Shown: positions 1 to 64,000, counted from the stretch's first letter. The stretch is 64,000 nucleotides of DNA from Patescibacteria group bacterium (GCA_019454415.1 JACFOI010000003.1:14361-78360); one strand, 5' to 3'. Notes: a model not told the origin generated them from the letters alone. Made by a program: numbers and translations.

Positions 1-893
1 GCGCGGGTGTGACAAAGGATCAGCTGGCCGCAGTCGCAGTCACGCAGGGACCTGGACTAGCTCCCGCGCTGGAAGTGGGCGTTGATTTTGCCAAGAAACT
101 GGCCAGTGAACTAGAACTCCCACTGATTCCGGTCAATCATATGGAAGGACATGTTCTGTCTGTGTTAGCACAACCCAGTCCCAAGACAACAGGACGCTCC
201 AACGAGAAGATGACGCCACCGATAAAACTACCCTGCCTGGCAGTAGTCATTTCCGGCGGACACACTGAGTTTGTACTTGTTCGGCAAATCGGCCAGTACG
301 AACGAATCGGCTGGACAGTGGATGATGCAGCCGGAGAAGTGTTGGATAAGTTCGGTCGAATGGTAGACTTGGGCTATCCTGCGGGTCCGGTCGTGGAACA
401 GTTTGCTAAGCTTGGCAATCCTCATGCCTTTCGCTTCCCGTTACCAATGACCACCACTGGCAACTATCTCATGAGCTTTTCGGGATTGAAAACAGCAGCC
501 CGAAAAAAAGTCGAAGAACTCACGGCCGCTCGCCCTCTCACTCAGCAGCAAGTTTGTGATTTATGCGCGAGTTTTCAATTTGCTGTCTTTCATGCTATTA
601 CATATAAATTGAACAAATTTTTGCTCAATCAAAAAACTACTTTAGACCAATCTGTTCTCTTCGGGATTTGGTTGGGCGGTGGAGTTGCAGCCAACGCTGT
701 GCTACGCCGAATGTTACGCAAAGCCATCGAACCCTATGGACTCTCTCTACAAGTCCCATACAGTAAAAAACTATGCAGTGACAACGCGGCCATGATTGGA
801 GTTGCAGCCAGCTTCAAACTGGAGCGAGGCGAACATACTTCGGCATTGGAGAGTGGGGAGCGCCGACCCCGTTGGCAAATCGGCGAGGCGTAA
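1..893 (+). CDS. tsaD: tRNA N6-adenosine threonylcarbamoyltransferase TsaD (Kae1/Gcp family), 5'-truncated by window edge
   Basis: Translation contains HMEGHxL, VISGGHTEFVLV, DDAAGEVLDKFGR and GGGVAANAVLR motifs typical of TsaD/Kae1. The N-terminal roughly 80 aa lie upstream of the window. Stop TAA at 891-893. Confidence 0.85.
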   Translation, partial: AGVTKDQLAAVAVTQGPGLAPALEVGVDFAKKLASELELPLIPVNHMEGHVLSVLAQPSPKTTGRSNEKMTPPIKLPCLAVVISGGHTEFVLVRQIGQYERIGWTVDDAAGEVLDKFGRMVDLGYPAGPVVEQFAKLGNPHAFRFPLPMTTTGNYLMSFSGLKTAARKKVEELTAARPLTQQQVCDLCASFQFAVFHAITYKLNKFLLNQKTTLDQSVLFGIWLGGGVAANAVLRRMLRKAIEPYGLSLQVPYSKKLCSDNAAMIGVAASFKLERGEHTSALESGERRPRWQIGEA

Positions 894-897
894 AAAC

Positions 898-2523
898 TTA
901 CGCAGCTGGGAGAACTAACCAGCTAATACTGATGTCATCTTCTTTGGAACGTTTATTCTCCCCCGACGGTAGGTGAGCCACTGCATGAGCATTATCAGCA
1001 AGATTATTCAAACGAATCGGTAACTTCTGTGGATCGATCAGCAACGGGCCGCTCTCTCCTTTTAACAGTGGATTATTGATGTTCCGGAGACCCAAAAGAA
1101 TGTTTCGGAGTCTCTCAAACGCGGCGGGTTCTTCTGCGTCGGTGCCTTCTGGAAACTCAGGAAAGCTATCGATAGGTTCCCCAAGCAGTGTCTGCTCCAT
1201 CTCACGTGTGGTTAAGTTATCGTGGATGCCGTCTGTAGTGCAAAAGAGCGCGATGTCATCATCTGCCAATCTATACTCGCCCACTGTAGGTTCTTTGCTT
1301 GAGTGAATAGTCCCTTCAGAAAGCTCTTGATCCACGAGGTTACGGAAGTTAAAAAGAAACTGTTCATCTTCAGGCAGCTGTTTCTGCGGATCTCTGACAT
1401 TATCGAACTTATCCTGAAGTGCTTTAGGTGAATCAATCCAGTCTTGTTGAAGTACTCCATGGTCTGTGGTCAAACAGACAACCCGTCCGGTGTTTTTGAC
1501 CACATAGACTCGAGAATCACCGGAATAGGAATAGACTGCCGTGCGTCTCCGACCTTCTTTGACCACAGTGGCACAGGCGAATGTAGTTGCCAGAACTGCC
1601 TGCTGTTCCCTTTCCGGCCGTGCCACGTTCTGTCTTCGCCAGTTCCACAGTCGATCGTCATGTAAATGATGCAAACCTTGTCTGTGCTGGCGCATCCGCG
1701 AAATAGCCAGCGTTGTAGCCAAGGCATACGCGTCTTTCACTTCTTCCGGAGTCGCATCAGGAGGAAGAAGCTCCAAAACTGCCTTAAATGCTTCACTACT
1801 CAACCTACTGGCTGTAGCCCCATCAAAGGCTGCGCTCACTCCGTCAAACGCTCCGATTGATCCACTCTCTAAGGCCATGACCGCATCTTGATTGGGACCA
1901 CCGTTTTCTCGTTCCTCGGCGATCGTTTTCCCACCGACCTCGTAAGGAGTCAGAGACGCTGTCTCTACAGACTGGGGATAATCGGGAGTTTTTTCCCAAA
2001 TAAGAGCCAGGGGATCGTTAGCATCCGGTCCTGTTTCAGCGCCTGCGAACTGGAGCTCACTCAGACCTAACCGGGACCGCTGGACATTGACGATGATTTT
2101 AAGTCGATCCAACAGCGGCATCCACCGCTCTTCCGGAACGATGGCAAACAGCCTGACTGCGGCAAGCAGTACTTCATGCGGAGAGAGATTTTTGGCCGGA
2201 TCATCAATCCACTGTTCTCCACACAGCTGTGATACCCGCTGCCTCAAGTTTTCCAATGCCTTGGCTTTATATTCAGAAGTAATGTTTTGATCCTGGAAAA
2301 GATAGTCACAGCTGAGCTCAGCATACGTTAGGAACTCAGCCAATGTCTGGGCTGTCGGAAGGGCTTCAAACGCCTGTTTACCTATCAGCTGGCTGACGTC
2401 CTGCAGATGATCAGCAGCGACTTTTTCCCGCATCTTGGTGGCCAGAGCAGTCAGCTTCTCGTGCGGACTGGGTTCTCGATTTTTCCTTTCGCCAGTCGCA
2501 TGAAGATCATTTTGTTGTTCCAT
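898..2523 (-). CDS. PP2C-family Ser/Thr protein phosphatase (SpoIIE/PPM-like) with roughly 200-aa N-terminal domain of unknown function
   Basis: C-terminal half has PPM motifs: GVSAAFDGATAS, YSGDSRVYVV, TTDHG, LFCTTDGIHDNL. ATG at 2521-2523. No partner kinase gene in window. Confidence 0.65.
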   Translation of the reverse strand: MEQQNDLHATGERKNREPSPHEKLTALATKMREKVAADHLQDVSQLIGKQAFEALPTAQTLAEFLTYAELSCDYLFQDQNITSEYKAKALENLRQRVSQLCGEQWIDDPAKNLSPHEVLLAAVRLFAIVPEERWMPLLDRLKIIVNVQRSRLGLSELQFAGAETGPDANDPLALIWEKTPDYPQSVETASLTPYEVGGKTIAEERENGGPNQDAVMALESGSIGAFDGVSAAFDGATASRLSSEAFKAVLELLPPDATPEEVKDAYALATTLAISRMRQHRQGLHHLHDDRLWNWRRQNVARPEREQQAVLATTFACATVVKEGRRRTAVYSYSGDSRVYVVKNTGRVVCLTTDHGVLQQDWIDSPKALQDKFDNVRDPQKQLPEDEQFLFNFRNLVDQELSEGTIHSSKEPTVGEYRLADDDIALFCTTDGIHDNLTTREMEQTLLGEPIDSFPEFPEGTDAEEPAAFERLRNILLGLRNINNPLLKGESGPLLIDPQKLPIRLNNLADNAHAVAHLPSGENKRSKEDDISISWLVLPAA

Positions 2524-2541
2524 AGCTCTTCCACTATAGCA

Positions 2542-2575
2542 AAAAGAGCAGCCACTCGGTGAGCGCTGCTCTTTT
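2542..2575 (-). terminator. Rho-independent terminator hairpin downstream of nrdJ
   Basis: Perfect 11-bp stem AAAAGAGCAGC (2542-2552) / GCTGCTCTTTT (2565-2575) with 12-nt loop, flanked by A-run on + (T-run on the - strand transcript). Lies between nrdJ stop (2601) and the next gene start (2523). Confidence 0.55.
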
Positions 2576-2600
2576 CTCTTTGTCGTCTTAATCCGTTGCC

Positions 2601-4811
2601 TTAAATCGGACAGGCACCGTTCTCACACTTCAGGTGTTCGTAGTCGATGTCCTCCAACAAGGACTCGTCTTTTTCGATCTCGTTGAGTGCTTTCATAAAC
2701 TCTGAGATCGTCACCGGCTGTTCGGGCTGGTACTCATAAGCAGTAGTATCCTGCTGTGGCATGACTGAGCAGCATTTGATCAATCCCTGATACTTGCGGA
2801 CCATGTCGCTGTACTCCTGGAAGGTGACACGCTTGGGGTCGTACTTCAGGGTGTAGGAAACCTGGTTACCGGTATCTGGTAAAGCGTTGCCTTTCTCATC
2901 TACACCGACGATCCAGTACTTCTCGAGAAGCATTAACCACTTGTACTGCTCTTCAGGAGTGGCTTCGGCTGCAGTGACCAGTTCACCATTCATCCCGATT
3001 CGACAGATAAGTGGCTGGGTCGGGAAGCCAACAGCAGTCGATCCCTGGTAGCTGCGGAGCTCTTTGACGGGATAGCCTTTCTTCTGGTACTTCTTGACCA
3101 TTGGGTCATCACTGCGGTACTGCACCCAGCGGATGTACTCACGCATACTGGGTAAATGAGCACCCTCTGTCAGCGCAAATAGCTTGGAAATCGTCCCTGA
3201 CGGCTTGATAGTAGTGTTTGTGTGAGGCACGTTCAGACCCAGCTTTTTGGAGTACTTCTCCGCCTCATCCACTACGGCGCGCTTGAAGCGGGCCAGAGTC
3301 AACCAGAACTCTTTGGCTTTTTCCTCGTCAATCAAGTCACGGAAAGCTAGTCCAAACTGGTTCCAGGCAAACTCATGGATCCCGGTCATACCTACACCAA
3401 TCCGGTTGGTCCGTTTGACTTCCCGATTGTAGAGACAGTCCATCGTGTTGACGCGGATCAAGGCTCGGGTGGCAGCGCGGAAAGCCTCCTCTGCGTCATC
3501 GATGGTGGGTGCAAAGTAAGGCACCACGTCGGCGATCACACAGTAACCACCCAGCATGTTTAGTGAGATCTCTCCACATGGATTAGGAATCTGGGAGTAG
3601 ACCTTGGCCCCGGCATTGCGGGCAACGTGAGCCAACATTCTCTCTGTCCGCTGGAATGGCTTGTACTTTGAGCTTTCTGCATACTTACCGTCTTGGTAGC
3701 CCTCGTAGCCGTCATCGTTTTGCACCAAGCGGTGCTGGTTAATGAAGCCCGGCTCGCCTGTTCCGTCTTCATATGAAGCTTTCAGGATTGCATCGAGTAC
3801 TTTGCGGGCATGGTTCGTCCGCTGCTTCCAGAACTTGTCGTCAACAGCCACAGAGTTGTTGGCGCTCCACAGGAAACCACCACGTTTAATGTTGATAAAG
3901 TCGAGGACTTCGGGGTCAGTCCAGACTTTGGTAGCAATCCGAGCACTGCGGCGTGCACCACCGACTAAAACACATTCAGCCAAGTAGTGATCGACAAACA
4001 TGGCTTGTTTCCACGGGGAGAGGCCAGCACCCTTCAAGGTGGCTGCTTTTTCAATCGCGTTCATCAGTGGCTTCGGACCGGATGACGGACGGTTCTGCAT
4101 CCCGCGGATAGGCTGACCTTTGGCGCGGACTTTGGAGAAGTCGAGAATCAGGATGTCATCCTTGTACTTTTTCTCGTAGGCCATGATTTCCATCATCTCG
4201 ACGGCCTGTGCCCAGCCCTCACGGCTGTCTGGGACTTCAAACCAGTGGATATTCTCACCATCGCCGTACTTATGTTTTGCGTCTCGGACACTCTCATCAA
4301 ATCCCCATACAAAATCTGGGTGGTCATCGGCAATCACACAGCGAACGTTGGGCATGTTATCCCAGTTCACCACACACATGTCGTCGTCGTAGGGACGTCC
4401 CACACCAGAGCCATTCATTAACAGGTAGAACAAGATGTAGGAGGAAGATGCCGTACTACAGTTAGTGAAGACCTCCATGTTGCGGGTCGGTTGAGTCTCG
4501 TCTCCATGCTGGAGATGGCGACCGGACATCAGGATTGAGCCGTTAGAGATGTGTCTCCTCATCAACTCGTACTCGGCATTCCTGTGCTTCTTGTCAGTCT
4601 TTCCTTTCAGTGCCGGAGTGTTCAGCAGTAAGGTGTTTCCGTTGGCAACACGGTCAGCGACCTCACTCCAAGTCTCCCAGCGCTCCTCGCCGTTTTTCTC
4701 AATAATCTTGCGAAGGTAGGTTCGCTTGGCAACTGCCATGCCCATGCCGCTATCGAGCTTTCGTTCGATGAACTTCATTTTTCGTTTTGGCAACGCACCG
4801 GCTGCTGTCAT
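2601..4811 (-). CDS. nrdJ: ribonucleotide reductase catalytic subunit, most likely class II (adenosylcobalamin-dependent, NrdJ)
   Basis: Active-site NPCGEISL motif, C-terminal CxxxxC tail (CENGACPI), N-terminal TYxRK...ETWSEVADRVA region. No beta-subunit (nrdB/F) gene adjacent and no N-terminal ATP-cone, so class II inferred. Start ATG overlaps nrdR stop (ATGA). Confidence 0.8.
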   Translation of the reverse strand: MTAAGALPKRKMKFIERKLDSGMGMAVAKRTYLRKIIEKNGEERWETWSEVADRVANGNTLLLNTPALKGKTDKKHRNAEYELMRRHISNGSILMSGRHLQHGDETQPTRNMEVFTNCSTASSSYILFYLLMNGSGVGRPYDDDMCVVNWDNMPNVRCVIADDHPDFVWGFDESVRDAKHKYGDGENIHWFEVPDSREGWAQAVEMMEIMAYEKKYKDDILILDFSKVRAKGQPIRGMQNRPSSGPKPLMNAIEKAATLKGAGLSPWKQAMFVDHYLAECVLVGGARRSARIATKVWTDPEVLDFINIKRGGFLWSANNSVAVDDKFWKQRTNHARKVLDAILKASYEDGTGEPGFINQHRLVQNDDGYEGYQDGKYAESSKYKPFQRTERMLAHVARNAGAKVYSQIPNPCGEISLNMLGGYCVIADVVPYFAPTIDDAEEAFRAATRALIRVNTMDCLYNREVKRTNRIGVGMTGIHEFAWNQFGLAFRDLIDEEKAKEFWLTLARFKRAVVDEAEKYSKKLGLNVPHTNTTIKPSGTISKLFALTEGAHLPSMREYIRWVQYRSDDPMVKKYQKKGYPVKELRSYQGSTAVGFPTQPLICRIGMNGELVTAAEATPEEQYKWLMLLEKYWIVGVDEKGNALPDTGNQVSYTLKYDPKRVTFQEYSDMVRKYQGLIKCCSVMPQQDTTAYEYQPEQPVTISEFMKALNEIEKDESLLEDIDYEHLKCENGACPI

Positions 4812-5263
4812 ACAGTCCTCCTCAACTTATCGATTTCCTGCTCAAAATCCTCCAGGCTATCAAAGTCCCGATAAACACTCGCAAAGAGCAGGTACGAGAG
4901 CTTATCGATTTTTTTCAGTTTGTTGATCACGAGGTTACCGATTTCCCAGCTTTTGACCTCGGTCGATGCCTTAATGCGCAGTTTACGCTCGACATCGTTG
5001 ATCATTTCCTCAATCTGGTCCATCGAGACAGGTCGCTTCCAGGTTGCCTTCGCAATACCTCGGCGCAGCTTGTCACGGTTGAACTGTTCCCGCTCACCAT
5101 CTTTCTTGACCACGATTAGGTCGACACCCTCTACCCGCTCGTAGGTAGTAAACCGCTTCAGACAGCGGTCGCAACGACGCCGACGCCGAATGCAGGATTG
5201 GTCTCCTGCATCACGTGTATCGGTTACCGTGGTCTGGCAGGCAAAGCAATACGGACACTTCAT
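4808..5263 (-). CDS. nrdR: transcriptional repressor NrdR (zinc ribbon + ATP-cone)
   Basis: MKCPYCF...CxxC zinc ribbon followed by an ATP-cone-like region. Immediately upstream of, and overlapping, the RNR gene, which is the classic arrangement. Confidence 0.9.
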   Translation of the reverse strand: MKCPYCFACQTTVTDTRDAGDQSCIRRRRRCDRCLKRFTTYERVEGVDLIVVKKDGEREQFNRDKLRRGIAKATWKRPVSMDQIEEMINDVERKLRIKASTEVKSWEIGNLVINKLKKIDKLSYLLFASVYRDFDSLEDFEQEIDKLRRTV

Positions 5264-5299
5264 ATCATTCTCAGTACAGATTCAGGTACTTACTCTGCC

Positions 5300-5350
5300 G
5301 ACACTGCATTTAGTATTTTTAGTAAGGAATAAATACTAAATATAGTTGTC
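5300..5350 (-). promoter_or_regulatory. candidate NrdR operator: long imperfect inverted repeat in nrdR-nrdJ promoter region
   Basis: TTTAGTATTT (5309-5318) and its exact reverse complement AAATACTAAA (5331-5340) separated by 12 nt. Arms extend imperfectly to GACACTGCATTTAGTATTT / AAATACTAAATATAGTTGTC. AT-rich palindrome 40-100 nt upstream of nrdR ATG (5263), resembling NrdR-box architecture. Confidence 0.4.
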
Positions 5351-5427
5351 ATTGGGCAAATAGAATCTCACGGAGACGGGTGAAGGTCAATGAAAAGAAA
5401 GTGATCAAAACCGATCAGTTTTATCGA

Positions 5428-5967
5428 TTAATTTTCTGCCAGCTGAGAACGCAACTTGGCAATCACCGCATCGTGTTCGACCAGGATTTGGTCGAGGGGT
5501 ACGCGTTGGGGGTCACTGAACTTCGGGGAGAGCTCCCGAATCTCTTTACTGTGGTAGGCCACAGCTCGAGCGACCCGTTCTCTGACGGAACTGGACGCTT
5601 TTCGATCGATAGAGTCTTGGGCAGCTTGGTGGAGGTAACTTTGGGCTTTGAGGAGGGTGGTCAGGGCGAGGTCGGATTCATTTTTGGCGAGCAGTTCTTT
5701 GGCGTAATCAAGGCGCCGATTGGCGTACTCTACCTTGATAAAAATTTGCTCCTGTGGACTTGCTGTCTCGAGTTGCAAGCGGTCCATCGCCATAATTACT
5801 TTATAGAGGGAGTGGTCAGGCAGGATCTTATGAGAAAAGTACAGTTTGCTTTCAGAAGCAGCCTGCCCTCCGTTTGAAGAAACCTGGGTTGCACTAAAAA
5901 GAGAGATAAACAGTACACTGCTCCCGAAGACCAATCCGAGCAGCGACAAGAGAAGGCGAGCTCTCAT
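5428..5967 (-). CDS. hypothetical secreted/anchored protein (N-terminal signal peptide MRARLLLSLLGLVFGSS)
   Basis: ORF with hydrophobic N-terminus when started at ATG 5965-5967. Coiled-coil-like remainder. No family recognised. Confidence 0.45.
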   Translation of the reverse strand: MRARLLLSLLGLVFGSSVLFISLFSATQVSSNGGQAASESKLYFSHKILPDHSLYKVIMAMDRLQLETASPQEQIFIKVEYANRRLDYAKELLAKNESDLALTTLLKAQSYLHQAAQDSIDRKASSSVRERVARAVAYHSKEIRELSPKFSDPQRVPLDQILVEHDAVIAKLRSQLAEN

Positions 5968-6046
5968 ACGCGTAGTATATTGTACCAATTCCTCGAGAAG
6001 AGTCAAATTAAAGATATCTTGAACCTTCCGCACAAACTGCCATTAC

Positions 6047-6850
6047 CTATCGAGTGTGGACCAACAGGACCATTCCCCAGATGGCGTGGGAGAGGGCCAG
6101 GGCGTAGATGTTGCGAACCCGGGCGAACAGCAGAGCCTGGCCTAGACCAAAGAAGAACAACAGCAAAAGTTGCCCTCCCACCAGGCTTAGGTCAAACCTG
6201 AGCAGGGTATTAGGAATATGGAATGCCAAGAAGATAAAGGCAGCCAGCAACGCCTGGTTGAGTAGCGTCCACTTGCGGTACTTCTCCATAATGACGGTCA
6301 TAATCCAGCAGTAGAAGAAGAGGGACTCCCAAAAACCAGTCATCATGGCGAGAAGGAACTCCCACCAGAAACCCTCTGCTGCAAATAAGGGTGCGGCTTG
6401 GACAACAGTGCCCCGCCGCGCGAGCGAAGCGAGCGCTCCGGCGAAGCCAAATAGACCACCAATGGCTAAGCCCATCCACAGACCGGACTGAAAGTAACGC
6501 GGGCTGACGGTCTCAGCAATAGGCCGGGAACGAGTGATCGAAACATATAGCCAGACCGGCAGACCGAAAAAAACTGCCTTACCGACACTCTCATCAAACC
6601 AGACCGGAAAGCGAAACAAATACCGATAAACACACCACATCACAAACACCAGCAAAAGTAGCGGGATAAATGCGATGTGTTGCGAAACAATCGGAGAACT
6701 AGTCGTAACTCTAACTGACGCAGCTGGCTGTCGATACTGACGCCGTAGCTGCGAAATGCCACTACTTTTTTTTGTCGCGCCCGAACCTTTCGTAGCTGTG
6801 CTACGTTTTCCCAGTTTACTAGGATTAACTTTGGGCTTGGATGGCATCAA
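6047..6850 (-). CDS. polytopic membrane protein, possible CPBP-family (CAAX/Abi-like) intramembrane protease, with Lys-rich N-terminal tail
   Basis: Multiple TM segments. Motif-like WESLFF (EExxxR-like), FLAFHIPN (FxxxH) and HAIWGMVLLVH (HxxxB). N-terminus MMPSKPKVNPSKLGKRSTATKGSGATKKSSG. Confidence 0.4.
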   Translation of the reverse strand: MMPSKPKVNPSKLGKRSTATKGSGATKKSSGISQLRRQYRQPAASVRVTTSSPIVSQHIAFIPLLLLVFVMWCVYRYLFRFPVWFDESVGKAVFFGLPVWLYVSITRSRPIAETVSPRYFQSGLWMGLAIGGLFGFAGALASLARRGTVVQAAPLFAAEGFWWEFLLAMMTGFWESLFFYCWIMTVIMEKYRKWTLLNQALLAAFIFLAFHIPNTLLRFDLSLVGGQLLLLFFFGLGQALLFARVRNIYALALSHAIWGMVLLVHTR

Positions 6851-7469
6851 GTACGGTTTGGAGTGATTGCTCCCTACTTAACTTGTAGGTATCTATGGTT
6901 AGATCGTAGAGTTTTGGGTTCCAAAAATCAATCGGCTTGTCTGCACTGATCACTCCCTTTTGAACGACCCACTCGTTCCACTCTTTGGCGTACATCTCTC
7001 GCCACTTTTTGGTGTTTTTCTCGTACCGAACGCGCATGTTATCAATAGCTTGTTGGGGAGAGACGTTATCTCTGTTCACAATTCGGTCAACACGGACGGC
7101 CTCGTCACTGCAGATCATCAGCACTTTTAGTGTCCCCTCAACTCCCTGAGCCATGAAACCGGACAGCCATGCTTCGAAAATCTGATGTTTGCCCTTTTGC
7201 AACCGCTCACGCATACCAAGGTCAACTTGGCGGTCGAAGTCAGGAGGATAAACTGTCGCGTCATGATGCAGACCTGTATTTTCTTTAAACAGACCCTGCA
7301 CGATGGCATAGTCACGCATGAACTCGCCCCCACTGAAACCTGTCCACTTTCCTCCATTATTCCCCAGTTCCTCTTTTAACATTCCCAACATTGTGGTCGA
7401 ACCGCATCCCGGAAGACCAGAGATGGTAATATTGTGATAGCGGTACTTTTGGCTCATAACCTTCTCCAA
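6825..7469 (-). CDS. cytidylate-kinase-like family P-loop NTPase (AAA_18/Cytidylate_kin2-like)
   Basis: Walker A ITISGLPGCGSTT near N-terminus. Size roughly 210 aa. Distinct from the canonical cmk at 15298-15984. Confidence 0.55.
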   Translation of the reverse strand: MEKVMSQKYRYHNITISGLPGCGSTTMLGMLKEELGNNGGKWTGFSGGEFMRDYAIVQGLFKENTGLHHDATVYPPDFDRQVDLGMRERLQKGKHQIFEAWLSGFMAQGVEGTLKVLMICSDEAVRVDRIVNRDNVSPQQAIDNMRVRYEKNTKKWREMYAKEWNEWVVQKGVISADKPIDFWNPKLYDLTIDTYKLSREQSLQTVLDAIQAQS

Positions 7470-7508
7470 CTAACTACGACTCATAGTGTGAGCGATTGTA
7501 CCTGCTAC

Positions 7509-8003
7509 TTAATTTTTTTTCAGCTGGCAATGGGTGGCTTGTTCCATAGTAGAGAGGACCATTGAAAGTCGACCAGCGGTCTCCTCCAATGTCAGCCGCC
7601 GTTCGTTGTGCGGGAAGTAATGAAATACTTGATTGCGACACTCCAGCCAAGTCTTCCAAACAGCGGCAGCGATATCTGCGCCGCATAGTCGTTTGACGTC
7701 GTCATACAGCCACCACTCATCACGCCGTATCGGGTGTACATCCGGATTCAGGGCTCTTCCGATCCGGAACCGTTTATCGGCATAGGTCGTGGCACTAATC
7801 AGACCTAAGTCAAAAAGGTACTGTTTCAAGAAACCCTCATACGCTTTGGCAGCCGGAAATAGGACAAAAGAGTAATCCGAGAATGCAGAGTGCATCCTTT
7901 CTTCTCTCTCGTATAATTCAAGTGAGATATGAAGAAGCTCTTTTTGCCATGGGGAAAGCTGATCGAACCATGGCTGCATCAGGACAGAGCGGAAACGTTG
8001 CAT
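7509..8003 (-). CDS. hypothetical protein (164 aa), co-directional partner of the Cmk-like kinase
   Basis: Clean ORF. No motif I can assign. Trp/Arg-rich. Confidence 0.4.
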   Translation of the reverse strand: MQRFRSVLMQPWFDQLSPWQKELLHISLELYEREERMHSAFSDYSFVLFPAAKAYEGFLKQYLFDLGLISATTYADKRFRIGRALNPDVHPIRRDEWWLYDDVKRLCGADIAAAVWKTWLECRNQVFHYFPHNERRLTLEETAGRLSMVLSTMEQATHCQLKKN

Positions 8004-8077
8004 AGGGGCAGGTCGGTGTTAGATAATACACTCCCAAATATAGAACGGTCGGCACTTGGAATACAAGGTTTGTTCCT

Positions 8078-10546
8078 GTGAGTACACCAGTCTCCAAACA
8101 ATCATCTGAGTCGAGCGAGAGACCAAATCTTGAAACTCGTTTATTGAATCCTTTCATCACTATGAAGAGCAAGAAGTGGCATCAGCTGTTCGCGGCCAAA
8201 CACCAGCCCAAAGTGAAAACCAAACAAAAATCTGACAAACCCAAGCGCCAATTACCCAAAGCACTGCGAATTATTTTATTCCCGATAATCAATCCATTTT
8301 TAAGATTTGGGTTACTTGCTTTACTCTTATGTGGAGTACTCGCCTTGCTGTATATGCTACGAGACCTTCCGTCTCCGACCCGCCTGACCGCCAGCGAAAA
8401 CTTCGCCGTCAGTACTCAAATCTTTGACCGAAAAGGACGCCTGCTCTATGAGATTTTTGCCGATGAAAATCGGATTCCGATTGAACTCGAAACACTTCCA
8501 CCCCATGTGTACCAAGCGACAATTGCGATTGAAGATAAAAACTTCTACAGTCACTGGGGCTTCGACATCATTGGTATCACCCGCGCAATCCGTAACACGC
8601 TGGAAGGAAAGCGGCTGGAGGGCGGCTCTACGATCACTCAGCAGTTGATCAAGACTGCGCTTTTGACCCGAGAACGCTCGATTCAACGTAAGATTAAAGA
8701 AGGTGTGCTGGCTGTCGTGACGGAACTGTTGTACTCAAAAGAGCAGATCTTGGAGATGTACCTTAATTACATTTCGTATGGTGGTACCTCGGTGGGCATC
8801 GAGTCAGCTGCACAGCGCTACTTTGATAAGCACGCTAAGGACTTGACGATCGCAGAGGCGGCACTTCTAGCCGGATTGCCGCAGTCGCCCAGTCAGTACT
8901 CACCGTTTGGTAGCTCACCTGAGTTGGCTAAACAACGCCAGCAAGAAGTTATCCGTCGCATGCAGGAAGACGGCTACATCACTGCCCAGCAAGCTGAACA
9001 GGCCAAGAATGAAGTCCTCAAGTTTGCGATCTCTAAAACCGATATTCAGGCCCCGCACTTTGTGTTCTATGTTCGTGACTTGCTGTATCAGAAGTACGGT
9101 GAAGAACGAGTTGAAAAAGGCGGGCTACGCGTCACTACTTCTTTGGATCTGGATCTTCAGAATGTAGCTCAAGCGTCTCTGTCGGCAGAGGTTGAATCTT
9201 TGCAGAGAGCTCAAGTCAGTAACGGTGCCAGTTTAATCATGAAACCCAACACCGGTGAGATCTTGGCAATGATCGGCTCCAAAGACTACTTCAATACCGC
9301 CGAAGATGGTCAGGTGAATGTTACGCTACGACCGCGGCAGCCAGGTTCATCGATTAAACCGATCATGTATGCGACTGCTTTCCAAGAGAAACTGCTTAAT
9401 CCTGGCTCGTACTTACTGGACATTCCTACCTGCTTTGAGGTCGTGAACCAAAAACCGTACTGTCCGAAAAACTACGACGGCAGCTTCCGCGGTCCGGTTA
9501 CCATCAGGCAAGCCCTTGGTAACTCATTGAACATTCCGGCGGTGAAGTCACTGCGGCTACTAGGCCTGGAGACCTTTATTAATCAGGCCACCAAGATGGG
9601 TATCACCAGTTGGAAAGACCCCTCTAACTACGGCTTGTCACTCACCCTTGGTGGTGGTGAAGTCCGGATGATTGATCTGGCCCAAGCATTTAGCGTCTTG
9701 GCTAATCAAGGCGTAAAAGTACCTGTGACTCCGATTCTGAAAGTGGAAGACTACAAAGGAAACGTGATTGAAGAAGTAAATCTTGATGAGCGGAAGAAAG
9801 ACCTGGCAGAAATGAGTGCCGATGAAGACGAGTTGGAAGTGGGAGATTTGGAACGCGTCATGAACCGCGCTCCGGCCTATCTGACCACCCATATTATGCA
9901 GGATAATAATGCCCGCGTCTCTGCCTTTGGACCCAACTCCAAGTTGGTTATCCCTGGCCAGATCGTCAGCGCCAAAACCGGAACGACGAACGACCTGAAA
10001 GATAACTGGACCGTCGGCTTCACTCCTGAGTTCTTAGTCATCACTTGGGTCGGCAATAATGACGGTTCGGCAATGAACCGCAATTTGGTTTCTGGCATCA
10101 CCGGTGCGGCACCGATCTTTAACGACATCATGTCTTACATCTTGCGGGATCAGCAGCCCATCATTCCCGAAAAGCCGGATGACGTCACCGCCGGGAATGT
10201 ATGTGTAACCGGCTTCCCTGCACAACCCGGTGAAAACTGCCCTCAGCAGCACCAAGAATTGTTCTGGCGGAAGTCTCAACCATCGAAAGCACAGTTTGTA
10301 ACCAAAGAAGTTTGGATCCATCCGGAGACTGGCCTACCGCTGCAAGCAGGTGAGTCCACCGACGGCCTAGTGTTGCAGACCAAGACAGTTCTGACTGATC
10401 CGTTCACCACCGACTACTGTCAGGACTGCGCGCGGCCAGTAGACGAACAAGGGAAGACGGTCTACGAACAGCACAACGTCGACGCGACTACCATCTACAG
10501 CAACGAAGACGTCCAAACGAATCAAGAGTCACAAACTGCCCAGTGA
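8078..10546 (+). CDS. class A penicillin-binding protein (PBP1A-type transglycosylase/transpeptidase)
   Basis: GT51 motifs EDKNFYSHWGFD, GGSTITQQL. Transpeptidase SSIKP, SLN, KTGT. GTG start. N-terminal Lys-rich cytoplasmic tail and TM. Confidence 0.9.
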   Translation: MSTPVSKQSSESSERPNLETRLLNPFITMKSKKWHQLFAAKHQPKVKTKQKSDKPKRQLPKALRIILFPIINPFLRFGLLALLLCGVLALLYMLRDLPSPTRLTASENFAVSTQIFDRKGRLLYEIFADENRIPIELETLPPHVYQATIAIEDKNFYSHWGFDIIGITRAIRNTLEGKRLEGGSTITQQLIKTALLTRERSIQRKIKEGVLAVVTELLYSKEQILEMYLNYISYGGTSVGIESAAQRYFDKHAKDLTIAEAALLAGLPQSPSQYSPFGSSPELAKQRQQEVIRRMQEDGYITAQQAEQAKNEVLKFAISKTDIQAPHFVFYVRDLLYQKYGEERVEKGGLRVTTSLDLDLQNVAQASLSAEVESLQRAQVSNGASLIMKPNTGEILAMIGSKDYFNTAEDGQVNVTLRPRQPGSSIKPIMYATAFQEKLLNPGSYLLDIPTCFEVVNQKPYCPKNYDGSFRGPVTIRQALGNSLNIPAVKSLRLLGLETFINQATKMGITSWKDPSNYGLSLTLGGGEVRMIDLAQAFSVLANQGVKVPVTPILKVEDYKGNVIEEVNLDERKKDLAEMSADEDELEVGDLERVMNRAPAYLTTHIMQDNNARVSAFGPNSKLVIPGQIVSAKTGTTNDLKDNWTVGFTPEFLVITWVGNNDGSAMNRNLVSGITGAAPIFNDIMSYILRDQQPIIPEKPDDVTAGNVCVTGFPAQPGENCPQQHQELFWRKSQPSKAQFVTKEVWIHPETGLPLQAGESTDGLVLQTKTVLTDPFTTDYCQDCARPVDEQGKTVYEQHNVDATTIYSNEDVQTNQESQTAQ

Positions 10547-10554
10547 GGGGAATC

Positions 10555-11790
10555 ATGAAGGTTTGGCTATTCCGTATCTTTGCGATAGTTCTGATGGCGT
10601 TTGCAGGCTGGGGTGGTTGGTATTGGTATACCCATATTCACAATGTTTTTTTGTTGAATCCGTTTGCCAACTCTTTCGATGAAACTCCACCGCTGTCCGG
10701 ATTAAAGTCCCCTGACTTTTTGGTCTATGGTTTTGCTCCTTACTGGAACCTAACCAAGACAGTTGTCCAACCTGAGCTGACCCACCTTGCCTACTTCTCG
10801 TTGGTGATTACGCCAGAGGGTGACCTAGACGGAATTTCCAATGAAGAAGCAGTTGACCCTGATGGTGATACGGGCAGTCGACGTTGGCGTTCTGAGCAGC
10901 TGAACACAGTGGTCAGTCAACTCCAGCCTCACCAAAAACTGACCGTGACTCTCACCCAGTTTGATAAAACCGGTATCGAAACTTTTCTGACCTCACCCTC
11001 TGCCCAAGCTCACTTTCAGGAAGCGCTCAGGAACTTTTTGAATACCACTACTCGCTCCGTGGCTGGTGTCAACATTGATATTGAGTATCCGGGAGAAGCG
11101 ACGGACGAGGTCCGGCAGGGTTACGTAACCCTGGTACGTAACACTCGTCAAACGTTGGATGAGTATGCGCAAAGAGCGCGAAAAGAGAAGTTAAATCTGT
11201 CGATCAGCGTCTATGCCAATGCTGCCACCCGAAAGCTGCTCTGGGATCTACCGGCCTTAATTCAAGATGTTGATCACGTGGTAGTGATGGCCTATGACTT
11301 TCATCGCCCGTCTTCACCAGTAGCCGGACCCGTGGCACCGTTGTTTGGCGCTAAACAGAACTGGGATAACGACGTAGTGCTGCATATGAAAGAGTTTTTG
11401 GAGTTAATTCCGGCCAGTAAAGTTCTGCTGGGGGTACCGTTTTACGGATATGAGTGGGAAACCACTACGGGTGATGCACGCTCACTGGTTTTTCCGGGAA
11501 CGGGGGCGACGGCAAGCTACAGTCGTGTGCGTCGATTGTTGACCAGTACCGAGTCTGCTGAAGTTGCAGATGGTCTGATCGTCCAAGGCTGGGACGAGGA
11601 TGCGCTATCACCCTATGTCATCTTCACCAAGGATGACCGACAGCACGTGATTTATTATGAAGATGCACGTTCACTAGGCTATAAGCTCCAGCTGGTAAAA
11701 GAGCTTCGATTGGGTGGAATCGCCATCTGGGCACTCGGATATGAAGATGGTTCGCGGGAACTCTGGGACGCGATTGCAAATGAACTCTAG
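10555..11790 (+). CDS. GH18-like (chitinase-like/YaaH-like) membrane-anchored glycoside hydrolase homolog
   Basis: N-terminal TM. GH18-like catalytic region GVNIDIEYP (DxDxE-like), MAYDFH, GYEWET. ATG 10555 preceded by GAGGGG SD. ORF-track GTG 10543 overlaps PBP stop. Confidence 0.55.
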   Translation: MKVWLFRIFAIVLMAFAGWGGWYWYTHIHNVFLLNPFANSFDETPPLSGLKSPDFLVYGFAPYWNLTKTVVQPELTHLAYFSLVITPEGDLDGISNEEAVDPDGDTGSRRWRSEQLNTVVSQLQPHQKLTVTLTQFDKTGIETFLTSPSAQAHFQEALRNFLNTTTRSVAGVNIDIEYPGEATDEVRQGYVTLVRNTRQTLDEYAQRARKEKLNLSISVYANAATRKLLWDLPALIQDVDHVVVMAYDFHRPSSPVAGPVAPLFGAKQNWDNDVVLHMKEFLELIPASKVLLGVPFYGYEWETTTGDARSLVFPGTGATASYSRVRRLLTSTESAEVADGLIVQGWDEDALSPYVIFTKDDRQHVIYYEDARSLGYKLQLVKELRLGGIAIWALGYEDGSRELWDAIANEL

Positions 11791-11882
11791 GAGCAGACTT
11801 GAGCCACGTATTGTTTAGTCAACCTTTTCTATAAGTCTTACAAATCTTATCAAAAACAGACAATTGAATACACTTCAGGCCG

Positions 11883-14375
11883 ATGCTAAGATCTGGCGAA
11901 ATGCCGAAGAAAAAGCGTCGTAGCCAGAAGAAAGTTCTCCAAGCTCCTCGCAAAAAGTCGCGCCTTCAAACTGCCAAAACACAACCCATAACCAAAGACA
12001 AGAAAAGCCGCGCTCACGCTAAAGCTGCAGCTCCGACCAAAGTAGCTGCTCGCAAATCCATCCGCAAAACAACCAGGAAAGTTACTTCCCTCAAAAAAAC
12101 TCGTTCTAGAAAACGCCATGATGTACAGGTCTTTCCGGAGCCGTTCGGACATAGATTCATCAGTAGCATACGGCAGTTTGGTGCTGGCTTTTTCCGGGAG
12201 TTGATCTACCCGTTTTACTACTTGTTCAGGTATCACTTTTTTGCCACGTTGCTTTCATTAGTGATGACAGCACTCATTCTAGGTGGAGCGTATTACACCT
12301 ACGACACTGCCTTTCGTGATTTGCCACAAGTCAGTCAGATTACGCAACGTAAACAACCACTGACCACCAAAATCCTCGATCGAAACGGAAAGGTCCTCTA
12401 CAACATCTACAAGGATCAAAACCGGACACTCATTCCTCTGGATAAAGTCCCACCTTCTATGAAGCTGGCGACAATCGCGATTGAAGATCGTGACTTTTAT
12501 TCACATCACGGCTTATCGATTCGTGGGATTGCCCGAGCTATTAAGGTTAATAGTGAGGGCAATCGCGTCCAGGGCGGGTCAACTATCACCCAGCAACTGG
12601 TGAAAATGACGCTGCTGACTCCGGAACGAACGTTTAAACGGAAAATCCGTGAAGCACTCTTGTCATTCCTGGTCGAACAAACCTACACCAAAGATGAGAT
12701 TCTAGAGATGTATTTGAATGAAGTCCCTTACGGTGGCTCCACCTACGGTGTCGAAGAGGCAGCTCAACGCTACTTTGGTAAGTCAGCCCGGCAGCTCAAC
12801 TTAGCAGAAAGTGCTTTCCTGGCTGGACTGCCGCAGTCACCTAGTTTGTACTCGCCGTTCGGTAGTTCACCCGAACTGGCCAAGCAGCGCCAACACGAAG
12901 TACTGCGTCGGATGGTGGAAGACGAGTACATCACTCAGGAGCAAGCAAGTGCAGCCGAACAAGCAGAGTTAGTATTCCGGCCGAACGTGACAGATATTCA
13001 GGCCCCGCACTTTGTGATGTATGTGAAGGATCTGTTGGCTCAGCAGTACGGAGAAGACCTAGTCAGCCAAGGTGGACTGGAAGTGACAACCACACTCGAC
13101 CTGGATCTGCAGAACGAAGCACAGGAGATTGTGAGCAAAGAGATGGAGTCTCTGGCTAAGCTCAAAATCAACAACGGGGCAGCACTGGTGACCAATCCCC
13201 ACACTGGTGAGATTCTAGCCATGGTCGGGAGCAAAGATTACTTTGATTTCGCCCATGACGGTCAAGTGAACGTGACGATGCGACCTCGGCAGCCAGGATC
13301 ATCCATTAAACCAATCACCTACTCCGTCGCGTTTGAGAACGGGATGTCACCGTCGACGATGGTGCTGGATGCACCCGTTTCCTTCCAGACACCCGGCTCA
13401 CCAGTGTACTCACCCAAGAACTACGATGGCCGTTTTCATGGTAACGTCACCCTCCGCGAGGCACTGGCCTCTTCCTATAACATCCCAGCAGTGAAAACCT
13501 TGGCCAGTATCGGCATCGATAACATGATCGACCAAGCTCAAGCCATGGGGATTACTACCTGGAAAGACCGCCAACGCTTTGGCCTTTCCTTGACCTTGGG
13601 TGGTGGAGACGTGCTGATGTCCGACATGGCAAAGGTCTACGGGACGTTTGCCAATGAAGGTGTCACCACTGATCTTTCACCGTTGCTGGAAGTTAAAACT
13701 GCTAAAGGGGACGTGCTCTATCACAACTTTTGTGCCCTAGATGGCCATGACTGTCAGGCAGTCAGAACTATTTCCCGAAAGACTGCTTATCAAATCACCG
13801 ATATCCTCAGTGACAACGTGGCACGAACACCAGCATTCGGACCCCGCTCCGTACTCGATATTCCTAACCAGCAGGTAGCAGTCAAAACCGGTACCACCAA
13901 TAACTTGCGGGACAACTGGACGATTGGCTACACCCAAGACCGCGTGGTGGCCGTCTGGGTCGGCAATAACGACAACAGTCCCATGAGCTACGTTGCATCA
14001 GGGATCACTGGTGCTTCTCCCATTTGGAATAAAATCATGCGCCTCACTCTTGATGATCAGAATCCGCATCAATTTCCACTGCCGGAGGGTTTAGTGAAGG
14101 TGAAGATCTGTGTGACCACGCGCACTCTCCCGTGTGCTGGTTGCCCGATCGTACGGGAGGAGCTGTTTGAAGTGGGGACTGAACCCCAGGCCGCATGTAA
14201 TCCCGGCCAGTTTGCATCTCCGCCACTTCAACCTGCGCCTACCCGGATGCCCAACGTTCTGCCACAGATCAATCGCGTTCCCAACCCCACCCCCAAACCC
14301 CAACAGACGCTACGTGCTACCCCCAAGCCCCAAACGCCACAGCGACCTGCGGTGCAGGCAGTGCCACTTCGCTAA
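11883..14375 (+). CDS. class A penicillin-binding protein paralog with Lys-rich N-terminus and Pro-rich C-terminal tail
   Basis: EDRDFYSHHGLS, GGSTITQQL, SSIKP, KTGT. N-terminal roughly 80 aa highly basic (KKKRRSQKK...). C-terminal roughly 55 aa P/Q/T-rich low complexity. Confidence 0.9.
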   Translation: MLRSGEMPKKKRRSQKKVLQAPRKKSRLQTAKTQPITKDKKSRAHAKAAAPTKVAARKSIRKTTRKVTSLKKTRSRKRHDVQVFPEPFGHRFISSIRQFGAGFFRELIYPFYYLFRYHFFATLLSLVMTALILGGAYYTYDTAFRDLPQVSQITQRKQPLTTKILDRNGKVLYNIYKDQNRTLIPLDKVPPSMKLATIAIEDRDFYSHHGLSIRGIARAIKVNSEGNRVQGGSTITQQLVKMTLLTPERTFKRKIREALLSFLVEQTYTKDEILEMYLNEVPYGGSTYGVEEAAQRYFGKSARQLNLAESAFLAGLPQSPSLYSPFGSSPELAKQRQHEVLRRMVEDEYITQEQASAAEQAELVFRPNVTDIQAPHFVMYVKDLLAQQYGEDLVSQGGLEVTTTLDLDLQNEAQEIVSKEMESLAKLKINNGAALVTNPHTGEILAMVGSKDYFDFAHDGQVNVTMRPRQPGSSIKPITYSVAFENGMSPSTMVLDAPVSFQTPGSPVYSPKNYDGRFHGNVTLREALASSYNIPAVKTLASIGIDNMIDQAQAMGITTWKDRQRFGLSLTLGGGDVLMSDMAKVYGTFANEGVTTDLSPLLEVKTAKGDVLYHNFCALDGHDCQAVRTISRKTAYQITDILSDNVARTPAFGPRSVLDIPNQQVAVKTGTTNNLRDNWTIGYTQDRVVAVWVGNNDNSPMSYVASGITGASPIWNKIMRLTLDDQNPHQFPLPEGLVKVKICVTTRTLPCAGCPIVREELFEVGTEPQAACNPGQFASPPLQPAPTRMPNVLPQINRVPNPTPKPQQTLRATPKPQTPQRPAVQAVPLR

Positions 14376-14381
14376 CTTCGT

Positions 14382-15044
14382 CTAGCGCAAATCCTGAATA
14401 TGCTGATTGAGAACTTCCAGGAATGGGGGCCGCCGCAGCCGCTGCTGCTCAACACCCCAGTCCGTGTACAGTTTATGTGTCAAAAGTTCATGACGGAAGA
14501 TTTTGGCCCGCCACCTGGCGGCCAGCGCAAAGATATGTTTTCCTTTTTCCCAACGTTCATGACTGAGCAACTCCAAGTCATCGAGATCTTTCAGGACTTT
14601 TGCTTCGAGGGTCATCACTGGCAAAAACTGGAACTGCGCGTGCTTGCGGATCGCATAGTAAACCTGCTGACGGAGGGGCTTTTCCAGTCCAATCTCTTTG
14701 GCAGCTTTTTCAAATAGAACAGCCGACCCCATACCATCCCATAGCTGATGAAAGAGTAGCTGCAGGGTATTTTTACCGACGCGACCGGCTTTCCAAGAAT
14801 CGTGCCAGCAGACACTCATAATCACCACATTTGGAGAAAGCACTTGGGCGAGTTTTGCGGAACGGCGCAGTAAGTAGGAAAAATCCTGAAGCATCCGTTC
14901 TACATGGCCGATGTCATGATATGGATCATGGCTGTGCTCCATGATGTCCAACGCTTGCTGGCAGAGCTTCAGTTCTGCGTCAGAAAGGTATGACCGGAAG
15001 GGCTGTAACGGATCTTTTTTCATCAACCACGGTTCATCATCCAC
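14382..15044 (-). CDS. HD-domain phosphohydrolase
   Basis: HDPYHDIGHVERM and WHDSWK motifs (HD metal-binding). Confidence 0.55.
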   Translation of the reverse strand: MDDEPWLMKKDPLQPFRSYLSDAELKLCQQALDIMEHSHDPYHDIGHVERMLQDFSYLLRRSAKLAQVLSPNVVIMSVCWHDSWKAGRVGKNTLQLLFHQLWDGMGSAVLFEKAAKEIGLEKPLRQQVYYAIRKHAQFQFLPVMTLEAKVLKDLDDLELLSHERWEKGKHIFALAARWRAKIFRHELLTHKLYTDWGVEQQRLRRPPFLEVLNQHIQDLR

Positions 15045-15295
15045 AGTACAAGTGAGATAGCAATTGTCAGAATCAAGAGAACTGGAGCAACAAAACGTTC
15101 TTTTTGTTTTCTTTTTCGTTCTGTATCTTTGAGGAACTTACGTTCTTCCCGGGCGAGTCGTTTGGCTTCTTTTTCTGCTTCTACCTCTTCTGTATTCCGC
15201 TGTAGCTCGTCAAGTTGATCCAAAAGCTCGTGGTCGCCCTGGTCAACATTGACCCCTTCCTCGTCTTTCTTTTTCCCTAAGCCAAACAGTCCCAT
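15023..15295 (-). CDS. small charged coiled-coil protein with C-terminal TM anchor
   Basis: 90-aa ORF, K/E-rich, then VAPVLLILTIAISLVLWMM. Overlaps HD gene start by 22 nt. Confidence 0.35.
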   Translation of the reverse strand: MGLFGLGKKKDEEGVNVDQGDHELLDQLDELQRNTEEVEAEKEAKRLAREERKFLKDTERKRKQKERFVAPVLLILTIAISLVLWMMNRG

Positions 15296-15297
15296 GA

Positions 15298-15984
15298 CTA
15301 CCCCTTTAAAGTTTTTGCTCGTTCCACAATTAAGTCGACAACTTCTTCAATCGTCAAGTTAGAAGTATCCAGCACCCAGGCACCTTCTACCACCTGCAAC
15401 GGATCGACAGCACGGTGCATATCACGATCATCTCGTTCCTGCAGGTCTTTGTATACCTCTTCAAATGTAACATCCTGTCCCCGAGTCTGTAGCTCGTAGT
15501 GACGTCGTTTTGCTCTGGTTTCGGTGGATGCAGTCAGGTAAATCTTTAAGTTTGAGTTGGGCAAAACTTTGAAGGTAATATCTCGACCTTCCATCACCAC
15601 GTCTTGGTGCTCGGCGATCTGCTGCTGTTTTTCGACCAGGTGTTCCCGTACTTTGGGGAGCGCTGCTACTTTTGAGGATCCCTGGCTGACGGCTTCAGTT
15701 CGGATTTCCCAAGAGGCGTCTTCACCATTGAGGAGGACGGTCGTCAACCGACCGTCTTGTTCACTTTCACCAGGATTGCGCATCTCGATCTTGTTTTGCT
15801 TCAGGAGTTCAACTAGTTTATCTTCTGATTCAAAGGGAAGGCTGTTGCGAAGAGCAATTAAAGCGGTCACCCGGTACATAGCCCCTGTGTCGACGTACAA
15901 CAGGCCGAGGCGCTGGGCAACTAAACGAGCGACTGTTCCCTTGCCAGCAGCAACTGGCCCATCGATAGCGATGTGCAAAGGCAT
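15298..15984 (-). CDS. cmk: cytidylate kinase
   Basis: IAIDGPVAAGKGTVARLVAQRLGLLYVDTGAMYR near N-terminus. ATG 15982-15984 with GGAGA SD. ORF-track extends further upstream to 16092. Confidence 0.9.
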   Translation of the reverse strand: MPLHIAIDGPVAAGKGTVARLVAQRLGLLYVDTGAMYRVTALIALRNSLPFESEDKLVELLKQNKIEMRNPGESEQDGRLTTVLLNGEDASWEIRTEAVSQGSSKVAALPKVREHLVEKQQQIAEHQDVVMEGRDITFKVLPNSNLKIYLTASTETRAKRRHYELQTRGQDVTFEEVYKDLQERDDRDMHRAVDPLQVVEGAWVLDTSNLTIEEVVDLIVERAKTLKG

Positions 15985-16027
15985 ATCATTCTCCTTTTCC
16001 TTCATCCGGGCAGGGTTCAGTGATTGG

Positions 16028-16246
16028 TTATCGACGCTTCTTGGTTGCAGCTTTTCGGGGCGAGGCATGTCTGGGCTCATGCATCCATTCATCCCGGTCG
16101 CAGGTCAACAAACCACCCAAACCAACGAGGATGAGGATCAACGGCCACAGATTCCAGAACTCCCGAGGGAGTAGTCCCAAGTTAGATGCAAGGACGATAA
16201 GTCCCATTGCGATCATTGAGGCTGGCCAGAAAACTTTTTTGGGCAT
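16028..16246 (-). CDS. small 2-TM membrane protein
   Basis: MPKKVFWPASMIAMGLIVLA...LILILVGLGGLL with GGAGA SD before ATG 16244-16246. Confidence 0.35.
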   Translation of the reverse strand: MPKKVFWPASMIAMGLIVLASNLGLLPREFWNLWPLILILVGLGGLLTCDRDEWMHEPRHASPRKAATKKRR

Positions 16247-16348
16247 AGGATCTCCTTCCCGCATTATTTCAAACTTCAACTCATTTTGGCAAGTACGGGG
16301 AGAAAATGCACCCCCCTGGATCGAGCACTCAAGACGTATAATACGGCT

Positions 16349-16801
16349 ATGATTTTGCTCGAGAATCGCAAAGCACGACAAGAGTACGAGTTCCTGGAAA
16401 GTTATCTGGCCGGGATTGTTTTGGATGGCCCGGAAGTTAAAAGTCTGCGTAATAAGAGCGGCAGCTTCACCGGTAGCTATATCAAAGTACTTGGCAATGA
16501 ACTATATCTCCTCAACGCCCAGATCACCCCTTATGCTTTCGCCGATAATCATGATTATGATCCGAAACGGACCAGGAAGTTACTCCTCAAGCGACGAGAG
16601 ATTGATACGCTTGTTGAGGCGACGTCCCAAAAGGGACTTTCACTGATTCCGCTACAATTTGAGCTGGTCGGCAAGAACATCAAGCTTCGTTTTGCTCTGG
16701 CGCGGGGTAAAAAACAGTATGAGCGACGTGCCGAGCTTCGTAAAAAAGCAATCGAGCGAGATATCCAACGAGAGATGAAGTCGAAAGTTCGTATTCGTTA
16801 A
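16349..16801 (+). CDS. smpB: SsrA-binding protein SmpB
   Basis: IENRKARQEYEFLESYLAGIVLDGPEVKSLR is the canonical SmpB N-terminus. Roughly 150 aa from ATG 16349. The tmRNA gene is not in this window. Confidence 0.9.
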   Translation: MILLENRKARQEYEFLESYLAGIVLDGPEVKSLRNKSGSFTGSYIKVLGNELYLLNAQITPYAFADNHDYDPKRTRKLLLKRREIDTLVEATSQKGLSLIPLQFELVGKNIKLRFALARGKKQYERRAELRKKAIERDIQREMKSKVRIR

Positions 16802-16811
16802 GTAGCCAGGG

Positions 16812-18707
16812 TCAGAGCTCAATCTCGTAGACGAGCGACCCGCTTAAGGCAAATGCTTTATGTTGCGGCTCGCTGGCGACAACAGCCGTCGCAGCGGCTA
16901 AATTTTCATTCTTGATCTCTTTGATAAACTGTCCTTCTTTATTCAACACGACCACTCTGCTTTTCTGCGGCTCGAGAACATATAAGTTCAACATTTCCGG
17001 TTTGGTAAAGAGAGTGATCGGAGAGCTAAACGGTTCTTTCATTCCGCTGACTGTAAAAGCAACTTCCCTGCCACTGGTCAACTTTTTAATCTCGCCGGTT
17101 TGCATACTCAGCCAAACGTCTCCGTCAATTGCGAAGGATTGAACCTGATTGAGATCGATTCCCTGACCCGCTTGGATCCAGGCAGTCGGTTTTCCGTCAA
17201 GTGAGTTGTCCGCGGTGTCATAACGGAAAATATTGTTCTGCTCCTTGCTCAAAACGTACAGATAGCGGTCGAACAGCCCCAACGTTTGACCAGTCTTGAT
17301 CGGATCATCAGGATTCTCTACCAGACTGGCTACGTCAGTGCCGCTCAGCGTAAATCGGAAGAGTCCTTCCCCTAGGAAGTACAAGAACTGGTCATCGGCT
17401 ACTAATGCTCGGATGTCCGGATACTCTCCGATTGGTAAGAGGGTTGGTTGTTTCCGTTCAATGTTGAGCGCCAAGATTTTCTTCTGGCCACTATCAAGGA
17501 AGAAAAGAGTGTCCAGCGTGGCATCAATGCGACTGGCAAGAAAGTTGGACTGAACTAACCGCAGGTCAAAGAAGATAGGCAAGTTCGGCAACTCTTCCTG
17601 GCCAGAAATACTCTGATAAAACTGACGGACCTCTTGAAGTTCTGCCAGAACGGCAGTCTGGAGGTACTGGGGTTGATTCTGCTTTTGCGACTCCGCCTCT
17701 AAGCTGGCGATTAACTGCTCAGCCCGTTGCCGGGCATCCACGGTGTTTTGCAACGAAAGCGTCCTGACCTCTTCAAACTGAATCTGAAATGGCTGCAGGG
17801 TTGCCTGGATCTGTTGCTGTTGTTGTTGCTGGCGATTCCGCCAAAAGACGAGAGCCCCCAGCAATAAAAGAATGACCGAAAAAAAGACGATCAAAACTTT
17901 GCCGAGTGAGCGACGCTGCTTTTGTCGAACATAGACATCTTTTGAGAAGAGCTGAGCGACCTCGTTTCTGATCAACAGTAGGGCCCCACCTATCCCCTTC
18001 AGGAGAGCTGTTACTTTGGAACCGCTGTTTGATGGCTGTATAACAACGCTCTCGCTGGCCGGGGTGGCCACTACTGGTTCGGCTGAGGCGTGAATATCTG
18101 CGGTCAATGCTTGATGGTCTTTTTCGGAGTCCACCACTGATAGCAGGGACACACCCGTCAATGCTTCGTCCGGAGCTCCGTCAAGCGCAGTACGTAGCTC
18201 AGCAGCATCGACAACACTCAGTACAGTTTCAGGCTGGGCTTTTAACAACTCACCCTGCACAACTTCTTGAAGTCCCTGTGCCGATCGAGTAAAGAGAACA
18301 TAGATATCATCAACTTGAATTTTTCCTTCGAGGAGCTGCAGCGTGCCTTCCGCACTCAGGATCTGTCCGAGCTTATCGCCGCGCTTTAGCCAGACACTGC
18401 CTTGATAGGCAGCAAGAACAACGTGCTCGTCAAAAGTGCAGACGCCTACCAGTGATAACTCAACTTCCATCCTTCCAGCAGTCGAGACGCATCGATCAAG
18501 AAGCTGGTGGAATTCAAGCGTATTGGTAGGCTGTTCGTGGGTGAGCTGTTCCTGGCAATAACTGAGAAAAGCTTCCCCGGCGGTCGGAGAGGAAATAGCG
18601 TACAGGACCACCAAGTCTTGAGTGGGATGGATAATGACACCGGAACGTTGGTGCGCATCTGCTCGGCCAACTAGTGAGCGTTGGGTGAGTCTCAACATCG
18701 AGGACAT
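16812..18707 (-). CDS. large single-pass membrane protein: cytoplasmic N-terminal domain (possibly degenerate PP2C-like), TM, poly-Gln tract, C-terminal beta-propeller-like repeats
   Basis: 631 aa. TM LGKVLIVFFSVILLLLGALVFW roughly residue 265. QQQQQQQ encoded at 17811-17831. Repeated YVL/FxxxG blade-like segments in C-terminal half. Confidence 0.55.
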   Translation of the reverse strand: MSSMLRLTQRSLVGRADAHQRSGVIIHPTQDLVVLYAISSPTAGEAFLSYCQEQLTHEQPTNTLEFHQLLDRCVSTAGRMEVELSLVGVCTFDEHVVLAAYQGSVWLKRGDKLGQILSAEGTLQLLEGKIQVDDIYVLFTRSAQGLQEVVQGELLKAQPETVLSVVDAAELRTALDGAPDEALTGVSLLSVVDSEKDHQALTADIHASAEPVVATPASESVVIQPSNSGSKVTALLKGIGGALLLIRNEVAQLFSKDVYVRQKQRRSLGKVLIVFFSVILLLLGALVFWRNRQQQQQQQIQATLQPFQIQFEEVRTLSLQNTVDARQRAEQLIASLEAESQKQNQPQYLQTAVLAELQEVRQFYQSISGQEELPNLPIFFDLRLVQSNFLASRIDATLDTLFFLDSGQKKILALNIERKQPTLLPIGEYPDIRALVADDQFLYFLGEGLFRFTLSGTDVASLVENPDDPIKTGQTLGLFDRYLYVLSKEQNNIFRYDTADNSLDGKPTAWIQAGQGIDLNQVQSFAIDGDVWLSMQTGEIKKLTSGREVAFTVSGMKEPFSSPITLFTKPEMLNLYVLEPQKSRVVVLNKEGQFIKEIKNENLAAATAVVASEPQHKAFALSGSLVYEIEL

Positions 18708-18714
18708 TGTAACA

Positions 18715-18951
18715 CTACATCAATGTCAGAAATGCAAATGCGAATGCAGCGATTGCCAACAATAAGTGCGCGAGACCAATCAGAAAGACGACACCGGAAA
18801 AGGGAGTGATGACTGTTTTACGCATCAGCTCGATCTGCCGGAGTGCGATGATGGCAAAGATGATGTAGAGGAAAAATCCCAAGTAGAACAGTATTCTGAC
18901 TCCGCCAAGGAGAATATCATTCAGGGAGCTGGGAGAGAGCGTCGGAAACAT
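18715..18951 (-). CDS. small 2-TM membrane protein
   Basis: 78 aa hydrophobic. Start ATG shares A with upstream gene stop (TAATG at 18949-18953). Confidence 0.4.
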   Translation of the reverse strand: MFPTLSPSSLNDILLGGVRILFYLGFFLYIIFAIIALRQIELMRKTVITPFSGVVFLIGLAHLLLAIAAFAFAFLTLM

Positions 18952-19763
18952 TAGATTGCCCTCCGATCAAGTTGTTCTTGCTCTTCTTCAATCATCATTT
19001 CGTTGAGGAAAGAAACGACTTTACTGGGGTGCGGAACATTTTCAAACTCAAACTCGGTGACCGTACCGGCCGTCTGGATACGAACGTTGCCATAGTCAAA
19101 GATCGAGCCAAGTGCACCAGCTGTCGTTGCCGAAACATCTTCAATGTTGTCAATCTTGGCATAGGAAACGTTCTTGAACAGCAAAGAGTTGAAGTCAACA
19201 TCGATGACTCTTTCGTCGGTAATGATGTAGACGTTGTAAAACCACGACAAGAAAACCTCAAGTGCATAACTGAGCACGATCAGGTACCAGCCGATGTTCG
19301 CTACAAACTGAAAGCGCGTAGGGAGAAAACTTAGCATGCCGATTGAGCTGACCAGAACAGGAACAAATAAAAGTCCCAGCACAATCAAGATATATTTCAC
19401 TTGGGTGACTACATGTTGGCGGAGCAATAAGATGACTTGCTCCTCAGAGTGCTGCGCCTCGAATGCGACATTGAACGGCTTGGCGGCAAAAGCGGCAAAA
19501 ACGTTGCGGGTGGGAGCTTCATGGCGCATCACATTTGAGTACTCGTCAACGTGTTTTGCGCGACGCTTTTCGTGAGTCATGCGGGGAGTGCTTTCTTCGG
19601 TATTCTCAGGAGCGTTTGAAGCATCAAGAACTTCTTCAGCTTCTTTGTGGAGACCAGGGGTACTCTCTTTTGGGGAGGAGGGTTTTCCAGTTTTCGATGA
19701 ATCGAAGATTTCCGGCATGGACAGATTATAACAGCCTCGATAAAAACTGGGACTAGCGCTCAA
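18951..19763 (-). CDS. bacterial PH-domain (bPH_2/DUF304-like) membrane protein
   Basis: Two TM helices followed by ITDERVIDVDFNSLLFKNVSYAKIDNIED typical of YdbS/YdbT-like PH domains. True start possibly at internal MPEIFD. Confidence 0.5.
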   Translation of the reverse strand: MSASPSFYRGCYNLSMPEIFDSSKTGKPSSPKESTPGLHKEAEEVLDASNAPENTEESTPRMTHEKRRAKHVDEYSNVMRHEAPTRNVFAAFAAKPFNVAFEAQHSEEQVILLLRQHVVTQVKYILIVLGLLFVPVLVSSIGMLSFLPTRFQFVANIGWYLIVLSYALEVFLSWFYNVYIITDERVIDVDFNSLLFKNVSYAKIDNIEDVSATTAGALGSIFDYGNVRIQTAGTVTEFEFENVPHPSKVVSFLNEMMIEEEQEQLDRRAI

Positions 19764-21522
19764 GCACAGCCATGAATGCTTCCTGGTTGAGCTGAACTTT
19801 CCCGATCTCCTTCATCCGTTTCTTGCCTTTGGCCTGTTTCTTGAGGAGCTTCTGACGACGGGTAACGTCTCCACCATACAGATGTGCCGTCACATCTTTG
19901 CGGTAGGCTTTGATCGTCTCTCGAGCAATGACCTTACCGCCGATGGCAGCCTGAATCGGAACCTCAAACTGTTGCCGGGGAACGACTTCTTTAAGGCGTT
20001 TGACGAGTGCTCGACCGATCTTCTCGGCATTTTCCCGAACCACGATCACTGACAAAGCATCGATCTGCTCGTGCTGGACAATAATGTTCAACTTCACTGC
20101 GTCCACCGGGACATAGCCGGTGACGTCATACTCCAACGAGGCAAACCCTGAGGAAACTGACTTTAAGTGGTCATGGAAGTGAACGATAATCTCCGCCAGT
20201 GGCAGCTCATACTCAATCCGAACCCGCGTCCCGACATCCTGCATGCTCAACAGCTTGCCACGGTGATCCTCAGCCAGCTGCATCACTGCTCCCAGGTAAC
20301 TCTTGGGTGTAAACAGAATCGCATGTGTCATCGGCTCTTTAATCTGACGAATGGTAGCAGGGTCTGGCATCTCGGCCGGGGTTTTGACCACCATCTCAGT
20401 TCCGTCCGTCCGCTCCACTTCATAGGTAACTGATGGTGAGGTGGCGATTAGCTCCAGATTGAACTCACGTTCCAGGCGTTCACGGACAATTTCGGCATGC
20501 AAGATACCCAGAAAACCAACTCGCAAACCGTTTCCCAGCGCGGGAGAGTGGGTCCCACTGAAACGCAGAGCTGCGTCATGGAGAGAGAGCTTCGCCATCG
20601 CATCTTGCAGCAAGACAAAGTCATCACCGTCAATTGGATAAAACTCCATATAGACCATCGGTAGTGGCTCTTTATAGCCCGGAAGCCGTGTCACATGATC
20701 TGCTGCGCTAGTAGTGGTAATTGTGTCTCCGACAGTCACCTGACTAACTTCTTTCAGGCCTGTACAGATGTACCCCACTTCCCCTGCTTCCAGACGGTCG
20801 GTCGGTGTCATATGAGGGGTGAAAACACCCAGCTCGATCGGCAAAAAGTTGGCCTTGGTGGCCATCAGCTGCAGCTTCTGTTTGTCCAGTACGCCATCAA
20901 TCACTCTGATATAGGCGATCACACCCTTGTGCTGGTCAAACTGGGAAGTGAAGACAAGAGCGCGTAGCGGCGCATCTTTCTTCCCTTGCGGTGGCCGGAT
21001 GTACTTGGTGACAGCCTCCATTAGTGCTTCCGTGTTCTGACCCGTCTTGGCAGAAACAGCCACGATCTTCTGTTCCTCGACGCCGAAAAGCTCCATCAGC
21101 TCCAGTTTGGCTGCGTCAACGTCGGCAGAGGGAAGGTCAATCTTGTTGATAACGGGGATAATATCGAGTCCGAGTTCTTTGGCTTTCTCGTAATTGGAGA
21201 GAGTCTGGGCTTGGACTCCCTGAGTTGCATCGACCACCAGCAGCGCTCCCTCACAAGCAGCCAGGGAACGACTCACTTCATATCCAAAGTCAACGTGTCC
21301 AGGGGTGTCGATCAGGTTTAGGATCGTACCGTGGTACTCCATCCGGACTGGGGCAAGTTTGATGGTGATTCCCCGTTCTTTCTCGATGGGATTACTGTCC
21401 ATCAAGCGCTCGGTAAACTCACGCTGAGAGACAGTGTGGGTGAGCTCCAACAAACGATCGGTTAACGTCGTTTTGCCGTGATCGATGTGCGCGATGATTG
21501 AAAAGTTTCTGATATCTGGCAG
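19753..21522 (-). CDS. lepA: translation elongation factor 4 (LepA)
   Basis: Full LepA similarity. Conserved G1 motif IRNFSIIAHIDHGKTTL lies upstream of the ORF-track start and in frame. Only 13 sense codons separate it from the rpsT stop, with no ATG/GTG/TTG, so a CTG at 21520-21522 (giving M-PDIRNFS) is the likely initiator. Confidence 0.85.
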   Translation of the reverse strand: MPDIRNFSIIAHIDHGKTTLTDRLLELTHTVSQREFTERLMDSNPIEKERGITIKLAPVRMEYHGTILNLIDTPGHVDFGYEVSRSLAACEGALLVVDATQGVQAQTLSNYEKAKELGLDIIPVINKIDLPSADVDAAKLELMELFGVEEQKIVAVSAKTGQNTEALMEAVTKYIRPPQGKKDAPLRALVFTSQFDQHKGVIAYIRVIDGVLDKQKLQLMATKANFLPIELGVFTPHMTPTDRLEAGEVGYICTGLKEVSQVTVGDTITTTSAADHVTRLPGYKEPLPMVYMEFYPIDGDDFVLLQDAMAKLSLHDAALRFSGTHSPALGNGLRVGFLGILHAEIVRERLEREFNLELIATSPSVTYEVERTDGTEMVVKTPAEMPDPATIRQIKEPMTHAILFTPKSYLGAVMQLAEDHRGKLLSMQDVGTRVRIEYELPLAEIIVHFHDHLKSVSSGFASLEYDVTGYVPVDAVKLNIIVQHEQIDALSVIVVRENAEKIGRALVKRLKEVVPRQQFEVPIQAAIGGKVIARETIKAYRKDVTAHLYGGDVTRRQKLLKKQAKGKKRMKEIGKVQLNQEAFMAVLER

Positions 21523-21537
21523 ATTCGTGAGAACAGC

Positions 21538-21858
21538 TTACTTCTTCGTAGTTTTTTTGGCCGTCTTCGCTTTGGCTGCTTTAGCTTTTGCCTTTGGGGC
21601 AGCTTTTGGGGCTGACTCGGCAGGGCTACTGGCTTTTTTGGCCAGTTGGCTCTTCATCCGAGCTGCTTTTTTGCGATGAATAATATGGCGTTTAACGGCT
21701 TTGTCGATGGCTGAGAAAGCGTTGCTAAGGTTTGATGGTTCAGCCTTTTTCTTAGCTGCATCAACAGCAGTTTTCAGGCGGGAACGAACCGGAGTATTCA
21801 CTTTGGCCTTGCGTTTGCTGACTTGTAAGGCTTTCTTAGCGTTTCGAAGAATTGGCAT
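21538..21858 (-). CDS. rpsT: 30S ribosomal protein S20 with Lys/Ala-rich C-terminal extension
   Basis: MPILRNAKKALQVSKRKAKVNTPVRSRLKTAV matches the S20 N-terminus. C-terminal roughly 35 aa KAAPKAKAKAAKAKTAKKTTKK (histone-H1-like). AAAGGA SD. Confidence 0.85.
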   Translation of the reverse strand: MPILRNAKKALQVSKRKAKVNTPVRSRLKTAVDAAKKKAEPSNLSNAFSAIDKAVKRHIIHRKKAARMKSQLAKKASSPAESAPKAAPKAKAKAAKAKTAKKTTKK

Positions 21859-21881
21859 GTTTTTCCTTTACTAGAGGCGTA

Positions 21882-21910
21882 ATTGTACTAAATTCTTCTC
21901 AAGAATACAA
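21882..21910 (-). promoter_or_regulatory. candidate sigma70-type promoter for rpsT-lepA
   Basis: On the - strand, TTGTAT (-35, 21905-21910), 17-nt spacer, TACAAT (-10, 21882-21887), roughly 25 nt upstream of rpsT ATG. Confidence 0.3.
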
Positions 21911-22018
21911 ACACTTCTTGGGAGGGGGTTATTGCCTATTCTGGACGCAGTAGTGGGTACCTGTGCCGGGAGTTCTAAAAATACATCTGAAAGAACCCGT
22001 AGTATTTCCTGTCCCAGT

Positions 22019-22468
22019 TTAACCTGCACAGTTGCCGTTCACTTTTTCGAGAGGCGCACTGACGCAAAATCGAGTCTGAGGATTTGCCCCATCTGCTCCG
22101 TAATAATTCTGTGACATTGAGCGAATCTGGTATACATAAGTGGTGTTATTAATTGGATCAACTGGTGTCATCCCAGAGGGGAAATAATTTCCTATAGCTA
22201 CCGTTGCCGAAGACAGGTTCCCAGCAGCATAGGGATATTCACCGTTTGTTGTATAGTACTGCTCCAGTGCTTTACTAGCTGCATCCACATCAGCTCTTCT
22301 TTTGGCATCTCGAGCGTTTTTCTGCGTGTTAGAAAACGCCACAATTCCAGCTGCCATGACTATTCCCATAATGGCTACTACTACCATCAGTTCAATCAGT
22401 GTAAATCCTAAAAGACGAAATGCGACGAGCGTACGCGACGAGGTGTGTTGCTCAACAGTCTTATCATA
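22019..22468 (-). CDS. type IV pilin-like protein (prepilin), start codon undetermined / possible frameshift
   Basis: Class III signal RLLG|FTLIELMVVVAIMGIV is encoded in frame upstream of the ORF-track ATG (22387). Coordinates are stop-to-stop. No ATG/GTG/TTG in frame upstream. An ATG-initiated short ORF MIRLLSNTPRRVRSSHFVF* sits in the +1 frame and would fuse if the A4 run at 22410-22413 were A5. Confidence 0.6.
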   Translation of the reverse strand, partial: YDKTVEQHTSSRTLVAFRLLGFTLIELMVVVAIMGIVMAAGIVAFSNTQKNARDAKRRADVDAASKALEQYYTTNGEYPYAAGNLSSATVAIGNYFPSGMTPVDPINNTTYVYQIRSMSQNYYGADGANPQTRFCVSAPLEKVNGNCAG

Positions 22469-22614
22469 TCATTCTTTAGATTGCTCTGTCAACCTTTTTT
22501 ATTAATAGACTCAAACGTTACCAAGTCAGAGAACTCTCTCTTTTTCAGTATAGCAAAAAGCGAAACGCATAGTTCCGCATCTACCGATTCAAAATTACGT
22601 TAAGATATAGCTGT

Positions 22615-24306
22615 ATGGTTTTCCGGCTTCCCAAAATCCTGAGTACTTATACCGAGTGGCTTGAGAGACAGCAGACCAGCATCCTTTCGGCTGCGGTCAT
22701 TATTACGGTGGCGAACATCGCCTCGGCAGTTTCCGGATTGGTCCGGCAGCGCCTGCTCATTTCTCACTTTTTTGACACGCTCTCTTCCCGACAAGCTTAC
22801 GAGGCCTTCCTGGTCGCTTTCCAGATTCCGGACATGATGTTCCAATTGATTGTCTTGGGTGCCGTTTCAGCTGCCTTCATTCCTATCCTGACCCTCTACA
22901 AAGATAACCACGAAGAAGAGCTACGTTACATGAACTCAATGATGAACAGTGTGCTCTTGATCTTTATTGTGGTAGGGATTGTGGTCTTTATCTTTGCTGA
23001 GCCACTGACCAAGTACCGGACCGGTGAGGCATTCACTCCTGAACAGCTAACGATTGCCGTTCATATGACCAGAATCATGGTCTTTGCCCAGTTTTTCTTT
23101 GCGATCTCTAACTTCTTCACCGGCATGCTCCAGTCATACAAACGCTTCATTGTTCCGGCCGTTGCCCCGATTTTGTACAACATCGGGATCTTGGCTGGTG
23201 CCTTTCTGTTATCGGCCCAGTTTGGGATCTACGCAGCCGGTATTGGCGTGGTGATCGGAGCTGCCCTCCACATGCTGGTCCAGCTTCCCCTTGCCTTCAA
23301 GTTGGGCTTTCGCTTCAAACCGATCATCGCTGTGCGTGATCCCGGAGTAGTTCGCACCTACAAGCTCACTCCTGCCCGTACAGCCAGCTTGGCGATCAAT
23401 CAGGTCCAGCAGTTATCTGATGGATTTTTTACGACGACGATTGGCAACCTCAGCTACTTGGTGATGAACTTGGCATCAGCGTTGATCACTATGCCGATTC
23501 GTTTTTTTGGCGTCCCGATCAGTCAGGCAGCCTTGCCGTTCTTATCCGAAGAGGCAACCGACAAGGATCTCTCCCGTTTCAAGGACCTTGTCCTTAAGTC
23601 GATCCATCAAATCTCATTTCTTGCCTATCCGGCTGCCGTGCTTTTACTGATCCTCCGCGTCCCCATTGTTCGTATCGTCTACGGAACACGCAACTTCCCT
23701 TGGGAAACGACCCTGATGACTGGGCGGGTGGTGGCCATTATTACGCTTTCAATTGCGGCTCAGGCTATTGTGCAGCTGCTGATCCGAGCCTTCTATGCAC
23801 TGAAAGATACCAAGACACCACTCTATATCACCATCATTACCGTCTTTTTCTATGTAGCCGGCTCGGCATTCTCAGTCTTTGTCCTGAAAGCTGGAGTTAT
23901 TGGCCTGGCGGTGGTACTAACTATCACTAACATCTTAGAAATGATCTTTTTCTTGTTCTATCTTGATAAAAAGGTCCGTGGTTTTGTGCGCAAGGAGTTC
24001 TGGATTCCACAGCTGAAGATGATCGTGACCAGCTTTTTGATGGCCGTGTTTCTGTATCTGCCGTTCCGCATTCTGGATGAGTTGGTCTTCGATACCAGCC
24101 GGACGATGGAGCTGATTCTGTTAACACTCAGCACGGGAACAATCGGTATGTTGGTGTATGTCTACTTTGCGCTGCTCCTCGACATCCGTGAGCTCTATAT
24201 CTTTACCAACTTGGTCAATAAGTTTGGCAACTGGCAAAAAACACTCTCCAAGAGCAGCGAAGTATTGGTGGAGTCACCCAATCTGACCGACGACGTTCAG
24301 CCGTAA
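22615..24306 (+). CDS. murJ: lipid II flippase MurJ (MviN)
   Basis: N-terminal SxxxxSxxTxxSRxLG-like region. AFQIPDMMFQL, GAVSAAFIPIL. Roughly 14 predicted TMs. 563 aa. Confidence 0.85.
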   Translation: MVFRLPKILSTYTEWLERQQTSILSAAVIITVANIASAVSGLVRQRLLISHFFDTLSSRQAYEAFLVAFQIPDMMFQLIVLGAVSAAFIPILTLYKDNHEEELRYMNSMMNSVLLIFIVVGIVVFIFAEPLTKYRTGEAFTPEQLTIAVHMTRIMVFAQFFFAISNFFTGMLQSYKRFIVPAVAPILYNIGILAGAFLLSAQFGIYAAGIGVVIGAALHMLVQLPLAFKLGFRFKPIIAVRDPGVVRTYKLTPARTASLAINQVQQLSDGFFTTTIGNLSYLVMNLASALITMPIRFFGVPISQAALPFLSEEATDKDLSRFKDLVLKSIHQISFLAYPAAVLLLILRVPIVRIVYGTRNFPWETTLMTGRVVAIITLSIAAQAIVQLLIRAFYALKDTKTPLYITIITVFFYVAGSAFSVFVLKAGVIGLAVVLTITNILEMIFFLFYLDKKVRGFVRKEFWIPQLKMIVTSFLMAVFLYLPFRILDELVFDTSRTMELILLTLSTGTIGMLVYVYFALLLDIRELYIFTNLVNKFGNWQKTLSKSSEVLVESPNLTDDVQP

Positions 24307-24370
24307 TTTTCTGCCTGACAACAATCCTATTCTTGGTCTCTAGTTGAACTGTGTGTACAATGGAAATCGA

Positions 24371-24940
24371 ATGAAGAAGCCTGCCAATATCAAGGTTAAT
24401 TTGCTGCCGAAGGATCCTTTCCTCAGTACACCTGTAGGGAAGCTGTTGCAGTGGGCCTTGAGCATTGGTCGGTATCTGGTGGTCTTTACTGAATTGGTAG
24501 TGATCATCAGCTTTGCCAGCCGTTTCACGATTGACCGGCAAATCACCGACTTGAACGTCGCCATTCTCCAGAAAGAAACAATTATCGATTCCTATGGCGA
24601 CCTCGAGCAGAACGTCCGCAACGTCCAGAAAAAGATCGAGACTTATCGACAGGTCGAACAACAGGAGAATGTAACTGATATTTTCCCGGTATTAACTGAA
24701 GTTACTCCTCCTGACGTGGTGCTGACAGATCTTCAGATGCGTCCAGGCCGCGTCACTTTGACCGGGATTACTCCTTCAAACGTTTCATTAGGAATTCTGA
24801 TCAATAACTTACAAGTATCCGGACGGTTTAGTGATATCTCGGTTGAACGTATTGGAACTGCCAAAGATACGAATAGCGGATTAGGCTTCAAGATCGAAGC
24901 AAACGTCAGGAAAGTAGCAACCACAAATGCCAACCAGTAG
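24371..24940 (+). CDS. pilN: type IV pilus assembly protein PilN-like
   Basis: N-terminal IKVNLLPKD (the INLLP signature), then a single TM, then a coiled-coil/ferredoxin-like periplasmic part. Confidence 0.65.
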   Translation: MKKPANIKVNLLPKDPFLSTPVGKLLQWALSIGRYLVVFTELVVIISFASRFTIDRQITDLNVAILQKETIIDSYGDLEQNVRNVQKKIETYRQVEQQENVTDIFPVLTEVTPPDVVLTDLQMRPGRVTLTGITPSNVSLGILINNLQVSGRFSDISVERIGTAKDTNSGLGFKIEANVRKVATTNANQ

Positions 24941-25595
24941 AAGTCGACAACTGACGACCATGCTCCTCCAGTTCTATGACCGGCCAATTGCCAAGGTTTC
25001 GCTGGAGCTGTTCTTCACCATCAGTGCGGTGATTATCTTTGCCGTGTTTGCGATCCGCCCGACTCTGCAAACCATGGGGACATTGATCAAAGAACTCGAA
25101 GACAAACGTGCCCTCAATCAGCGGCTCGCCCAGAAAGTCGCTGCGCTCTCTACTGCACAAACCCAGTATGAAGCAGTCAGAGAGAGGATCTCTCTGTTGG
25201 ATGAAGCCATTCCGCCGACCCCCCAGTTTGAGAAAGCCCTACTGATCATCGAAAAGTTGGCAAGTGAAAGCCAGCTGACCATCATTAACCTGCAAGCTAA
25301 GGAAGTCCCCAAAGAGCCTGATCCTGCAGAGGACGTTCCTTTTGAGCAAAAAGAACGAGCGACGCGATCGATCGTTCTGACTGTGACCGGTGACTATCCG
25401 ACCATTCGTCAGCTGATTGAAAATATTCAAGCTCAGCGGCGGGTATTGATCGTTGATACTGTGGTCTTCTCAGTCGTGGAACAACGGGGCAAGAAAGTTC
25501 TGCAAGCTGCCATCACTGTCAACGTACCGTTCTTCGCACCGGACTTAACTAAGCCGGCAGATCCGAGCCCGACACCTGATGACATAACACCATAA
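24927..25595 (+). CDS. PilO-like pilus assembly protein (TM + coiled coil)
   Basis: Cytoplasmic stub, a single TM (FFTISAVIIFAVFAI), a long coiled coil, and overlap with pilN end. Topology and size match PilO. Confidence 0.45.
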   Translation: MPTSRSRQLTTMLLQFYDRPIAKVSLELFFTISAVIIFAVFAIRPTLQTMGTLIKELEDKRALNQRLAQKVAALSTAQTQYEAVRERISLLDEAIPPTPQFEKALLIIEKLASESQLTIINLQAKEVPKEPDPAEDVPFEQKERATRSIVLTVTGDYPTIRQLIENIQAQRRVLIVDTVVFSVVEQRGKKVLQAAITVNVPFFAPDLTKPADPSPTPDDITP

Positions 25596-25597
25596 CT

Positions 25598-26104
25598 ATG
25601 AAATCACAGCTTTCGCAACTCCAGAAAAAACAGACACTCCTGAGGATTTTTATCTTTACGTTGGTGACGATCATCGTTTGGGTGGGTGTCACTCTGCTGC
25701 GCACTCAACAAGAAACTGGAATTCGGCCAGAGCTGAACAAAAAGGCAGAGGCACTCAACCCGAATGTGAGTGCCGAGACTCTAGATCAAATTGAACAGAA
25801 ACGAGCCTTCACTGATGCAGATTTGTCTGACTTTCCAATCTACTCGATCGTGACCCTCAAAACCGGTGAGCAGCAGTTGGTCGTGTTCTCAGCTTCTGAC
25901 AAAGCCCGTCGTGAAGTGACGCTGGAAAGCGGCACTCAGCCGCCAACCTCTTCCGTCCCACCGACTACTCTGGAAACGACTGATCAAGGTCCAACAGGCC
26001 CGGTCGAAAGCACTGTGACAGTCGAGAACTCTTCAAGCGTGGCTCCAGGGGCTCAACCGGTTTCTCCACCAACGGAGTCAGTGCCTCCAGCAACCGTACC
26101 GTAA
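25598..26104 (+). CDS. small anchored protein with Ser/Thr/Pro-rich C-terminus (possible PilP-like)
   Basis: N-terminal TM. C-terminal PPTSSVPPTTLETTDQGPTGP... low complexity. Confidence 0.35.
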   Translation: MKSQLSQLQKKQTLLRIFIFTLVTIIVWVGVTLLRTQQETGIRPELNKKAEALNPNVSAETLDQIEQKRAFTDADLSDFPIYSIVTLKTGEQQLVVFSASDKARREVTLESGTQPPTSSVPPTTLETTDQGPTGPVESTVTVENSSSVAPGAQPVSPPTESVPPATVP

Positions 26105-26193
26105 GCTCCCAAATACCGTCATAGTTCGATCCGTTTTCTTCGTCTCTTCTTCGCGTTGTTTTACCAGACCAATTTATCTACAGTAGTAAGGAA

Positions 26194-27750
26194 ATGAAAT
26201 CTGCGTTTGCCCAACGTCAAATTCCGACATTGCTTGGCTTAGGTGTTTTGATTGCCGCCCTAGTGGGTGGTATTGCGTTGATCGGAACTGGGGGAGGTGT
26301 TTTCGCTCCCCGGGCAACTCCTCAGACAACTCCCAAAAACTTAAAGATGACGAACATCAAGGACACCAGCTTTACGGTCTCGTTCATGACCGATGAGGCT
26401 ACCAGTGGCTTTGTGAAGTACGGTAAATCGCCGGATGCTCTCCAAACTCAGGCCAGTGACGATCGAGACCAACTGTCCGGGAGTGTCGGCCAATATAACT
26501 CACACTACATTACCCTCCGTGACCTTGATCCAGATACCCAGTATTACTTCACCGTCGGGACAGCATCAGTGCCTCGTTTTGATAGCAACGGGACACCATT
26601 TAGCCTTAAGACTGCCAGTCGGGGCGGAAATCCGACTGCGGCTAAGACAGCCTACGGTACCGTCAATGCCGCGAGCGGAGCACCGGCAGACGGAGCAATC
26701 GTGTACATGAATATCGACGGTGTCAGTGAGTTATCGGCGCTCGTCAAAGGATCCGGCAGTTGGGCTATTCCACTTTCCAACGCTCGAACTACTGATCTTT
26801 CCGGATACGCTAACTTACAACAAACTGACCTCGTCAGCATCTTTGTTCAAGGTACTCAACTCAGCGAGACGGCCACTGCCCAAGTGACGGTAGCCGAAAC
26901 GCAGCCTGTTCCCACACTAGTACTGGGAGTAGGTTCCGGGGCAACGATCGATACAGGCTTGCAAGCTGATGCCTCTCAGGCTTTCAGCGCTGAGACAGAG
27001 ACTACTGCTGACTCTCTGACAGCCCTTAGTCAAACGACTGAGTCAAGCGACTCTTCCGAAGCCTTTGTGAGTCCATCTGTCGAACCATCTGTGTCTCCAC
27101 TCTCTCAAGAGAACTCTGAAGCTACTGCTTCCCCGACTGTCGTCCCAAGTCCCAGTACTCAAACCGTCGATACCGTTGATCTTTCTATCCCTGAACAACA
27201 AACCGTTGATACTACCACTCCGACCATCACTGGAAAGGTTACGCCGAATACTGTCGTCTATGTAGAGATCCACTCCGAGACAGAGATTACTACTCAAGTC
27301 ACCACTGATGAAAACGGTGATTTTGTGCTGCCACTCGCCAGCACTCAAGGGTTAGAGCCGGGAGAGCATACTGTTACCTTGACGTATACTGACCCGAACA
27401 CAGGGGAACAAAAGCAAGTCACTCGAACTTTTTTTGTTTCAGGCACTCTTGCACAGGCCAATCCCAGCCCCTCACCATTTGGGACGTCCAATCCGTTTAC
27501 GATTCCGTCCCCCTCTCCGTCCCCTTCGCCGGAGCTCTCACCTTCTCCGACAGCAACAGAGAGCGCAACCGCTTCTGCTTCTCCACGAGTGGTGATGCCA
27601 GCAACTACGAGTGCTATTCCTCGATCTGGCTCAACTGAGATTACTATTGGCTTAATCCTGGCCGGATTATTTATGATTGGGTTAGGTGTGTGGAGTTATC
27701 GCTACAACATGACTCAAGCACTCATTGATTCCGAAGAAGAGTCCGCCTAA
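26194..27750 (+). CDS. cell-surface protein: signal/TM, FN3-like and Ig-like domains, Ser/Pro-rich stalk, C-terminal TM anchor
   Basis: FTVSFMTDEATSGFVKYGKSP...DTQYYFTV (FN3/PAP-N-like). Ig-like GEHTVTLTYTDPNTGEQ. SPSPSPSPSPELSPSPTATESATASASP stalk. C-terminal AIPRSGSTEITIGLILAGLFMIGLGVWSYRY. Confidence 0.6.
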   Translation: MKSAFAQRQIPTLLGLGVLIAALVGGIALIGTGGGVFAPRATPQTTPKNLKMTNIKDTSFTVSFMTDEATSGFVKYGKSPDALQTQASDDRDQLSGSVGQYNSHYITLRDLDPDTQYYFTVGTASVPRFDSNGTPFSLKTASRGGNPTAAKTAYGTVNAASGAPADGAIVYMNIDGVSELSALVKGSGSWAIPLSNARTTDLSGYANLQQTDLVSIFVQGTQLSETATAQVTVAETQPVPTLVLGVGSGATIDTGLQADASQAFSAETETTADSLTALSQTTESSDSSEAFVSPSVEPSVSPLSQENSEATASPTVVPSPSTQTVDTVDLSIPEQQTVDTTTPTITGKVTPNTVVYVEIHSETEITTQVTTDENGDFVLPLASTQGLEPGEHTVTLTYTDPNTGEQKQVTRTFFVSGTLAQANPSPSPFGTSNPFTIPSPSPSPSPELSPSPTATESATASASPRVVMPATTSAIPRSGSTEITIGLILAGLFMIGLGVWSYRYNMTQALIDSEEESA

Positions 27751-27762
27751 CATACAGAAACT

Positions 27763-28485
27763 GTGTTGAGTTCTTCATACCACTTTAGCTGGCAAAAACG
27801 AACGCTTGACGTCTGTTTAGCGCTGACCTTTTTGATCTTTTTATTCCCGTTGTTTTGTGGCGTGGTACTGCTCGTACTCGCCACTTCCGGTACCCCCATT
27901 CTGTTTTGGCAGGAGCGGCTGGGACATAACAAGAAGCCATTCAAAATGCTGAAGTTTCGTACTATGCGCCCAGGAGCCGAACAGATGAAGGAGAAGTTAA
28001 TTCCTCATAATGAAGCTCCCTGGCCGATGTTCAAGATGAAGAACGATCCGCGTTTTACTCAAGTGGGCAGGTTTCTTTCCCGGAGTGGTCTAGATGAGCT
28101 TCCCCAATTTTTCCAAATCTTGACTGGTGAGATGAGCTTTGTCGGTCCGCGACCACTGCCAGTACCTGAGGCCAAAAGCTTACCCCGTTCGTGGGCATTT
28201 CGTTATGAGGTCAAACCCGGTATTTTATCCGAGTGGGCAATTGCGCCGGATCGGTATGCGTCACTAAAACGCTGGCGCGAACTGGAGCTGGAAACTGTTA
28301 AAAAAGGCTCACTCTTCAATGATCTGCGGATCATTGGCCGCGGGTTTTTCTTTATGGTGTACGCCAACAAAACGCTACTCACCGATAAACCGAAGGTACG
28401 AACTCGCCGTCCTCGCCCAAGTGTAGCGACGCAAAACTTGCCGATCGGCAGTCGAAAACGAGCGCCGCTTGGGTCGTTTGCGTAA
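27763..28485 (+). CDS. initiating polyprenyl-phosphate phosphoglycosyltransferase (Bac_transf; WbaP/PglC/WcaJ C-terminal-domain type)
   Basis: MLKFRTM, PRFTQVGRFLSRSGLDELPQFFQILTGEMSFVGPRP. The 3' 111 nt overlap the convergent GT4 gene. Confidence 0.85.
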   Translation: MLSSSYHFSWQKRTLDVCLALTFLIFLFPLFCGVVLLVLATSGTPILFWQERLGHNKKPFKMLKFRTMRPGAEQMKEKLIPHNEAPWPMFKMKNDPRFTQVGRFLSRSGLDELPQFFQILTGEMSFVGPRPLPVPEAKSLPRSWAFRYEVKPGILSEWAIAPDRYASLKRWRELELETVKKGSLFNDLRIIGRGFFFMVYANKTLLTDKPKVRTRRPRPSVATQNLPIGSRKRAPLGSFA

Positions 28486-29469
28486 AAGTCTTCTGAGTAC
28501 TCTATTGAAGTCCGACTGACTGCTGGCTGCAAAAGTTTCTATCAGTGGCAGTGATGCAAAATCATCAGGTAATATTCCATGTGCTAATAAAGATGGTGTG
28601 TGAACCGCTACGGCCTCTAAAATCGTGATCGGGAAGCCTTCCAGCTCCGACGGCAGGACAAGATAGCGTGCCTGGGCCAACACTTCCCATTTTTCCTGAC
28701 CAATTGCGGATCCATACCAAGTTACGTACTTACTCTGGTACTGTTGGCGGAGCTTTCGCTCATACCCGGGTGTGTTTCCGTGTGTTCCGACAATTAAACA
28801 AGGAACACCAGTGGTGGCACAAAACTCAAGCAACCACTCCACTCGTTTCTCAGGAACTAGTCTCCCCAAGTACAGTAAGTAGTCCTCTCTCGAACGAGGC
28901 AACTGAGAAGCTCTGGGCTGAGGAAGTCCCGGATAGGCTAAATGGCATGGTCGGTGAGTAATCTGCTCGATCTTTTGCGCCAGGACTTCGGTGACCGCAA
29001 AGAGTTCTGCGGGTCGAACGACTTGCATCATGGCACTGAACGCAAACCGGAAGCCCATCCGTTCCCACCGCGTCCATTTTTTCCGTTGCCAGTCTAGGCT
29101 GTGGATCGTTACCCAAACTTTCTTTCCACACAACACAGGTAACCAGGAAAAAATAGCCATGCCCGCAGTGTGATACCAAACGATGTCAGTGTGCGTTATG
29201 CAAGCCAAGAGAGAAGAGGTGAAACTGTAGCTAAGAGCTTCGAGAACGCGTCCGGGGAGTGCCCAAAGTCCTTTGACTTTCACTCGCGGGATCGGCTCGC
29301 TGGAAACGACTTGCTCCTGATACGTCGAGCGCGTCAGGACCGTTACCTCTACTTCTTTGTCCTGCTCCACCATTGCCGAGACAGCAGAGTAAACATAGGT
29401 TTCCACACCACTGGTGCCCACAAAGTCAGCAGGGAATGCTCGTGGCCCAATAATGAGAATATTTTTCAT
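28375..29469 (-). CDS. GT4-family glycosyltransferase
   Basis: EGFPITILEA C-terminal EX7E motif. GT-B fold length. Confidence 0.75.
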   Translation of the reverse strand: MKNILIIGPRAFPADFVGTSGVETYVYSAVSAMVEQDKEVEVTVLTRSTYQEQVVSSEPIPRVKVKGLWALPGRVLEALSYSFTSSLLACITHTDIVWYHTAGMAIFSWLPVLCGKKVWVTIHSLDWQRKKWTRWERMGFRFAFSAMMQVVRPAELFAVTEVLAQKIEQITHRPCHLAYPGLPQPRASQLPRSREDYLLYLGRLVPEKRVEWLLEFCATTGVPCLIVGTHGNTPGYERKLRQQYQSKYVTWYGSAIGQEKWEVLAQARYLVLPSELEGFPITILEAVAVHTPSLLAHGILPDDFASLPLIETFAASSQSDFNRVLRRLLRKRPKRRSFSTADRQVLRRYTWARTASSYLRFIGE

Positions 29470-30584
29470 GATTGCACTGATCGATGTGTTGCAAGTCTTT
29501 GTATGTTCTGAGCAAAAAGTTCGGGCCGAAACTTTTGTGCCTGTCTAAAACAATCTATCATTTTTAGTGGTCTTTTTTGAAGCTTCTGGATCACTTTCAT
29601 GAGTGACTCTACGGTACGTTCTTCAAAGAAATACCCTGTTTCCCCTTCCTTCACCGTTTCCACCACTCCACCACTCTTATATGCCAAGACTGGGACGCCA
29701 GCTGATTGTGCTTCGACCGGGACAATTCCAAAATCTTCGTCCTCTGCAGCATACAGGAGGGCAATAGCAGACCGATACACTCTACCAAGTTTTTTCTCTG
29801 GAACAAATCCCAAAAACGTTACGGACGGTCCGGCCTCTTTCTCAAGCTCTTTTCGCAGATAACCATCACCGATCACTCTCAGCGGTAAACCAAGCTGGGT
29901 ACATGCATCAACAATCAGCTTGATACCCTTCTGTTTGACTAAGCGACTGTGTGCCACGAAGTACTTTGGCTCTTTACGCGTTTTCTTCAGAACAGGATAC
30001 GATGAAAACAGCAGCTCAACCGGTGGTGGAACAACCAGCGCGGGACGTTTATAAATCTTTTTAACTCGCTGCTGGACTTCCCGTGAGTTGACGATGATCA
30101 CATCCGGCTGTTTTCCTGCTTGCTGGTCGATCTGCCGAAGCCAACTCAGAAACGTTCTCCATATGCCAATCCGCGTAAACATCGAAAGCTCATGAGCGTA
30201 GCCGTACAAGAAACGTGGCGGAGTGTGCAAATAGCAGATATGCAGCGCGTCAGGGCGTTTCTTCACCAGCTTTGAGTTATAAGAGTGGCTTGATGTGAAG
30301 ATCAGATCGTATGCCTGAAGATCAAGCCTGGCAAAGTACCGCCAAGCTAACGGCTTCAGTAATGAAAAGTACTGTTGGAGGTTTGCTAGCCAAGGCAAAC
30401 TTTGCAAAGGGGAACATCGCCAATCATATTTTCCAAACTTTTGGTCGATCTGTGGGTTAGCCCGATTGATGAAGAAGGTAAAAAGGTCAGCATCAGGGTA
30501 GAGTTTGATTAACGTCTCAAGAACCTTCTCCGAGCCGCCAAACTCAAGCAAATTATCTTGAACTATAGCAACTTTTTTCTTCAT
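29466..30584 (-). CDS. GT4-family glycosyltransferase
   Basis: EDFGIVPVEAQSAGVPVLA motif. ATGA-type coupling with the upstream gene. Confidence 0.75.
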   Translation of the reverse strand: MKKKVAIVQDNLLEFGGSEKVLETLIKLYPDADLFTFFINRANPQIDQKFGKYDWRCSPLQSLPWLANLQQYFSLLKPLAWRYFARLDLQAYDLIFTSSHSYNSKLVKKRPDALHICYLHTPPRFLYGYAHELSMFTRIGIWRTFLSWLRQIDQQAGKQPDVIIVNSREVQQRVKKIYKRPALVVPPPVELLFSSYPVLKKTRKEPKYFVAHSRLVKQKGIKLIVDACTQLGLPLRVIGDGYLRKELEKEAGPSVTFLGFVPEKKLGRVYRSAIALLYAAEDEDFGIVPVEAQSAGVPVLAYKSGGVVETVKEGETGYFFEERTVESLMKVIQKLQKRPLKMIDCFRQAQKFRPELFAQNIQRLATHRSVQS

Positions 30585-31591
30585 AATGCCGGAATCGTTG
30601 TATTGTGATACGTACGGAAGTTATAAGGTGCCAACAGGGTATCAAATCTTACGTCGTTGTACCCGCGTAAGGTTATCTTTCTGTATTCCAGTAGTCGTGG
30701 TAGCTGCCATACCGTCTCTCCCCAGATTCTCGGATAGGTCAGGATTCCGCAACTCCACGAACCATAGATCAACACCCAAGCTTGCACCAGTAAGATATTC
30801 AGGACATTTCGAAGTATCTCCCTACCGGGCCAGCAGCAAATCAGTACCCATAGAATATTTCTGTAGGTTTGATAGAGAGCGAAAGTATTGCGCCGGCCGC
30901 CGGAACTGACTGAGCCGTGGTGATACGCAATAAGTTGCTCTGCTTTTTTGATCTCTCCACTACTCATCAGGATCCTGATACTCAGATCAACATCTTCGAG
31001 GTAGTAGTAGTAGATCGGATTAAAAAAGTAGCCATACCTCTCAATGAGCTTTTCCACAAACTCCCACCGTAGCAGCATACAGCCGGCAGTTGCCAGTGTC
31101 GTCGGAATCTTCCGATCACGACAGTTTTTGGCATATCCTGACCGGAAATACTCAACGCCAAAGACGTCAATCTGGGTTGGATCTGCTGCTTCCAGCATCA
31201 CTGGCGCATAGACTGCTGGTTGTCGCTTGGAACGACTCTTCTCTTCTTCTAGTGCAAGCTGCTCAAAAAAGTTCTCTGCTATCCATGCATCGTCATTGAG
31301 CAAAAGCAGCCAACCTGAGTGATCCATACGTACTTTGGGCAACAGAAAACTCACTGCAGTGTTATTGAGATCTGCAAAGCCGGAATTGGGAGGAGCTTGG
31401 ATAAACCGAACATGTTTAAACTCGTTTTTGAATGTTCTTGAAGGCTGTGAGGTAGAGACGACACAGATCGTGATCTGCCAATGGGAGCGTTTCTTTTGTT
31501 GCTCTATGCTCGCGATTGCCTGCCGAAGGAAAGGTCGCTGAGCCATTTTCAATGTAGAAGGAATAATGACTGTAACGTGGAGATCAGTCAT
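30581..31591 (-). CDS. GT2-family glycosyltransferase
   Basis: VTVIIPS... N-terminal GT-A region, DD-like acidic motifs. Confidence 0.65.
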   Translation of the reverse strand: MTDLHVTVIIPSTLKMAQRPFLRQAIASIEQQKKRSHWQITICVVSTSQPSRTFKNEFKHVRFIQAPPNSGFADLNNTAVSFLLPKVRMDHSGWLLLLNDDAWIAENFFEQLALEEEKSRSKRQPAVYAPVMLEAADPTQIDVFGVEYFRSGYAKNCRDRKIPTTLATAGCMLLRWEFVEKLIERYGYFFNPIYYYYLEDVDLSIRILMSSGEIKKAEQLIAYHHGSVSSGGRRNTFALYQTYRNILWVLICCWPGREILRNVLNILLVQAWVLIYGSWSCGILTYPRIWGETVWQLPRLLEYRKITLRGYNDVRFDTLLAPYNFRTYHNTTIPAL

Positions 31592-31603
31592 AATAGGTAT
31601 CGT

Positions 31604-33832
31604 ATGTTTACTGCTGTTGCAGAGAGAAAACAGCTTTTCTTTTTTACGCTTTTTTTCTCTGCGTGTTATTTCTTGCTATTGTTTTTGACAGAGGGGTTTT
31701 ACTCTCTATGGATTACACCAGCCCTCTTGCTATTGTACGGTGTTACTGCTTGGTACCTTCTCTTCAGAGAAAAGACAACAGTTCGTCAGCTTGATACTAG
31801 AGTCGCGATCGGCGGAGCAGTCGTGCTATTGGTACTACTGGCTCTTACTCCGTGGAGCCTCTCAATGCCAGCTAGCATCTCGCGGTGGACAACTTTAGCC
31901 CTGGGAGGTATCACTTTCCTCTTCTTTTTTACCACGCCTATTCTACAAAAACTTTCTCTCCGAACTCTTTTTACTAGCATGATTGTGCTCCATGCCCTCT
32001 TCGTGCTATTGGCACTCTTTGTGTTTGTTATTCCGGGATTGGGCGACTTCCTGCCCAGTGAGAATCTATTGAGCTTCACTGTCGGACACAATCATTCCTA
32101 CATTTTGTATCTGATCTCCCTTCCCCTGTGTTTATACTTCAGTACGCAGAGTAAAAGAAGTTGGGTGTGGCTTCTCTTAAGCGGTGTGTTCATCTTTGGA
32201 ATCATCCTCTCTTTCAGTCGGGTAGGACTCTTTTTACTCTTGATAGAGTTGATTTACTTTGTCGTCGTTCACCTTCACGGACAGCGCCTCGCACTTCTGA
32301 AACATCTGAGAACTCTGGCACTGTTATGCAGTATCTTGGTGATGATATATGGCGGATTGTTGTTCTTGCTCTCATTTTTTCCGCAACTGAGCTATGGCAC
32401 AAACTGTATTGTTCCTTTCTGGAAAGCCCAGTTCTGTAAAAACTTTGGAGCAGAGAGTCGTCCTCACTACTGGCAACAAGCACTGCAGGGTATTAAAACA
32501 AGTCCAATCTTGGGTACTGGAGGTGGAACGTTTAGCATCCTCTCTTTCCGCTACCGTCAGCATCAGGATGAGTACTCAGCCTACCCGCACAACGAGTATC
32601 TGCAGCTGATCGTGGAGTATGGCGTTGCAGGGTGGCTGATCGTGGCAGCGATAGCGATCAGCCTGCGCTTCATGTGGCAAAGGTGGCACCAAGTCTCCGA
32701 TCTGGCACGCCTGCTTATTTTTCTGAGTACGGTAACCGCGTTTGACTCGCTTTTCAACTTTAACTGGAGTTTTGTAGGCATCTTTGTGTTGGAGTCTCTT
32801 CTGTGGGCCGTGACGCTCAAAACAATCCACCTGGAGTTAGCTTCCAAAACTAAGAAAAGTAGCAGTCCACGCCTCATTTTTTTGGCTCTTCTGAGTGTAG
32901 GAGTGCCTCTCTGTTGGTTGTCTGCACGGTTTCTGTCAGCTGAGCTCCTGCTCAATCAACGCGACGAAGAGTATCTGCGACGTTTTCCTTATATTTCAGG
33001 GCGGGCCGAGCGAGCGTACTTTGACTCACAGACTTCTTCCGGCACTAAGGAGATGATTGAGGATCTGTATCGGAACAACGAAACCCTTGCTTGGCTGGCT
33101 GCGAGCAGGGCGGTAAGTCCACATACACAGCGGGATCTTTACCAGCGGTACTTAGAGCTCAATCCGATGAATCATGAGGCTCGGGTCCGTTTGATGATCG
33201 CTGCTACTCAAACCAATGATCCAAAGATTGTACTTACTCAACTGAACTGGCTATTGGATTTTTATTCTGTGACCGAAAAGCATACGATCAGGGACATTGA
33301 GCCCCAGTATTTGGAACGATTGATCAACTATGCGAACTCACTCAGTGCCGAAAATTCTGCTACGGCAGTGGACGTTACGCTGCTGGCATATCAATTTGAA
33401 CCTTGGCGGATAAATGAAGTGCAAACGATTTTTCTTCTTCAGCCACAAAAGTTTCCTCAGCAAGATGTTGCCAAGTTGCTCGATTCACTTGCTCCCTACC
33501 GACTCCAGTTTTATCTTAGTTCTCTCAATCCGTGGACCTGGGAGAAGATGCTTACTGCAGGCACCCATGAACGCTGGGCGGATATGAATCTCTATCTCAA
33601 ACTTATCTTGGTCTATACAGATTGGGATCCGCATGTTGTCTGGGCTACTATTTCTCGACTAATCACCAGTAAGTTAAAGGATCCTGAGTTCTCCGATTCT
33701 GCCCCAAAAAAGAAGGCTTTCTTAGATGCCTGGAGAAACAGTCTTGAAACCCTGGAAAAATTTGGTACTGTTGGCGATAAGCCTCTCGACACTAGTGGAT
33801 GGTCAGAGCAGATTGAGTCGTTTGCCCATTAA
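31604..33832 (+). CDS. Wzy_C (O-antigen ligase/PglL-like) polytopic membrane protein fused to C-terminal TPR-like domain
   Basis: Roughly 12 TMs. Signature loop YPHNEYLQLIVEYGVAGW. C-terminal roughly 300 aa soluble helical repeats (TPR-like). Confidence 0.75.
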   Translation: MFTAVAERKQLFFFTLFFSACYFLLLFLTEGFYSLWITPALLLLYGVTAWYLLFREKTTVRQLDTRVAIGGAVVLLVLLALTPWSLSMPASISRWTTLALGGITFLFFFTTPILQKLSLRTLFTSMIVLHALFVLLALFVFVIPGLGDFLPSENLLSFTVGHNHSYILYLISLPLCLYFSTQSKRSWVWLLLSGVFIFGIILSFSRVGLFLLLIELIYFVVVHLHGQRLALLKHLRTLALLCSILVMIYGGLLFLLSFFPQLSYGTNCIVPFWKAQFCKNFGAESRPHYWQQALQGIKTSPILGTGGGTFSILSFRYRQHQDEYSAYPHNEYLQLIVEYGVAGWLIVAAIAISLRFMWQRWHQVSDLARLLIFLSTVTAFDSLFNFNWSFVGIFVLESLLWAVTLKTIHLELASKTKKSSSPRLIFLALLSVGVPLCWLSARFLSAELLLNQRDEEYLRRFPYISGRAERAYFDSQTSSGTKEMIEDLYRNNETLAWLAASRAVSPHTQRDLYQRYLELNPMNHEARVRLMIAATQTNDPKIVLTQLNWLLDFYSVTEKHTIRDIEPQYLERLINYANSLSAENSATAVDVTLLAYQFEPWRINEVQTIFLLQPQKFPQQDVAKLLDSLAPYRLQFYLSSLNPWTWEKMLTAGTHERWADMNLYLKLILVYTDWDPHVVWATISRLITSKLKDPEFSDSAPKKKAFLDAWRNSLETLEKFGTVGDKPLDTSGWSEQIESFAH

Positions 33833-33848
33833 CGCCTCCAACAAAAAC

Positions 33849-34706
33849 ATGGCGAGTGCAAAGTATCCTTTTTTTTCTAGCTACCCACGTGTGTGCGGAG
33901 TAGTTTACGCGCTAAAGAGTGACACAATTCCGGATAAACGCATCTCTTTGGCACTGGCATCCGGAAATGAATGGGAGGCGCTACGTATAGCTTTGGAAAC
34001 TACGGCTCGAAGACATCGGTATATTGCGCTGTGTCTCTATTTTTTGACTAAGCGGCTGCATTGGCTTCCACCGTTGGCCGTGACGTTGTGGTTTTGCCGA
34101 ATAATTGGACCCGCTAGCTCCTGGTTCGAGTACCTACAACGGAGTTCAACTCGGCCATCATTGTTAACGGCGACTTCCATCTACACCCAACTTTTCTCTA
34201 AAAACAAAAAAGAAACTGGCTATATCCTCGACTTGGGTTGCGGACTAGGGCAGCTTCCCCAACGATTCCCCCGGCAACCTCATCGCCGTTGGATCTGCGT
34301 AGATAAAAACTTCTTCTCACTCTTTTTAGCCCAGCTTTATCACCGTCGCTCTGACATCATCTATGCGTGTGCTGACGTTGAGATTCAACATCTCTTCCCG
34401 AAGAGCTTCTTCTCTTCAGCTGTTTGTATTGACTGCTTCGACTTTATCTACCAGAAAGACAGCTTCCTGAGATATATCGCTCAAATCTTGAAAAAAGGTG
34501 GGACGTTTGTGATGATGAACATTCACGAGGAGCAGCCGGGAACTGAGCTCTGGGGATATGGGATCAATCGCACAGAAGTCAAAAAACTTTTGTTGGCCGA
34601 CTTCCAGAAAATTACTTGGCATGACCTGAACTTCCCTCTCCATAGTCAAAAACGTTCTTTGAGGGAAGTAGATTCGATGAGGTATAGCTTTGTAGCGTAC
34701 AAGTAA
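33849..34706 (+). CDS. class I SAM-dependent methyltransferase
   Basis: ILDLGCGLGQLP motif I. Start ATG 33849 after Wzy stop. Confidence 0.6.
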   Translation: MASAKYPFFSSYPRVCGVVYALKSDTIPDKRISLALASGNEWEALRIALETTARRHRYIALCLYFLTKRLHWLPPLAVTLWFCRIIGPASSWFEYLQRSSTRPSLLTATSIYTQLFSKNKKETGYILDLGCGLGQLPQRFPRQPHRRWICVDKNFFSLFLAQLYHRRSDIIYACADVEIQHLFPKSFFSSAVCIDCFDFIYQKDSFLRYIAQILKKGGTFVMMNIHEEQPGTELWGYGINRTEVKKLLLADFQKITWHDLNFPLHSQKRSLREVDSMRYSFVAYK

Positions 34707-34730
34707 AACTACCGTATTGATGAGTGTTTT

Positions 34731-35846
34731 ATGAAGATATTAGCGATTCTCGAACGCAATCCCGGAGGAGAGTACGCGGCTGCTCGAGCCCTCTTACATG
34801 CGTTAGAAGATAACGACTGTCAAATCGAGCTCGAAGAGCTATCTCCGCTTCAAACAACCGGTCTTTTTTCATACTTTGGCTGGATTCTTTTTTCGGTCTT
34901 CCGATCAGCGAAGTTGGCGGCGCACTACAAGGAAGGACGAGATGTTTATACGACTACCTATGTAGCTGCCCTTGGCATTTTACTACTGCGTCCCTTCACC
35001 CATCAAAAGCTGAGCTTTCATTATCACGGGAGTCGGATTCCGGCACCAGCTGGGAGAGACTGGCCGGCACTTCGTAAGTTGACACAGTCAGTTAAACACA
35101 CTGTGGTTATGCAGTTACACCGGATTGTCTTTTCAAAAACTGACCTACTGATAGTCCCCTCTGCCAAAATCCTTGAACAACTTCACACCGAGTTCCCCAC
35201 ACTAACCGATCGGGTGGCTCTTATTCCGAATGGTGTTGATACTCAATTTTTCCAACCGATCTCAAATGCAGAAAGACAGTCACTCCGTAAGCAGTACCGC
35301 ATTCCCAACGGCTCGTTTGTCTGTTTAGTCGTTTCTCGGGTCAACGCCGAAAAAGGCTTGATTGAATCCGTAGAGCTTGTCCGGGCCATCCAACGTTTCA
35401 GCAGGCATCGAGTTTTGGCGGTTTTTGCAGTTCCCAGTCAAGGGAACGATAGCCAGTATCTGCACCAGTTCTTGACGCATCTGCGTTCTTCGGAGGTTCC
35501 GCATCTGATTTTTGAAGATCATCAACAGCTGAATCAGCTTTACCAACTCAGTAACTGTGTTTTAAGTTGTTCACGACGGGAGGTATTTCCCCTTGTTCTG
35601 CTGGAAGCTGCTGCCTGTGGTACCCCATACTTTGCTGAGCCGAACGGCGCAATAGAGTATTATCTTCAACAGATCGATCCACAGCTAGTTCTGCCTCAGT
35701 CTCAGCAAGCTGCTGCCCGAAGAGTATTGGAAGAGACTCATCAAAATAAACTATCGGAGAAACTACGCGCTTTCGCTGTTTCTCACACTTGGCAGGCAAG
35801 TGCTGTCCGCCTTATGCAAAAACTGGAACAGCTCACAATCAGATGA
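34731..35846 (+). CDS. GT4-family glycosyltransferase
   Basis: GT-B length. VFPLVLLEAAACGTPYFAEPNGA motif. Confidence 0.7.
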   Translation: MKILAILERNPGGEYAAARALLHALEDNDCQIELEELSPLQTTGLFSYFGWILFSVFRSAKLAAHYKEGRDVYTTTYVAALGILLLRPFTHQKLSFHYHGSRIPAPAGRDWPALRKLTQSVKHTVVMQLHRIVFSKTDLLIVPSAKILEQLHTEFPTLTDRVALIPNGVDTQFFQPISNAERQSLRKQYRIPNGSFVCLVVSRVNAEKGLIESVELVRAIQRFSRHRVLAVFAVPSQGNDSQYLHQFLTHLRSSEVPHLIFEDHQQLNQLYQLSNCVLSCSRREVFPLVLLEAAACGTPYFAEPNGAIEYYLQQIDPQLVLPQSQQAAARRVLEETHQNKLSEKLRAFAVSHTWQASAVRLMQKLEQLTIR

Positions 35847-38782
35847 ACAAAAAGACACCGCAACGCTTTACGATCAAGAACATATTCAGAAAAAGATACC
35901 TTGTACTCGTTGTGTTGATCGCAGGTCTGATTGCGATCTTAAGTCTGGCTCAACCACCGGACTGGTGGCAGTTCTCTTTGACCGAACAAATCACCCAACA
36001 ACCAATCTTCAACAAAAAAAATATCTTACTTGCCACCAATCACGGCACAGTACTGGCAGTCCATCAGCGAACTGGCCAAGTAATCTGGGAACTCAAACAT
36101 GAAAAAGATATTGCTTCACAGCCATTCCTGAAAAATGACAAAGTCTATACATCCTATATCGACGGGACAGTCGTCGCAATAAACCCTGATACTGGGGAGT
36201 TCATTTGGCAGTATAAGCTGCCTGATTCTAAGCAAGTACATACTGGCCTACTTTACTCAGAAACTACACTTATTTTCGGCGATTCCGGGGGAATGGTACA
36301 CGGCTTGTCCCTGTCTGACGGTCGCGAAAAATGGTCCCTTCAAACTCCTAATCCGGACTCTGTGGACCAACTCCTGACTCCCAATGGCATAGTTTGGTTT
36401 GGCTCCGTCATTATGGATCGCTCCAAGCTGTATGTTATCCGCACTCATGGCTACATTGCCGAGATCAATCCTAATACTGGCAAACTGATTTGGGAGCAGA
36501 AGGTTCCTGGAACAGTCATTGGAGAGCCGTTGCTTACTCGTTCCAGTCTTTTTATTAGTACGGATCAAGTTCCGCTTGTTTCTCTCTCCCGAAGAAACGG
36601 AGAACTCTACACTGCACCGGAACCGCAAAACGCAACAACTATCTTTTGTCAGGTGAGTTATACCCAAAAAGGGATTCTGACTGATCTGTCAGAACGGGTG
36701 GATCTCAATATTCCCAGTATCCTTCCAGTCTATGAACAAGGACGTGGTGAGCAGATTATTCAGGTCGACAAATCCGGGAAGGTAGTTTCTTACGATCGGG
36801 CAACGCTGCGTCCCAAATGGCAAGTTGAGCTCAACTATGAACCTAAACGTTGTTTCTTTGACCAAGAGTACGGGTTATACCTTGGGTCTGCTACCGGCAC
36901 ACTTACGAAAGTCGACGTCAGAGAACAAAGAGTGCGCTGGCAGCAGCAACTGCCAAGTCGCCTTCTGTCTATTTTCTCAGTCTATAGACACAAGTTTGTC
37001 GAAAGGGAAAGTCAGAAAAAGTACTACTACACCAACTTTGTGCTTGTCAGTGACGACCAGGAAAACTTCTTCAGGATTAATCCTCAGACTGGTGAAGTGA
37101 TGTGGAGTTTCAAGATTGACGGCTCAATGTACGTGCCGCCTGTTCTCCATTTCGGACATCTGTTTATTGTGACAACTAATGGAGGACTGTATCGCCTCGA
37201 TCCCTTCACCGGAAAACCGGACCTTGGTCGACTTAGTCCGAAAGTCCAAGCCACACCCGTCAGCCAAACAGTCAAAGAGGGTGAAGTTTTTGAGCTGAAG
37301 GTGAAGGCTCCCTCTGATCGCTACAGTAATCCCTATACGGCAGTGGACTTAAGCGCGGAGTTTATTAACGTAGAAAACCGCAAGATCCAAGTACATGGAT
37401 TTTATTATGACAAGGGCGAGTGGCGAGTACGCTTTAATCCTCCCACTGATGGCAGGTGGCAGTGGACTCTTCATTGGAGAGATCCGTTTCAAAACAAGGA
37501 GTTGAGTGGCAGCTTTACGAGTGAAAGAAGCTATAGCGTACTTCAAGCAGACCCACAGACAGCAAAGTGGCTGACTAAAGACGGTAAAACAATTTTCCCG
37601 GTTGCGGGCATAAACGACTGCTTTGCCGACCTCAATCAAGACGGGTCACCCCTGAATGACTGGTTTACCCAGGATGGCTCTCTGAAAATCGCCACCACTT
37701 CGGGAGAGATTCCGCAAAAACTTAGCTTTAATTCACAAGTCGTCCCGATGGAATCTTACTTAGACACCTACCGGAACGGCTTTAACTTGTTCCGCCAGAA
37801 TGTGAGTAACTGTTCTCCACCGCTTTACTATGCAGAGAACTTTTTGTACTCCAAGTATCTTTCGCATGAAGGAAAACAGTTCGACGCACTCAGTCAGCAG
37901 CTTTTCCAAAGAGGGTACTCAGTTTGGTTCACCATGTTCAGCTTCTCTTTACCCTTTGATGGAGGTGTTCGGTATCCCGACGAACGATTTGCTTTGGAAA
38001 ATTACATTAAGTACGTAGTAGCGAGGTTTGGTGCTTATGTGGATGTTTGGGAAATCAGCAACGAGGCAGTTGCCAGTGATGAATATGTCCGGACTATTGC
38101 CCAGTTGATCGAAAAGAATGACCCATATAAAAGACTCATCAGTGTCAGCTGGGAAAAACCCCAACTGGACAGCATTACTCTAATCGCTCCACACTGGTAC
38201 CAGTCTGAGAATGACAACGAGTCTGACCTAGCGACGATCACTCAAATTAATAAGTTCAGCGAGTATAAAAAACCTGTTGTATTCGGTGAACATGGGAACC
38301 AGGAAAGAAACTGGGATCCGAGTTCGGCACATCGGATGAGGGTACGGACGTGGACAGCATTCTTTCATCAAGCAGGATTGGTATTTTGGAATCAGTCCAG
38401 CACCAAGGACTACTATAATCCTACTTTCCAGAACAGTAATATTTACCTGGGTGAAGAGGAACGGAACTACCAGTCAGTCTTTCTTCAGTTGACTCAGGGA
38501 CTACCTGTTAGTCTTGTTCCCCAGCCAGATCCTCCCCGAGGTAGTGGAATCCGTCCCTATGCACTGAAGAATGAGACGCTGCTTCTGTACTATATTTTCA
38601 ACTCGAATGTGGAGGAAAACTCCACTACGGTTATTACTAATACCCTCGCCGGGAGAGCAAAAGCAGAATGGTTTGACACGAAGACTGGTGAGCTTCTCCG
38701 TGCTGAAGAAGTCGATCCTGAAGCAACGTTAACCTCCCCGCCATTTACTCGTGATATCTTTGTCAAGCTCTCAGTGCTTTAG
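35843..38782 (+). CDS. membrane-anchored PQQ-like beta-propeller fused to GH5-like (TIM-barrel) glycoside hydrolase domain
   Basis: ATGA overlap start. N-terminal TM. Repeated GxVxAxxxxTGxxxW PQQ-type blades (residues roughly 80-480). C-terminal VWEISNEA (GH5 NEP-like acid/base) and FGEHG segments. Confidence 0.55.
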   Translation: MNKKTPQRFTIKNIFRKRYLVLVVLIAGLIAILSLAQPPDWWQFSLTEQITQQPIFNKKNILLATNHGTVLAVHQRTGQVIWELKHEKDIASQPFLKNDKVYTSYIDGTVVAINPDTGEFIWQYKLPDSKQVHTGLLYSETTLIFGDSGGMVHGLSLSDGREKWSLQTPNPDSVDQLLTPNGIVWFGSVIMDRSKLYVIRTHGYIAEINPNTGKLIWEQKVPGTVIGEPLLTRSSLFISTDQVPLVSLSRRNGELYTAPEPQNATTIFCQVSYTQKGILTDLSERVDLNIPSILPVYEQGRGEQIIQVDKSGKVVSYDRATLRPKWQVELNYEPKRCFFDQEYGLYLGSATGTLTKVDVREQRVRWQQQLPSRLLSIFSVYRHKFVERESQKKYYYTNFVLVSDDQENFFRINPQTGEVMWSFKIDGSMYVPPVLHFGHLFIVTTNGGLYRLDPFTGKPDLGRLSPKVQATPVSQTVKEGEVFELKVKAPSDRYSNPYTAVDLSAEFINVENRKIQVHGFYYDKGEWRVRFNPPTDGRWQWTLHWRDPFQNKELSGSFTSERSYSVLQADPQTAKWLTKDGKTIFPVAGINDCFADLNQDGSPLNDWFTQDGSLKIATTSGEIPQKLSFNSQVVPMESYLDTYRNGFNLFRQNVSNCSPPLYYAENFLYSKYLSHEGKQFDALSQQLFQRGYSVWFTMFSFSLPFDGGVRYPDERFALENYIKYVVARFGAYVDVWEISNEAVASDEYVRTIAQLIEKNDPYKRLISVSWEKPQLDSITLIAPHWYQSENDNESDLATITQINKFSEYKKPVVFGEHGNQERNWDPSSAHRMRVRTWTAFFHQAGLVFWNQSSTKDYYNPTFQNSNIYLGEEERNYQSVFLQLTQGLPVSLVPQPDPPRGSGIRPYALKNETLLLYYIFNSNVEENSTTVITNTLAGRAKAEWFDTKTGELLRAEEVDPEATLTSPPFTRDIFVKLSVL

Positions 38783-39978
38783 CTTGAGCTTTTGTGAATG
38801 TGTTCAAAGTTCAGAATCCCCAAGAAGAGGGTTGAGAAAAATACCTGAATTCCCAGGATGACAAAGGTGATGCCGGGAATGAAAACTCTCATTGTACTTT
38901 CAGGATTAAGATCACCGAACCCTTGCTTAGACCACAAAAGCAGTGTCCATGAACAGAAAATAAGACCAACTGTGCAGATTGCGCCACCTAGCAGCATCAT
39001 CACTTCTAAGTTCGTTCTATCGAACCTCCCGACTACCGGGGGTGACTGAACTGGCAGGTGAATCCGTTTGGCGAAGACATCGATGCAGAGCGACCAGTGG
39101 AAAAGTTGGTAACCAATATTCAATAGGGCGCCCAGAACCAGCATTGTGTGAATGCCTAAAGAGATATGCCCCAGTTCCAGGCTTTCCAACACCATGAAAA
39201 TCAAAACCGCTAAAGAGAGAATCAGAATAATAAGGGCTGGGAAAAAAAAGATCCAGTTTGGTGCAAAAAGCATCAAGAACCGGAGATGTCTCCAGCCGTC
39301 TCGAAACGTTCTGATGTGCGACTTGCGCTTTCTACCGTCCTTTCGATAGACGACCGGGACTTCTTGAATGTTGAGATGGAGTAGTGCTGCCCGAACAATC
39401 ATTTCAGAGGCAAACTCCATTCCCACGCACTGCAAATTCAGGCTTTTTACTACTGATTTACGCAGAGCACGAATGCCGGAGTGGTAATCTCCCAGATGAG
39501 TTCCAAAAAAGAGATTAGCCGTCCAGGTCAAAATTGGGTTGCCAATATAATAATGCAGCCAAGGCATTGCCCCTTTTTGTACCCCTCCTTTGAATCTGTT
39601 ACCGATAACCAAATCTGCGCCAGCTTGCAGCTTTTTTAAGAAAGGAGTGAGATGTCTAAGATCGTAGCTGAGATCCGAATCCGCAATGATGATGTACTCA
39701 CCCTTTGCCGCCACGAGTCCTCTATAGATTGCTGCTCCGTACCCACGTTTGGACTCTGTCACGACCCGAGCTCCGGCCTTTTTTGCAACTGCAATTGACT
39801 CATCGGAACTGCCGTTGTCAACGACGATGACTTCTCCTCTTTTTCTCTCCAGCCATCGTTTTGCTTCCTTCACACACTTACCCACTGTTGCCGCTTCGTT
39901 GAGGCATGGAAGAACAATGCTAACCGTAAGTGCAGTCGGTACTTTAGCAGACACTCGTGTTCGTAGTTTTCTTGACAA
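38779..39978 (-). CDS. GT2 polyprenol-phosphate sugar synthase (DPM1/GtrB/ArnC-like) with C-terminal TM domain
   Basis: VSIVLPCLNEAATVGKCV...VVDNGSSDES...ADSDLSYD GT-A motifs, then about 4 TMs. Confidence 0.7.
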   Translation of the reverse strand: MSRKLRTRVSAKVPTALTVSIVLPCLNEAATVGKCVKEAKRWLERKRGEVIVVDNGSSDESIAVAKKAGARVVTESKRGYGAAIYRGLVAAKGEYIIIADSDLSYDLRHLTPFLKKLQAGADLVIGNRFKGGVQKGAMPWLHYYIGNPILTWTANLFFGTHLGDYHSGIRALRKSVVKSLNLQCVGMEFASEMIVRAALLHLNIQEVPVVYRKDGRKRKSHIRTFRDGWRHLRFLMLFAPNWIFFFPALIILILSLAVLIFMVLESLELGHISLGIHTMLVLGALLNIGYQLFHWSLCIDVFAKRIHLPVQSPPVVGRFDRTNLEVMMLLGGAICTVGLIFCSWTLLLWSKQGFGDLNPESTMRVFIPGITFVILGIQVFFSTLFLGILNFEHIHKSSS

Positions 39979-40014
39979 AGGTATTCCTATATAACTATAA
40001 GAAAGGGGATCAAA

Positions 40015-41811
40015 TTGTTCTCTTCTTTTGTTTTATATCGTTCTTATACCAAAATGCAACAAATAGTGACTGTAGCAAGAAGTGTTTTGAGCTGGGTTTG
40101 GAAAAATGGCCTCTTTCTGTCTCTGGCAGTAGCAGCTGCTGCACTGAAACTTTGGTTGCTTGATAGTCAGGATCTCACCTATCAGGGTTACAGCTTTCAT
40201 GATGAAATGCTGTTTGTTCGTCTGGCCCACAATATTATCGAAAGTGGGTGGCTGGGACCTTACGATAACTTAACCCTCGCTAAGGGGACTTTCCTTCCGC
40301 TTTTTTTAGTATTTAACTGGGCGCTCGGACTTCCCTTGTTGGTGACACAACAGCTATTGTACATTGCGGCTGTCACAGCAATCTCTTGGGCTATTCGCCC
40401 ACTGATTAAAAACCGTTTCTTATTACTCTTCTTGTTTATCATCTTACTGTTCCAACCGGCTTCCTTTGAGGGAGACTCTACTGCCAGAATTTTACGGTCT
40501 TCCATAGGAACCAGTTTGTCACTCTTTATCTTTGCCGGTTTTTTCAGACTTTGTCTGACTAAAATTCGTCAAGTGGAAGCAATTTGGTTGGGGAGCCTGA
40601 CTGGATTAGCTCTTGGACTGTTTTGGATAAATCGTGAAGATAACTTATGGATTCTGCCGGCTGTCGCCATTCTATTGGGTGGAAAGTGGGTGATAAGTTT
40701 TTTCCGCCATCAAATAAATAAACCTCTCTTTACTTTCAGTTCAGCCGTACTGTGCTGGGCAGTATTGCCTGTTTTTCTTGTTTCTCTCGTGAATGTGCAC
40801 TTCTATCAAATTTTCACAGTAACTGAGTTCCAGCACTTTGCATTCCCCGAAGCCTACGGGGCACTGTTGCGGGTTCGTCCGGCGCAGCGTTATCGGTATA
40901 TTCCGGTTACCCGCAGTACGCGTCAGATACTGTACAAGCTGAGTCCGGCTTTTAAGGAACTAGAAATTCCTTTGGAAGATCACTATGCCTCGGGATGGGC
41001 AGAAAATAGTGTTGACCTAACTGGTTTTAAGCCGCGGGAGAAACAGGTTGCCGGTGGATGGTGGATGTGGGCACTGCGGGATGCAGTCAATGCGGCCGGC
41101 TACGGTTCGTCCGGTGCTACGGCAGCTGCTTACTATATCCGGCTAACAAACGAGATAAATGCACTTTGTGACGACGGAACGCTGATCTGCACACCGCCTC
41201 ATAAAGTGATGACCCCTGTTCTTTCTGTCGATGATTACCGGCGGATCATTCCCGGCTTCTTTGAGTTGTGGATCGCGTATTTTTCGCGGCAACATCTCTC
41301 TGTTTACAACAGTCACTCTTCCGGAACAGAACTCGACGAGTATCTTTTCCGCAGTCTCACCCACGAGAAACTCTACCACAACGAAGACTATTATTTTGAT
41401 GATTGGAACCAGGCGACCCTGAAACAAAAACAGCTCTATGTCTTAGAGCAGCTGACGAGAAAGTACCAAACGTATGCTTTGCCCTTTGTTCTTCTCGGTA
41501 TTTTAAGCTATATCTACATTGCTATCAGGCGAGACCAGTATGCATGGGTGCTGCTTGCTATTCCCGCTTCAACTCTTTTTCTTAACTTAGTAGTAACCAT
41601 CATTCACTTCACCTCTTTTTGGGCATTCGGGAACGTCTACTTAAGTCCAATGTACCCATTATTTTTGATTTTCTCTTTCCTGAGTATTCTACGGGTACCC
41701 AGTCATTTACGCAGAGAGTGGGAGTTCTCACCGTTCAATAAAACCAAACCGCGGATCCTGAAGAAGGGTTTTAGTGATCTCGTCCGCGTAGATCCGGTGA
41801 GCCAGAACTGA
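40015..41811 (+). CDS. GT-C fold membrane glycosyltransferase (PMT_2/ArnT-like)
   Basis: Polytopic. First-loop acidic motif FHDEMLFVRLAHNI (DE motif of the GT39/GT83 family). Large C-terminal periplasmic domain. Confidence 0.55.
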   Translation: MFSSFVLYRSYTKMQQIVTVARSVLSWVWKNGLFLSLAVAAAALKLWLLDSQDLTYQGYSFHDEMLFVRLAHNIIESGWLGPYDNLTLAKGTFLPLFLVFNWALGLPLLVTQQLLYIAAVTAISWAIRPLIKNRFLLLFLFIILLFQPASFEGDSTARILRSSIGTSLSLFIFAGFFRLCLTKIRQVEAIWLGSLTGLALGLFWINREDNLWILPAVAILLGGKWVISFFRHQINKPLFTFSSAVLCWAVLPVFLVSLVNVHFYQIFTVTEFQHFAFPEAYGALLRVRPAQRYRYIPVTRSTRQILYKLSPAFKELEIPLEDHYASGWAENSVDLTGFKPREKQVAGGWWMWALRDAVNAAGYGSSGATAAAYYIRLTNEINALCDDGTLICTPPHKVMTPVLSVDDYRRIIPGFFELWIAYFSRQHLSVYNSHSSGTELDEYLFRSLTHEKLYHNEDYYFDDWNQATLKQKQLYVLEQLTRKYQTYALPFVLLGILSYIYIAIRRDQYAWVLLAIPASTLFLNLVVTIIHFTSFWAFGNVYLSPMYPLFLIFSFLSILRVPSHLRREWEFSPFNKTKPRILKKGFSDLVRVDPVSQN

Positions 41812-42690
41812 GGGATGAGTTTCACTCTTCGACACAAACATTTTTTGCTGCTCAGGAGTATTGTCGGGCGCAGGCATTTTGAAGGTGAGAACAGGAAAAC
41901 CAGCTTTTTTGTACACCTCAGTCATCGCCAAGCTGTCCGGATTCGAGGTTAAGAGTGAATCTAATGAAACGTACAACGCGTTTTTCTTGGGGAAGTCCGG
42001 AAGCAGCTTCTGCACAACGCACCAGTTTTTGGTATCTGCTTCTAGAGAGCGCTTGACTCGCTGCGGATATACTACTGTTACATCAATCTCTGCCCAATCT
42101 TCAGAGACATCCCAAACCGTTTCTCCCTCGCACTGCTCTAGCTCTTCTTCACCCTCAGGCCCGTACCAGGAGTATTTCTTCAGGAATGCATCGTTATGGA
42201 CGATGCCAAAGATTGAAAGATCGGCCTTCTGTCCGGTCCGCAAGAATGCTTTATACTTCCGCCACTGATCGACAATGTTATTTCCTTCAATCGCGAAAAC
42301 GAGTACTTTCGTAGGACGATACTCGTTTAGTTTCTTCTCCAAAAGATCGGCGAACCGTTCCTGCTCCCGGACACCCACACCCCAAACATACGAATCTCCA
42401 TAGAGGGCAATTGTGAACTCATTGGTGGCCTGTGTCCCTAAAATGCGAGGATCTTTCTGTTCATAGATAAACTCTTCCAGCGCGAGCATGTCCTGAGCCC
42501 GGGTACCATATCCTGCTAATCGGTGATAGGTACTATCCTCTACCACCCAGTAACCATGTGCCTCTGATTTTTGAAAAAAGAACTTATCAAAAAAGTAGTG
42601 TTCAGCCACCCAATAACAGGCTGCCAGGGTAAAACAGACACTGACAGACAACATACAAAAAAGCGTAAATAGTTTAAGCGATCTTGGCAT
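41728..42690 (-). CDS. SGNH/GDSL-family hydrolase (esterase/acyltransferase-like), N-terminally anchored
   Basis: GDSYVWGVG block I. Paralog of 58467-59567. Confidence 0.65.
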   Translation of the reverse strand: MPRSLKLFTLFCMLSVSVCFTLAACYWVAEHYFFDKFFFQKSEAHGYWVVEDSTYHRLAGYGTRAQDMLALEEFIYEQKDPRILGTQATNEFTIALYGDSYVWGVGVREQERFADLLEKKLNEYRPTKVLVFAIEGNNIVDQWRKYKAFLRTGQKADLSIFGIVHNDAFLKKYSWYGPEGEEELEQCEGETVWDVSEDWAEIDVTVVYPQRVKRSLEADTKNWCVVQKLLPDFPKKNALYVSLDSLLTSNPDSLAMTEVYKKAGFPVLTFKMPAPDNTPEQQKMFVSKSETHPSVLAHRIYADEITKTLLQDPRFGFIER

Positions 42691-42698
42691 AGATGATG

Positions 42699-43511
42699 TT
42701 ACAAACCTTCAATATCATCAATTGAAGGATAAATGTTGTAACGCTTTTGGTTAATAGGGATCTGGGAGCCAATATGAACTCTATAGTTATCGAACATAAC
42801 AACTTCGTTCTCATTAACCACACGTACTGTCAGATCGGCCCAGATCACGACATCCTTGTATATAGGATGTTTCCTGATGTGTAAGTTCCCGGAGCTATCC
42901 TGAGTAATTTGCGTTGCTGGACTCACCTCTACCTTAGTAATTTTGACTAGCTGCTTGCCCAGTGAGTTAGTAACTGTATCTCCCACGTGGATCTCCTTTG
43001 CCAAGGTGGGAGCAATACTCCCCAAAAAGGTTTTGACATGAATCACCTTCTCCGTTGCATTTACTTGAGCAGTCCCGGGGACATCAGTCACGATTCCGTC
43101 AAACGTAACATCATGAAGATTGAACCTCATGGGAGTTCCATACATTAAGTTTTTCCCGCGGGCAGAGTACAGTTTAGTCCGGGTGTCGTAGGTGGCCCGG
43201 AGCCGGATATCCAAATAAACAACTTTGTTCTCCGGAGTAATTGAGTAGCTTTCTACATTTACAATCTCGGCGATTGTCCGTCCTACCACGTCCCTTTCTA
43301 GATCACCGACATGGAATCGCCATGAGTAATCATTTCTGGGGGTGTCATGTGCAGTCAGTACTTCCTGATTCGTCACTTTAAAACGAATAGTAATGTAGGT
43401 GGACTTCCGATAGAAGAAAAAGAAGAAACCGACCAGCACTACTACTGCTGCACTGAAGATGAGTGTGTCTACCCAGTGTAGCTTGCGTAACTTTTTCAGA
43501 ATTTTTTTCAT
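42699..43511 (-). CDS. N-terminally anchored uncharacterized protein (paralog of 52371-53252)
   Basis: Basic N-terminus + TM (AAVVVLVGFFFFFYRK) + beta-rich domain. Clear paralogy to 52371-53252. Confidence 0.45.
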   Translation of the reverse strand: MKKILKKLRKLHWVDTLIFSAAVVVLVGFFFFFYRKSTYITIRFKVTNQEVLTAHDTPRNDYSWRFHVGDLERDVVGRTIAEIVNVESYSITPENKVVYLDIRLRATYDTRTKLYSARGKNLMYGTPMRFNLHDVTFDGIVTDVPGTAQVNATEKVIHVKTFLGSIAPTLAKEIHVGDTVTNSLGKQLVKITKVEVSPATQITQDSSGNLHIRKHPIYKDVVIWADLTVRVVNENEVVMFDNYRVHIGSQIPINQKRYNIYPSIDDIEGL

Positions 43512-45064
43512 GCACTCCTCTTTCCTGCAGACAGATAATACCAGAACGCACCAAAACCAAGAACTAAACCCAAAAATGGGAACTCAACAATACCAATATG
43601 CGGTAAGAGTGTCCAGAAGACGAGGGCGACAAGCAGTCCACTGAGAAAGGTCAGTCTGTAGAACTGGGGTTGGCCCCTTTGAGCTGGGTTGACGATGCAG
43701 TACCTGGCTAACCAGAACAACGGTAACAAAAAAATCAGCAGTCCGATCAGTCCGATCTCCATCCACAACTGGATATATGCCAGGTGAACGACTGCGGGAA
43801 AGACGGTCATCACCCCATCCGGGAAAAGCCGTTGAAGGACATACTCATTGGTGCCTATTCCGTATCCGATAAATGGGTTGGCAATGATCGCCTCTCTAGC
43901 TTCATTGACCATCCTGACCCGGATAGCTAAACCTGCACCTTGATAACCGGCATTCACACTCAACAAAATTCTGGGAATGATCCCAAATGCACTTAATGCA
44001 AATGCAACGACTCCATAGGCTAAGATTCTTCGGCGGCCGATTTTGCGTAACACTACCAAGATTCTTTTCTTATATACCACTCCGCAGAGGAAAAGTAGCA
44101 AGACTGCTCCGATCAATACTGATCGGCTCTGTGTAAGTAAAACCACAAACAGACCAGCCAGACCCGTTCCGATAAGTGGGACTGATTTTTTTTCGATACC
44201 ATAGGGCAAAATCACCGACGACAAGAGTGCCGAAACAAAGGCTAACTGATTGTGGAACATGAAGGTTCCCATCACTCGGAACACTGCATTGTTTTCATCT
44301 AGTCCTGTGGCAAAGCTGCCCGAGCTATTTGCCTCAAACGGAAGTCCGGCACTTCGTTGAAACCACAGCTGCAGCACGCTGACAAAAAACTGTGTGCAGA
44401 TCATAGCCGTGAGTGTCAGAACAAAAAATGAAAGAAACTTTGGGTACTTGACCAGCCCAAAGCAGATTCCCAGCGCCACAAAGTACATCATGCTGTACTG
44501 GAAAAGCCAAACTATCGACAGGGCTGGGAACGGAGAATACACCGTAATGCCATATAGGCAGTAACCAACAAAAAGCAACCATACCAATGTAATTGCACCC
44601 ATTACCACTAACAGTCGCTGGGGGATCTTCCGGAAGTTTTTCAGTAGATCTCTTATCAGAGCTGCAGCTGCCAGCACAAAAAAGAAGCTGGCCATGTGGA
44701 AAAAATAAGCAATGGAGTAACCCTCATAGTATTGAGGTTCCAAAATTGCATTCCCTCGAATTACTTCTACGTCATATCCCTTATTAGGGTGAACAAACTG
44801 CAAGGTAAATATATAGGTCAGAAAAAAGCCCAAGAAAACACTTTTCAGATTTCTTGATAGTAGAATTGCTACAATAAGATATAGTAGGAAAAACTGTCGA
44901 ATGCCGTCGATCAGACCAGTAGAAGACACAGCCACTGTGAGTGCGAACAGAACAGGAGTAAAAACGAATGGCCGATCCCAAATGCTATGTACTCGTTCGA
45001 GGCAGGAACGCCCTGCCGTACGTAGAACGCTGTTTGCGGTCAATACTTTGCCAAACATACTCAA
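43508..45064 (-). CDS. Wzy_C-like (O-antigen polymerase/ligase family) polytopic membrane protein
   Basis: About 12 TMs. Loop AVVHLAYIQLWMEIGLIG similar to the Wzy_C signature. 5' end overlaps divergent GT2, so the start is uncertain. Confidence 0.55.
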   Translation of the reverse strand: MSMFGKVLTANSVLRTAGRSCLERVHSIWDRPFVFTPVLFALTVAVSSTGLIDGIRQFFLLYLIVAILLSRNLKSVFLGFFLTYIFTLQFVHPNKGYDVEVIRGNAILEPQYYEGYSIAYFFHMASFFFVLAAAALIRDLLKNFRKIPQRLLVVMGAITLVWLLFVGYCLYGITVYSPFPALSIVWLFQYSMMYFVALGICFGLVKYPKFLSFFVLTLTAMICTQFFVSVLQLWFQRSAGLPFEANSSGSFATGLDENNAVFRVMGTFMFHNQLAFVSALLSSVILPYGIEKKSVPLIGTGLAGLFVVLLTQSRSVLIGAVLLLFLCGVVYKKRILVVLRKIGRRRILAYGVVAFALSAFGIIPRILLSVNAGYQGAGLAIRVRMVNEAREAIIANPFIGYGIGTNEYVLQRLFPDGVMTVFPAVVHLAYIQLWMEIGLIGLLIFLLPLFWLARYCIVNPAQRGQPQFYRLTFLSGLLVALVFWTLLPHIGIVEFPFLGLVLGFGAFWYYLSAGKRSA

Positions 45065-45786
45065 ATATAGTCATTCTATTTGTTGACGACGCCTCTGAAT
45101 ATAACAGAGAAACGAAAAAAAAGATCAACAAACAACTAGAAAGACATATTGTTGTATGGCGGAAAGAACGCTACTACTCGGTGCGCAACGCATACGAGAT
45201 GATTCACACTTACTGTGATGATCCGGAGGGGATCGTCATTAACTTAGATGCTGATGATTGGTTTTCAACCCCCAGATCGGTGGAGAGGCTGGTACGGTTT
45301 TACAAAAAAGAAAAATGTTTGTTCAGCTACGGCGACTGTTATGTGTGGTCGGGCCAAGATAGTGGCCATACTGAGTGGTCCGACGAAAACTTTGCCAAGC
45401 TCAACTTTTCTTCGTTGCCACTCGCTTCCAAATACATGGAAGCATGCAACATTTCCTATACTAAAAAAGTGAATACCCGTCGGAACTTTCGAGATATCCC
45501 ATTTGTGGTACTGCATCCCCGAAGTTGGAAAGTAAAAGCATTTCGCCTAATTCCTAAGACAGCATTTCAGCGGCCAGACGGAACCTGGTTACACTTTTGT
45601 GAAGACCAAGCAATCTTTTTTTCCCTGTTCGAGATGTTCCCAGAGAGATATGCCGTCTGCCCTCTTCCACTGTCGGTCTACAACCAAGCAAACCCGGCGG
45701 CTGACATTAAGCGTTATCGCCTAGAAACTCTTCGTGATGAAATAGAGATCCGGCGGAAACCCAAGTATGCAACGATTTCGCTATAA
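44968..45786 (+). CDS. GT2-family glycosyltransferase
   Basis: CYVLVRGRNALPYVERCLRSILCQTYSNIVILFVDDASEYN (GT-A N-terminus with DD motif). Confidence 0.6.
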   Translation: MADPKCYVLVRGRNALPYVERCLRSILCQTYSNIVILFVDDASEYNRETKKKINKQLERHIVVWRKERYYSVRNAYEMIHTYCDDPEGIVINLDADDWFSTPRSVERLVRFYKKEKCLFSYGDCYVWSGQDSGHTEWSDENFAKLNFSSLPLASKYMEACNISYTKKVNTRRNFRDIPFVVLHPRSWKVKAFRLIPKTAFQRPDGTWLHFCEDQAIFFSLFEMFPERYAVCPLPLSVYNQANPAADIKRYRLETLRDEIEIRRKPKYATISL

Positions 45787-47347
45787 CATTCACTGCTCCA
45801 AGCTTCTCAGTCTGCCAGTACTGGGCAACCTACTTTATCGGATGCAGCTTCTGATGGTGAAAGCAGGTCTCTCCACACAGTATTGGATCTCCCGAAAGGA
45901 TGTTCCCCTGCGCGGACAGCTTCTGACCGAGATCGAAAAACGGGCAGTGATCATGTTTTGTTCGGCGTGGCAGCTCGGTCGCCAATTGGAAAATTTACAT
46001 GGAAAGTATGTCTTTGATTACACAGGACCTCATCCCAAACACTTGTCTCTGACTGAGCTTTATAACCTGGAATGGGCGTTAATTCTGGCCCAAAGCGTTA
46101 CTTCCCAGAGCATCAAGAAACTGGGAAACCTTCTCCCCCAAAGCTATCCTTTTTGGAGGCCGTATATTCTTTCAGTCCATCAGCAGCTGGACGTTCAGTG
46201 TGACTTTGTCCAACAGACCCTCAATGAACTTTTAGCCCAGGGTAATACAGTCATTCTGTTTAGCCATGTTCAACAGCCTGATACAGTGAAACAAGAACTT
46301 CGTAAGCATCGTCGTCTGATCTATTTCTCGAGTGTCTGTCCGTTGCGTACCTCTCTCTTGCCATTTCGACTGCAGAAGGATGTCCAGTCAGTGTGGGAGA
46401 GTATTGTTCGTCGAACCTTGTATCAGTATGCGCCACCTCAGCATCATCCGGTCTTGTGGTGTTTTGACCCTGATGACGCGAATATCTTACACTTTTGCCC
46501 TCCCCAGACCACGATTATTTTTGATTGTGTTGACTACTACACCAGTACCGACCAAGAGTTAAATAAGAGGGTCACTCGTGATCAACGCCGCTTGATAGAC
46601 GCCGCTGACCTGATGTTTGTGAACTCCAGAACTTTAAAGAAGCTCCACTCTAAACAACGAATGGATAACTTGTTGGTTCCTCAAGGCTTTGACCAACAAA
46701 CTTTTTTTGTGAATAGCAAAGGCAGGCGTTCAAAAACGTCGATTCGTTTCTTCCAGAAACTTAATCGCACCAAAACAAAGTATCGAGCAGTTGTGTCCTT
46801 CGCCGGGGCACTTTCCTATCGAGTCGACTATCCGATGCTCATAGATCTGATCAAACACTGTCCCAAGTATTTGTTTTGTTTACCGGAGACTGAACTTTCT
46901 TGGCCGACTGAAGATCAAGCTGTAGCTTGGCAGCAGCAGCTTCAGCACCTTAGGAAGCTACCGAATGTACTCTGGTTTCCCCGGCTGCAACGCAGTGAAG
47001 TGCGGGCACTTTTGGAAAAAACTACGGTCGGGTTGATCCCTTATGACACTTCCTTTGAGTTAAATCGTTACTGTTTCCCGATGAAGTTCTTCGAGTATCT
47101 GAGCATGGGCTTGCCTGTCCTTTCTACACCTATTCACGAGTTAAAGTACTATCCTCAGTTTGTCTCACTTGGAAAGAATAGTCTCGAACTACGCAAAAAG
47201 TTACACGTTTTAGTAAGAAAGCGAGTGACAAGTCAAACAAAAGAGGCCATGAAACAGTTGTGTTTAGAACACACATGGCAGAAAAAGATTGACGCAATTC
47301 TCTCTGCTATTGATCTCTATCAACGGCGGTACCACCGATTTGTGTAG
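45767..47347 (+). CDS. GT-B glycosyltransferase (GT4-like C-terminal domain), paralog of 49616-50872
   Basis: YCFPMKFFEYLSMGLPVLSTPIHELKY aligns with CCFPMKIMEYFFAQRPVVSTPIPSLLDY in the paralog. Confidence 0.55.
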   Translation: MQRFRYNIHCSKLLSLPVLGNLLYRMQLLMVKAGLSTQYWISRKDVPLRGQLLTEIEKRAVIMFCSAWQLGRQLENLHGKYVFDYTGPHPKHLSLTELYNLEWALILAQSVTSQSIKKLGNLLPQSYPFWRPYILSVHQQLDVQCDFVQQTLNELLAQGNTVILFSHVQQPDTVKQELRKHRRLIYFSSVCPLRTSLLPFRLQKDVQSVWESIVRRTLYQYAPPQHHPVLWCFDPDDANILHFCPPQTTIIFDCVDYYTSTDQELNKRVTRDQRRLIDAADLMFVNSRTLKKLHSKQRMDNLLVPQGFDQQTFFVNSKGRRSKTSIRFFQKLNRTKTKYRAVVSFAGALSYRVDYPMLIDLIKHCPKYLFCLPETELSWPTEDQAVAWQQQLQHLRKLPNVLWFPRLQRSEVRALLEKTTVGLIPYDTSFELNRYCFPMKFFEYLSMGLPVLSTPIHELKYYPQFVSLGKNSLELRKKLHVLVRKRVTSQTKEAMKQLCLEHTWQKKIDAILSAIDLYQRRYHRFV

Positions 47348-49616
47348 CATATTGAGAGAGTTCCATAGCCGACTGTGGGTCTCTTTCTTGATAAAGCTGG
47401 GCTTGTCGGGAGAGCTGTTCCGCGAGTGGACCCTTCAGCTTGTAATTGAATGCATACTCCGGACCCATCTTTTCTTCCCATGCCAGGATAACCTTGCTAT
47501 ATGCAATCAAAACCTGGGCTTCTTGTTTTGTAGTTGAGGAGCTTTCCTGCCAGGAGGTAAGAATAAGCTCAGCGACTTCCCAGTCATACTCACCCATTCT
47601 TAGGATGTTATTCATCAACTGCTCAGCAATTTCCGGTTGTCCTTGAGCAAGTGCTTGCTGTAGTTGGAGAGATTCACCTGCATACAACGGCCGGGCATAT
47701 CGAAACACAAAATCAGTATCGAGTATGTTAAGCAGGGGGAGAGTTTCAGAAATGGGAAGTTGCGCTATCTGCTCTAGGACAGGTAAAGAAGGATATAGAA
47801 ACTGCTCGGGCTGGAGCGTATAGCTTAGCTCATAGAAATGTAGCGCTTGAATGGGGTTCTTATCCAGTAGTTGATTGGCCTTCTCTATTCCCAAAGCTGC
47901 AATGACACCATTTTCCGGATAAGAGTAGTTATCCAATAAGTTCCGGTTACTTCTTTCGATCCATGTTGTGAGCGCTTGCTCGGCCAGGTCGTTATCCTCC
48001 CCTTTCAGAGCAGCATCCACGTACTGGAAGTATCGGAGCTGATTATGGGGATCAAGCGGAATAGCAGTTTGTAGGTACTTTGCCTTTTGCGTGGAAGGAA
48101 TATTAGCTGCTTGCGCCGCGGAGTCCCAAATCCGCGGATGGTGTCCATATAAAGTGAATAGGAAGTTTTGTGTTGAAGTAGAGATAAGCTCCGGCTGGGA
48201 TAAACTGTTCTCTACCCGCCAGTATGCAAAAGGGAAAAGGGAGAGTGCTGTATCGTACTGTTTCTTTTGCCAGAAAAACACTGACGTCAGATAAAGTCCG
48301 GCCCAAAGCAGAGTACCTACTGCCAGCGTCGCAAAGTAAACCTTCACTCCCATGCCGGAAGCAGGAAGGAAGAATTGTGTGTGCTTGCGAGTAATCCAGG
48401 TACGAAACCGACGGACAAAAGCTCCCAAACTGCTTTCTTGCTTGACCTCACTGATCCAGCAAGCGGTGACAATCAAGAAAAGTAACCAAAGGCCTATCAA
48501 ATGCAGACTAAAGTTGAAAAAAGACTCCAGAATTACTGCCAATACAGCAAGGGCAAAACAGAACGACAGCCTCTGGTGTGGGAATCGCAGTTGATAGAGT
48601 CCCTTCCGAATGATCCAGAAGAAAAAAACCAAGAAGAGCAGCCCTCCCAACAGTCCGTACTCAGTGAATGCTTGGAGGAGCTCATTGTGAGCGTAACCAG
48701 AATACAGTCCCTCTCTGCTTTGGAGTCGAAGAGAAACTAAAGAGAACGTTCCGCCACCCCATCCAGTCAGCGGACGCTGGATCAAAGCTTGGAGAGCCTG
48801 TCTCCAGTACTCAGGTCTCAGTTCCTGATGAAGAGGTTTACAAAGCTGCGCTTGAAAAACCGGGTACGGACAGTCACCACTAGTCGTCATCACTAACGAC
48901 CAAGCAAGAGAGACAGCAAGTAATACTCCGAAAGAAAGAAAAAGTAACCCTGCCCCTAACTTCTTCAACTTTTTATCGGCAGTGGTAAACCACAGCACTC
49001 CTACCTCGGTAACTCCCAAGACAATACCCAAGCGGGCAAAGGTCAGTAACAAGCTGCCAAATACAAAGACTATTCCCAGCCGAGCAAGCCAGCTTTTCTT
49101 CTCTTCTGCTGTCCACCAGAGCAAAGGTAAGGCTAGTAAGAATAACACTGCTGCCTGGTTGTGGCCGTACATCGCTGTCAATAGCGTGGTACTGGGAAGA
49201 TATGATGAAAGCTGAGGAACTGCTGTATAGAGGAAAGTCAGCGCACCGAGGCACACAGCCAAGGTACTAACACCTAGGGCCATGGCTGACGTAGTCAACC
49301 ACCTTGGGTTTCTGAGAAGCGTAAAGACGAACACCAGATAAGAGAGCGCATAGAAGATAGCAGCGTTGACTGTTAAAGGGATGCTTATTGTGGTCAAGAG
49401 TGACAGGAATGTGATCCCGACCAAAGCTCCGAACAGGTAGATCGGTAAAATAAACTGTGAGACTCTTTCAAACTTAACTTCCCGAATAAAAAATAGCTCT
49501 AACAGCGCCAATAATCCAAAAAGTGGAATGCCAAGTGTTGTTTCCCCAAAAATTAAGAGCAAGAACAGCAAACAAAAAAAAATCAAAAAGTAGATGGCTT
49601 GCGAGCCTGAATACAT
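47307..49616 (-). CDS. Wzy_C (O-antigen ligase/PglL-like) membrane protein fused to C-terminal TPR-like domain (paralog of 31604-33832)
   Basis: Signature YAHNELLQAFTEYGLLGG. C-terminal roughly 330 aa helical repeats. Confidence 0.75.
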   Translation of the reverse strand: MYSGSQAIYFLIFFCLLFLLLIFGETTLGIPLFGLLALLELFFIREVKFERVSQFILPIYLFGALVGITFLSLLTTISIPLTVNAAIFYALSYLVFVFTLLRNPRWLTTSAMALGVSTLAVCLGALTFLYTAVPQLSSYLPSTTLLTAMYGHNQAAVLFLLALPLLWWTAEEKKSWLARLGIVFVFGSLLLTFARLGIVLGVTEVGVLWFTTADKKLKKLGAGLLFLSFGVLLAVSLAWSLVMTTSGDCPYPVFQAQLCKPLHQELRPEYWRQALQALIQRPLTGWGGGTFSLVSLRLQSREGLYSGYAHNELLQAFTEYGLLGGLLFLVFFFWIIRKGLYQLRFPHQRLSFCFALAVLAVILESFFNFSLHLIGLWLLFLIVTACWISEVKQESSLGAFVRRFRTWITRKHTQFFLPASGMGVKVYFATLAVGTLLWAGLYLTSVFFWQKKQYDTALSLFPFAYWRVENSLSQPELISTSTQNFLFTLYGHHPRIWDSAAQAANIPSTQKAKYLQTAIPLDPHNQLRYFQYVDAALKGEDNDLAEQALTTWIERSNRNLLDNYSYPENGVIAALGIEKANQLLDKNPIQALHFYELSYTLQPEQFLYPSLPVLEQIAQLPISETLPLLNILDTDFVFRYARPLYAGESLQLQQALAQGQPEIAEQLMNNILRMGEYDWEVAELILTSWQESSSTTKQEAQVLIAYSKVILAWEEKMGPEYAFNYKLKGPLAEQLSRQAQLYQERDPQSAMELSQYATQIGGTAVDRDQ

Positions 49617-50872
49617 CAGGTAGATGGTATCATCTCGCTGAGATACTCATCAACGGAATCCAGCTTGCGCTTCCATGTTTGATTGAGGGCTATGTTCCGA
49701 AGCTTTTGTTGTTGATCTTTCGACCATTTTACTTGGAGGGCCTTTTGAATAGCCCTGGAAAACTGTCGAGATGTATTACCAAAGAAAACAAACTCTTTAT
49801 AGTCTAGTAAGGAAGGGATGGGCGTTGAGACTACTGGTCTTTGTGCAAAAAAGTACTCCATGATCTTCATCGGGAAGCAGCACACATTAAACTCCCACTG
49901 TAAGTCATAAGGAACGATCAAGACATCGCATTCTTTCATCATCGGAAGCAGCTGATTTCTTTTCAGTAATTGAATCCAAGTCACATTTGTTTTTCTCAGT
50001 AGGTGATCAAGTTTTTTTTCGCTGGCCTCACTCTGGCCTACCGATTGATCTTTTCCTCTAGGCCCCACAAATAAAAAATTCCACTCAGGATGCTGCTGCG
50101 TGACTCGCAGTAACATCTCTACATCCAAACGTTGGTTCACACCGCCGAAAAAGCCGATCAACGGACGTGTTTCTTTTCGTAGTTTTTGCAACTTCCTCCG
50201 AACTGCCAAAGGAGGCTGGGTGGGGGTTTTGAATCCCTGGAGATCAAAGCCCTGAGGGACTTGCCGCGGAGCGATCTGTGCAAGTGGCTCTATCCGCGAC
50301 AAAACGGGCCGCGTCAGAACTGTAATGCTACGGGCAGCTTGGATTAACAGCCGCCGCTGCTGGTCAAGCTTCTGCCTTGATTGAACATCCATTGTCGTAT
50401 GCCAATCCACACAGTCAAAGTGGAGATGCCAGCTTTTAAAGAAAGGCAATACGTCAATATCCTGGGGATGAAAAATCCATAGTATCCGCTGAGCGTCTGG
50501 TTGTTGCCTCCCGATAAGTAAGGAAAAGAGCAAAAGATTAAGCTGAAGATTAAGATATTTAGAAAATGAGAACCTTTGGAAAGGCAAAAACTGGAATACA
50601 CCTAAATAGATTGGCTGTCTGAGAGCCTTTAGTTGATCTGCAGTTCGGAGCGGAAGGAAACTTCGCGCTTGTGTAACTCCATTTAACCAATGCTTCCATC
50701 CGGTTTTTCCTCGCCAGCTTTCCCCAAGAGCCAGTATAATGACCACATTTTGAGCAGCTAGCTCGCCTGCTGTTCGAAAAACAAAGTCGCAAATGCCTTC
50801 CGGGCGATCATACGTCGGAATACAAACTAACTTATGGCTCAAAAATCGTCGGTGTTGCAAGCTACTTTTCAT
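49616..50872 (-). CDS. GT-B glycosyltransferase paralog
   Basis: See 45767-47347. Shares 1 nt with the upstream gene. Confidence 0.55.
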   Translation of the reverse strand: MKSSLQHRRFLSHKLVCIPTYDRPEGICDFVFRTAGELAAQNVVIILALGESWRGKTGWKHWLNGVTQARSFLPLRTADQLKALRQPIYLGVFQFLPFQRFSFSKYLNLQLNLLLFSLLIGRQQPDAQRILWIFHPQDIDVLPFFKSWHLHFDCVDWHTTMDVQSRQKLDQQRRLLIQAARSITVLTRPVLSRIEPLAQIAPRQVPQGFDLQGFKTPTQPPLAVRRKLQKLRKETRPLIGFFGGVNQRLDVEMLLRVTQQHPEWNFLFVGPRGKDQSVGQSEASEKKLDHLLRKTNVTWIQLLKRNQLLPMMKECDVLIVPYDLQWEFNVCCFPMKIMEYFFAQRPVVSTPIPSLLDYKEFVFFGNTSRQFSRAIQKALQVKWSKDQQQKLRNIALNQTWKRKLDSVDEYLSEMIPST

Positions 50873-52387
50873 TCCCTTCTCACTCGATGGCAGCTCAACA
50901 AACTATATCACCTCATCACTGATAATTCGTACCAGTCGGTACCGTGGGTGACGCTGCTTTTTTGCGTACTGAGCGCCGTCTTACCCAGTAACAAGCTGTT
51001 CTTTGTTGTGGCAACACTCTATTTTTTGGCGTTGGTTTACATTACCCGTTCAATCTATAAAGCACTCTTTTTTGCCTTCATTCCGTTTGGGATGCTGAAC
51101 ATTGGGCAGATCTACATCACGACTGTTATTCCGTTTAATCAGTTGAAAGGGACCACCTACTATGAAGGGCGACAGCTTTATTTTCGGTTCTCTCCCTTTT
51201 TCGTGTTGGGCATAACCTCAGCCGTCCTGCTGATGTTAGAAATCATTCGGCGAAAGGGTCAACATATCTTTACGATTCCTCACTTGTTTGTGCTAGGCAG
51301 TGTTCTGTTTAGCCTTGTATCTGTTTTTCATACTGAGCAACAGCCACTCTTCTCACTAGCGACTGTACTCGGGACAGTTGGCTCGATTTGTTGGATCCTA
51401 CTTGCCCAGCTTCTGCTGAAAGATTCTCGTTTTCTGGAACAAACAAAGATTCTGAAGACATTTTTACTCGTTCTGATCCTGATGACGTCGCTCCAAACCG
51501 GCGTCGCACTCGCTCAATACGTTAAACGGTCGACCCTCAATCTACGTATCGAACAGTCAACTATCATTCCCACCTTCGGCCAAGGTGCTGACGAAGATGC
51601 GACACAGTTCCGACCTATTGGTCTCCAAACACATGCCAATGATCTGGCAAATGACTTACTTATTTTCCTCTTCACAGGTATTTTGCTCCTTGAGTGGCTG
51701 CGTTCCCGGAAACAACATTTCCCCTGGTGGTTTGAACTTTTTTTCATCACTGAGGCAGTGGTCGTGATTGTGCTTACTCAGAGCCGGACTGCTTACCTAG
51801 CTCTTTTGGCGAGTAGTCTGTTTTTCTTTTTTGCTCAGCGACAAAGAAGCCTTGATTTGATCAAGGAGTTGGAGAAACATCTGAGACCGTTTGTTTTTGT
51901 CCTAGTTATTGCCGCGCTACTTTTCGTTCCTCTTGTCTCACGAAGACTTCTTTACTCGCTCAATAGCTTTGGGACCGGTGGCGGCTTTACTACCAGACAA
52001 CAGCTGGAAAAAGAAGCCATCCTCCTTGTCCAAAAAAATATACTGTGGGGCGTAGGACCTGGAATGTTCATCCCTGCTGCCTTCAAAGAAAATCCTCAGG
52101 GCATCATGCGGTACTTTCCGGAAGCTGTGCATAACGGGTACCTGCTCTTTATTTCTGAGCACGGACTCCTGTCATCAATCTGCATACTTCTCTTCTTTTA
52201 CTTTCTACTCAAAGAGTATGAGAAGTACCCTAATACGATGTTGCGAACTGTGATGCACACCGGCTTGATCAGCATCTTAGTGATGATGTTGCTTCATCCT
52301 TTTCAGAACTTTATTACGCTGTTTGTCTTGATTTCCTGGTTGTTGGTGTATATTCAGCAAGGAGCAAAGTATGAACCTAAAAAGTAA
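50834..52387 (+). CDS. Wzy_C-like (O-antigen ligase family) polytopic membrane protein
   Basis: Signature FPEAVHNGYLLFISEHGLLS. About 12 TMs. Confidence 0.65.
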   Translation: MAQKSSVLQATFHSLLTRWQLNKLYHLITDNSYQSVPWVTLLFCVLSAVLPSNKLFFVVATLYFLALVYITRSIYKALFFAFIPFGMLNIGQIYITTVIPFNQLKGTTYYEGRQLYFRFSPFFVLGITSAVLLMLEIIRRKGQHIFTIPHLFVLGSVLFSLVSVFHTEQQPLFSLATVLGTVGSICWILLAQLLLKDSRFLEQTKILKTFLLVLILMTSLQTGVALAQYVKRSTLNLRIEQSTIIPTFGQGADEDATQFRPIGLQTHANDLANDLLIFLFTGILLLEWLRSRKQHFPWWFELFFITEAVVVIVLTQSRTAYLALLASSLFFFFAQRQRSLDLIKELEKHLRPFVFVLVIAALLFVPLVSRRLLYSLNSFGTGGGFTTRQQLEKEAILLVQKNILWGVGPGMFIPAAFKENPQGIMRYFPEAVHNGYLLFISEHGLLSSICILLFFYFLLKEYEKYPNTMLRTVMHTGLISILVMMLLHPFQNFITLFVLISWLLVYIQQGAKYEPKK

Positions 52388-53252
52388 GCCGCTGCAGACT
52401 ATTTGGAAAAGAGTGCGTTCCCTCGGTTGGATTGACCTTATCGGCGTATGTATTTTTCTGGGCATACTGAGTGTCGCTTTCTTTTTCTTTTTACGAAAAG
52501 CCGACTATGCGTACATCACTCTTCGTGTCTCCCAATCCGATAACATGAATCCCTACAGTGATCAGGCACCTGTTTGGTTTATTGAAAAGATTCAGCCCGG
52601 CTTAAAAGAGACTGACGGCCTGGGCAGGGACAACGTCGTGATTGAAAAAGTTCATCGTTTCAAATCTTCTGACTTGAATCAGGATTTTTACGTCGACCTC
52701 AAAGTCAGATCTGTCTACAACTCCAGAACTAAACAGTTTACCTACAATGGATCCACCTTGCTGATCGGCAGCTACCAGTCTTTTAAACTTCAGGGAATTC
52801 AGCTTTCCGGAGTGATCGTCGATGTTCGCGAGCAAGATACACCGCGTGAAGAAAAAACCTTCCTGGTGGAAGGGTACGTGAATCCGGCCTACAACGACGA
52901 ACAGTATAGTGTGGCCAACACAGTGGTGGACGGTATCAAGAACTATCTGGCCGACACATTGTTTACCGGTCTCAAGACAGTCGACGTAGATGGTCAGGCC
53001 ACCGCCGAGATTATTAGTATTCAAAAGCGTCCAGCTAGACGTCAGTTTGTTTCCGGATCGTCCTTTGTGAGCGTTCCCGATCCTGAGAGACAACGAGTTG
53101 AGATGACTTTAAGAATCAAGGGGGTCAAAATTAATGATGCCTATTACTACAAGAACGAAGCACCCATTGTCGTAAACTCAACGATCTATTTGACGTTCCC
53201 TCAAAGTAATATCAACTTTACCCTTACTCATTTTGAGGAAGAAAAAAAGTAG
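52371..53252 (+). CDS. N-terminally anchored uncharacterized protein (paralog of 42699-43511)
   Basis: Same architecture and alignable blocks (YITLRV/YITIRF, SRTKQFTY/TRTKLYSA). Confidence 0.45.
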   Translation: MNLKSKPLQTIWKRVRSLGWIDLIGVCIFLGILSVAFFFFLRKADYAYITLRVSQSDNMNPYSDQAPVWFIEKIQPGLKETDGLGRDNVVIEKVHRFKSSDLNQDFYVDLKVRSVYNSRTKQFTYNGSTLLIGSYQSFKLQGIQLSGVIVDVREQDTPREEKTFLVEGYVNPAYNDEQYSVANTVVDGIKNYLADTLFTGLKTVDVDGQATAEIISIQKRPARRQFVSGSSFVSVPDPERQRVEMTLRIKGVKINDAYYYKNEAPIVVNSTIYLTFPQSNINFTLTHFEEEKK

Positions 53253-53267
53253 AAAAATATTTCTTTC

Positions 53268-54881
53268 TCACTGTGATGAAGAAGGTTCTGTGCTTACGTC
53301 GTTGCTGCATAACCAGCTAGAACTGGCATCATTCTCTGTTTCTTTGCGACAGCAGTGTTCAATGTTTCTCTCTCCATTCTGGTAGTAGCTGGAGACCGTG
53401 TAAGCTGTTTGATTCTTTAGAAAAATTATCTTCTTCTGCTGGAGGCTGGAACATGAGATCAAAGGGCGCGCAACCAGTTCAGACTCAAACTGAGCTGACT
53501 CATTCGAGCGACTCATGATAGCAGGCAGCTCGTCCAGATTATTGGTATTCAGGAGTGTCAGCCAGGACCACGACGGTAAAAGAATGATATTGCTGCTCTC
53601 CAACGTTTCCCCAACCTCCACTTGCTCCTTTTTCAAAAACTCAATTTTTTGAGCCTCTTTTCTTTGAAGGTTGATTGTAGTCTTCCAAATTTCGACATAC
53701 GAGCGGACCCAGAAAACAGACGTCAACCCGAGGAGTAATCCTACAGAAACTTTGAACACAGGTAAAGCTCGTTCTCGTATCTTTCTGTTGATTACCTCAG
53801 CACTGGTGCAAAAAAACATCACCAAAATCGGGGTAAATAAGCGAGGCAGAAATAGAGAAAGCCTTGGAAGGAACTGATAAAAGAAGAAACGCTGTGAGAG
53901 AAAAGGCATCACAAGTGAGATCGATACAATTAGCAGGCAGGGCAACACTACCAGCGCTCCCAAGTCAAAAGAACTTGTCCAGAATAGTGGCTTCTTCTTC
54001 TTTTGGAAAATCAAAACCAGACTGGCTGCTATTGCCAAATAGAACAGCACTGTTGCCAGTGACAGGGACACCGGCCCTAAAAAGTAGTTCGTTTCAAAAC
54101 CAAGTAAAGTGAAGAATAGACTTGGAATGTTGAAGAAGCCGGGAATCGGAATCCAGGATGCTTCTTCAAACTGGCGTTTCACTGAAAAACCAGCCAAGAG
54201 AAAAAACTCCCCCAGACTCAGGATACTGAGTGCTATTGCCGGCCAGTGTCTAAAAGTTTTCTCTTTTAGGTCATCTGCTACTAGCCAAGCGACCACCCCC
54301 AACGTCAAAAAGAAAAATGCATAGGAGATCGCGTTCCCCAGCAAGAGGAGCGCGATCACCATCAGCAGATATTTTTTTGATCGATCTTGCTGAAAGCTTT
54401 TGAGTGCAATGTAGGTCAACGATGCTATTAAACACACTAGACCATACATACGGAGATGAATGCCCGTGAATACAAAAAATGGATCAAGGAACAGCGTGAC
54501 TGCTAAAAAGAGAACGGCAGACGTGGCCCACTGTTGCTTTCTCACCCACCACAGCACACACACACCGCCCAGAAGTTGTGGTAACACGCTCAATAGCAAT
54601 CGGAGAACAAACAGATTGCTGGTGAAAACCAGCAGACCCTTTAAGAAAATATACGAGAGTCCGGGATGAACATCTCTATTCTGAATCAGAAGCTCGAATG
54701 GAGTTCTGCTCCAGGAGAAAAGAAGCGAGAACTGTTCGTCCAACCACAAGGGATAGTGGGCGGTCAAAGTTATTCTGATGAAGAAGCCCAAGCCTATGAT
54801 CAGACACAGAAAAAAAGTGACGAGTTTATGTGACATATGTTGAGAAAAGCGAAACCAACTGGTGTGTAACTTGATCGTCAC
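53268..54881 (-). CDS. GT-C fold membrane glycosyltransferase (PMT_2/ArnT-like), second copy
   Basis: AHYPLWLDEQFSLLFSW DE motif in the first loop. More than 10 TMs. Confidence 0.55.
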   Translation of the reverse strand: MTIKLHTSWFRFSQHMSHKLVTFFLCLIIGLGFFIRITLTAHYPLWLDEQFSLLFSWSRTPFELLIQNRDVHPGLSYIFLKGLLVFTSNLFVLRLLLSVLPQLLGGVCVLWWVRKQQWATSAVLFLAVTLFLDPFFVFTGIHLRMYGLVCLIASLTYIALKSFQQDRSKKYLLMVIALLLLGNAISYAFFFLTLGVVAWLVADDLKEKTFRHWPAIALSILSLGEFFLLAGFSVKRQFEEASWIPIPGFFNIPSLFFTLLGFETNYFLGPVSLSLATVLFYLAIAASLVLIFQKKKKPLFWTSSFDLGALVVLPCLLIVSISLVMPFLSQRFFFYQFLPRLSLFLPRLFTPILVMFFCTSAEVINRKIRERALPVFKVSVGLLLGLTSVFWVRSYVEIWKTTINLQRKEAQKIEFLKKEQVEVGETLESSNIILLPSWSWLTLLNTNNLDELPAIMSRSNESAQFESELVARPLISCSSLQQKKIIFLKNQTAYTVSSYYQNGERNIEHCCRKETENDASSSWLCSNDVSTEPSSSQ

Positions 54882-56061
54882 TGAACTGCTTCAGGATCTT
54901 CTGTCTTGCCAAGGCTCGTATGCGCTGACGTTGTCGGACCGAGAGTTGCAACACTTCGTTTACCTTGTCGGCAATCTGCTTGGCATCTGCACTTTCAACA
55001 AGAAAGCCGTCCTTGCCATCTGTAATAACCTCGTCTATGCCTCCCAGTCTGGTGGTAATAACGATTAAACCACATGCCATCGCCTCTTTGACAGCATTGG
55101 GATGTACATCATGTACTCCCTCTTTGTCCTGAACTGAAGGAAGAATGAAGAGCTCTGCTGAGCGTAGAGTATCCTGTAGTTTTTGGTCGTGGGAGAGAGC
55201 TCCTACTAAGGAGACACTATCAGCAAGATGAACTTTCCCTATCTGCTTTTCTAAATCCGATCTCAAGCTTCCCTCACCGACGATGGTGCAGTGAATATGC
55301 TTATGTTTTTTCTTCAGCAACTGCATGGCATCAATCAGGTGGCTAAAGCCTTTTGCCTCTTCCAGTCGGCCGACGCTCACGAGGCGGGGAGCTTCTCTGG
55401 TAGGTTGTGCATTGGTAGTTCTTGGCGGCGAGAAGAAGCGAGTATCAATTCCTGGTGAAGAGATAACCACTGTTTTTTTCTGGATTGCGGCATTGCCTTT
55501 CAGTTGCTTCAGTGCAAACTCTCTCGAATACTCCGACTGGAAAATTACTGCTGATGCAACGTGCATTTTGCTTTCAAGATACCTCCGTTTCACTAAGAGG
55601 TAGTAGGTATGAAAAATAACTATAAGAGGCAGACCTGAAAGCCTGGCCGTACAGAGCCCAAAAACAAAAGATCGGTCGTCTTCGTGGACATAGACGACCT
55701 GAGCACCTCGCTGTTGAGCTTGATAGGCAGGAATTACAGCCTTGATAAAAATCTTTAGTGATTCCTTATCAGGAAAGTACCGCAATACTTCCGCTAAAAG
55801 AGAAAAGTAGCGAACTGGCTGGTGCAGAACCCACCAGATATGGGTAAAGAATAGTTGCCACGAGAGCGGCCCAAAAACTTTCGCAGGACAATCGAAGGCT
55901 GGAAACTGTGTTTTACCCACTTTGGGATGAGCTGAGCCGTTGCCCACTTTTTCCCGCCAAATTGTTCCTTTGACCCCTTGTTGTTGGAGCTGGTAGAGCT
56001 CATTAATCACAAAGGTTTCACTGAGTACCGGATAGCTGAACAAAAAGACAGCGATATGCAT
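54826..56061 (-). CDS. GT4-family glycosyltransferase
   Basis: HPNAVKEAMACGLIVITTRLGGIDEVI and EAKGFSHLIDAM motifs. Start ATG 56059-56061 (MHIAVF) or 56082. Confidence 0.7.
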   Translation of the reverse strand: MHIAVFLFSYPVLSETFVINELYQLQQQGVKGTIWREKVGNGSAHPKVGKTQFPAFDCPAKVFGPLSWQLFFTHIWWVLHQPVRYFSLLAEVLRYFPDKESLKIFIKAVIPAYQAQQRGAQVVYVHEDDRSFVFGLCTARLSGLPLIVIFHTYYLLVKRRYLESKMHVASAVIFQSEYSREFALKQLKGNAAIQKKTVVISSPGIDTRFFSPPRTTNAQPTREAPRLVSVGRLEEAKGFSHLIDAMQLLKKKHKHIHCTIVGEGSLRSDLEKQIGKVHLADSVSLVGALSHDQKLQDTLRSAELFILPSVQDKEGVHDVHPNAVKEAMACGLIVITTRLGGIDEVITDGKDGFLVESADAKQIADKVNEVLQLSVRQRQRIRALARQKILKQFSDDQVTHQLVSLFSTYVT

Positions 56062-56091
56062 TTCCCCATCCTCATGATACATTCAGAGCCG

Positions 56092-56967
56092 ATGAAAGCA
56101 GCGACCTCTGCTCGATCTACGTATCCGAAAATTAGTATCGTCACTCCATCCTATAACCAAGGACAGTTTTTGGAGCAAACAATTCGCTCTATTCTAGATC
56201 AAGGCTATCCGAATCTCGAGTACATTATTATTGATGGCGGCTCGACCGATGATTCCAAAAAAATTATCAAAAAGTATGCTCCCCAGCTGAAGTATTGGGT
56301 CAGTGAGAGAGATCAGGGACAGGCAGACGCCATTAATAAAGGCTTCTCACATGCAACCGGCGAGATCATGGGCTGGCTCAACAGCGATGATATTTTGATG
56401 CCGGGCTCACTGCACTTGATCGCAAAGATCTTTGGGGAGCTTCCTCAAGTTGACTGGATAAGTAGTACTACCCAGACTATTACACAGCATGGTCATGTGC
56501 ATCATCTCGGCCTCCGTCCCGTGTTCTTCCAGAAACTGATTGCTGCTGGTTGGTATCATGGACTGGGACTGGGCTTCTTAATGCAGGAAGGGACATTCTG
56601 GCGCCGCTCCCTTTGGGAAAAAATTGGCGCAAAGGTCAATCAACTTCATTACGGGATGGACTTTGAACTCTGGAAACGTTTTGCAGAGCACACTGCTCCA
56701 TTGGCTGTACACGTGCCCTTGGCCGCGTTTCGTCTAAACCCCCAGCGCAAGTCCAAAGCTATTCAGCAGTACTATCAGGAGATTGGGGTTCAACTGCCGC
56801 TCTTTTTCACCTATCTAAGTAAAGGTCTACGTCTGGGTCTACAGTTACCTCGCAAACTTAGACTCACGCAACAGCTTTACTATGACTTGGGAACTGAACG
56901 ATGGCAGTACACACCCGATATTTTCTCCCGACTGACCGGAAAAGATCAACCAAAGAGCTTTGAATAG
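56092..56967 (+). CDS. GT2-family glycosyltransferase
   Basis: ISIVTPSYNQGQFLEQTIRSILDQGYPNLEYIIIDGGSTDDS. Confidence 0.7.
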   Translation: MKAATSARSTYPKISIVTPSYNQGQFLEQTIRSILDQGYPNLEYIIIDGGSTDDSKKIIKKYAPQLKYWVSERDQGQADAINKGFSHATGEIMGWLNSDDILMPGSLHLIAKIFGELPQVDWISSTTQTITQHGHVHHLGLRPVFFQKLIAAGWYHGLGLGFLMQEGTFWRRSLWEKIGAKVNQLHYGMDFELWKRFAEHTAPLAVHVPLAAFRLNPQRKSKAIQQYYQEIGVQLPLFFTYLSKGLRLGLQLPRKLRLTQQLYYDLGTERWQYTPDIFSRLTGKDQPKSFE

Positions 56968-56971
56968 AACT

Positions 56972-57736
56972 TCATGCCTTGGTATTGCGCACTTGGGTAA
57001 AAAAGATTCTCAGTAAGAAAAGCGGCGTAATAACTAAATATCGCTGCCAGAGACGGCGGGGCTCATTGATCAAACGGAACAGCCACTCTAATCCGTTTCG
57101 TTGCATCCATCTGGGCGCCTGGTTGACAGTCCCAGCCAGGAACGGAATCGCTGCTCCAACGCACCAATAGGTAATCGGCATTTTTAATGTATCCCGCAGA
57201 TACGTTCCTAGTAGTACTTGATTCGGTGAACCAATTCCGATCCAGACAAACTTCGGGACAAAGCCTTTGATCAGCTTGCCGAGTCGTTTCCGTTCCTCGG
57301 GATCTGTGCTATCCCCAACTAAGATCAGTTGGGCTGTTTTTTGTTTAATTTTTTGGTGAAATTTTTTGGCAAGCTCTTCATAGACCGTTAGATTCGGGCA
57401 AAGGATAGTGTACTTTGCGTTGGGATAGCGATCTAAAGTAGCAGCCAGGATATCCGGACCATACACCCGTTCTACTTGTTGTTTGACCTTACCTCGGAAC
57501 CACCAGACCAGCGGCATTCCGTCTGTCGTCAAAAAATCTACCTTCTGGTAGGTACTGGCAATCGTGGGATCGTTATCGACTCTAGCTAAGTCGTAGAGGG
57601 TACACGGCAATACCACCTGCCCTCGGGGGGACTTATTATTCCATAGCTCATCCATGACCATATTGAAGGGACCAACAATGAAACACAGATTGACAGTTCC
57701 ACAGCTGAGACTAAGCCGAAGAGGTAGTGAGTTCAT
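56972..57736 (-). CDS. GT26 WecG/TagA/CpsF-family glycosyltransferase (N-acetylmannosaminyl/linkage-unit transferase type)
   Basis: FLTTDGMPLVWW, TYWCVGAAIPFLAG, WLFRLINEPRRLWQRY. Confidence 0.75.
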   Translation of the reverse strand: MNSLPLRLSLSCGTVNLCFIVGPFNMVMDELWNNKSPRGQVVLPCTLYDLARVDNDPTIASTYQKVDFLTTDGMPLVWWFRGKVKQQVERVYGPDILAATLDRYPNAKYTILCPNLTVYEELAKKFHQKIKQKTAQLILVGDSTDPEERKRLGKLIKGFVPKFVWIGIGSPNQVLLGTYLRDTLKMPITYWCVGAAIPFLAGTVNQAPRWMQRNGLEWLFRLINEPRRLWQRYLVITPLFLLRIFFTQVRNTKA

Positions 57737-58470
57737 GATAAACGTAGCTCTACATTGTTCTTAAAAGCCCGGCCTGCTACACACTCTGGATACTGCCATA
57801 TCCCATTCTGAAAAAGCAATGGCACTTGAGAGTTATATACAGTAACGGCTTCTATTTTATCTGGTGAAGACCATGAAAGCGACGTAGGTGAAGTTACCAC
57901 TTGCCAAAACTGAGGCCACCGCCAGTTACTCAGTTGAAGTGCATAAGGGATATCAACGTAATACAGCAAACGTTCTGTGGGAACATATTTTTCAAGGATA
58001 CGTCGAACTAAAAGATGATCTGCATGCTGTCCTACTCCGAGCGGACAAACAACTACCGCCTCTGTTTTGACTTCCTGCTGGAGCCTAAGCTCCAGTTGAG
58101 ACTGCCAGGAGGCTGAATCCTTAATCGTTCCGGCAAATAACTCTTGGTGAGTCTGATAAGTAGGAGTAGAGTCCTGTTCACGGAAGCCAGCGTCGACCAG
58201 ATTCAGCCACTTATAACTAGCCACTCCTAACTTTCCCATGCTTTCTCTATCTTCTTGTCCACGTACCTTTTCAAACTCTGTTACCGACTCTACATGGCCT
58301 TTTTTCATGAACTCAATAGAGTCCTTTGAGAGGTGCTCTGCTCCGAACCTCGTAAAAACGGTTATGACTTCTACTTTCATACCCTTTTTTGCCCAAGCCA
58401 GAATATGCTCCCCGCAGGATAAGCTGGCATCATCGAAGTGGGGTGAAAAGACTTGAATGTTTACACTCAT
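57733..58470 (-). CDS. PIG-L/LmbE-family N-acetylglucosaminyl deacetylase
   Basis: VFSPHFDDASLSCGEHI (HxDD motif). Confidence 0.7.
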   Translation of the reverse strand: MSVNIQVFSPHFDDASLSCGEHILAWAKKGMKVEVITVFTRFGAEHLSKDSIEFMKKGHVESVTEFEKVRGQEDRESMGKLGVASYKWLNLVDAGFREQDSTPTYQTHQELFAGTIKDSASWQSQLELRLQQEVKTEAVVVCPLGVGQHADHLLVRRILEKYVPTERLLYYVDIPYALQLSNWRWPQFWQVVTSPTSLSWSSPDKIEAVTVYNSQVPLLFQNGIWQYPECVAGRAFKNNVELRLS

Positions 58471-59567
58471 TTTTCTGCCTGATCAATAAGGTGATGTGTC
58501 ATGATGTAATCATAGAGGATCTGGGCAAAGAAACGGTTTGCAGCTGCAGAGGGATGCTCTTCTCTCTTGCTGACTGTGTAGTTAACTCGAAGCTCTTCAC
58601 CGCTATCCGGCTGATCCGCTAAGACATTTTTTCCTGTTTTTTTCAACTCATTCACGTACTCGGAAAGTGCCGAAGTCTGCCAAAAGAAGCTATCAAAAGC
58701 AATATAGACAGCACGCTGCGTGGGTAATTTAGACAAAACTGTCTGGAACATACAGTAGTTCTTGGTATTTGGGTTAGTAAACGTTTCATCTACACGTTGG
58801 TGAAGATCATACGCTTGCGCATCAACCGGGTTTTTATCGTTGTATGGAAAGTCATAGATGGCTCTGATTTGGTCACAGCCATGTTCTATTTGAGCGTACG
58901 CATCTGGGTCATACCGATCGGCATTATTGAAGAGCAAGTCATTGTCCACGATCCCAAAAATAAAAAGATCCACATCCGGATGCTGTTCTAAAATAATTTG
59001 ATACTTCAGATAATTATCAAATATATTATCGCCGGCCATACCATACGAAAGAATCTTAACTTTACTTTCCCCTCCGAGCATCTTTTCGAGTACATGGGTG
59101 AACCGGTCGTTTTCCCTGAGGCCTTGCCCCCACACATAGGAGTCACCGATAACTGCAATCGTAAAGCGATGCGGTGTCGAGGTACCGAGGACTGTCGGCT
59201 GTCTTCCTTCTTTTTTATCTTGAATAAATTGGTGAAGCTGAATCATCTCCGCCGCTCTTTTGCCAAAGGCCTCATACTTCCGACCAGGCGAAAAGTAACC
59301 ATGAGCAGCAGAACGCTGGTAAAAGAAAAGATCAAAGTAGTAACGCTCGGCAACCTGATAGCAAACAACCACTGAAAGAGCCATGGAAAGTACGACCAGT
59401 CCCACACGAAAAAGTGGAGTCTGCCAACGATGAGACTCTATAGTTTTTATTGAGCTTTCCTGAATCACAAAAGCATGTAAATAAATGCACTTACCGGAGA
59501 AGCAGTTGTAAAGGTGACCAGGATGCCGAAGATGACAATCACGATCACTGGTGGAATAAGCCACCAC
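58467..59567 (-). CDS. SGNH/GDSL-family hydrolase paralog
   Basis: GDSYVWGQG. Alignable with 41728-42690 over the full length. Start uncertain. Confidence 0.6.
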   Translation of the reverse strand: MVAYSTSDRDCHLRHPGHLYNCFSGKCIYLHAFVIQESSIKTIESHRWQTPLFRVGLVVLSMALSVVVCYQVAERYYFDLFFYQRSAAHGYFSPGRKYEAFGKRAAEMIQLHQFIQDKKEGRQPTVLGTSTPHRFTIAVIGDSYVWGQGLRENDRFTHVLEKMLGGESKVKILSYGMAGDNIFDNYLKYQIILEQHPDVDLFIFGIVDNDLLFNNADRYDPDAYAQIEHGCDQIRAIYDFPYNDKNPVDAQAYDLHQRVDETFTNPNTKNYCMFQTVLSKLPTQRAVYIAFDSFFWQTSALSEYVNELKKTGKNVLADQPDSGEELRVNYTVSKREEHPSAAANRFFAQILYDYIMTHHLIDQAEK

Positions 59568-59600
59568 TTTTTGTTCTTCATTAAAAATTGGAACAGCTCT

Positions 59601-61442
59601 TTATACATGCTTCCTCCGTGATCTAGTTGTCTTTACTTTTTTCGATAAAACTCTTTTTCTTTTTTTCCTGATGACAAATTGATCAAGTACTAAAACGTCA
59701 ATGTCAGTATGCAGAAAACAGTTGATCGCATCTCTTGGAGTACAGACAATCGGCTCTCCTCGAATATTAAATGATGTATTAATAATAACTGGTACACCAG
59801 TTTTTTTCCTATACTCATCGATCAAATCATAGTATAGCGGATTATCATCTCGATGGAGAGTCTGGAGACGACCAGTTCCGTCCACGTGCACCACCGCGGG
59901 GACGTCTCGTTCTCCAATCTTAGGTTTGAATGGATAAACCATCAGCATGTACCGAGCGGACTTTGGTAATTGTCGGTCAGACTTAAAGTAGGTTGAGGTG
60001 TACTTCTCTAAAATGACTGGAGCAAATGGCCGGAAGAGCTCTCGATGCTTAACTTTTTCATTAATGATATCGCGCATCTCTACTGTGGCAGCCGAAGCCA
60101 GAATGCTCCGAGAACCCAGCGCACGTGGTCCCCACTCCATTCTGCCTTGGAACCAGCCGATGATCTGCTGGTCGGCGACCATCTTGGCAATATCTTTGGC
60201 TAATGTGCGTTTACTCTTTACAAACTCATACTTTAAACCAGCCTCCTTGAGCGCGGTTTGAATCTCGTACCAGCTGAAGGAAGGTCCCAAGAAAGGGGTG
60301 AACTCTTCCGAAAATTTCTTATGCAGCTGAGCTGAGGCTTTTTCGTTTAGCCGGGGCAGACCGAGCTCCTCCGGATGAAAGCGAAGGTACAGAGCAGCTC
60401 CCATGGCGCCGCCAGCATCACCTGGATCCGGCGGGATAAAAAGCTTTTTGTATGGAGTTGAGCGCAACAGTTTGCCGTTCATGACCGAGTTCAGCGCGAC
60501 ACCACCGGCTAGACAGAGGTGTGGAGTGCGGTGGTGTTTGTACTCAGCATTCAGGATATGGAAAACAATCTCTTCAAGTTTGGCCTGAAGGGATGCCGCA
60601 ATGTTCTCGTAGTGTCGCTCCATCGGACTTTCCGGTTTGCGAGTGGGGTAGCCCAACAACTTCTCAAGCTTCTCTGAGTACATGTGATCCGACCAGTCGA
60701 AGTCAAAGTATTCCATGTTGAGCGAAAAGCTTCCGTCAGGATGCAAGGTTATGAGCTGATCAAGCTTGTCCTTAAAAGGCTCAGGGTCACCATAGGCGGC
60801 AAGTCCCATCACTTTATACTCTGCGTCGTTCACCGAAAAACCCAGATACGCAGTCATCGTGCTGTACAACAGCCCGAGTGAGTGAGGAAACTTTATCTCC
60901 CGATCAATCGTCAGTTTTTTTCCTTTTCCATAGCCGACCGTGGTCGTTGCCCACTCTCCTACTCCATCTAAAGTCATAACTGTTGCTTCAGGGAAGCCGG
61001 ACAGATAGTAGGCGCTTGCTGCATGGGCTAGGTGGTGTTCAAGATAAAAGACTTTTCCGTAGTAGTTCAGTTCATCTTTCAGAACTTCTGAGATCTTCAA
61101 TTTGATGTTTAGCCAAGAGCCAAAACTGTTTTGATACACCCCGTAACTTTTGGGGAAGTGCTGAAGATGTTGGTGGATCACCCGATCAAACTTAATGATC
61201 GGCTTCTCATAAAAAACGATTGCATCAAGCTCATTAGCTGCCAGCTTTCCTTCATTTAGGCAGTACAAGATTGCTTGCTTCGGAAAGTTGTTATCATGTT
61301 TTTTTCGAGTAAAACGCTCTTCAGCTGCAGCAGCCACGATGGTGTCATCGACTATTAAACACGCAGCCGCATCGTGATAGTAACAAGAGATTCCTAAAAT
61401 TTTCATACGTTCCCACTCGCTAGTACATTGCTTTAATGTCAA
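59601..61442 (-). CDS. NodU/CmcH-family carbamoyltransferase
   Basis: MKILGISCYYHDAAACLIVDD N-terminus (Kae1/HypF-like fold), 613 aa. Confidence 0.85.
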   Translation of the reverse strand: MTLKQCTSEWERMKILGISCYYHDAAACLIVDDTIVAAAAEERFTRKKHDNNFPKQAILYCLNEGKLAANELDAIVFYEKPIIKFDRVIHQHLQHFPKSYGVYQNSFGSWLNIKLKISEVLKDELNYYGKVFYLEHHLAHAASAYYLSGFPEATVMTLDGVGEWATTTVGYGKGKKLTIDREIKFPHSLGLLYSTMTAYLGFSVNDAEYKVMGLAAYGDPEPFKDKLDQLITLHPDGSFSLNMEYFDFDWSDHMYSEKLEKLLGYPTRKPESPMERHYENIAASLQAKLEEIVFHILNAEYKHHRTPHLCLAGGVALNSVMNGKLLRSTPYKKLFIPPDPGDAGGAMGAALYLRFHPEELGLPRLNEKASAQLHKKFSEEFTPFLGPSFSWYEIQTALKEAGLKYEFVKSKRTLAKDIAKMVADQQIIGWFQGRMEWGPRALGSRSILASAATVEMRDIINEKVKHRELFRPFAPVILEKYTSTYFKSDRQLPKSARYMLMVYPFKPKIGERDVPAVVHVDGTGRLQTLHRDDNPLYYDLIDEYRKKTGVPVIINTSFNIRGEPIVCTPRDAINCFLHTDIDVLVLDQFVIRKKRKRVLSKKVKTTRSRRKHV

Positions 61443-61647
61443 TAGGTCGGCCGTGTTTTTCCCAAGTTGAAGTCACTCCCTTCTTTTCAAGAAACTCTAC
61501 GCCCATTAACTTTGCAAAGATGGAAGTCAGTCCGAACCCCAACAGATAGATAGCTTGGAGAAAGATCCAGGTAAAGACTCGCTGTTGGAGAAGACGTATT
61601 TTTTGAAAAAAGGAAATGATTTGATTCCACATATGATTTTTTATCCC

Positions 61648-62757
61648 TTAATATGCCCTATTTTGCCACATTTTGTGGGCGTCTTCCCATCTCCTCGTAG
61701 CCTTGGCGCGAACGTCTGGTGGTATAAACTGCGTTGAGAGCTTTGCAGGAACTCGCCAGCTATTCGCCCAGATGAAACCATAACTGAAAACCGGGTCCGT
61801 TTTACGTAACCTTACCTCCTGGAATCGTATCTCGCCAGCCTGAATTTGTTTACTGAGCTCTTCGTTATCAAAGAAAATTGGCTGCTTCTTTCCTTGGAAA
61901 GCATTCCTAACCATCTTTCTGGGTGCGGGAAAAATTCCCCACTCTCGTTCAACAAATAGGTGCTCCTGGAGTCCAGAGACGAACAGGACTCCGTTATTTT
62001 TGAGGAGCTCTGGGCTGGAGGCCTGCTGCAACACCGGAACCGGGGCCTGCAAACTTTGCAAGGTATCGATCAGCGTTATGACGTCTAAGCTGTGCGGTCG
62101 TACCAGACGCAAAAAATGCGCATCGGCACAGATACGGATGACGTTTTCCCCAGAATAGAATGCCTTGGACAGAAAAAGATTACTAAAGTTCGAGTCCAGC
62201 GAGATGATCTTTAACTTCGGATACGCCTGCTGCATCTCAGTAAAGTTGTTGACTATCCCGGAACCGACATCTAACCAGAGGATCTTTCGCTGACGCTGAG
62301 GTCGCACCAGCAAGGCTGCTAGCGGAAAGTGAATCGCCAATGCATCCTGCCACTCATCGCGGGTAAAGTAGTATTTCACCAGATGTTTTGGCAGGAAGAG
62401 TGATAGAAGCCTTGCGCACTGCACCTTGCCGATCTTTTGGAGAAAATCGGTTGAAAGGAATCGGGAGAGTAAAGGTTTACTCCGTTTTATCCATATCTGC
62501 TCGGGATGAAACTTTCTTCTCTGGGTCAAACCTAAAAGAACAGCCGCCGTGAAATCTTTCTGCCGGAGATAATCAAGAATTTGCCGATTTAACGGCTTAA
62601 AGAGATACAGGATCCCTTCAATAATAGGGAACTCATCACAGTTACAGACGAGCGAGCCGAAAACGATCTGCTGGCCGTGTTTTTTCCAGATTGCACCGAT
62701 TTTGAAATGTTCATAACAGAGTGGGCACTGAAGAAGCTTGACGTCACTAAGTAGCAT
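61648..62757 (-). CDS. SAM-dependent methyltransferase with N-terminal Trm112-like zinc-ribbon-type domain
   Basis: LLQCPLCYEH...CNCDEFPIIEGILYL then LDVGSGIVNN motif I. Confidence 0.55.
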   Translation of the reverse strand: MLLSDVKLLQCPLCYEHFKIGAIWKKHGQQIVFGSLVCNCDEFPIIEGILYLFKPLNRQILDYLRQKDFTAAVLLGLTQRRKFHPEQIWIKRSKPLLSRFLSTDFLQKIGKVQCARLLSLFLPKHLVKYYFTRDEWQDALAIHFPLAALLVRPQRQRKILWLDVGSGIVNNFTEMQQAYPKLKIISLDSNFSNLFLSKAFYSGENVIRICADAHFLRLVRPHSLDVITLIDTLQSLQAPVPVLQQASSPELLKNNGVLFVSGLQEHLFVEREWGIFPAPRKMVRNAFQGKKQPIFFDNEELSKQIQAGEIRFQEVRLRKTDPVFSYGFIWANSWRVPAKLSTQFIPPDVRAKATRRWEDAHKMWQNRAY

Positions 62758-63718
62758 GGTCGTTGTACCACTGCGCTGTTCTTTGCAGACCGTCCTCCAA
62801 AGTAATAACCGGCTGCCAACCAGTCTTGCGTGTCAGGCGTGAAGAATCAAGCCACGACCGTCGCTGTTCCGTAAGGGAACGATCCTGATAAGTAATGTTT
62901 AGTTTTTTCTTAGCAAGAGAAGCACACAGCTCTGCAAGCTTGTGTGTAGTAGTAGGAATGCCGGTACCTACGACAAAAACGCCGGTGCATCCATGTTCTG
63001 CTACTGCTACATTTGCGGCCACCACGTCATCGACATAGATATAGTCGCGTTCATGTGTGCCGTCTCCGTAGATAACAAGTGGCTGACCCTCACTGAGGAG
63101 ACTCATAAACCTTGCAACCACCCCCGCTTCACCGTCCAAAGACTGCCTGGGTCCGTAGACATTCGCATAGCGCAAGCTGGCTACCTTTACTCCGGATTGT
63201 TGACTGTACCAATTCCAATACAACTCAGCAGCATACTTCGCGGCTCCATAGGGTGAGACTACGGCGATCTCCGAACCTTGGTGGTACGGAGGATTCTCTA
63301 ACCCACCGAAAACAGCCGAAGAAGAAGAGAAAACTATCTGAGTAGGGTTATAGCGATCAGTATCCGAGAGTTTGAGACAAGCTTGGATGAGGCTGAGTGT
63401 GCCACCAATGTTACTTTGGGCATCTTCCAGTGGTCGCTTGAGGGCAGCTCTGAGTTGAGAATGTCCCGCCAAATGGTAAATAGTTTTAGGCTGATGAGTA
63501 GAGATAATTTTGATTAATTGATCATTTTTATTCAGATCCATTTCATAAAACTCAACACCCGAAGGAAGGTTCGCCTTCTGCCCACTACTTAAGTCATCAA
63601 TCACGATGACTTTCTTCCCTCGTTTGACCCAATACTCTGTGAGATGGGAGCCGATGAAACCGGCTCCACCGGTAACCAAAACAGAAGCTGTGATATGTTT
63701 CCCGCTCATTACTTCCAA
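62747..63718 (-). CDS. NAD-dependent sugar epimerase/dehydratase (GalE/SDR-extended family)
   Basis: VLVTGGAGFIGSHL Rossmann motif. YxxxK region. Confidence 0.8.
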   Translation of the reverse strand: MEVMSGKHITASVLVTGGAGFIGSHLTEYWVKRGKKVIVIDDLSSGQKANLPSGVEFYEMDLNKNDQLIKIISTHQPKTIYHLAGHSQLRAALKRPLEDAQSNIGGTLSLIQACLKLSDTDRYNPTQIVFSSSSAVFGGLENPPYHQGSEIAVVSPYGAAKYAAELYWNWYSQQSGVKVASLRYANVYGPRQSLDGEAGVVARFMSLLSEGQPLVIYGDGTHERDYIYVDDVVAANVAVAEHGCTGVFVVGTGIPTTTHKLAELCASLAKKKLNITYQDRSLTEQRRSWLDSSRLTRKTGWQPVITLEDGLQRTAQWYNDHAT

Positions 63719-64000
63719 GTCTTTCTGTAGGCGGCTACGACTTCCTTGCCACCGTCCAGTTTAACTTTCCCTTTCTCTAACCACACAAAGCGTTGATAGT
63801 GGGGCTCAATAAAACTCATCACGTGACTGACAGTGATGATGGTCTTATTCTGGTGAAAGAACTCCTCAATACGGTTAAAGCATTTCTTCTGAAAGTTGGC
63901 ATCACCTGTGGCGATCATTTCATCAAGCACCAGAATGTCCGGATCTGCGTGGACAGCCACGGAAAATCCGAGTCTGAGCTTCATTCCCTCTGAGTAAGTA
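63709..64000 (-). CDS. ABC transporter ATP-binding protein (Wzt/TagH-type polysaccharide exporter), 5'-truncated by window edge
   Basis: Walker B ILVLDE and H-loop VSH in the C-terminal 91 aa. The N-terminal part lies beyond 64000. Confidence 0.65.
   Translation of the reverse strand, partial: TYSEGMKLRLGFSVAVHADPDILVLDEMIATGDANFQKKCFNRIEEFFHQNKTIITVSHVMSFIEPHYQRFVWLEKGKVKLDGGKEVVAAYRKTWK

Follow-up and report, generated by a model that had tools for sequence, protein, structure and literature searches.

Two cassette types mirrored about a WaaL-fold Wzy_C protein in a conserved, probable cell-surface glycan locus of a Microgenomates bacterium

In a cell-surface glycopolymer locus of a Microgenomates bacterium, a gene for a WaaL-fold membrane protein is flanked by two inverted three-gene cassettes, which resemble local duplicates and which, judging from tree topologies and bit scores, appear to represent two types separated before this lineage arose. 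The window analyzed in this work (a 64,000-nucleotide stretch) comes from a tiny, uncultured Patescibacteria (CPR) bacterium of the Microgenomates group and contains, from about 27.7 to beyond 64 kb, the core of this chromosomal locus. We consider it fairly probable that the region is a glycopolymer locus in which two ancient cassette types are mirrored about a WaaL-fold transferase, with the substrates, roles and acceptor being those that we infer below.

Gene content of the island

Profile scanning of the island revealed Bac_transf, WecG/TagA, PIG-L, carbamoyltransferase, methyltransferase and GDSL enzymes, and a Pfam scan of the window indicated four Wzy_C-family genes within it. Neither a Wzz-type co-polymerase (PCP), Wza nor a recognisable Wzx was found among the island genes, and no dedicated Wzx-type flippase was recognised there; a MurJ-family gene is a candidate for this function. 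The only other flippase candidates are two unassigned multi-pass proteins. In the 64-kb window, neither a pilin gene nor any gene for the synthesis of lipid A or core was recognised, and we know of no LPS (lipid A-core) acceptor in Patescibacteria. The context features are:

22615-24306: MurJ-family gene, flippase candidate
24344-25595: PilN/PilO-like genes (type IV pilus assembly), bordering the island about 22 kb from the central gene
31481-33832, plus strand: the other Wzy_C-TPR-like gene, 783 aa, distant paralog of the central protein (Wzy_C 61.8 bits)

A previous reading of the sequence alone (hereinafter, the sequence-only reading) had called the central gene a second Wzy_C-TPR paralog. 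The first copy is the gene at 31481-33832 (28% identical over 618 aa, E 4e-35), and the two proteins fall in different subfamilies, forming separate clades with 100% support.

The mirrored cassettes

The repeated unit is an inverted cassette of three genes, encoding a GT-B glycosyltransferase, a short Wzy_C protein (about 518 aa) and a DUF4330 protein, located at 42699-47347 and 49616-53252. The central Wzy_C-TPR gene sits between the two copies, outside the repeated unit and with no partner copy there. Thus, the duplicated "glycosyltransferase plus ligase" unit of the sequence-only reading holds in so far as a glycosyltransferase and a Wzy_C protein are each present twice, but the repeated partner is the short Wzy_C with DUF4330 and not the Wzy_C-TPR protein. 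The genes and related elements are:

42699-43511, minus strand: left DUF4330 protein, 270 aa, beta-rich after its N-terminal transmembrane helix (residues 13-33)
43508-45064, minus strand: left short Wzy_C, 518 aa as the longest ORF (Wzy_C 58.6 bits); gene callers' start at 44935, 475 aa
44968-45786, plus strand: GT2 glycosyltransferase, in the left cassette only, upstream of the left GT-B (Glycos_transf_2 49.4 bits)
45767-47347, plus strand: left GT-B, 526 aa, TuaH-like, with an N-terminal extension of about 140 aa (45767-46186)
47057-47097 and 49854-49894, strandless: inverted-repeat arms, 41 nt, 78% complementary, encoding the N-x-x-C-F-P-M-K-x-x-E-Y block
49616-50872, minus strand: right GT-B, 418 aa, TuaH-like GT4
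50834-52387, plus strand: right short Wzy_C, 517 aa as the longest ORF (Wzy_C 66.7 bits); gene callers' start at 50948, 479 aa
52371-53252, plus strand: right DUF4330-like single-pass membrane protein, 293 aa (cassette HMM 417 bits)

The short Wzy_C proteins are 24% identical (E 7e-11), and both keep the Arg and His that are invariant across 27 cassettes; neither gave a TuaE match at E <= 0.01. The DUF4330 pair shows 26% identity (E 1e-17), with the left copy scoring above the gathering score of PF14221 (53.9 versus 27.6 bits) and the right one reaching only 14.6 bits (E 0.037); DUF4330 was not mentioned in the literature searched. With the start at 50948, the right short Wzy_C leaves a divergent promoter region of about 75 bp in common with the right GT-B.

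In all cassette types, the genes and their layout are the same, the GT-B being divergent from the short Wzy_C and DUF4330. All three genes were present in 31 of the 46 GTDB loci, most loci having one cassette within the 21 kb examined, and every informative organism name among the hosts was Patescibacteria or Microgenomates. The DUF4330-Wzy_C-GT-B cassette is a conserved, recurrent building block of Microgenomates-group genomes.

The sequence-only reading had rightly recognised the two flanking GT-Bs as paralogs with a common block; it mentioned neither their opposite strands nor the homology of the two gene pairs farther out. Encoded on opposite strands, the GT-Bs are 26% identical over 395 aa (BLASTP, E 6e-43) and share a conserved block, CFPMKFFEYLSMGLPVLSTPI in the left protein and CFPMKIMEYFFAQRPVVSTPI in the right one, and are therefore not a pair of negligible identity (below 20% with no shared blocks). 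The GT-B family profile matches the GT-B structures 6kih and 4xso. In Pfam, the right protein matches Glyco_trans_1_4 (40.4 bits, cut-off 27) and Glycos_transf_1 (35.6 bits, cut-off 26.4), and the left one gives a marginal match to Glyco_trans_1_2 (26.4 bits, cut-off 25). For both, the best NCBIfam model was TuaH (E 1e-27 for the right one and 2e-15 for the left); assignment to the TuaH equivalog NF047676 was nevertheless rejected, as the scores of 97.0 and 56.5 bits are far under its 550-bit cut-off, and the proteins are described here as TuaH-like only. Both retain all 20 columns invariant across 17 homologs and, as far as the sequences indicate, both look active.

The stop codon of the right GT-B overlaps the start codon of the central gene (TGATG), which makes their co-transcription and translational coupling likely; this 1-nt overlap recurs in the loci L007, L010, L011, L012 and L027. 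The 3' end of the left GT-B overlaps that of the central gene convergently by 41 nt (47307-47347), and convergent overlaps of 32-80 nt occur also in L007, L010-L013 and L019.

Origin and conservation of the two cassette types

For the cassettes, neighbor-joining (NJ) trees were constructed on corrected p-distances with midpoint rooting, both for single genes and for a concatenate (1131 columns, 200 bootstraps); the key result lies in the unrooted bipartitions and raw bit scores. Bootstrap support of 94-100% unites the left cassette with those of L034 (Roizmanbacteria), L050 (Woesebacteria), L022, L025 and L028, and support of 99% unites the right one with the single cassettes of L016, L017 (Pacebacteria UBA6180), L021 and L026. 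The bit scores agree: the left short Wzy_C scores 56 against the right one and 279 against that of L050, and the right one scores 275 against that of L016. The left cassette (type A) is characterized by the extra GT2 and the long GT-B, whereas the right one (type B) has neither, and these type A traits recur in the locus from Roizmanbacteria and in further Microgenomates loci: the GT2 ortholog lies between the Wzy and GT-B genes in L034, L028 and L025, and the GT-B extension occurs in L034, L037 and L028. As each cassette is closer to outside loci than to its counterpart, and the GT2 and GT-B extension are type-specific, the split between types A and B would be ancient and predate this lineage, with the reservation that long-branch effects are possible in NJ trees. 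Types A and B may have been joined, or have stayed joined, as a mirrored pair in the ancestor of this small clade, and would have been fixed since.

The mirrored order is identical in five further distinct genomes of relatives (L007, L010, L011, L012 and L015; L007 and L014 are the same UBA924 genome, counted once, and L015 ends at a contig edge), across which the central protein is only 36-42% identical. At the strain level, six metagenome contigs of the same population were colinear at 99.7-99.98% identity, with no gaps or indels. Population SNPs (20 nonsynonymous, 54 synonymous) indicate purifying selection overall. Variation in copy number or presence/absence of the units, which the sequence-only reading had proposed to look for, was observed neither in those genomes nor in those contigs. 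Both cassettes have been kept over the long term, which points to two functions that are fixed and non-redundant rather than to a generator of diversity, and among the relatives sampled the cell-surface glycan locus is stable and conserved. The dN/dS ratio between the paralogs is meaningless, because synonymous sites are saturated at 24-28% amino-acid identity.

These results bear directly on the proposal that a glycosyltransferase plus ligase unit was segmentally duplicated within the island and that its copies diverged in place, generating glycan diversity, which we now regard as very improbable. The homology of the flanks, the two additional gene pairs homologous in mirror order, and the fact that an inverted duplication yields such a layout most simply speak for it, as does a relative excess of nonsynonymous SNPs in the right GT-B (N7/S6 versus N13/S48 elsewhere; Fisher p = 0.034, uncorrected, 18 genes). 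A recent in situ duplication was, however, rejected, since the copies are not mutual closest relatives, no DNA-level similarity between the cassettes is left beyond the 41-nt inverted repeat in the GT-B block, and gene order is constant in relatives; the traits shared by type A and outside loci and the position of the Wzy_C-TPR gene outside the repeated unit also contradict it.

A very old inverted duplication in an early Microgenomates ancestor may have placed both types side by side, with one copy lost or moved apart in most lineages and the mirror retained in this clade; this idea has a somewhat better standing, although it is still unlikely. The same three genes in the same divergent layout in all types point to one ancestral cassette, and two closely related MAGs, CAYOIJ (L021 and L047) and CAYMSV (L023 and L043), also carry two cassettes, with inward-facing GT-Bs, a long Wzy_C gene between them and a distance of 13-27 kb. 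Their pairs, however, combine type B with a third type (the L027/L043/L047 group) and not A with B, most loci have one cassette within the 21 kb examined, many independent losses would be required, and the same data fit a later juxtaposition or horizontal transfer of cassettes equally.

The central Wzy_C-TPR protein

The gene between the cassettes encodes a predicted membrane protein with the following parts:

47307..49616, minus strand: Wzy_C / WaaL-fold membrane protein, 769 aa, with a C-terminal TPR-like alpha-solenoid
48447..49616, minus strand: residues 1-390, 12-helix WaaL-like membrane core (model DSSP; 324 residues aligned to WaaL)
48267..48446, minus strand: residues 391-450, Lys/Arg-rich amphipathic linker, then a 13th transmembrane helix (model DSSP, charge pattern)
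47334..48257, minus strand: residues 454-761, acidic all-helical repeat domain of about 15 helices, TPR-like alpha-solenoid (23 K/R versus 39 D/E)

The Pfam match to Wzy_C (PF04932) covers residues 181-329 (45.2 bits, cut-off 31.7), and the predicted structure, an AF2 model built on an alignment of only 11 sequences, shows the 12 helices of a WaaL-type fold, with helices 9 and 10 joined by a large external loop (residues 246-311). This loop contains the invariant C249, C259, K260, E265, R267, GWGGGTF and H310-N-E312, and H152 and R195 are likewise invariant among homologs. R195, R267 and H310, invariant in 11-12 homologs and located inside the Wzy_C match, are putative catalytic-type residues: their spacing (72 and 43) resembles that of R215/R288/H338 in E. 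coli WaaL (73 and 50), a comparison made by spacing. A conserved Arg, Arg, His set is common to WaaL and PglL (PMC3643930). From the loop charge pattern and the positive-inside rule, we infer a cytoplasmic linker, and the 13th transmembrane helix would probably place the solenoid outside the cell, near the catalytic loop. No TPR profile exceeded its cut-off (only TPR_3, 16.9 versus 20.7 bits over 16 residues), and a sequence search against the PDB gave no match.

Compared with the WaaL O-antigen ligase of Cupriavidus metallidurans (PDB 7TPG/7TPJ; 13% identity, 324 residues aligned), the protein has in addition the cytoplasmic linker, the 13th transmembrane helix, an external alpha-solenoid of about 310 aa and the conserved Cys pair of the loop. 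The S-layer O-oligosaccharyltransferase WsfB of Paenibacillus alvei (compared by described architecture) and Neisseria PglL are reported to combine Wzy_C with a C-terminal TPR region (PMC2943079), as the central protein does with its TPR-like solenoid, and the Arg/Arg/His pattern (PMC3643930) of this group, to which Pseudomonas PilO/TfpO also belongs, may be shared by the central protein. As for such protein O-oligosaccharyltransferases, genes for glycan synthesis are clustered around it, including one for an initiating phosphotransferase, and here the cluster is bordered by the PilN/PilO-like genes. The central protein differs from them in its much longer solenoid, in having no pilin or S-layer target gene identified next to it, and in giving no match at E <= 0.01 (Pfam scan of the 769-aa protein) to the PglL_A motif (PF15864), which separates PglL from WaaL (PMC3643930).

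A long Wzy_C gene adjoins or is near the cassette in L013, L019, L027, L029 and other loci.

Proposed pathway and related systems

As a Wzy-type glycopolymer locus in the CPR, this one is tidy but ordinary. As in Wzx/Wzy O-antigen and capsule loci, a polymerase-like protein is matched with specific glycosyltransferases, and several glycosyltransferases lie together with modifying enzymes and an initiating transferase; the differences are the four Wzy_C-family genes, the lack of the Wzz/PCP, Wza and Wzx counterparts noted above, and a gene order constant among the relatives sampled, where typical serotype loci are variable. The locus also resembles the teichuronic acid operon of Bacillus subtilis (tuaA-H, with TuaH and the Wzy-like polymerase TuaE), in that both of its GT-Bs match TuaH best and are paired with membrane proteins of the Wzy_C family, in a cluster that looks like one for a wall polymer and includes a TagA/WecG-family enzyme. 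Unlike there, the GT-Bs fall under the TuaH cut-off, TuaE has no match among the short Wzy_C proteins at E <= 0.01, none of the window's genes was found to encode a UDP-glucose dehydrogenase, and the cassette partner is DUF4330, mostly beta-strand.

In the proposed pathway, the island's Bac_transf and WecG/TagA-like enzymes would start undecaprenyl-phosphate-linked units. GT4, GT2 and TuaH-like glycosyltransferases would lengthen these units, and carbamoyl-, methyl-, deacetyl- and GDSL-type enzymes would decorate them. Once the units are flipped, each short Wzy_C may polymerise or add the one completed by its partner GT-B, perhaps assisted by its DUF4330 partner; a Wzy polymerase is expected to be paired with one glycosyltransferase if it is linkage-specific. 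The long Wzy_C-TPR protein, likely translationally coupled with the right GT-B, would then transfer this product. Its external solenoid would recognise the acceptor, which could be a surface protein (as for O-oligosaccharyltransferases of the WsfB/PglL type), a lipid or a wall acceptor.

Polymerases and ligases among Wzy_C proteins cannot be told apart by sequence, and the roles could be reversed, with the long Wzy_C-TPR proteins acting as polymerases whose solenoid is a built-in chain-length or scaffold domain, and the short Wzy_C proteins with DUF4330 as ligases. We judge this unlikely: PF04932 indeed spans both activities with the same Arg/His (PMC3643930), four Wzy_C proteins accompany no recognisable Wzz-type co-polymerase, and the closest solved structure was deposited as "polymerase/ligase", but the sole Wzy_C plus TPR precedent found is that of the protein-acceptor transferases WsfB and PglL (PMC2943079), and the tight, co-evolving pairing of short Wzy_C with GT-B is what linkage-specific polymerases would show.

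Conclusions

Paralogs resembling a local duplication can be two ancient cassette types standing side by side, and the "segmental duplication" flagged here reflects real homology, which appears neither recent nor diversity-generating. The value of the finding is descriptive, namely a candidate module, the mildly interesting DUF4330-Wzy_C-GT-B cassette, and a candidate acceptor-binding transferase for studies of the CPR cell surface. It is a quite doubtful, bolder idea that the cassette is a previously undescribed, Microgenomates-wide glycopolymer module with DUF4330 replacing the Wzz-type co-polymerase, and that in this clade its two types feed one external-solenoid Wzy_C transferase, from which a surface protein (such as a pilin or S-layer protein) would receive either two polymers or a block co-polymer; if true, module and transferase would constitute a CPR-specific protein or wall glycosylation system. 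Patescibacteria are mostly uncultured and attached to other cells, their envelopes are almost unstudied, and here a lineage with a genome of about 1.2 Mb spends more than 35 kb on a surface-glycan pathway that is fixed and includes four proteins of the WaaL fold.

Mirrored Gene Cassettes around the Central Wzy_C Gene

The central gene lies at 47307-49616, as the sequence-only reading had described; it is on the minus strand, starts with ATG, and encodes a 769-aa Wzy_C protein with a C-terminal TPR-like solenoid (hereafter WT). All-against-all BLASTP of the window ORFs revealed three homologous gene pairs in mirror order about it:

42699-43511, minus: left DUF4330 protein, 26% identical to the right DUF4330-like protein (E 1e-17)
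43508-45064, minus: left short Wzy_C protein, 24% identical to the right short Wzy_C (E 7e-11)
44968-45786, plus: left GT2
45767-47347, plus: left GT-B, 26% identical to the right GT-B
49616-50872, minus: right GT-B, 26% identical to the left GT-B
50834-52387, plus: right short Wzy_C protein, 24% identical to the left short Wzy_C
52371-53252, plus: right DUF4330-like protein, 26% identical to the left DUF4330 protein

The claim that WT is flanked by paralogous GT-B genes with a shared block was confirmed: the left (526 aa) and right (418 aa) proteins are homologous (26% identity over 395 aa, E 6e-43), and both contain CFPMK..EY...PV.STPI. This block is the sole similarity left at the DNA level, visible as a 41-nt inverted repeat (47057-47097 and 49854-49894, 78% complementary). 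The best NCBIfam match of both proteins was TuaH (E 1e-27 and 2e-15), far under the equivalog cut-off, and the family profile matches ordinary GT4 structures (6kih, 4xso).

What is repeated is not a GT with a Wzy_C-TPR ligase, as had been proposed, but a larger, three-gene cassette (GT-B, short Wzy_C of about 518 aa, and DUF4330 protein), with WT outside it. WT is unpaired in the mirror, and its paralog lies at 31481-33832 on the plus strand (28% over 618 aa, E 4e-35). The outer, unassigned multi-pass proteins, 40015-41811 (plus) and 53268-54881 (minus), showed no similarity to each other in BLASTP or in hhalign of the ortholog alignments (probability 1.4%), so the mirror ends at three genes. 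An invertible or recombining element was ruled out, as long inverted repeats are absent. The island also contains two GDSL/SGNH-family paralogs (41728-42690 and 58467-59567; 36% identity, E 6e-56), whose positions are not mirrored.

Age and Distribution of the Two Cassette Types

The GT-B tree separated left from right copies in two 100%-supported clades, with one copy per genome in each. In the concatenated tree (27 cassettes, 1131 columns, 200 bootstraps), the right cassettes joined the single cassettes of loci L016, L017 (Pacebacteria UBA6180), L021, and L026 at 99%, and the left ones joined those of L034 (Roizmanbacteria), L050 (Woesebacteria), L022, L025, and L028 at 94-100%. The trees were built by neighbour-joining of corrected p-distances with midpoint rooting, and the conclusion rests on the well-supported unrooted splits and on bit scores. 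For Wzy_C, the latter were 56 for left versus right, 279 for left versus L050, and 275 for right versus L016; for DUF4330, the corresponding values were 73, 207, and 197. Moreover, the left cassette, L034, L028, and L025 all have a GT2 gene located between Wzy_C and GT-B, and the N-terminal extension of the left GT-B (about 140 aa) is also present in L034, L037, and L028. Since trees and bit scores tie each cassette, and the GT2 gene and GT-B extension the left one, to loci outside the window's clade, the left (type A) and right (type B) cassettes are, as judged from these sequence comparisons, two ancient types, whose split is older than the window's lineage. The two long Wzy_C copies of the window also fall into separate subclades (100% support each); when 1.84 billion representative proteins were searched with a profile, 455 clusters, most of them full-length, matched at E <= 1e-30.

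WT orthologs themselves are scarce (about 10 clusters, 37-75% identity), one being annotated as [quoted passage not shown] and another locus coming from MAG UBA924; the exact 769-aa WT is present on eight metagenome contigs. Two ortholog-bearing contigs are near-complete: JGI Ga0074418_100080 (1.17 Mb) and a Logan/ENA contig of 1.28 Mb (P0007). Five fetched loci (L007, from the same UBA924 genome as L014; L010; L011; L012; and L015, which ends at a contig edge) have in common the order DUF4330, Wzy_C, GT-B, Wzy_C-TPR, GT-B, GT2, Wzy_C, DUF4330. This mirrored order is kept although their WT proteins are just 36-42% identical to that of the window; their right GT-B proteins are 36-55% identical to the window's. 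Six same-population contigs, each sampled elsewhere, match the window without gaps at 99.7-99.98% identity; samples in which this population occurs include SRR12344472, SRR26196968, and ERR4359705. Neither these contigs nor the related genomes showed copy-number or presence-absence variation.

A scan with a narrower GT-B alignment (A2) detected this family in 46 GTDB species genomes, and all informative organism names among them were Patescibacteria, Microgenomates, Gottesman-, Roizman-, Woese-, or Pacebacteria. Among L015-L058, many CAY*/CAZ* GTDB representative MAGs with the cassette are titled "uncultured Pseudomonadales" or "uncultured Gammaproteobacteria"; judging by content, such names appear to be placeholders or errors. 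ORFs in all fetched loci were classified with HMMs built from the cassette proteins. The complete three-gene cassette was present in 31 of the 46 GTDB loci, usually as a single compact unit in which DUF4330 and Wzy_C share a strand and GT-B is divergent. Among the fetched loci, the tight mirrored pair is confined to the window's clade. Two related MAGs, CAYOIJ010000001.1 (L021 and L047) and CAYMSV010000002.1 (L023 and L043), carry two cassettes each, with inward-facing GT-Bs and a long Wzy_C gene between; these cassettes lie 13-27 kb apart and combine type B with a third type, not A with B.

The mirror juxtaposition of A and B is a fixed trait of one small clade. The segmental duplication proposed by the sequence-only reading thus stands in part. 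The flanking genes are true homologs, and GT plus Wzy_C units are indeed present in two copies; but the repeated unit is another one than proposed, the two types parted long ago, and the relatives sampled all conserve the locus. The suggestion that the duplication generates glycan diversity found no support, the locus being conserved, not variable, among the relatives sampled. A literature search on O-antigen-like loci of CPR or Microgenomates returned nothing relevant.

Conservation and Population Variation of Both Copies

Both GT-B copies retain 20 of the 20 columns invariant across 17 homologs, and both short Wzy_C proteins retain the Arg and His residues invariant across 27 cassettes. The dN/dS of the paralogs, suggested as a check by the sequence-only reading, is uninformative at 24-28% amino-acid identity, and SNPs among the six near-identical population contigs were counted instead. 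Over 37.3-59.6 kb, there were 20 nonsynonymous and 54 synonymous SNPs, which indicates purifying selection over this region; the zero nonsynonymous SNPs in WT are an artefact, as the contigs were chosen by the exact WT sequence. The right GT-B gene had seven nonsynonymous and six synonymous SNPs versus 13 and 48 elsewhere (Fisher p = 0.034, uncorrected, 18 genes), which is at most a weak hint of relaxed or diversifying selection, or noise.

The Central Wzy_C Protein and Its Gene Junctions

Pfam Wzy_C ("O-antigen ligase") matched residues 181-329 of WT (45.2 bits versus a cut-off of 31.7), and TPR_3 was found as a fragment, below threshold. Invariant residues are H152, R195, and, in the large loop (246-311), C249, C259, K260, E265, R267, GWGGGTF, and H310-N-E312. 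WaaL and PglL have R215/R288/H338 in common (PMC3643930); R195, R267, and H310 of WT are similarly spaced and are probably their counterparts. Past helix 12, a Lys/Arg-rich linker leads into a further transmembrane helix, the 13th (422-450), and residues 454-761 make up an acidic domain with about 15 helices; judged by the distribution of charges, the topology would place the linker inside and the solenoid domain outside, beside the catalytic loop. The combination of Wzy_C and TPR is the reported architecture of the O-oligosaccharyltransferases WsfB and PglL (PMC2943079). WT may be said to work like WsfB and PglL, rather than to be a PglL member, because the PglL_A motif, the defining test of the PglL family, was not detected in the Pfam scan of WT.

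The right GT-B gene ends in a stop codon that overlaps the WT start codon (TGATG), an overlap that recurs in L007, L010-L012, and L027. The left GT-B gene is convergent with WT, the 3' ends overlapping by 41 nt, and convergent overlaps of 32-44 nt occur in the single-cassette loci L013 and L019. As both junction types recur in other loci, the long Wzy_C gene often neighbours a cassette in either arrangement. The Sigma-70 promoter scan (nine promoter-like sites versus 13.7 in shuffled sequence) gave no guide to operon structure, and no Rfam RNA family was found in the window.

Glycan Island and Its Surroundings

Housekeeping functions fill the left part of the window: TsaD, NrdR, a class II ribonucleotide reductase, two class A PBPs, Cmk, SmpB, LepA, MurJ, and PilN/PilO-like genes. 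The PBPs (8078-10546 and 11883-14375) are paralogs (53% over 645 aa) flanking a GH18 chitinase-like gene (10543-11790). The MurJ-family flippase gene (22615-24306) adjoins the PilN-like (24344-24940) and PilO-like (24927-25595) genes, which, with an unassigned ORF of 168 aa (24344-26104 in all), lie directly upstream of the island. Wzy_C-family enzymes of other bacteria glycosylate pilins; no pilin gene was identified in the window.

The island runs from about 27.7 kb onward and encodes a Bac_transf initiating transferase, several GT4 and GT2 enzymes, methyltransferases, a WecG/TagA-family enzyme, a PIG-L deacetylase, a carbamoyltransferase, GDSL proteins, an epimerase/dehydratase, and four Wzy_C proteins. 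It also includes a 997-aa protein (35789-38782), kept in all orthologous loci, in which a PQQ-type beta-propeller is combined with DUF5060 and a region resembling apiosidases (glycoside hydrolase-like). The two conserved multi-pass membrane proteins (40015-41811 and 53268-54881) could be placed in no family and may serve the pathway as flippases or GT-C transferases; L007 and L010 have orthologs of both, and L011 and L012 of the 537-aa one alone, which gave only a faint PMT_2 (GT-C) match (E 4.2). Directly 3' of the carbamoyltransferase gene, a 47-aa DUF5989 ORF occurs in L005 (9-152), L007 (96-239), and L009 (78-221). L011 and L012 have comparable short ORFs, and the window's counterpart (about 59.5-59.6 kb) is under the ORF-length thresholds used. 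In the single-cassette locus L013, an asparagine-synthase homolog (169-2049) lies beside glycosyltransferases; the S-layer glycosylation cluster of Paenibacillus alvei includes such a homolog, wsfA (PMC2943079).

Most likely, the locus produces a decorated surface glycopolymer by a Wzy-type pathway. Cytoplasmic enzymes would assemble the lipid-linked units; once these are flipped, each short Wzy_C would work on the unit finished by its partner GT-B, possibly with the DUF4330 protein, and the long Wzy_C, with its external solenoid, would make the final transfer to an acceptor. The roles of the short and long Wzy_C proteins could conceivably be reversed. Such a Wzy-type locus is a further example of a familiar type of system, and its value is modest: it reveals an uncharacterised cassette recurring across genomes of the Microgenomates group.

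Follow-up and report, generated by a model that had tools for sequence, protein, structure and literature searches.

A saxitoxin-type carbamoylation cassette next to LmbE and GT26 genes in a probable surface-glycan operon of a Patescibacteria group bacterium

In the saxitoxin gene cluster, sxtI-sxtJ-sxtK-sxtL encode an O-carbamoyltransferase, two small proteins and a GDSL lipase (PMC2679770, PMC2684587). A second described system close to the locus analyzed here is the linkage unit of streptococcal rhamnopolysaccharides, in which PplD de-N-acetylates the linkage GlcNAc (PMC8807736). A third is the GT26 enzyme TagA, for which roles have been assigned to the catalytic base Asp65, to Arg83 and Gln167, and to Arg214, Arg221 and Arg224 of the C-terminal appendage (PMC6493773). 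We analyzed a stretch of 64,000 nt from a Patescibacteria group bacterium (GCA_019454415.1 JACFOI010000003.1:14361-78360, hereafter the window), concentrating on the block at 56,972-61,442. A sequence-only reading of this DNA had described a minus-strand block of four enzyme genes and proposed that they decorate a TagA-type linkage unit.

Gene calls were taken from contigs with identical sequence (L081-L083) and then verified against the window DNA, and families and active sites were interpreted with the help of PMC9633730, PMC10321239 and PMC6493773. The gene calls and domain matches bear out the minus-strand block, in which genes for a GT26 protein (WecG/TagA family), a LmbE/PIG-L deacetylase, an SGNH-fold protein and a TobZ/NodU-type carbamoyltransferase (CarbT) lie head to tail. 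Several boundaries had to be revised, as the CarbT gene starts at the ATG at 61406 (601 aa) and not at the TTG at 61442, the SGNH gene starts at the GTG at 59468 (333 aa) and not at 59567, two small membrane-protein genes had been overlooked and the block does not end at 61442 but runs on upstream through genes for a methyltransferase, an epimerase, an ABC exporter, a PRTase and glf. From the upstream end, the features are:

63709..64000, minus strand, 3' part of the gene for a Wzt/TagH-like ABC-transporter ATPase of 265 aa, the full gene reaching to about 64506, beyond the window (gene calls and Pfam on the identical contigs; translation; partial ORF in the window)
62747..63709, minus strand, NAD-dependent sugar epimerase/dehydratase, GalE/RmlB-like (PF01370 at 1.5e-59)
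61648..62757, minus strand, class I SAM methyltransferase with an N-terminal Trm112-like zinc ribbon, 369 aa (weak PF08241 and PF13489 matches; NF038101 match on the N-terminus)
61420..61632, minus strand, SxtJ-like single-TM protein, 70 aa, corresponding to the C-terminal half of the SxtJ family (ORF; called as a gene on L081-L083)
59601..61406, minus strand, ATP- and carbamoyl-phosphate-dependent class III carbamoyltransferase of the TobZ/NodU/CmcH/SxtI type, 601 aa, with a basic C-terminal tail (Pfam and PDB matches)
59465..59608, minus strand, DUF5989 (SxtK-type) single-TM protein, 47 aa, beginning MYKELFQFLMKNKKWWLIPP (PF19451 on the identical gene call; sequence confirmed in the window)
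58467..59468, minus strand, membrane-anchored SGNH/GDSL-fold protein, 333 aa (SGNH fold and catalytic blocks)
57733..58470, minus strand, LmbE/PIG-L zinc-dependent N-deacetylase, 245 aa (PF02585, 52 bits against a cutoff of 28.2)
56972..57736, minus strand, GT26 (WecG/TagA/CpsF family) glycosyltransferase, 254 aa, the last gene of the operon (PF03808 and TIGR00696)

On the identical contigs the ABC ATPase gene is preceded by genes for an ABC-2 permease, a PRTase and glf (UDP-galactopyranose mutase), giving an order of about 12 genes: glf, PRTase, ABC-2 permease, ABC ATPase, epimerase, methyltransferase, SxtJ-like, CarbT, DUF5989, SGNH, LmbE and GT26. Junctions between genes are overlaps of 4-11 nt or gaps of 13-15 nt; the DUF5989 gene overlaps the end of the CarbT gene by 8 nt, and from DUF5989 to GT26 each start codon overlaps the preceding stop by 4 nt. 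Translational coupling thus links the genes, and on the basis of this spacing the block is probably co-transcribed. The strong internal promoters or terminators that, according to the sequence-only reading, would speak against a single transcript were not seen: promoter-like motifs (9 against 10.3±3.2 in shuffles) and terminator-like motifs (10 against 7.5±2.9) are not enriched, and the minus-strand terminator-like matches are all intragenic. The epimerase scores under every NCBIfam equivalog cutoff and is kept in related loci (L001, L084-87 and L090), and methyltransferase orthologues (44-49% identity) lie directly upstream of the cassette in L001, L084-86 and L090. The neighbourhood consists of glycan-assembly genes only, among them GT2, GT4 and GT26 transferases, Wzy_C and Bac_transf proteins, glf and a Wzm/Wzt-type ABC exporter.

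The core of the block resembles sxtI-J-K-L in composition, as it encodes a class III carbamoyltransferase, an SxtJ-family protein (PF19588), a DUF5989/SxtK-type mini-protein (PF19451) and a GDSL/SGNH protein from adjacent, co-directional genes (PMC2679770, PMC2684587), and it also has the GPRALG(x)RS signature described for SxtI. The two differ in that the order in the window is J-I-K-L rather than I-J-K-L, that the SxtJ-like protein covers the C-terminal half of its family only, and that the SGNH protein has 333 aa whereas SxtL has about 426 aa, some 90 aa more (PMC2679770); a profile search with the SGNH protein gave 338 relatives, none of them named SxtL. Membership of a saxitoxin cluster (sxtA, G, B etc.) was considered and rejected, since the neighbours are glycan genes only, and the cassette would thus work like the sxt carbamoylation module outside a saxitoxin cluster. 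The setting is a surface-glycan locus of a CPR bacterium. The acceptor is presumably a sugar and not decarbamoyl-saxitoxin.

CarbT consists of an N-terminal Kae1-like and a C-terminal YrdC-like domain (PF02543, 271.7 bits, and PF16861, 233.2 bits, both full-length) and aligns end to end with TobZ, GdmN, NovN and 7XB6, with E-values of 1e-82 to 7e-92 against solved structures. Residues were mapped through an alignment numbered after NovN/GdmN together with PMC9633730. In the 601-aa numbering, the metal ligands H124, H128, D147 and D330 correspond to GdmN H133, H137, D156 and D333, and the general-base His H11 to GdmN H27; each is at least 97% conserved among 76 relatives, and every family residue conserved at this level or above occurs in the window protein. 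K453-H-R455 and T544-S545-F-N547 are the family-invariant form of the YrdC/TsaC-type KxR / SxN tetrad, as defined in PMC10321239, and judged by motif position T544 would be the counterpart of TobZ T529, the Thr that binds the phosphate of carbamoyl phosphate. The carbamoyl-phosphate-binding and Kae1-like motifs, which the sequence-only reading had proposed to check, are therefore conserved and not degenerate, and CarbT shares with TobZ, GdmN, NovN, NodU and CmcH the two-domain architecture, the metal ligands, the general-base His and the KxR / T-SxN site for carbamoyl phosphate and ATP. Its predicted activity is the formation of carbamoyl-AMP and transfer of the carbamoyl group to an acceptor hydroxyl. 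The identity to characterized class III enzymes is low, with a score of 158 bits against the 1000-bit cutoff of the NodU equivalog, so that their substrates cannot be transferred to CarbT. Unlike GdmN, CarbT has no dimerisation domain and carries a basic C-terminal tail. No enzyme producing carbamoyl phosphate was seen in the scanned parts of the window, and CPR genomes are metabolically reduced; both points count against the reading favoured below.

Members of the CarbT clade are nearly always accompanied by two small membrane proteins, for which no requirement has been reported in TobZ, GdmN or NovN. The 70-aa SxtJ-like ORF, which covers half of the SxtJ domain, gave no direct Pfam match; it was assigned by comparison with the C-terminal half of longer forms (hhalign probability 93.8%, E 1.8e-7), 7 out of 9 of which match PF19588. 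The DUF5989 assignment is direct, with family members matching PF19451 at 1e-23 to 3e-26. The 47-aa protein shares 85-94% identity with its orthologues, and 18-23 synonymous against 3-7 non-synonymous codon changes point to strong purifying selection on the gene. We tentatively equate it with SxtK on the basis of size (sxtK has 162-165 bp, PMC2679770, PMC7073992) and position.

The catalytic residues checked are all present in the four enzymes, with the exception of two differences in the GT26 substrate pocket, and all four look catalytically competent. The LmbE protein has an intact PHxDD ... HxDH zinc site with the catalytic Asp, in which H11, D13, D14, H149 and H152 align with H16, D18, D19, H161 and H164 of Orf2*/Dbv21, residues whose ligand roles we take to be those of the published structures. 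These positions are invariant in 18 members of a small, Patescibacteria-specific subfamily of about 18 clusters. The zinc site is shared with PIG-L, MshB, BshB and Orf2*/Dbv21, but the kinship is distant (best PDB E-value 8.5e-6). The protein has no TM segment and is predicted to be soluble and cytoplasmic. PIG-L deacetylates GlcNAc-PI and provides a model for the deacetylation of a lipid-linked GlcNAc ahead of further glycosylation.

The SGNH protein has the fold and its blocks I (GDS), II (G), III (GxND) and V (DxxH) with a Ser-His-acid triad, represented in a 332-aa numbering by G107-D108-S109, G145-D146, N175-D176 and E302-x-H304-P-S, all invariant or near-invariant; the acidic residue stands at -2 from the His rather than at -3. 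In members of the family a TM helix comes directly after a basic N-terminus and two cysteines are invariant; the catalytic domain is probably extracytoplasmic. The sequence-only reading had also allowed for O-acylation of the glycan. The window yielded no MBOAT or AT3 protein that could serve as acyl donor partner, and for this reason the SGNH protein more likely removes a group than adds an O-acyl group. The gene is missing from the closest relatives, and a paralogue with 35% identity lies elsewhere in the locus, beside a Wzy_C/DUF4330 pair; its function may therefore be unrelated to carbamoyl groups.

The proposal of a modified linkage unit, in which a true TagA/WecG makes ManNAc-GlcNAc-PP-undecaprenol and the unit is N-deacetylated, carbamoylated and possibly O-acylated before attachment of a wall polymer to peptidoglycan, fared less well. 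The GT26 protein belongs to the family (PF03808, 131.3 bits against a cutoff of 27.4; TIGR00696, 98.7 against 69), and its D72, R90, Q173, R221, R228 and R232, invariant across four orthologues, align with TagA D65, R83, Q167, R214, R221 and R224, so that the catalytic Asp and the equivalents of R83, Q167 and the C-terminal Arg triad (activity, membrane activation) are all kept. The LmbE and GT26 genes overlap by 4 nt and stay paired in relatives, the ABC exporter is in the same operon and the window also encodes peptidoglycan synthases. PplD provides a precedent for GlcN, not GlcNAc, at a wall-polymer linkage in an ABC-transporter-dependent pathway (PMC8807736), although PplD is a CE4 (NodB-type) enzyme and not of the LmbE family, and its system is without carbamoylation. 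Against this, candidate orthology to TagA/TarA and to WecG was rejected on scores far under the equivalog cutoffs (NF041710 TarA, 37.8 bits against 350; NF002980 WecG, 57.6 against 323), and the protein is best described as a family member only. An invariant Val174 replaces TagA E168, and the region matching TagA T37/N39 (donor/acceptor; LPCTLYDL in the window) has diverged and was left unaligned by HMMER. A scan of window ORFs of 150 aa or more, and of the 4.5 kb past the end of the window, gave no TagO/WecA, no UDP-GlcNAc 2-epimerase (MnaA/WecB) and no LCP ligase, though such genes could lie elsewhere in the genome; the sole initiating enzyme seen is a Bac_transf (PglC/WbaP-type) protein. 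Finally, dozens of loci carry the CarbT cassette without any GT26 or LmbE gene. Nothing found ties the chemistry to a ManNAc-GlcNAc linkage unit, and we regard this explanation as unlikely.

The members of the cassette were counted in 56 CarbT loci that have 1.5 kb or more of flanking sequence on both sides. An SxtJ-like gene was present in 52 of these, directly upstream of the CarbT gene, a DUF5989 gene in 50 and an SGNH gene in 35; 32 loci had all three and 2 had none. The loci come from Patescibacteria, DPANN archaea, delta-proteobacterial lineages, Aquificales and Bacteroidetes, and their other recurrent neighbours are glycan genes, namely those for epimerases, GT2 and GT4 transferases, Bac_transf, DegT, ABC-2 permease and ATPase, and heptose genes. 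Both the counts and the neighbours support the reading favoured below.

As doubtful as the linkage-unit proposal is, in our view, the explanation that the genes are neighbours by a lineage-specific accident, with an SxtIJK(L)-type cassette and an LmbE-GT26 pair serving different glycans, or different positions, in a very large multi-Wzy locus. The pairing of the cassette with LmbE-GT26 was found in a single Patescibacteria lineage only: it is missing from about 78 more distant LmbE loci and about 79 of 80 CarbT loci, and from some members at 51% identity (L089, L091). In addition, SGNH presence varies among close relatives, and the four Wzy_C proteins and more than 10 glycosyltransferases in the locus suggest more than one product. 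On the other side stand the 4-nt overlaps from DUF5989 through GT26, the location of all genes on the same strand as the ABC exporter and the ABC-epimerase-methyltransferase-SxtJ'-CarbT-DUF5989-LmbE-GT26 arrangement, kept in relatives with LmbE identities of 43-81%. Since CarbT and SGNH belong to a separate, widespread cassette and the LmbE-GT26 adjacency is confined to one lineage, co-linearity is weak evidence for a common sugar, and the linkage of LmbE-GT26 to the cassette may stem from common descent and not from a common substrate. The earlier conclusion that co-linearity implies one decorated glycan is thus partly supported, reasonably as a prediction of a deacetylated and carbamoylated glycan, but only weakly for the action of all four enzymes on the same sugar.

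It is very unlikely that CarbT carbamoylates the sugar amine exposed by LmbE, giving a ureido (N-carbamoyl) sugar and not an O-carbamate. LmbE does follow the cassette immediately in every member of the lineage having both, carbamoyltransferases as a group transfer to amino, hydroxyl or thiol groups (PMC9633730), and the related TsaD and HypF, which share the two-domain chemistry, act on N or S (PMC10321239); however, the characterized close structural relatives TobZ, GdmN and NovN, and also SxtI, are all O-carbamoyltransferases (PMC9633730; PMC2679770), the general-base His that deprotonates the hydroxyl is conserved in CarbT, and the cassette usually occurs without any deacetylase. A small-molecule module of aminoglycoside-like or saxitoxin-like type can be set aside as highly improbable, as the best-characterized homologues (TobZ, GdmN and NovN for CarbT, Dbv21/Orf2* for LmbE) do tailor antibiotics or toxins and the cassette has the composition of sxtIJKL (PMC2679770), but the surroundings are all glycan-assembly genes, including glf and the Wzm/Wzt-type exporter, other sxt, aminoglycoside, PKS or NRPS genes are absent from them and the host has a reduced CPR genome.

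We therefore favour, as the most likely reading and with reasonable but not strong confidence, a membrane-associated O-carbamoylation and N-deacetylation of an ABC-exported surface glycan. The operon would build and tailor this glycan and export it through the ABC transporter. GT26 would extend a lipid-linked primer on the cytoplasmic side of the membrane, and the cytoplasmic LmbE protein, by analogy with PIG-L on GlcNAc-PI, may remove the N-acetyl group from a GlcNAc-type residue of the lipid-linked intermediate. The YrdC-like domain of CarbT would convert carbamoyl phosphate and ATP to carbamoyl-AMP, and its Kae1-like domain would then pass on the carbamoyl group, the acceptor most likely being the hydroxyl of a sugar, with the SxtJ-like and DUF5989 proteins as partners that probably tether CarbT at the membrane near its lipid-linked substrate. 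The SGNH protein, as an optional accessory, could trim ester-type substituents (O-carbamoyl or O-acyl) outside the cell after export. With a surface-glycan locus and an ABC exporter in the operon, a carbamoylated, N-deacetylated glycan is a reasonable prediction for this bacterium.

The four minus-strand ORFs that the sequence-only reading had placed at 56972-61442 are present at these positions, and their families were matched by Pfam. To correct the anatomy of this block we used gene calls on contigs with sequence identical to the window (L081-L083), which were reached via an exact LmbE match (P0001), and checked these calls against the window DNA. The GT26 and LmbE genes were retained as drawn. 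In contrast, the starts of the carbamoyltransferase (CarbT) and SGNH genes proved to be wrong, two small genes had been missed and the block is longer upstream.

Genes of the minus-strand block, with first and corrected boundaries
56972-57736, minus strand: GT26; PF03808 (Glyco_tran_WecG), 4e-38; the TIGR00696 superfamily cutoff is also passed
57733-58470, minus strand: LmbE; PF02585 (PIG-L), 1e-13, above the gathering score
58467-59567, minus strand: SGNH as first drawn; sub-threshold PF13472 (GDSL) match only, 24.8 bits versus a cutoff of 32.9
Start GTG 59468, minus strand: SGNH, corrected; 333 aa
59465-59608, minus strand: DUF5989 (PF19451), 47 aa; 8-nt overlap with the CarbT stop and 4-nt overlap with the SGNH start
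59601-61442, minus strand: CarbT as first drawn; full-length PF02543 (1e-80) and PF16861 (2e-69)
Start ATG 61406, minus strand: CarbT, corrected; the protein begins MKILGISCYYHD, the same as the UBA924 orthologue
61420-61632, minus strand: SxtJ-like 70-aa ORF with a single TM helix, between the methyltransferase and CarbT
61648-62757, minus strand: methyltransferase, upstream
62747-63709, minus strand: epimerase, upstream
63709 to ~64506, minus strand: ABC ATPase, upstream
Outside the window, same strand, further upstream: ABC-2 permease, PRTase and UDP-galactopyranose mutase

Between the ABC ATPase and GT26, adjacent genes either overlap by 1-11 nt or lie 13-15 nt apart. Promoter- and terminator-like motifs in the block showed no excess over shuffled sequence, and all minus-strand terminator-like matches were intragenic. 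Given these tight junctions and the lack of a motif excess, the block is likely to be co-transcribed. In the methyltransferase an N-terminal Trm112-like zinc ribbon is fused to a class I SAM domain that scores only weakly. Relatives keep this gene directly upstream of the cassette, and its product may be a glycan O-/N-methylase or a chain-terminating cap enzyme.

CarbT matched solved structures with values of 1e-82 to 7e-92 (TobZ, GdmN, NovN and the unnamed carbamoyltransferase 7XB6, the best PDB match, for which our literature search found no paper). Enzymes of this type use carbamoyl phosphate and ATP to form carbamoyl-AMP and then transfer the carbamoyl group at a metal site; in GdmN the iron ligands are H133, H137, D156 and D333 and the general base is H27 (PMC9633730). 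In an alignment numbered on NovN and GdmN these residues correspond to H124, H128, D147, D330 and H11 of the 601-aa CarbT. The YrdC-domain residues, which are not in the main text of the GdmN paper, were defined after PMC10321239, where the KxR/SxN tetrad is assigned to the YrdC/TsaC fold and TobZ Thr529 hydrogen-bonds carbamoyl phosphate. CarbT retains all columns at least 97% conserved in an alignment of 76 relatives, including K453-x-R455 and T544-S545-x-N547, of which T544 would be the counterpart of TobZ T529 by motif position only. The string GPRALG(x)RS, cited as the SxtI signature (bioRxiv 10.64898/2026.06.11.731795), was also found. Thus the Kae1-like and carbamoyl-phosphate residues that could be checked, whose degeneration would have refuted the sequence-only reading, are all in place. 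Carbamate kinase, OTC and CPSase were not found among the scanned window ORFs of at least 150 aa, several of which have no Pfam match. In one relative (L087, 5915-7674) the carbamoyltransferase is split into calls of 476 aa and 109 aa, reflecting either a frameshift or pseudogene, or an assembly error.

To define the usual partners of CarbT we clustered the neighbours of 80 loci, which were picked by similarity to the window CarbT, so that the census covers this CarbT clade and not all carbamoyltransferases. Membrane-anchored SGNH proteins were the most frequent neighbours, and small membrane proteins came next. An HMM census was restricted to the 56 loci in which CarbT is flanked by 1.5 kb or more on each side. 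SxtJ-like proteins were found in 52 of these loci, DUF5989 in 50 and SGNH in 35; 32 loci had all three and only two had none. SxtJ-like and DUF5989 proteins are therefore near-obligate partners (~90%) of this CarbT clade across bacteria and archaea. Other recurrent neighbours in the 80 loci were epimerases, GT2, GT4, Bac_transf, DegT, an ABC-2 permease with its ATPase and heptose enzymes, which suggests that the usual job of the cassette is glycan modification.

The identity of both small proteins was examined further. The 70-aa SxtJ-like ORF had no significant match when scanned directly against Pfam and NCBIfam. Long forms of this protein match Pfam SxtJ (PF19588), and the short forms of Patescibacteria and DPANN, among them the window ORF, are aligned by hhalign to their C-terminal half (probability 93.8%). 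The window DUF5989 is 85-94% identical to orthologues whose CarbT is only 77-81% identical, and its codon changes comprise 18-23 synonymous versus 3-7 non-synonymous ones, indicating a genuine gene under strong constraint; our literature search found no paper on DUF5989.

The nearest genomic relatives of CarbT are from Patescibacteria (CPR) MAGs (best UBA924, 81% identity) and then from DPANN archaea (~50%). CarbT with SxtJ-like, DUF5989 and SGNH genes is common to Patescibacteria (L001-L007) and DPANN (L008-L033 and others, from Woesearchaeota and Nanoarchaeota). This distribution suggests that the whole cassette moved between domains, from one of these two groups of small-celled symbionts to the other. 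In DPANN loci SxtJ is split over two adjacent ORFs, which are fused in L037.

In saxitoxin clusters sxtI (O-carbamoyltransferase), sxtJ, sxtK (165 bp) and sxtL (GDSL lipase, predicted decarbamoylase) are neighbours, and SxtJ and SxtK are still treated as SxtI partners of unknown role (PMC2679770, PMC2684587, PMC7073992, bioRxiv 10.64898/2026.06.11.731795). The window matches this sxtI-J-K-L composition and would thus hold a complete cassette of that type, in which DUF5989 would be the equivalent of SxtK as judged by size and position only, and the SGNH protein a putative counterpart of SxtL. Among 338 profile matches to the CarbT-adjacent SGNH family none was named SxtL. The composition of the cassette is thus already known from saxitoxin clusters, and all its components are from known families. 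Three points are new: the cassette is documented in a glycan operon of a CPR bacterium, together with the two genes missed previously; the near-obligate partnership of SxtJ-like and DUF5989 proteins with the CarbT clade is quantified; and in a single lineage an LmbE-GT26 pair is joined to the cassette.

The N-terminus of the SGNH protein is basic, and the protein has a single TM helix and two conserved cysteines. Its gene is missing in all non-identical relatives that carry CarbT-DUF5989-LmbE(-GT26). As the closest relatives and many loci do without it, SGNH cannot be essential for carbamoylation. An O-acyltransferase role was dropped as a leading idea since the nearest relatives lack the gene and no membrane acyl-donor partner was seen: no AT3 or MBOAT acyltransferase was found among the same scanned window ORFs, several of them unmatched in Pfam. 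A second SGNH gene (41728-42690, minus strand), whose product is 35% identical (E 2e-55) to the CarbT-adjacent one and shares its AE(K/H)YFFDKFF and GDSYVWG motifs, adjoins a DUF4330/Wzy_C pair; the subfamily thus also occurs outside carbamoylation cassettes. Two or three tandem SGNH paralogues directly follow CarbT in L003 (11935-14910), L040 (11720-14925), L041 (11712-14629) and L007 (11822-13770).

Housekeeping and envelope genes fill the first 28 kb of the window (TsaD, NrdR, class II RNR, two class A PBPs, GH18, LepA, SmpB, MurJ and PilN/O), where the GH18 (chitinase-like) gene (10543-11790) lies between the PBP genes (8078-10546 and 11883-14375), all on the plus strand. The 28-64 kb region is a single very large glycan locus with a Bac_transf initiating transferase, many GT2 and GT4 enzymes, four Wzy_C proteins, DUF4330 proteins and methyltransferases; in all, this organism gives more than 35 kb over to glycan genes. 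No tRNA or Rfam match was obtained in the window. The G+C content is 0.44-0.47 in the glycan locus (28000-64000) and 0.49-0.52 in the housekeeping part (1-28000), a drop typical of variable surface-polysaccharide regions that suggests a different evolutionary history or turnover. The four Wzy_C genes (O-antigen polymerase/ligase type) lie at 31481-33832, 43508-45064, 47307-49616 and 50834-52387, and two of them have DUF4330-type partners (42699-43511 and 52371-53252; 24% identity, E 6e-12); a pair of similar type was found again in L005, L092 and L119. The locus also encodes a 997-aa protein (35789-38782, plus strand) combining a PQQ/BamB-type beta-propeller, DUF5060 and an apiosidase-like glycoside-hydrolase region. 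Two large ORFs have no Pfam match (40015-41811, plus strand, 598 aa; 53268-54881, minus strand, 537 aa). The latter encodes a multi-pass membrane protein with 35-38% identity in syntenic loci of relatives and, being conserved there, is a possible candidate for an unrecognised glycan polymerase, ligase or GT-C.

A secondary-metabolite reading of the cassette was rejected on account of these surrounding genes. The sequence-only reading had proposed a TagA-type wall-polymer linkage unit, possibly carbamoylated and N-deacetylated. LmbE enzymes hydrolyse the N-acetyl group on GlcNAc conjugates, and the window LmbE residues H11, D13, D14, H149 and H152 align with H16, D18, D19, H161 and H164 of the teicoplanin deacetylase Orf2*/Dbv21 and are invariant in 18 subfamily members. 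A de-N-acetylated linkage sugar has a precedent in PplD, although PplD is from another enzyme family than LmbE (PMC8807736). GT26 enzymes use polyprenyl-diphosphate-linked acceptors at the membrane, and D72, R90, Q173, R221, R228 and R232 of the window GT26 align with TagA D65, R83, Q167, R214, R221 and R224, whose roles are described (PMC6493773). However, TagA E168 is replaced by an invariant Val in the window GT26 and three orthologues, the segment corresponding to T37/N39 is not alignable and the protein scores far below the TarA and WecG equivalog cutoffs, so that it is not demonstrably a TagA/WecG enzyme. A PglC/WbaP-type protein is the sole initiating enzyme seen; TagO/WecA, MnaA/WecB and LCP proteins were not found among the scanned window ORFs of at least 150 aa, several of which lack a Pfam match, or in the 4.5 kb beyond the window end.

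The co-linearity that motivated this proposal is itself lineage-specific. The LmbE protein is identical to the NCBI entry 'PIG-L family deacetylase [Patescibacteria group bacterium]' and is encoded on contigs of up to 277 kb. LmbE-GT26 follows the cassette in one Patescibacteria lineage only (L001, L081-87 and L090; LmbE identity 43-100%). In L089 and L091 (51% identity) the cassette is not followed by the pair, and among 78 LmbE loci at greater distance the combination hardly ever occurs. When metagenomes were scanned, the single LmbE sequence returned nothing, and an LmbE alignment returned mostly distant LmbE proteins (at most 37% identity) with no CarbT or GT26 neighbours. A linkage unit as the target is thus unsupported. 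A decorated glycan remains a fair prediction, the catalytic residues being intact and the block showing no sign of internal termination; a literature search on carbamoylated O-antigens and polysaccharides yielded nothing directly useful.

ABC-2/ABC pairs export completed lipid-linked glycans. In both mini-proteins a single TM helix comes after a basic or amphipathic N-terminus, and the C-terminal tail of CarbT is basic. From these features, SxtJ-like and DUF5989 would probably tether CarbT to the membrane close to a lipid-linked acceptor, and SGNH, from its predicted topology, would act outside the membrane as an esterase or decarbamoylase editing the exported polymer. A broader model, which we consider improbable as a whole, is that CarbT, SxtJ-like and DUF5989 form a dedicated membrane-docked machine carbamoylating lipid-linked glycan intermediates, widespread in CPR, DPANN and several other phyla and co-opted by saxitoxin producers. 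Here it would be coupled to LmbE, and carbamoylation of the liberated sugar amine, or of a hydroxyl next to it, would give an unusual ureido- or amino/carbamoyl-decorated surface polymer, with the external SGNH as decarbamoylase or carbamoyl editor.

As a gene block, tailoring enzymes within a polysaccharide locus are ordinary. CPR bacteria live as epibionts and have tiny genomes; host attachment and phage exposure presumably depend on their surface chemistry. For this organism the analysis predicts an ABC-exported glycan that would be carbamoylated and partly de-N-acetylated, and also predicts that the metabolically reduced cell depends on carbamoyl phosphate. It also predicts that CarbT works with two mini membrane proteins, which would be relevant beyond this genome: as the same trio is near-obligate in glycan loci across phyla, the role of SxtJ and SxtK may be open to study in simpler, non-toxin systems.
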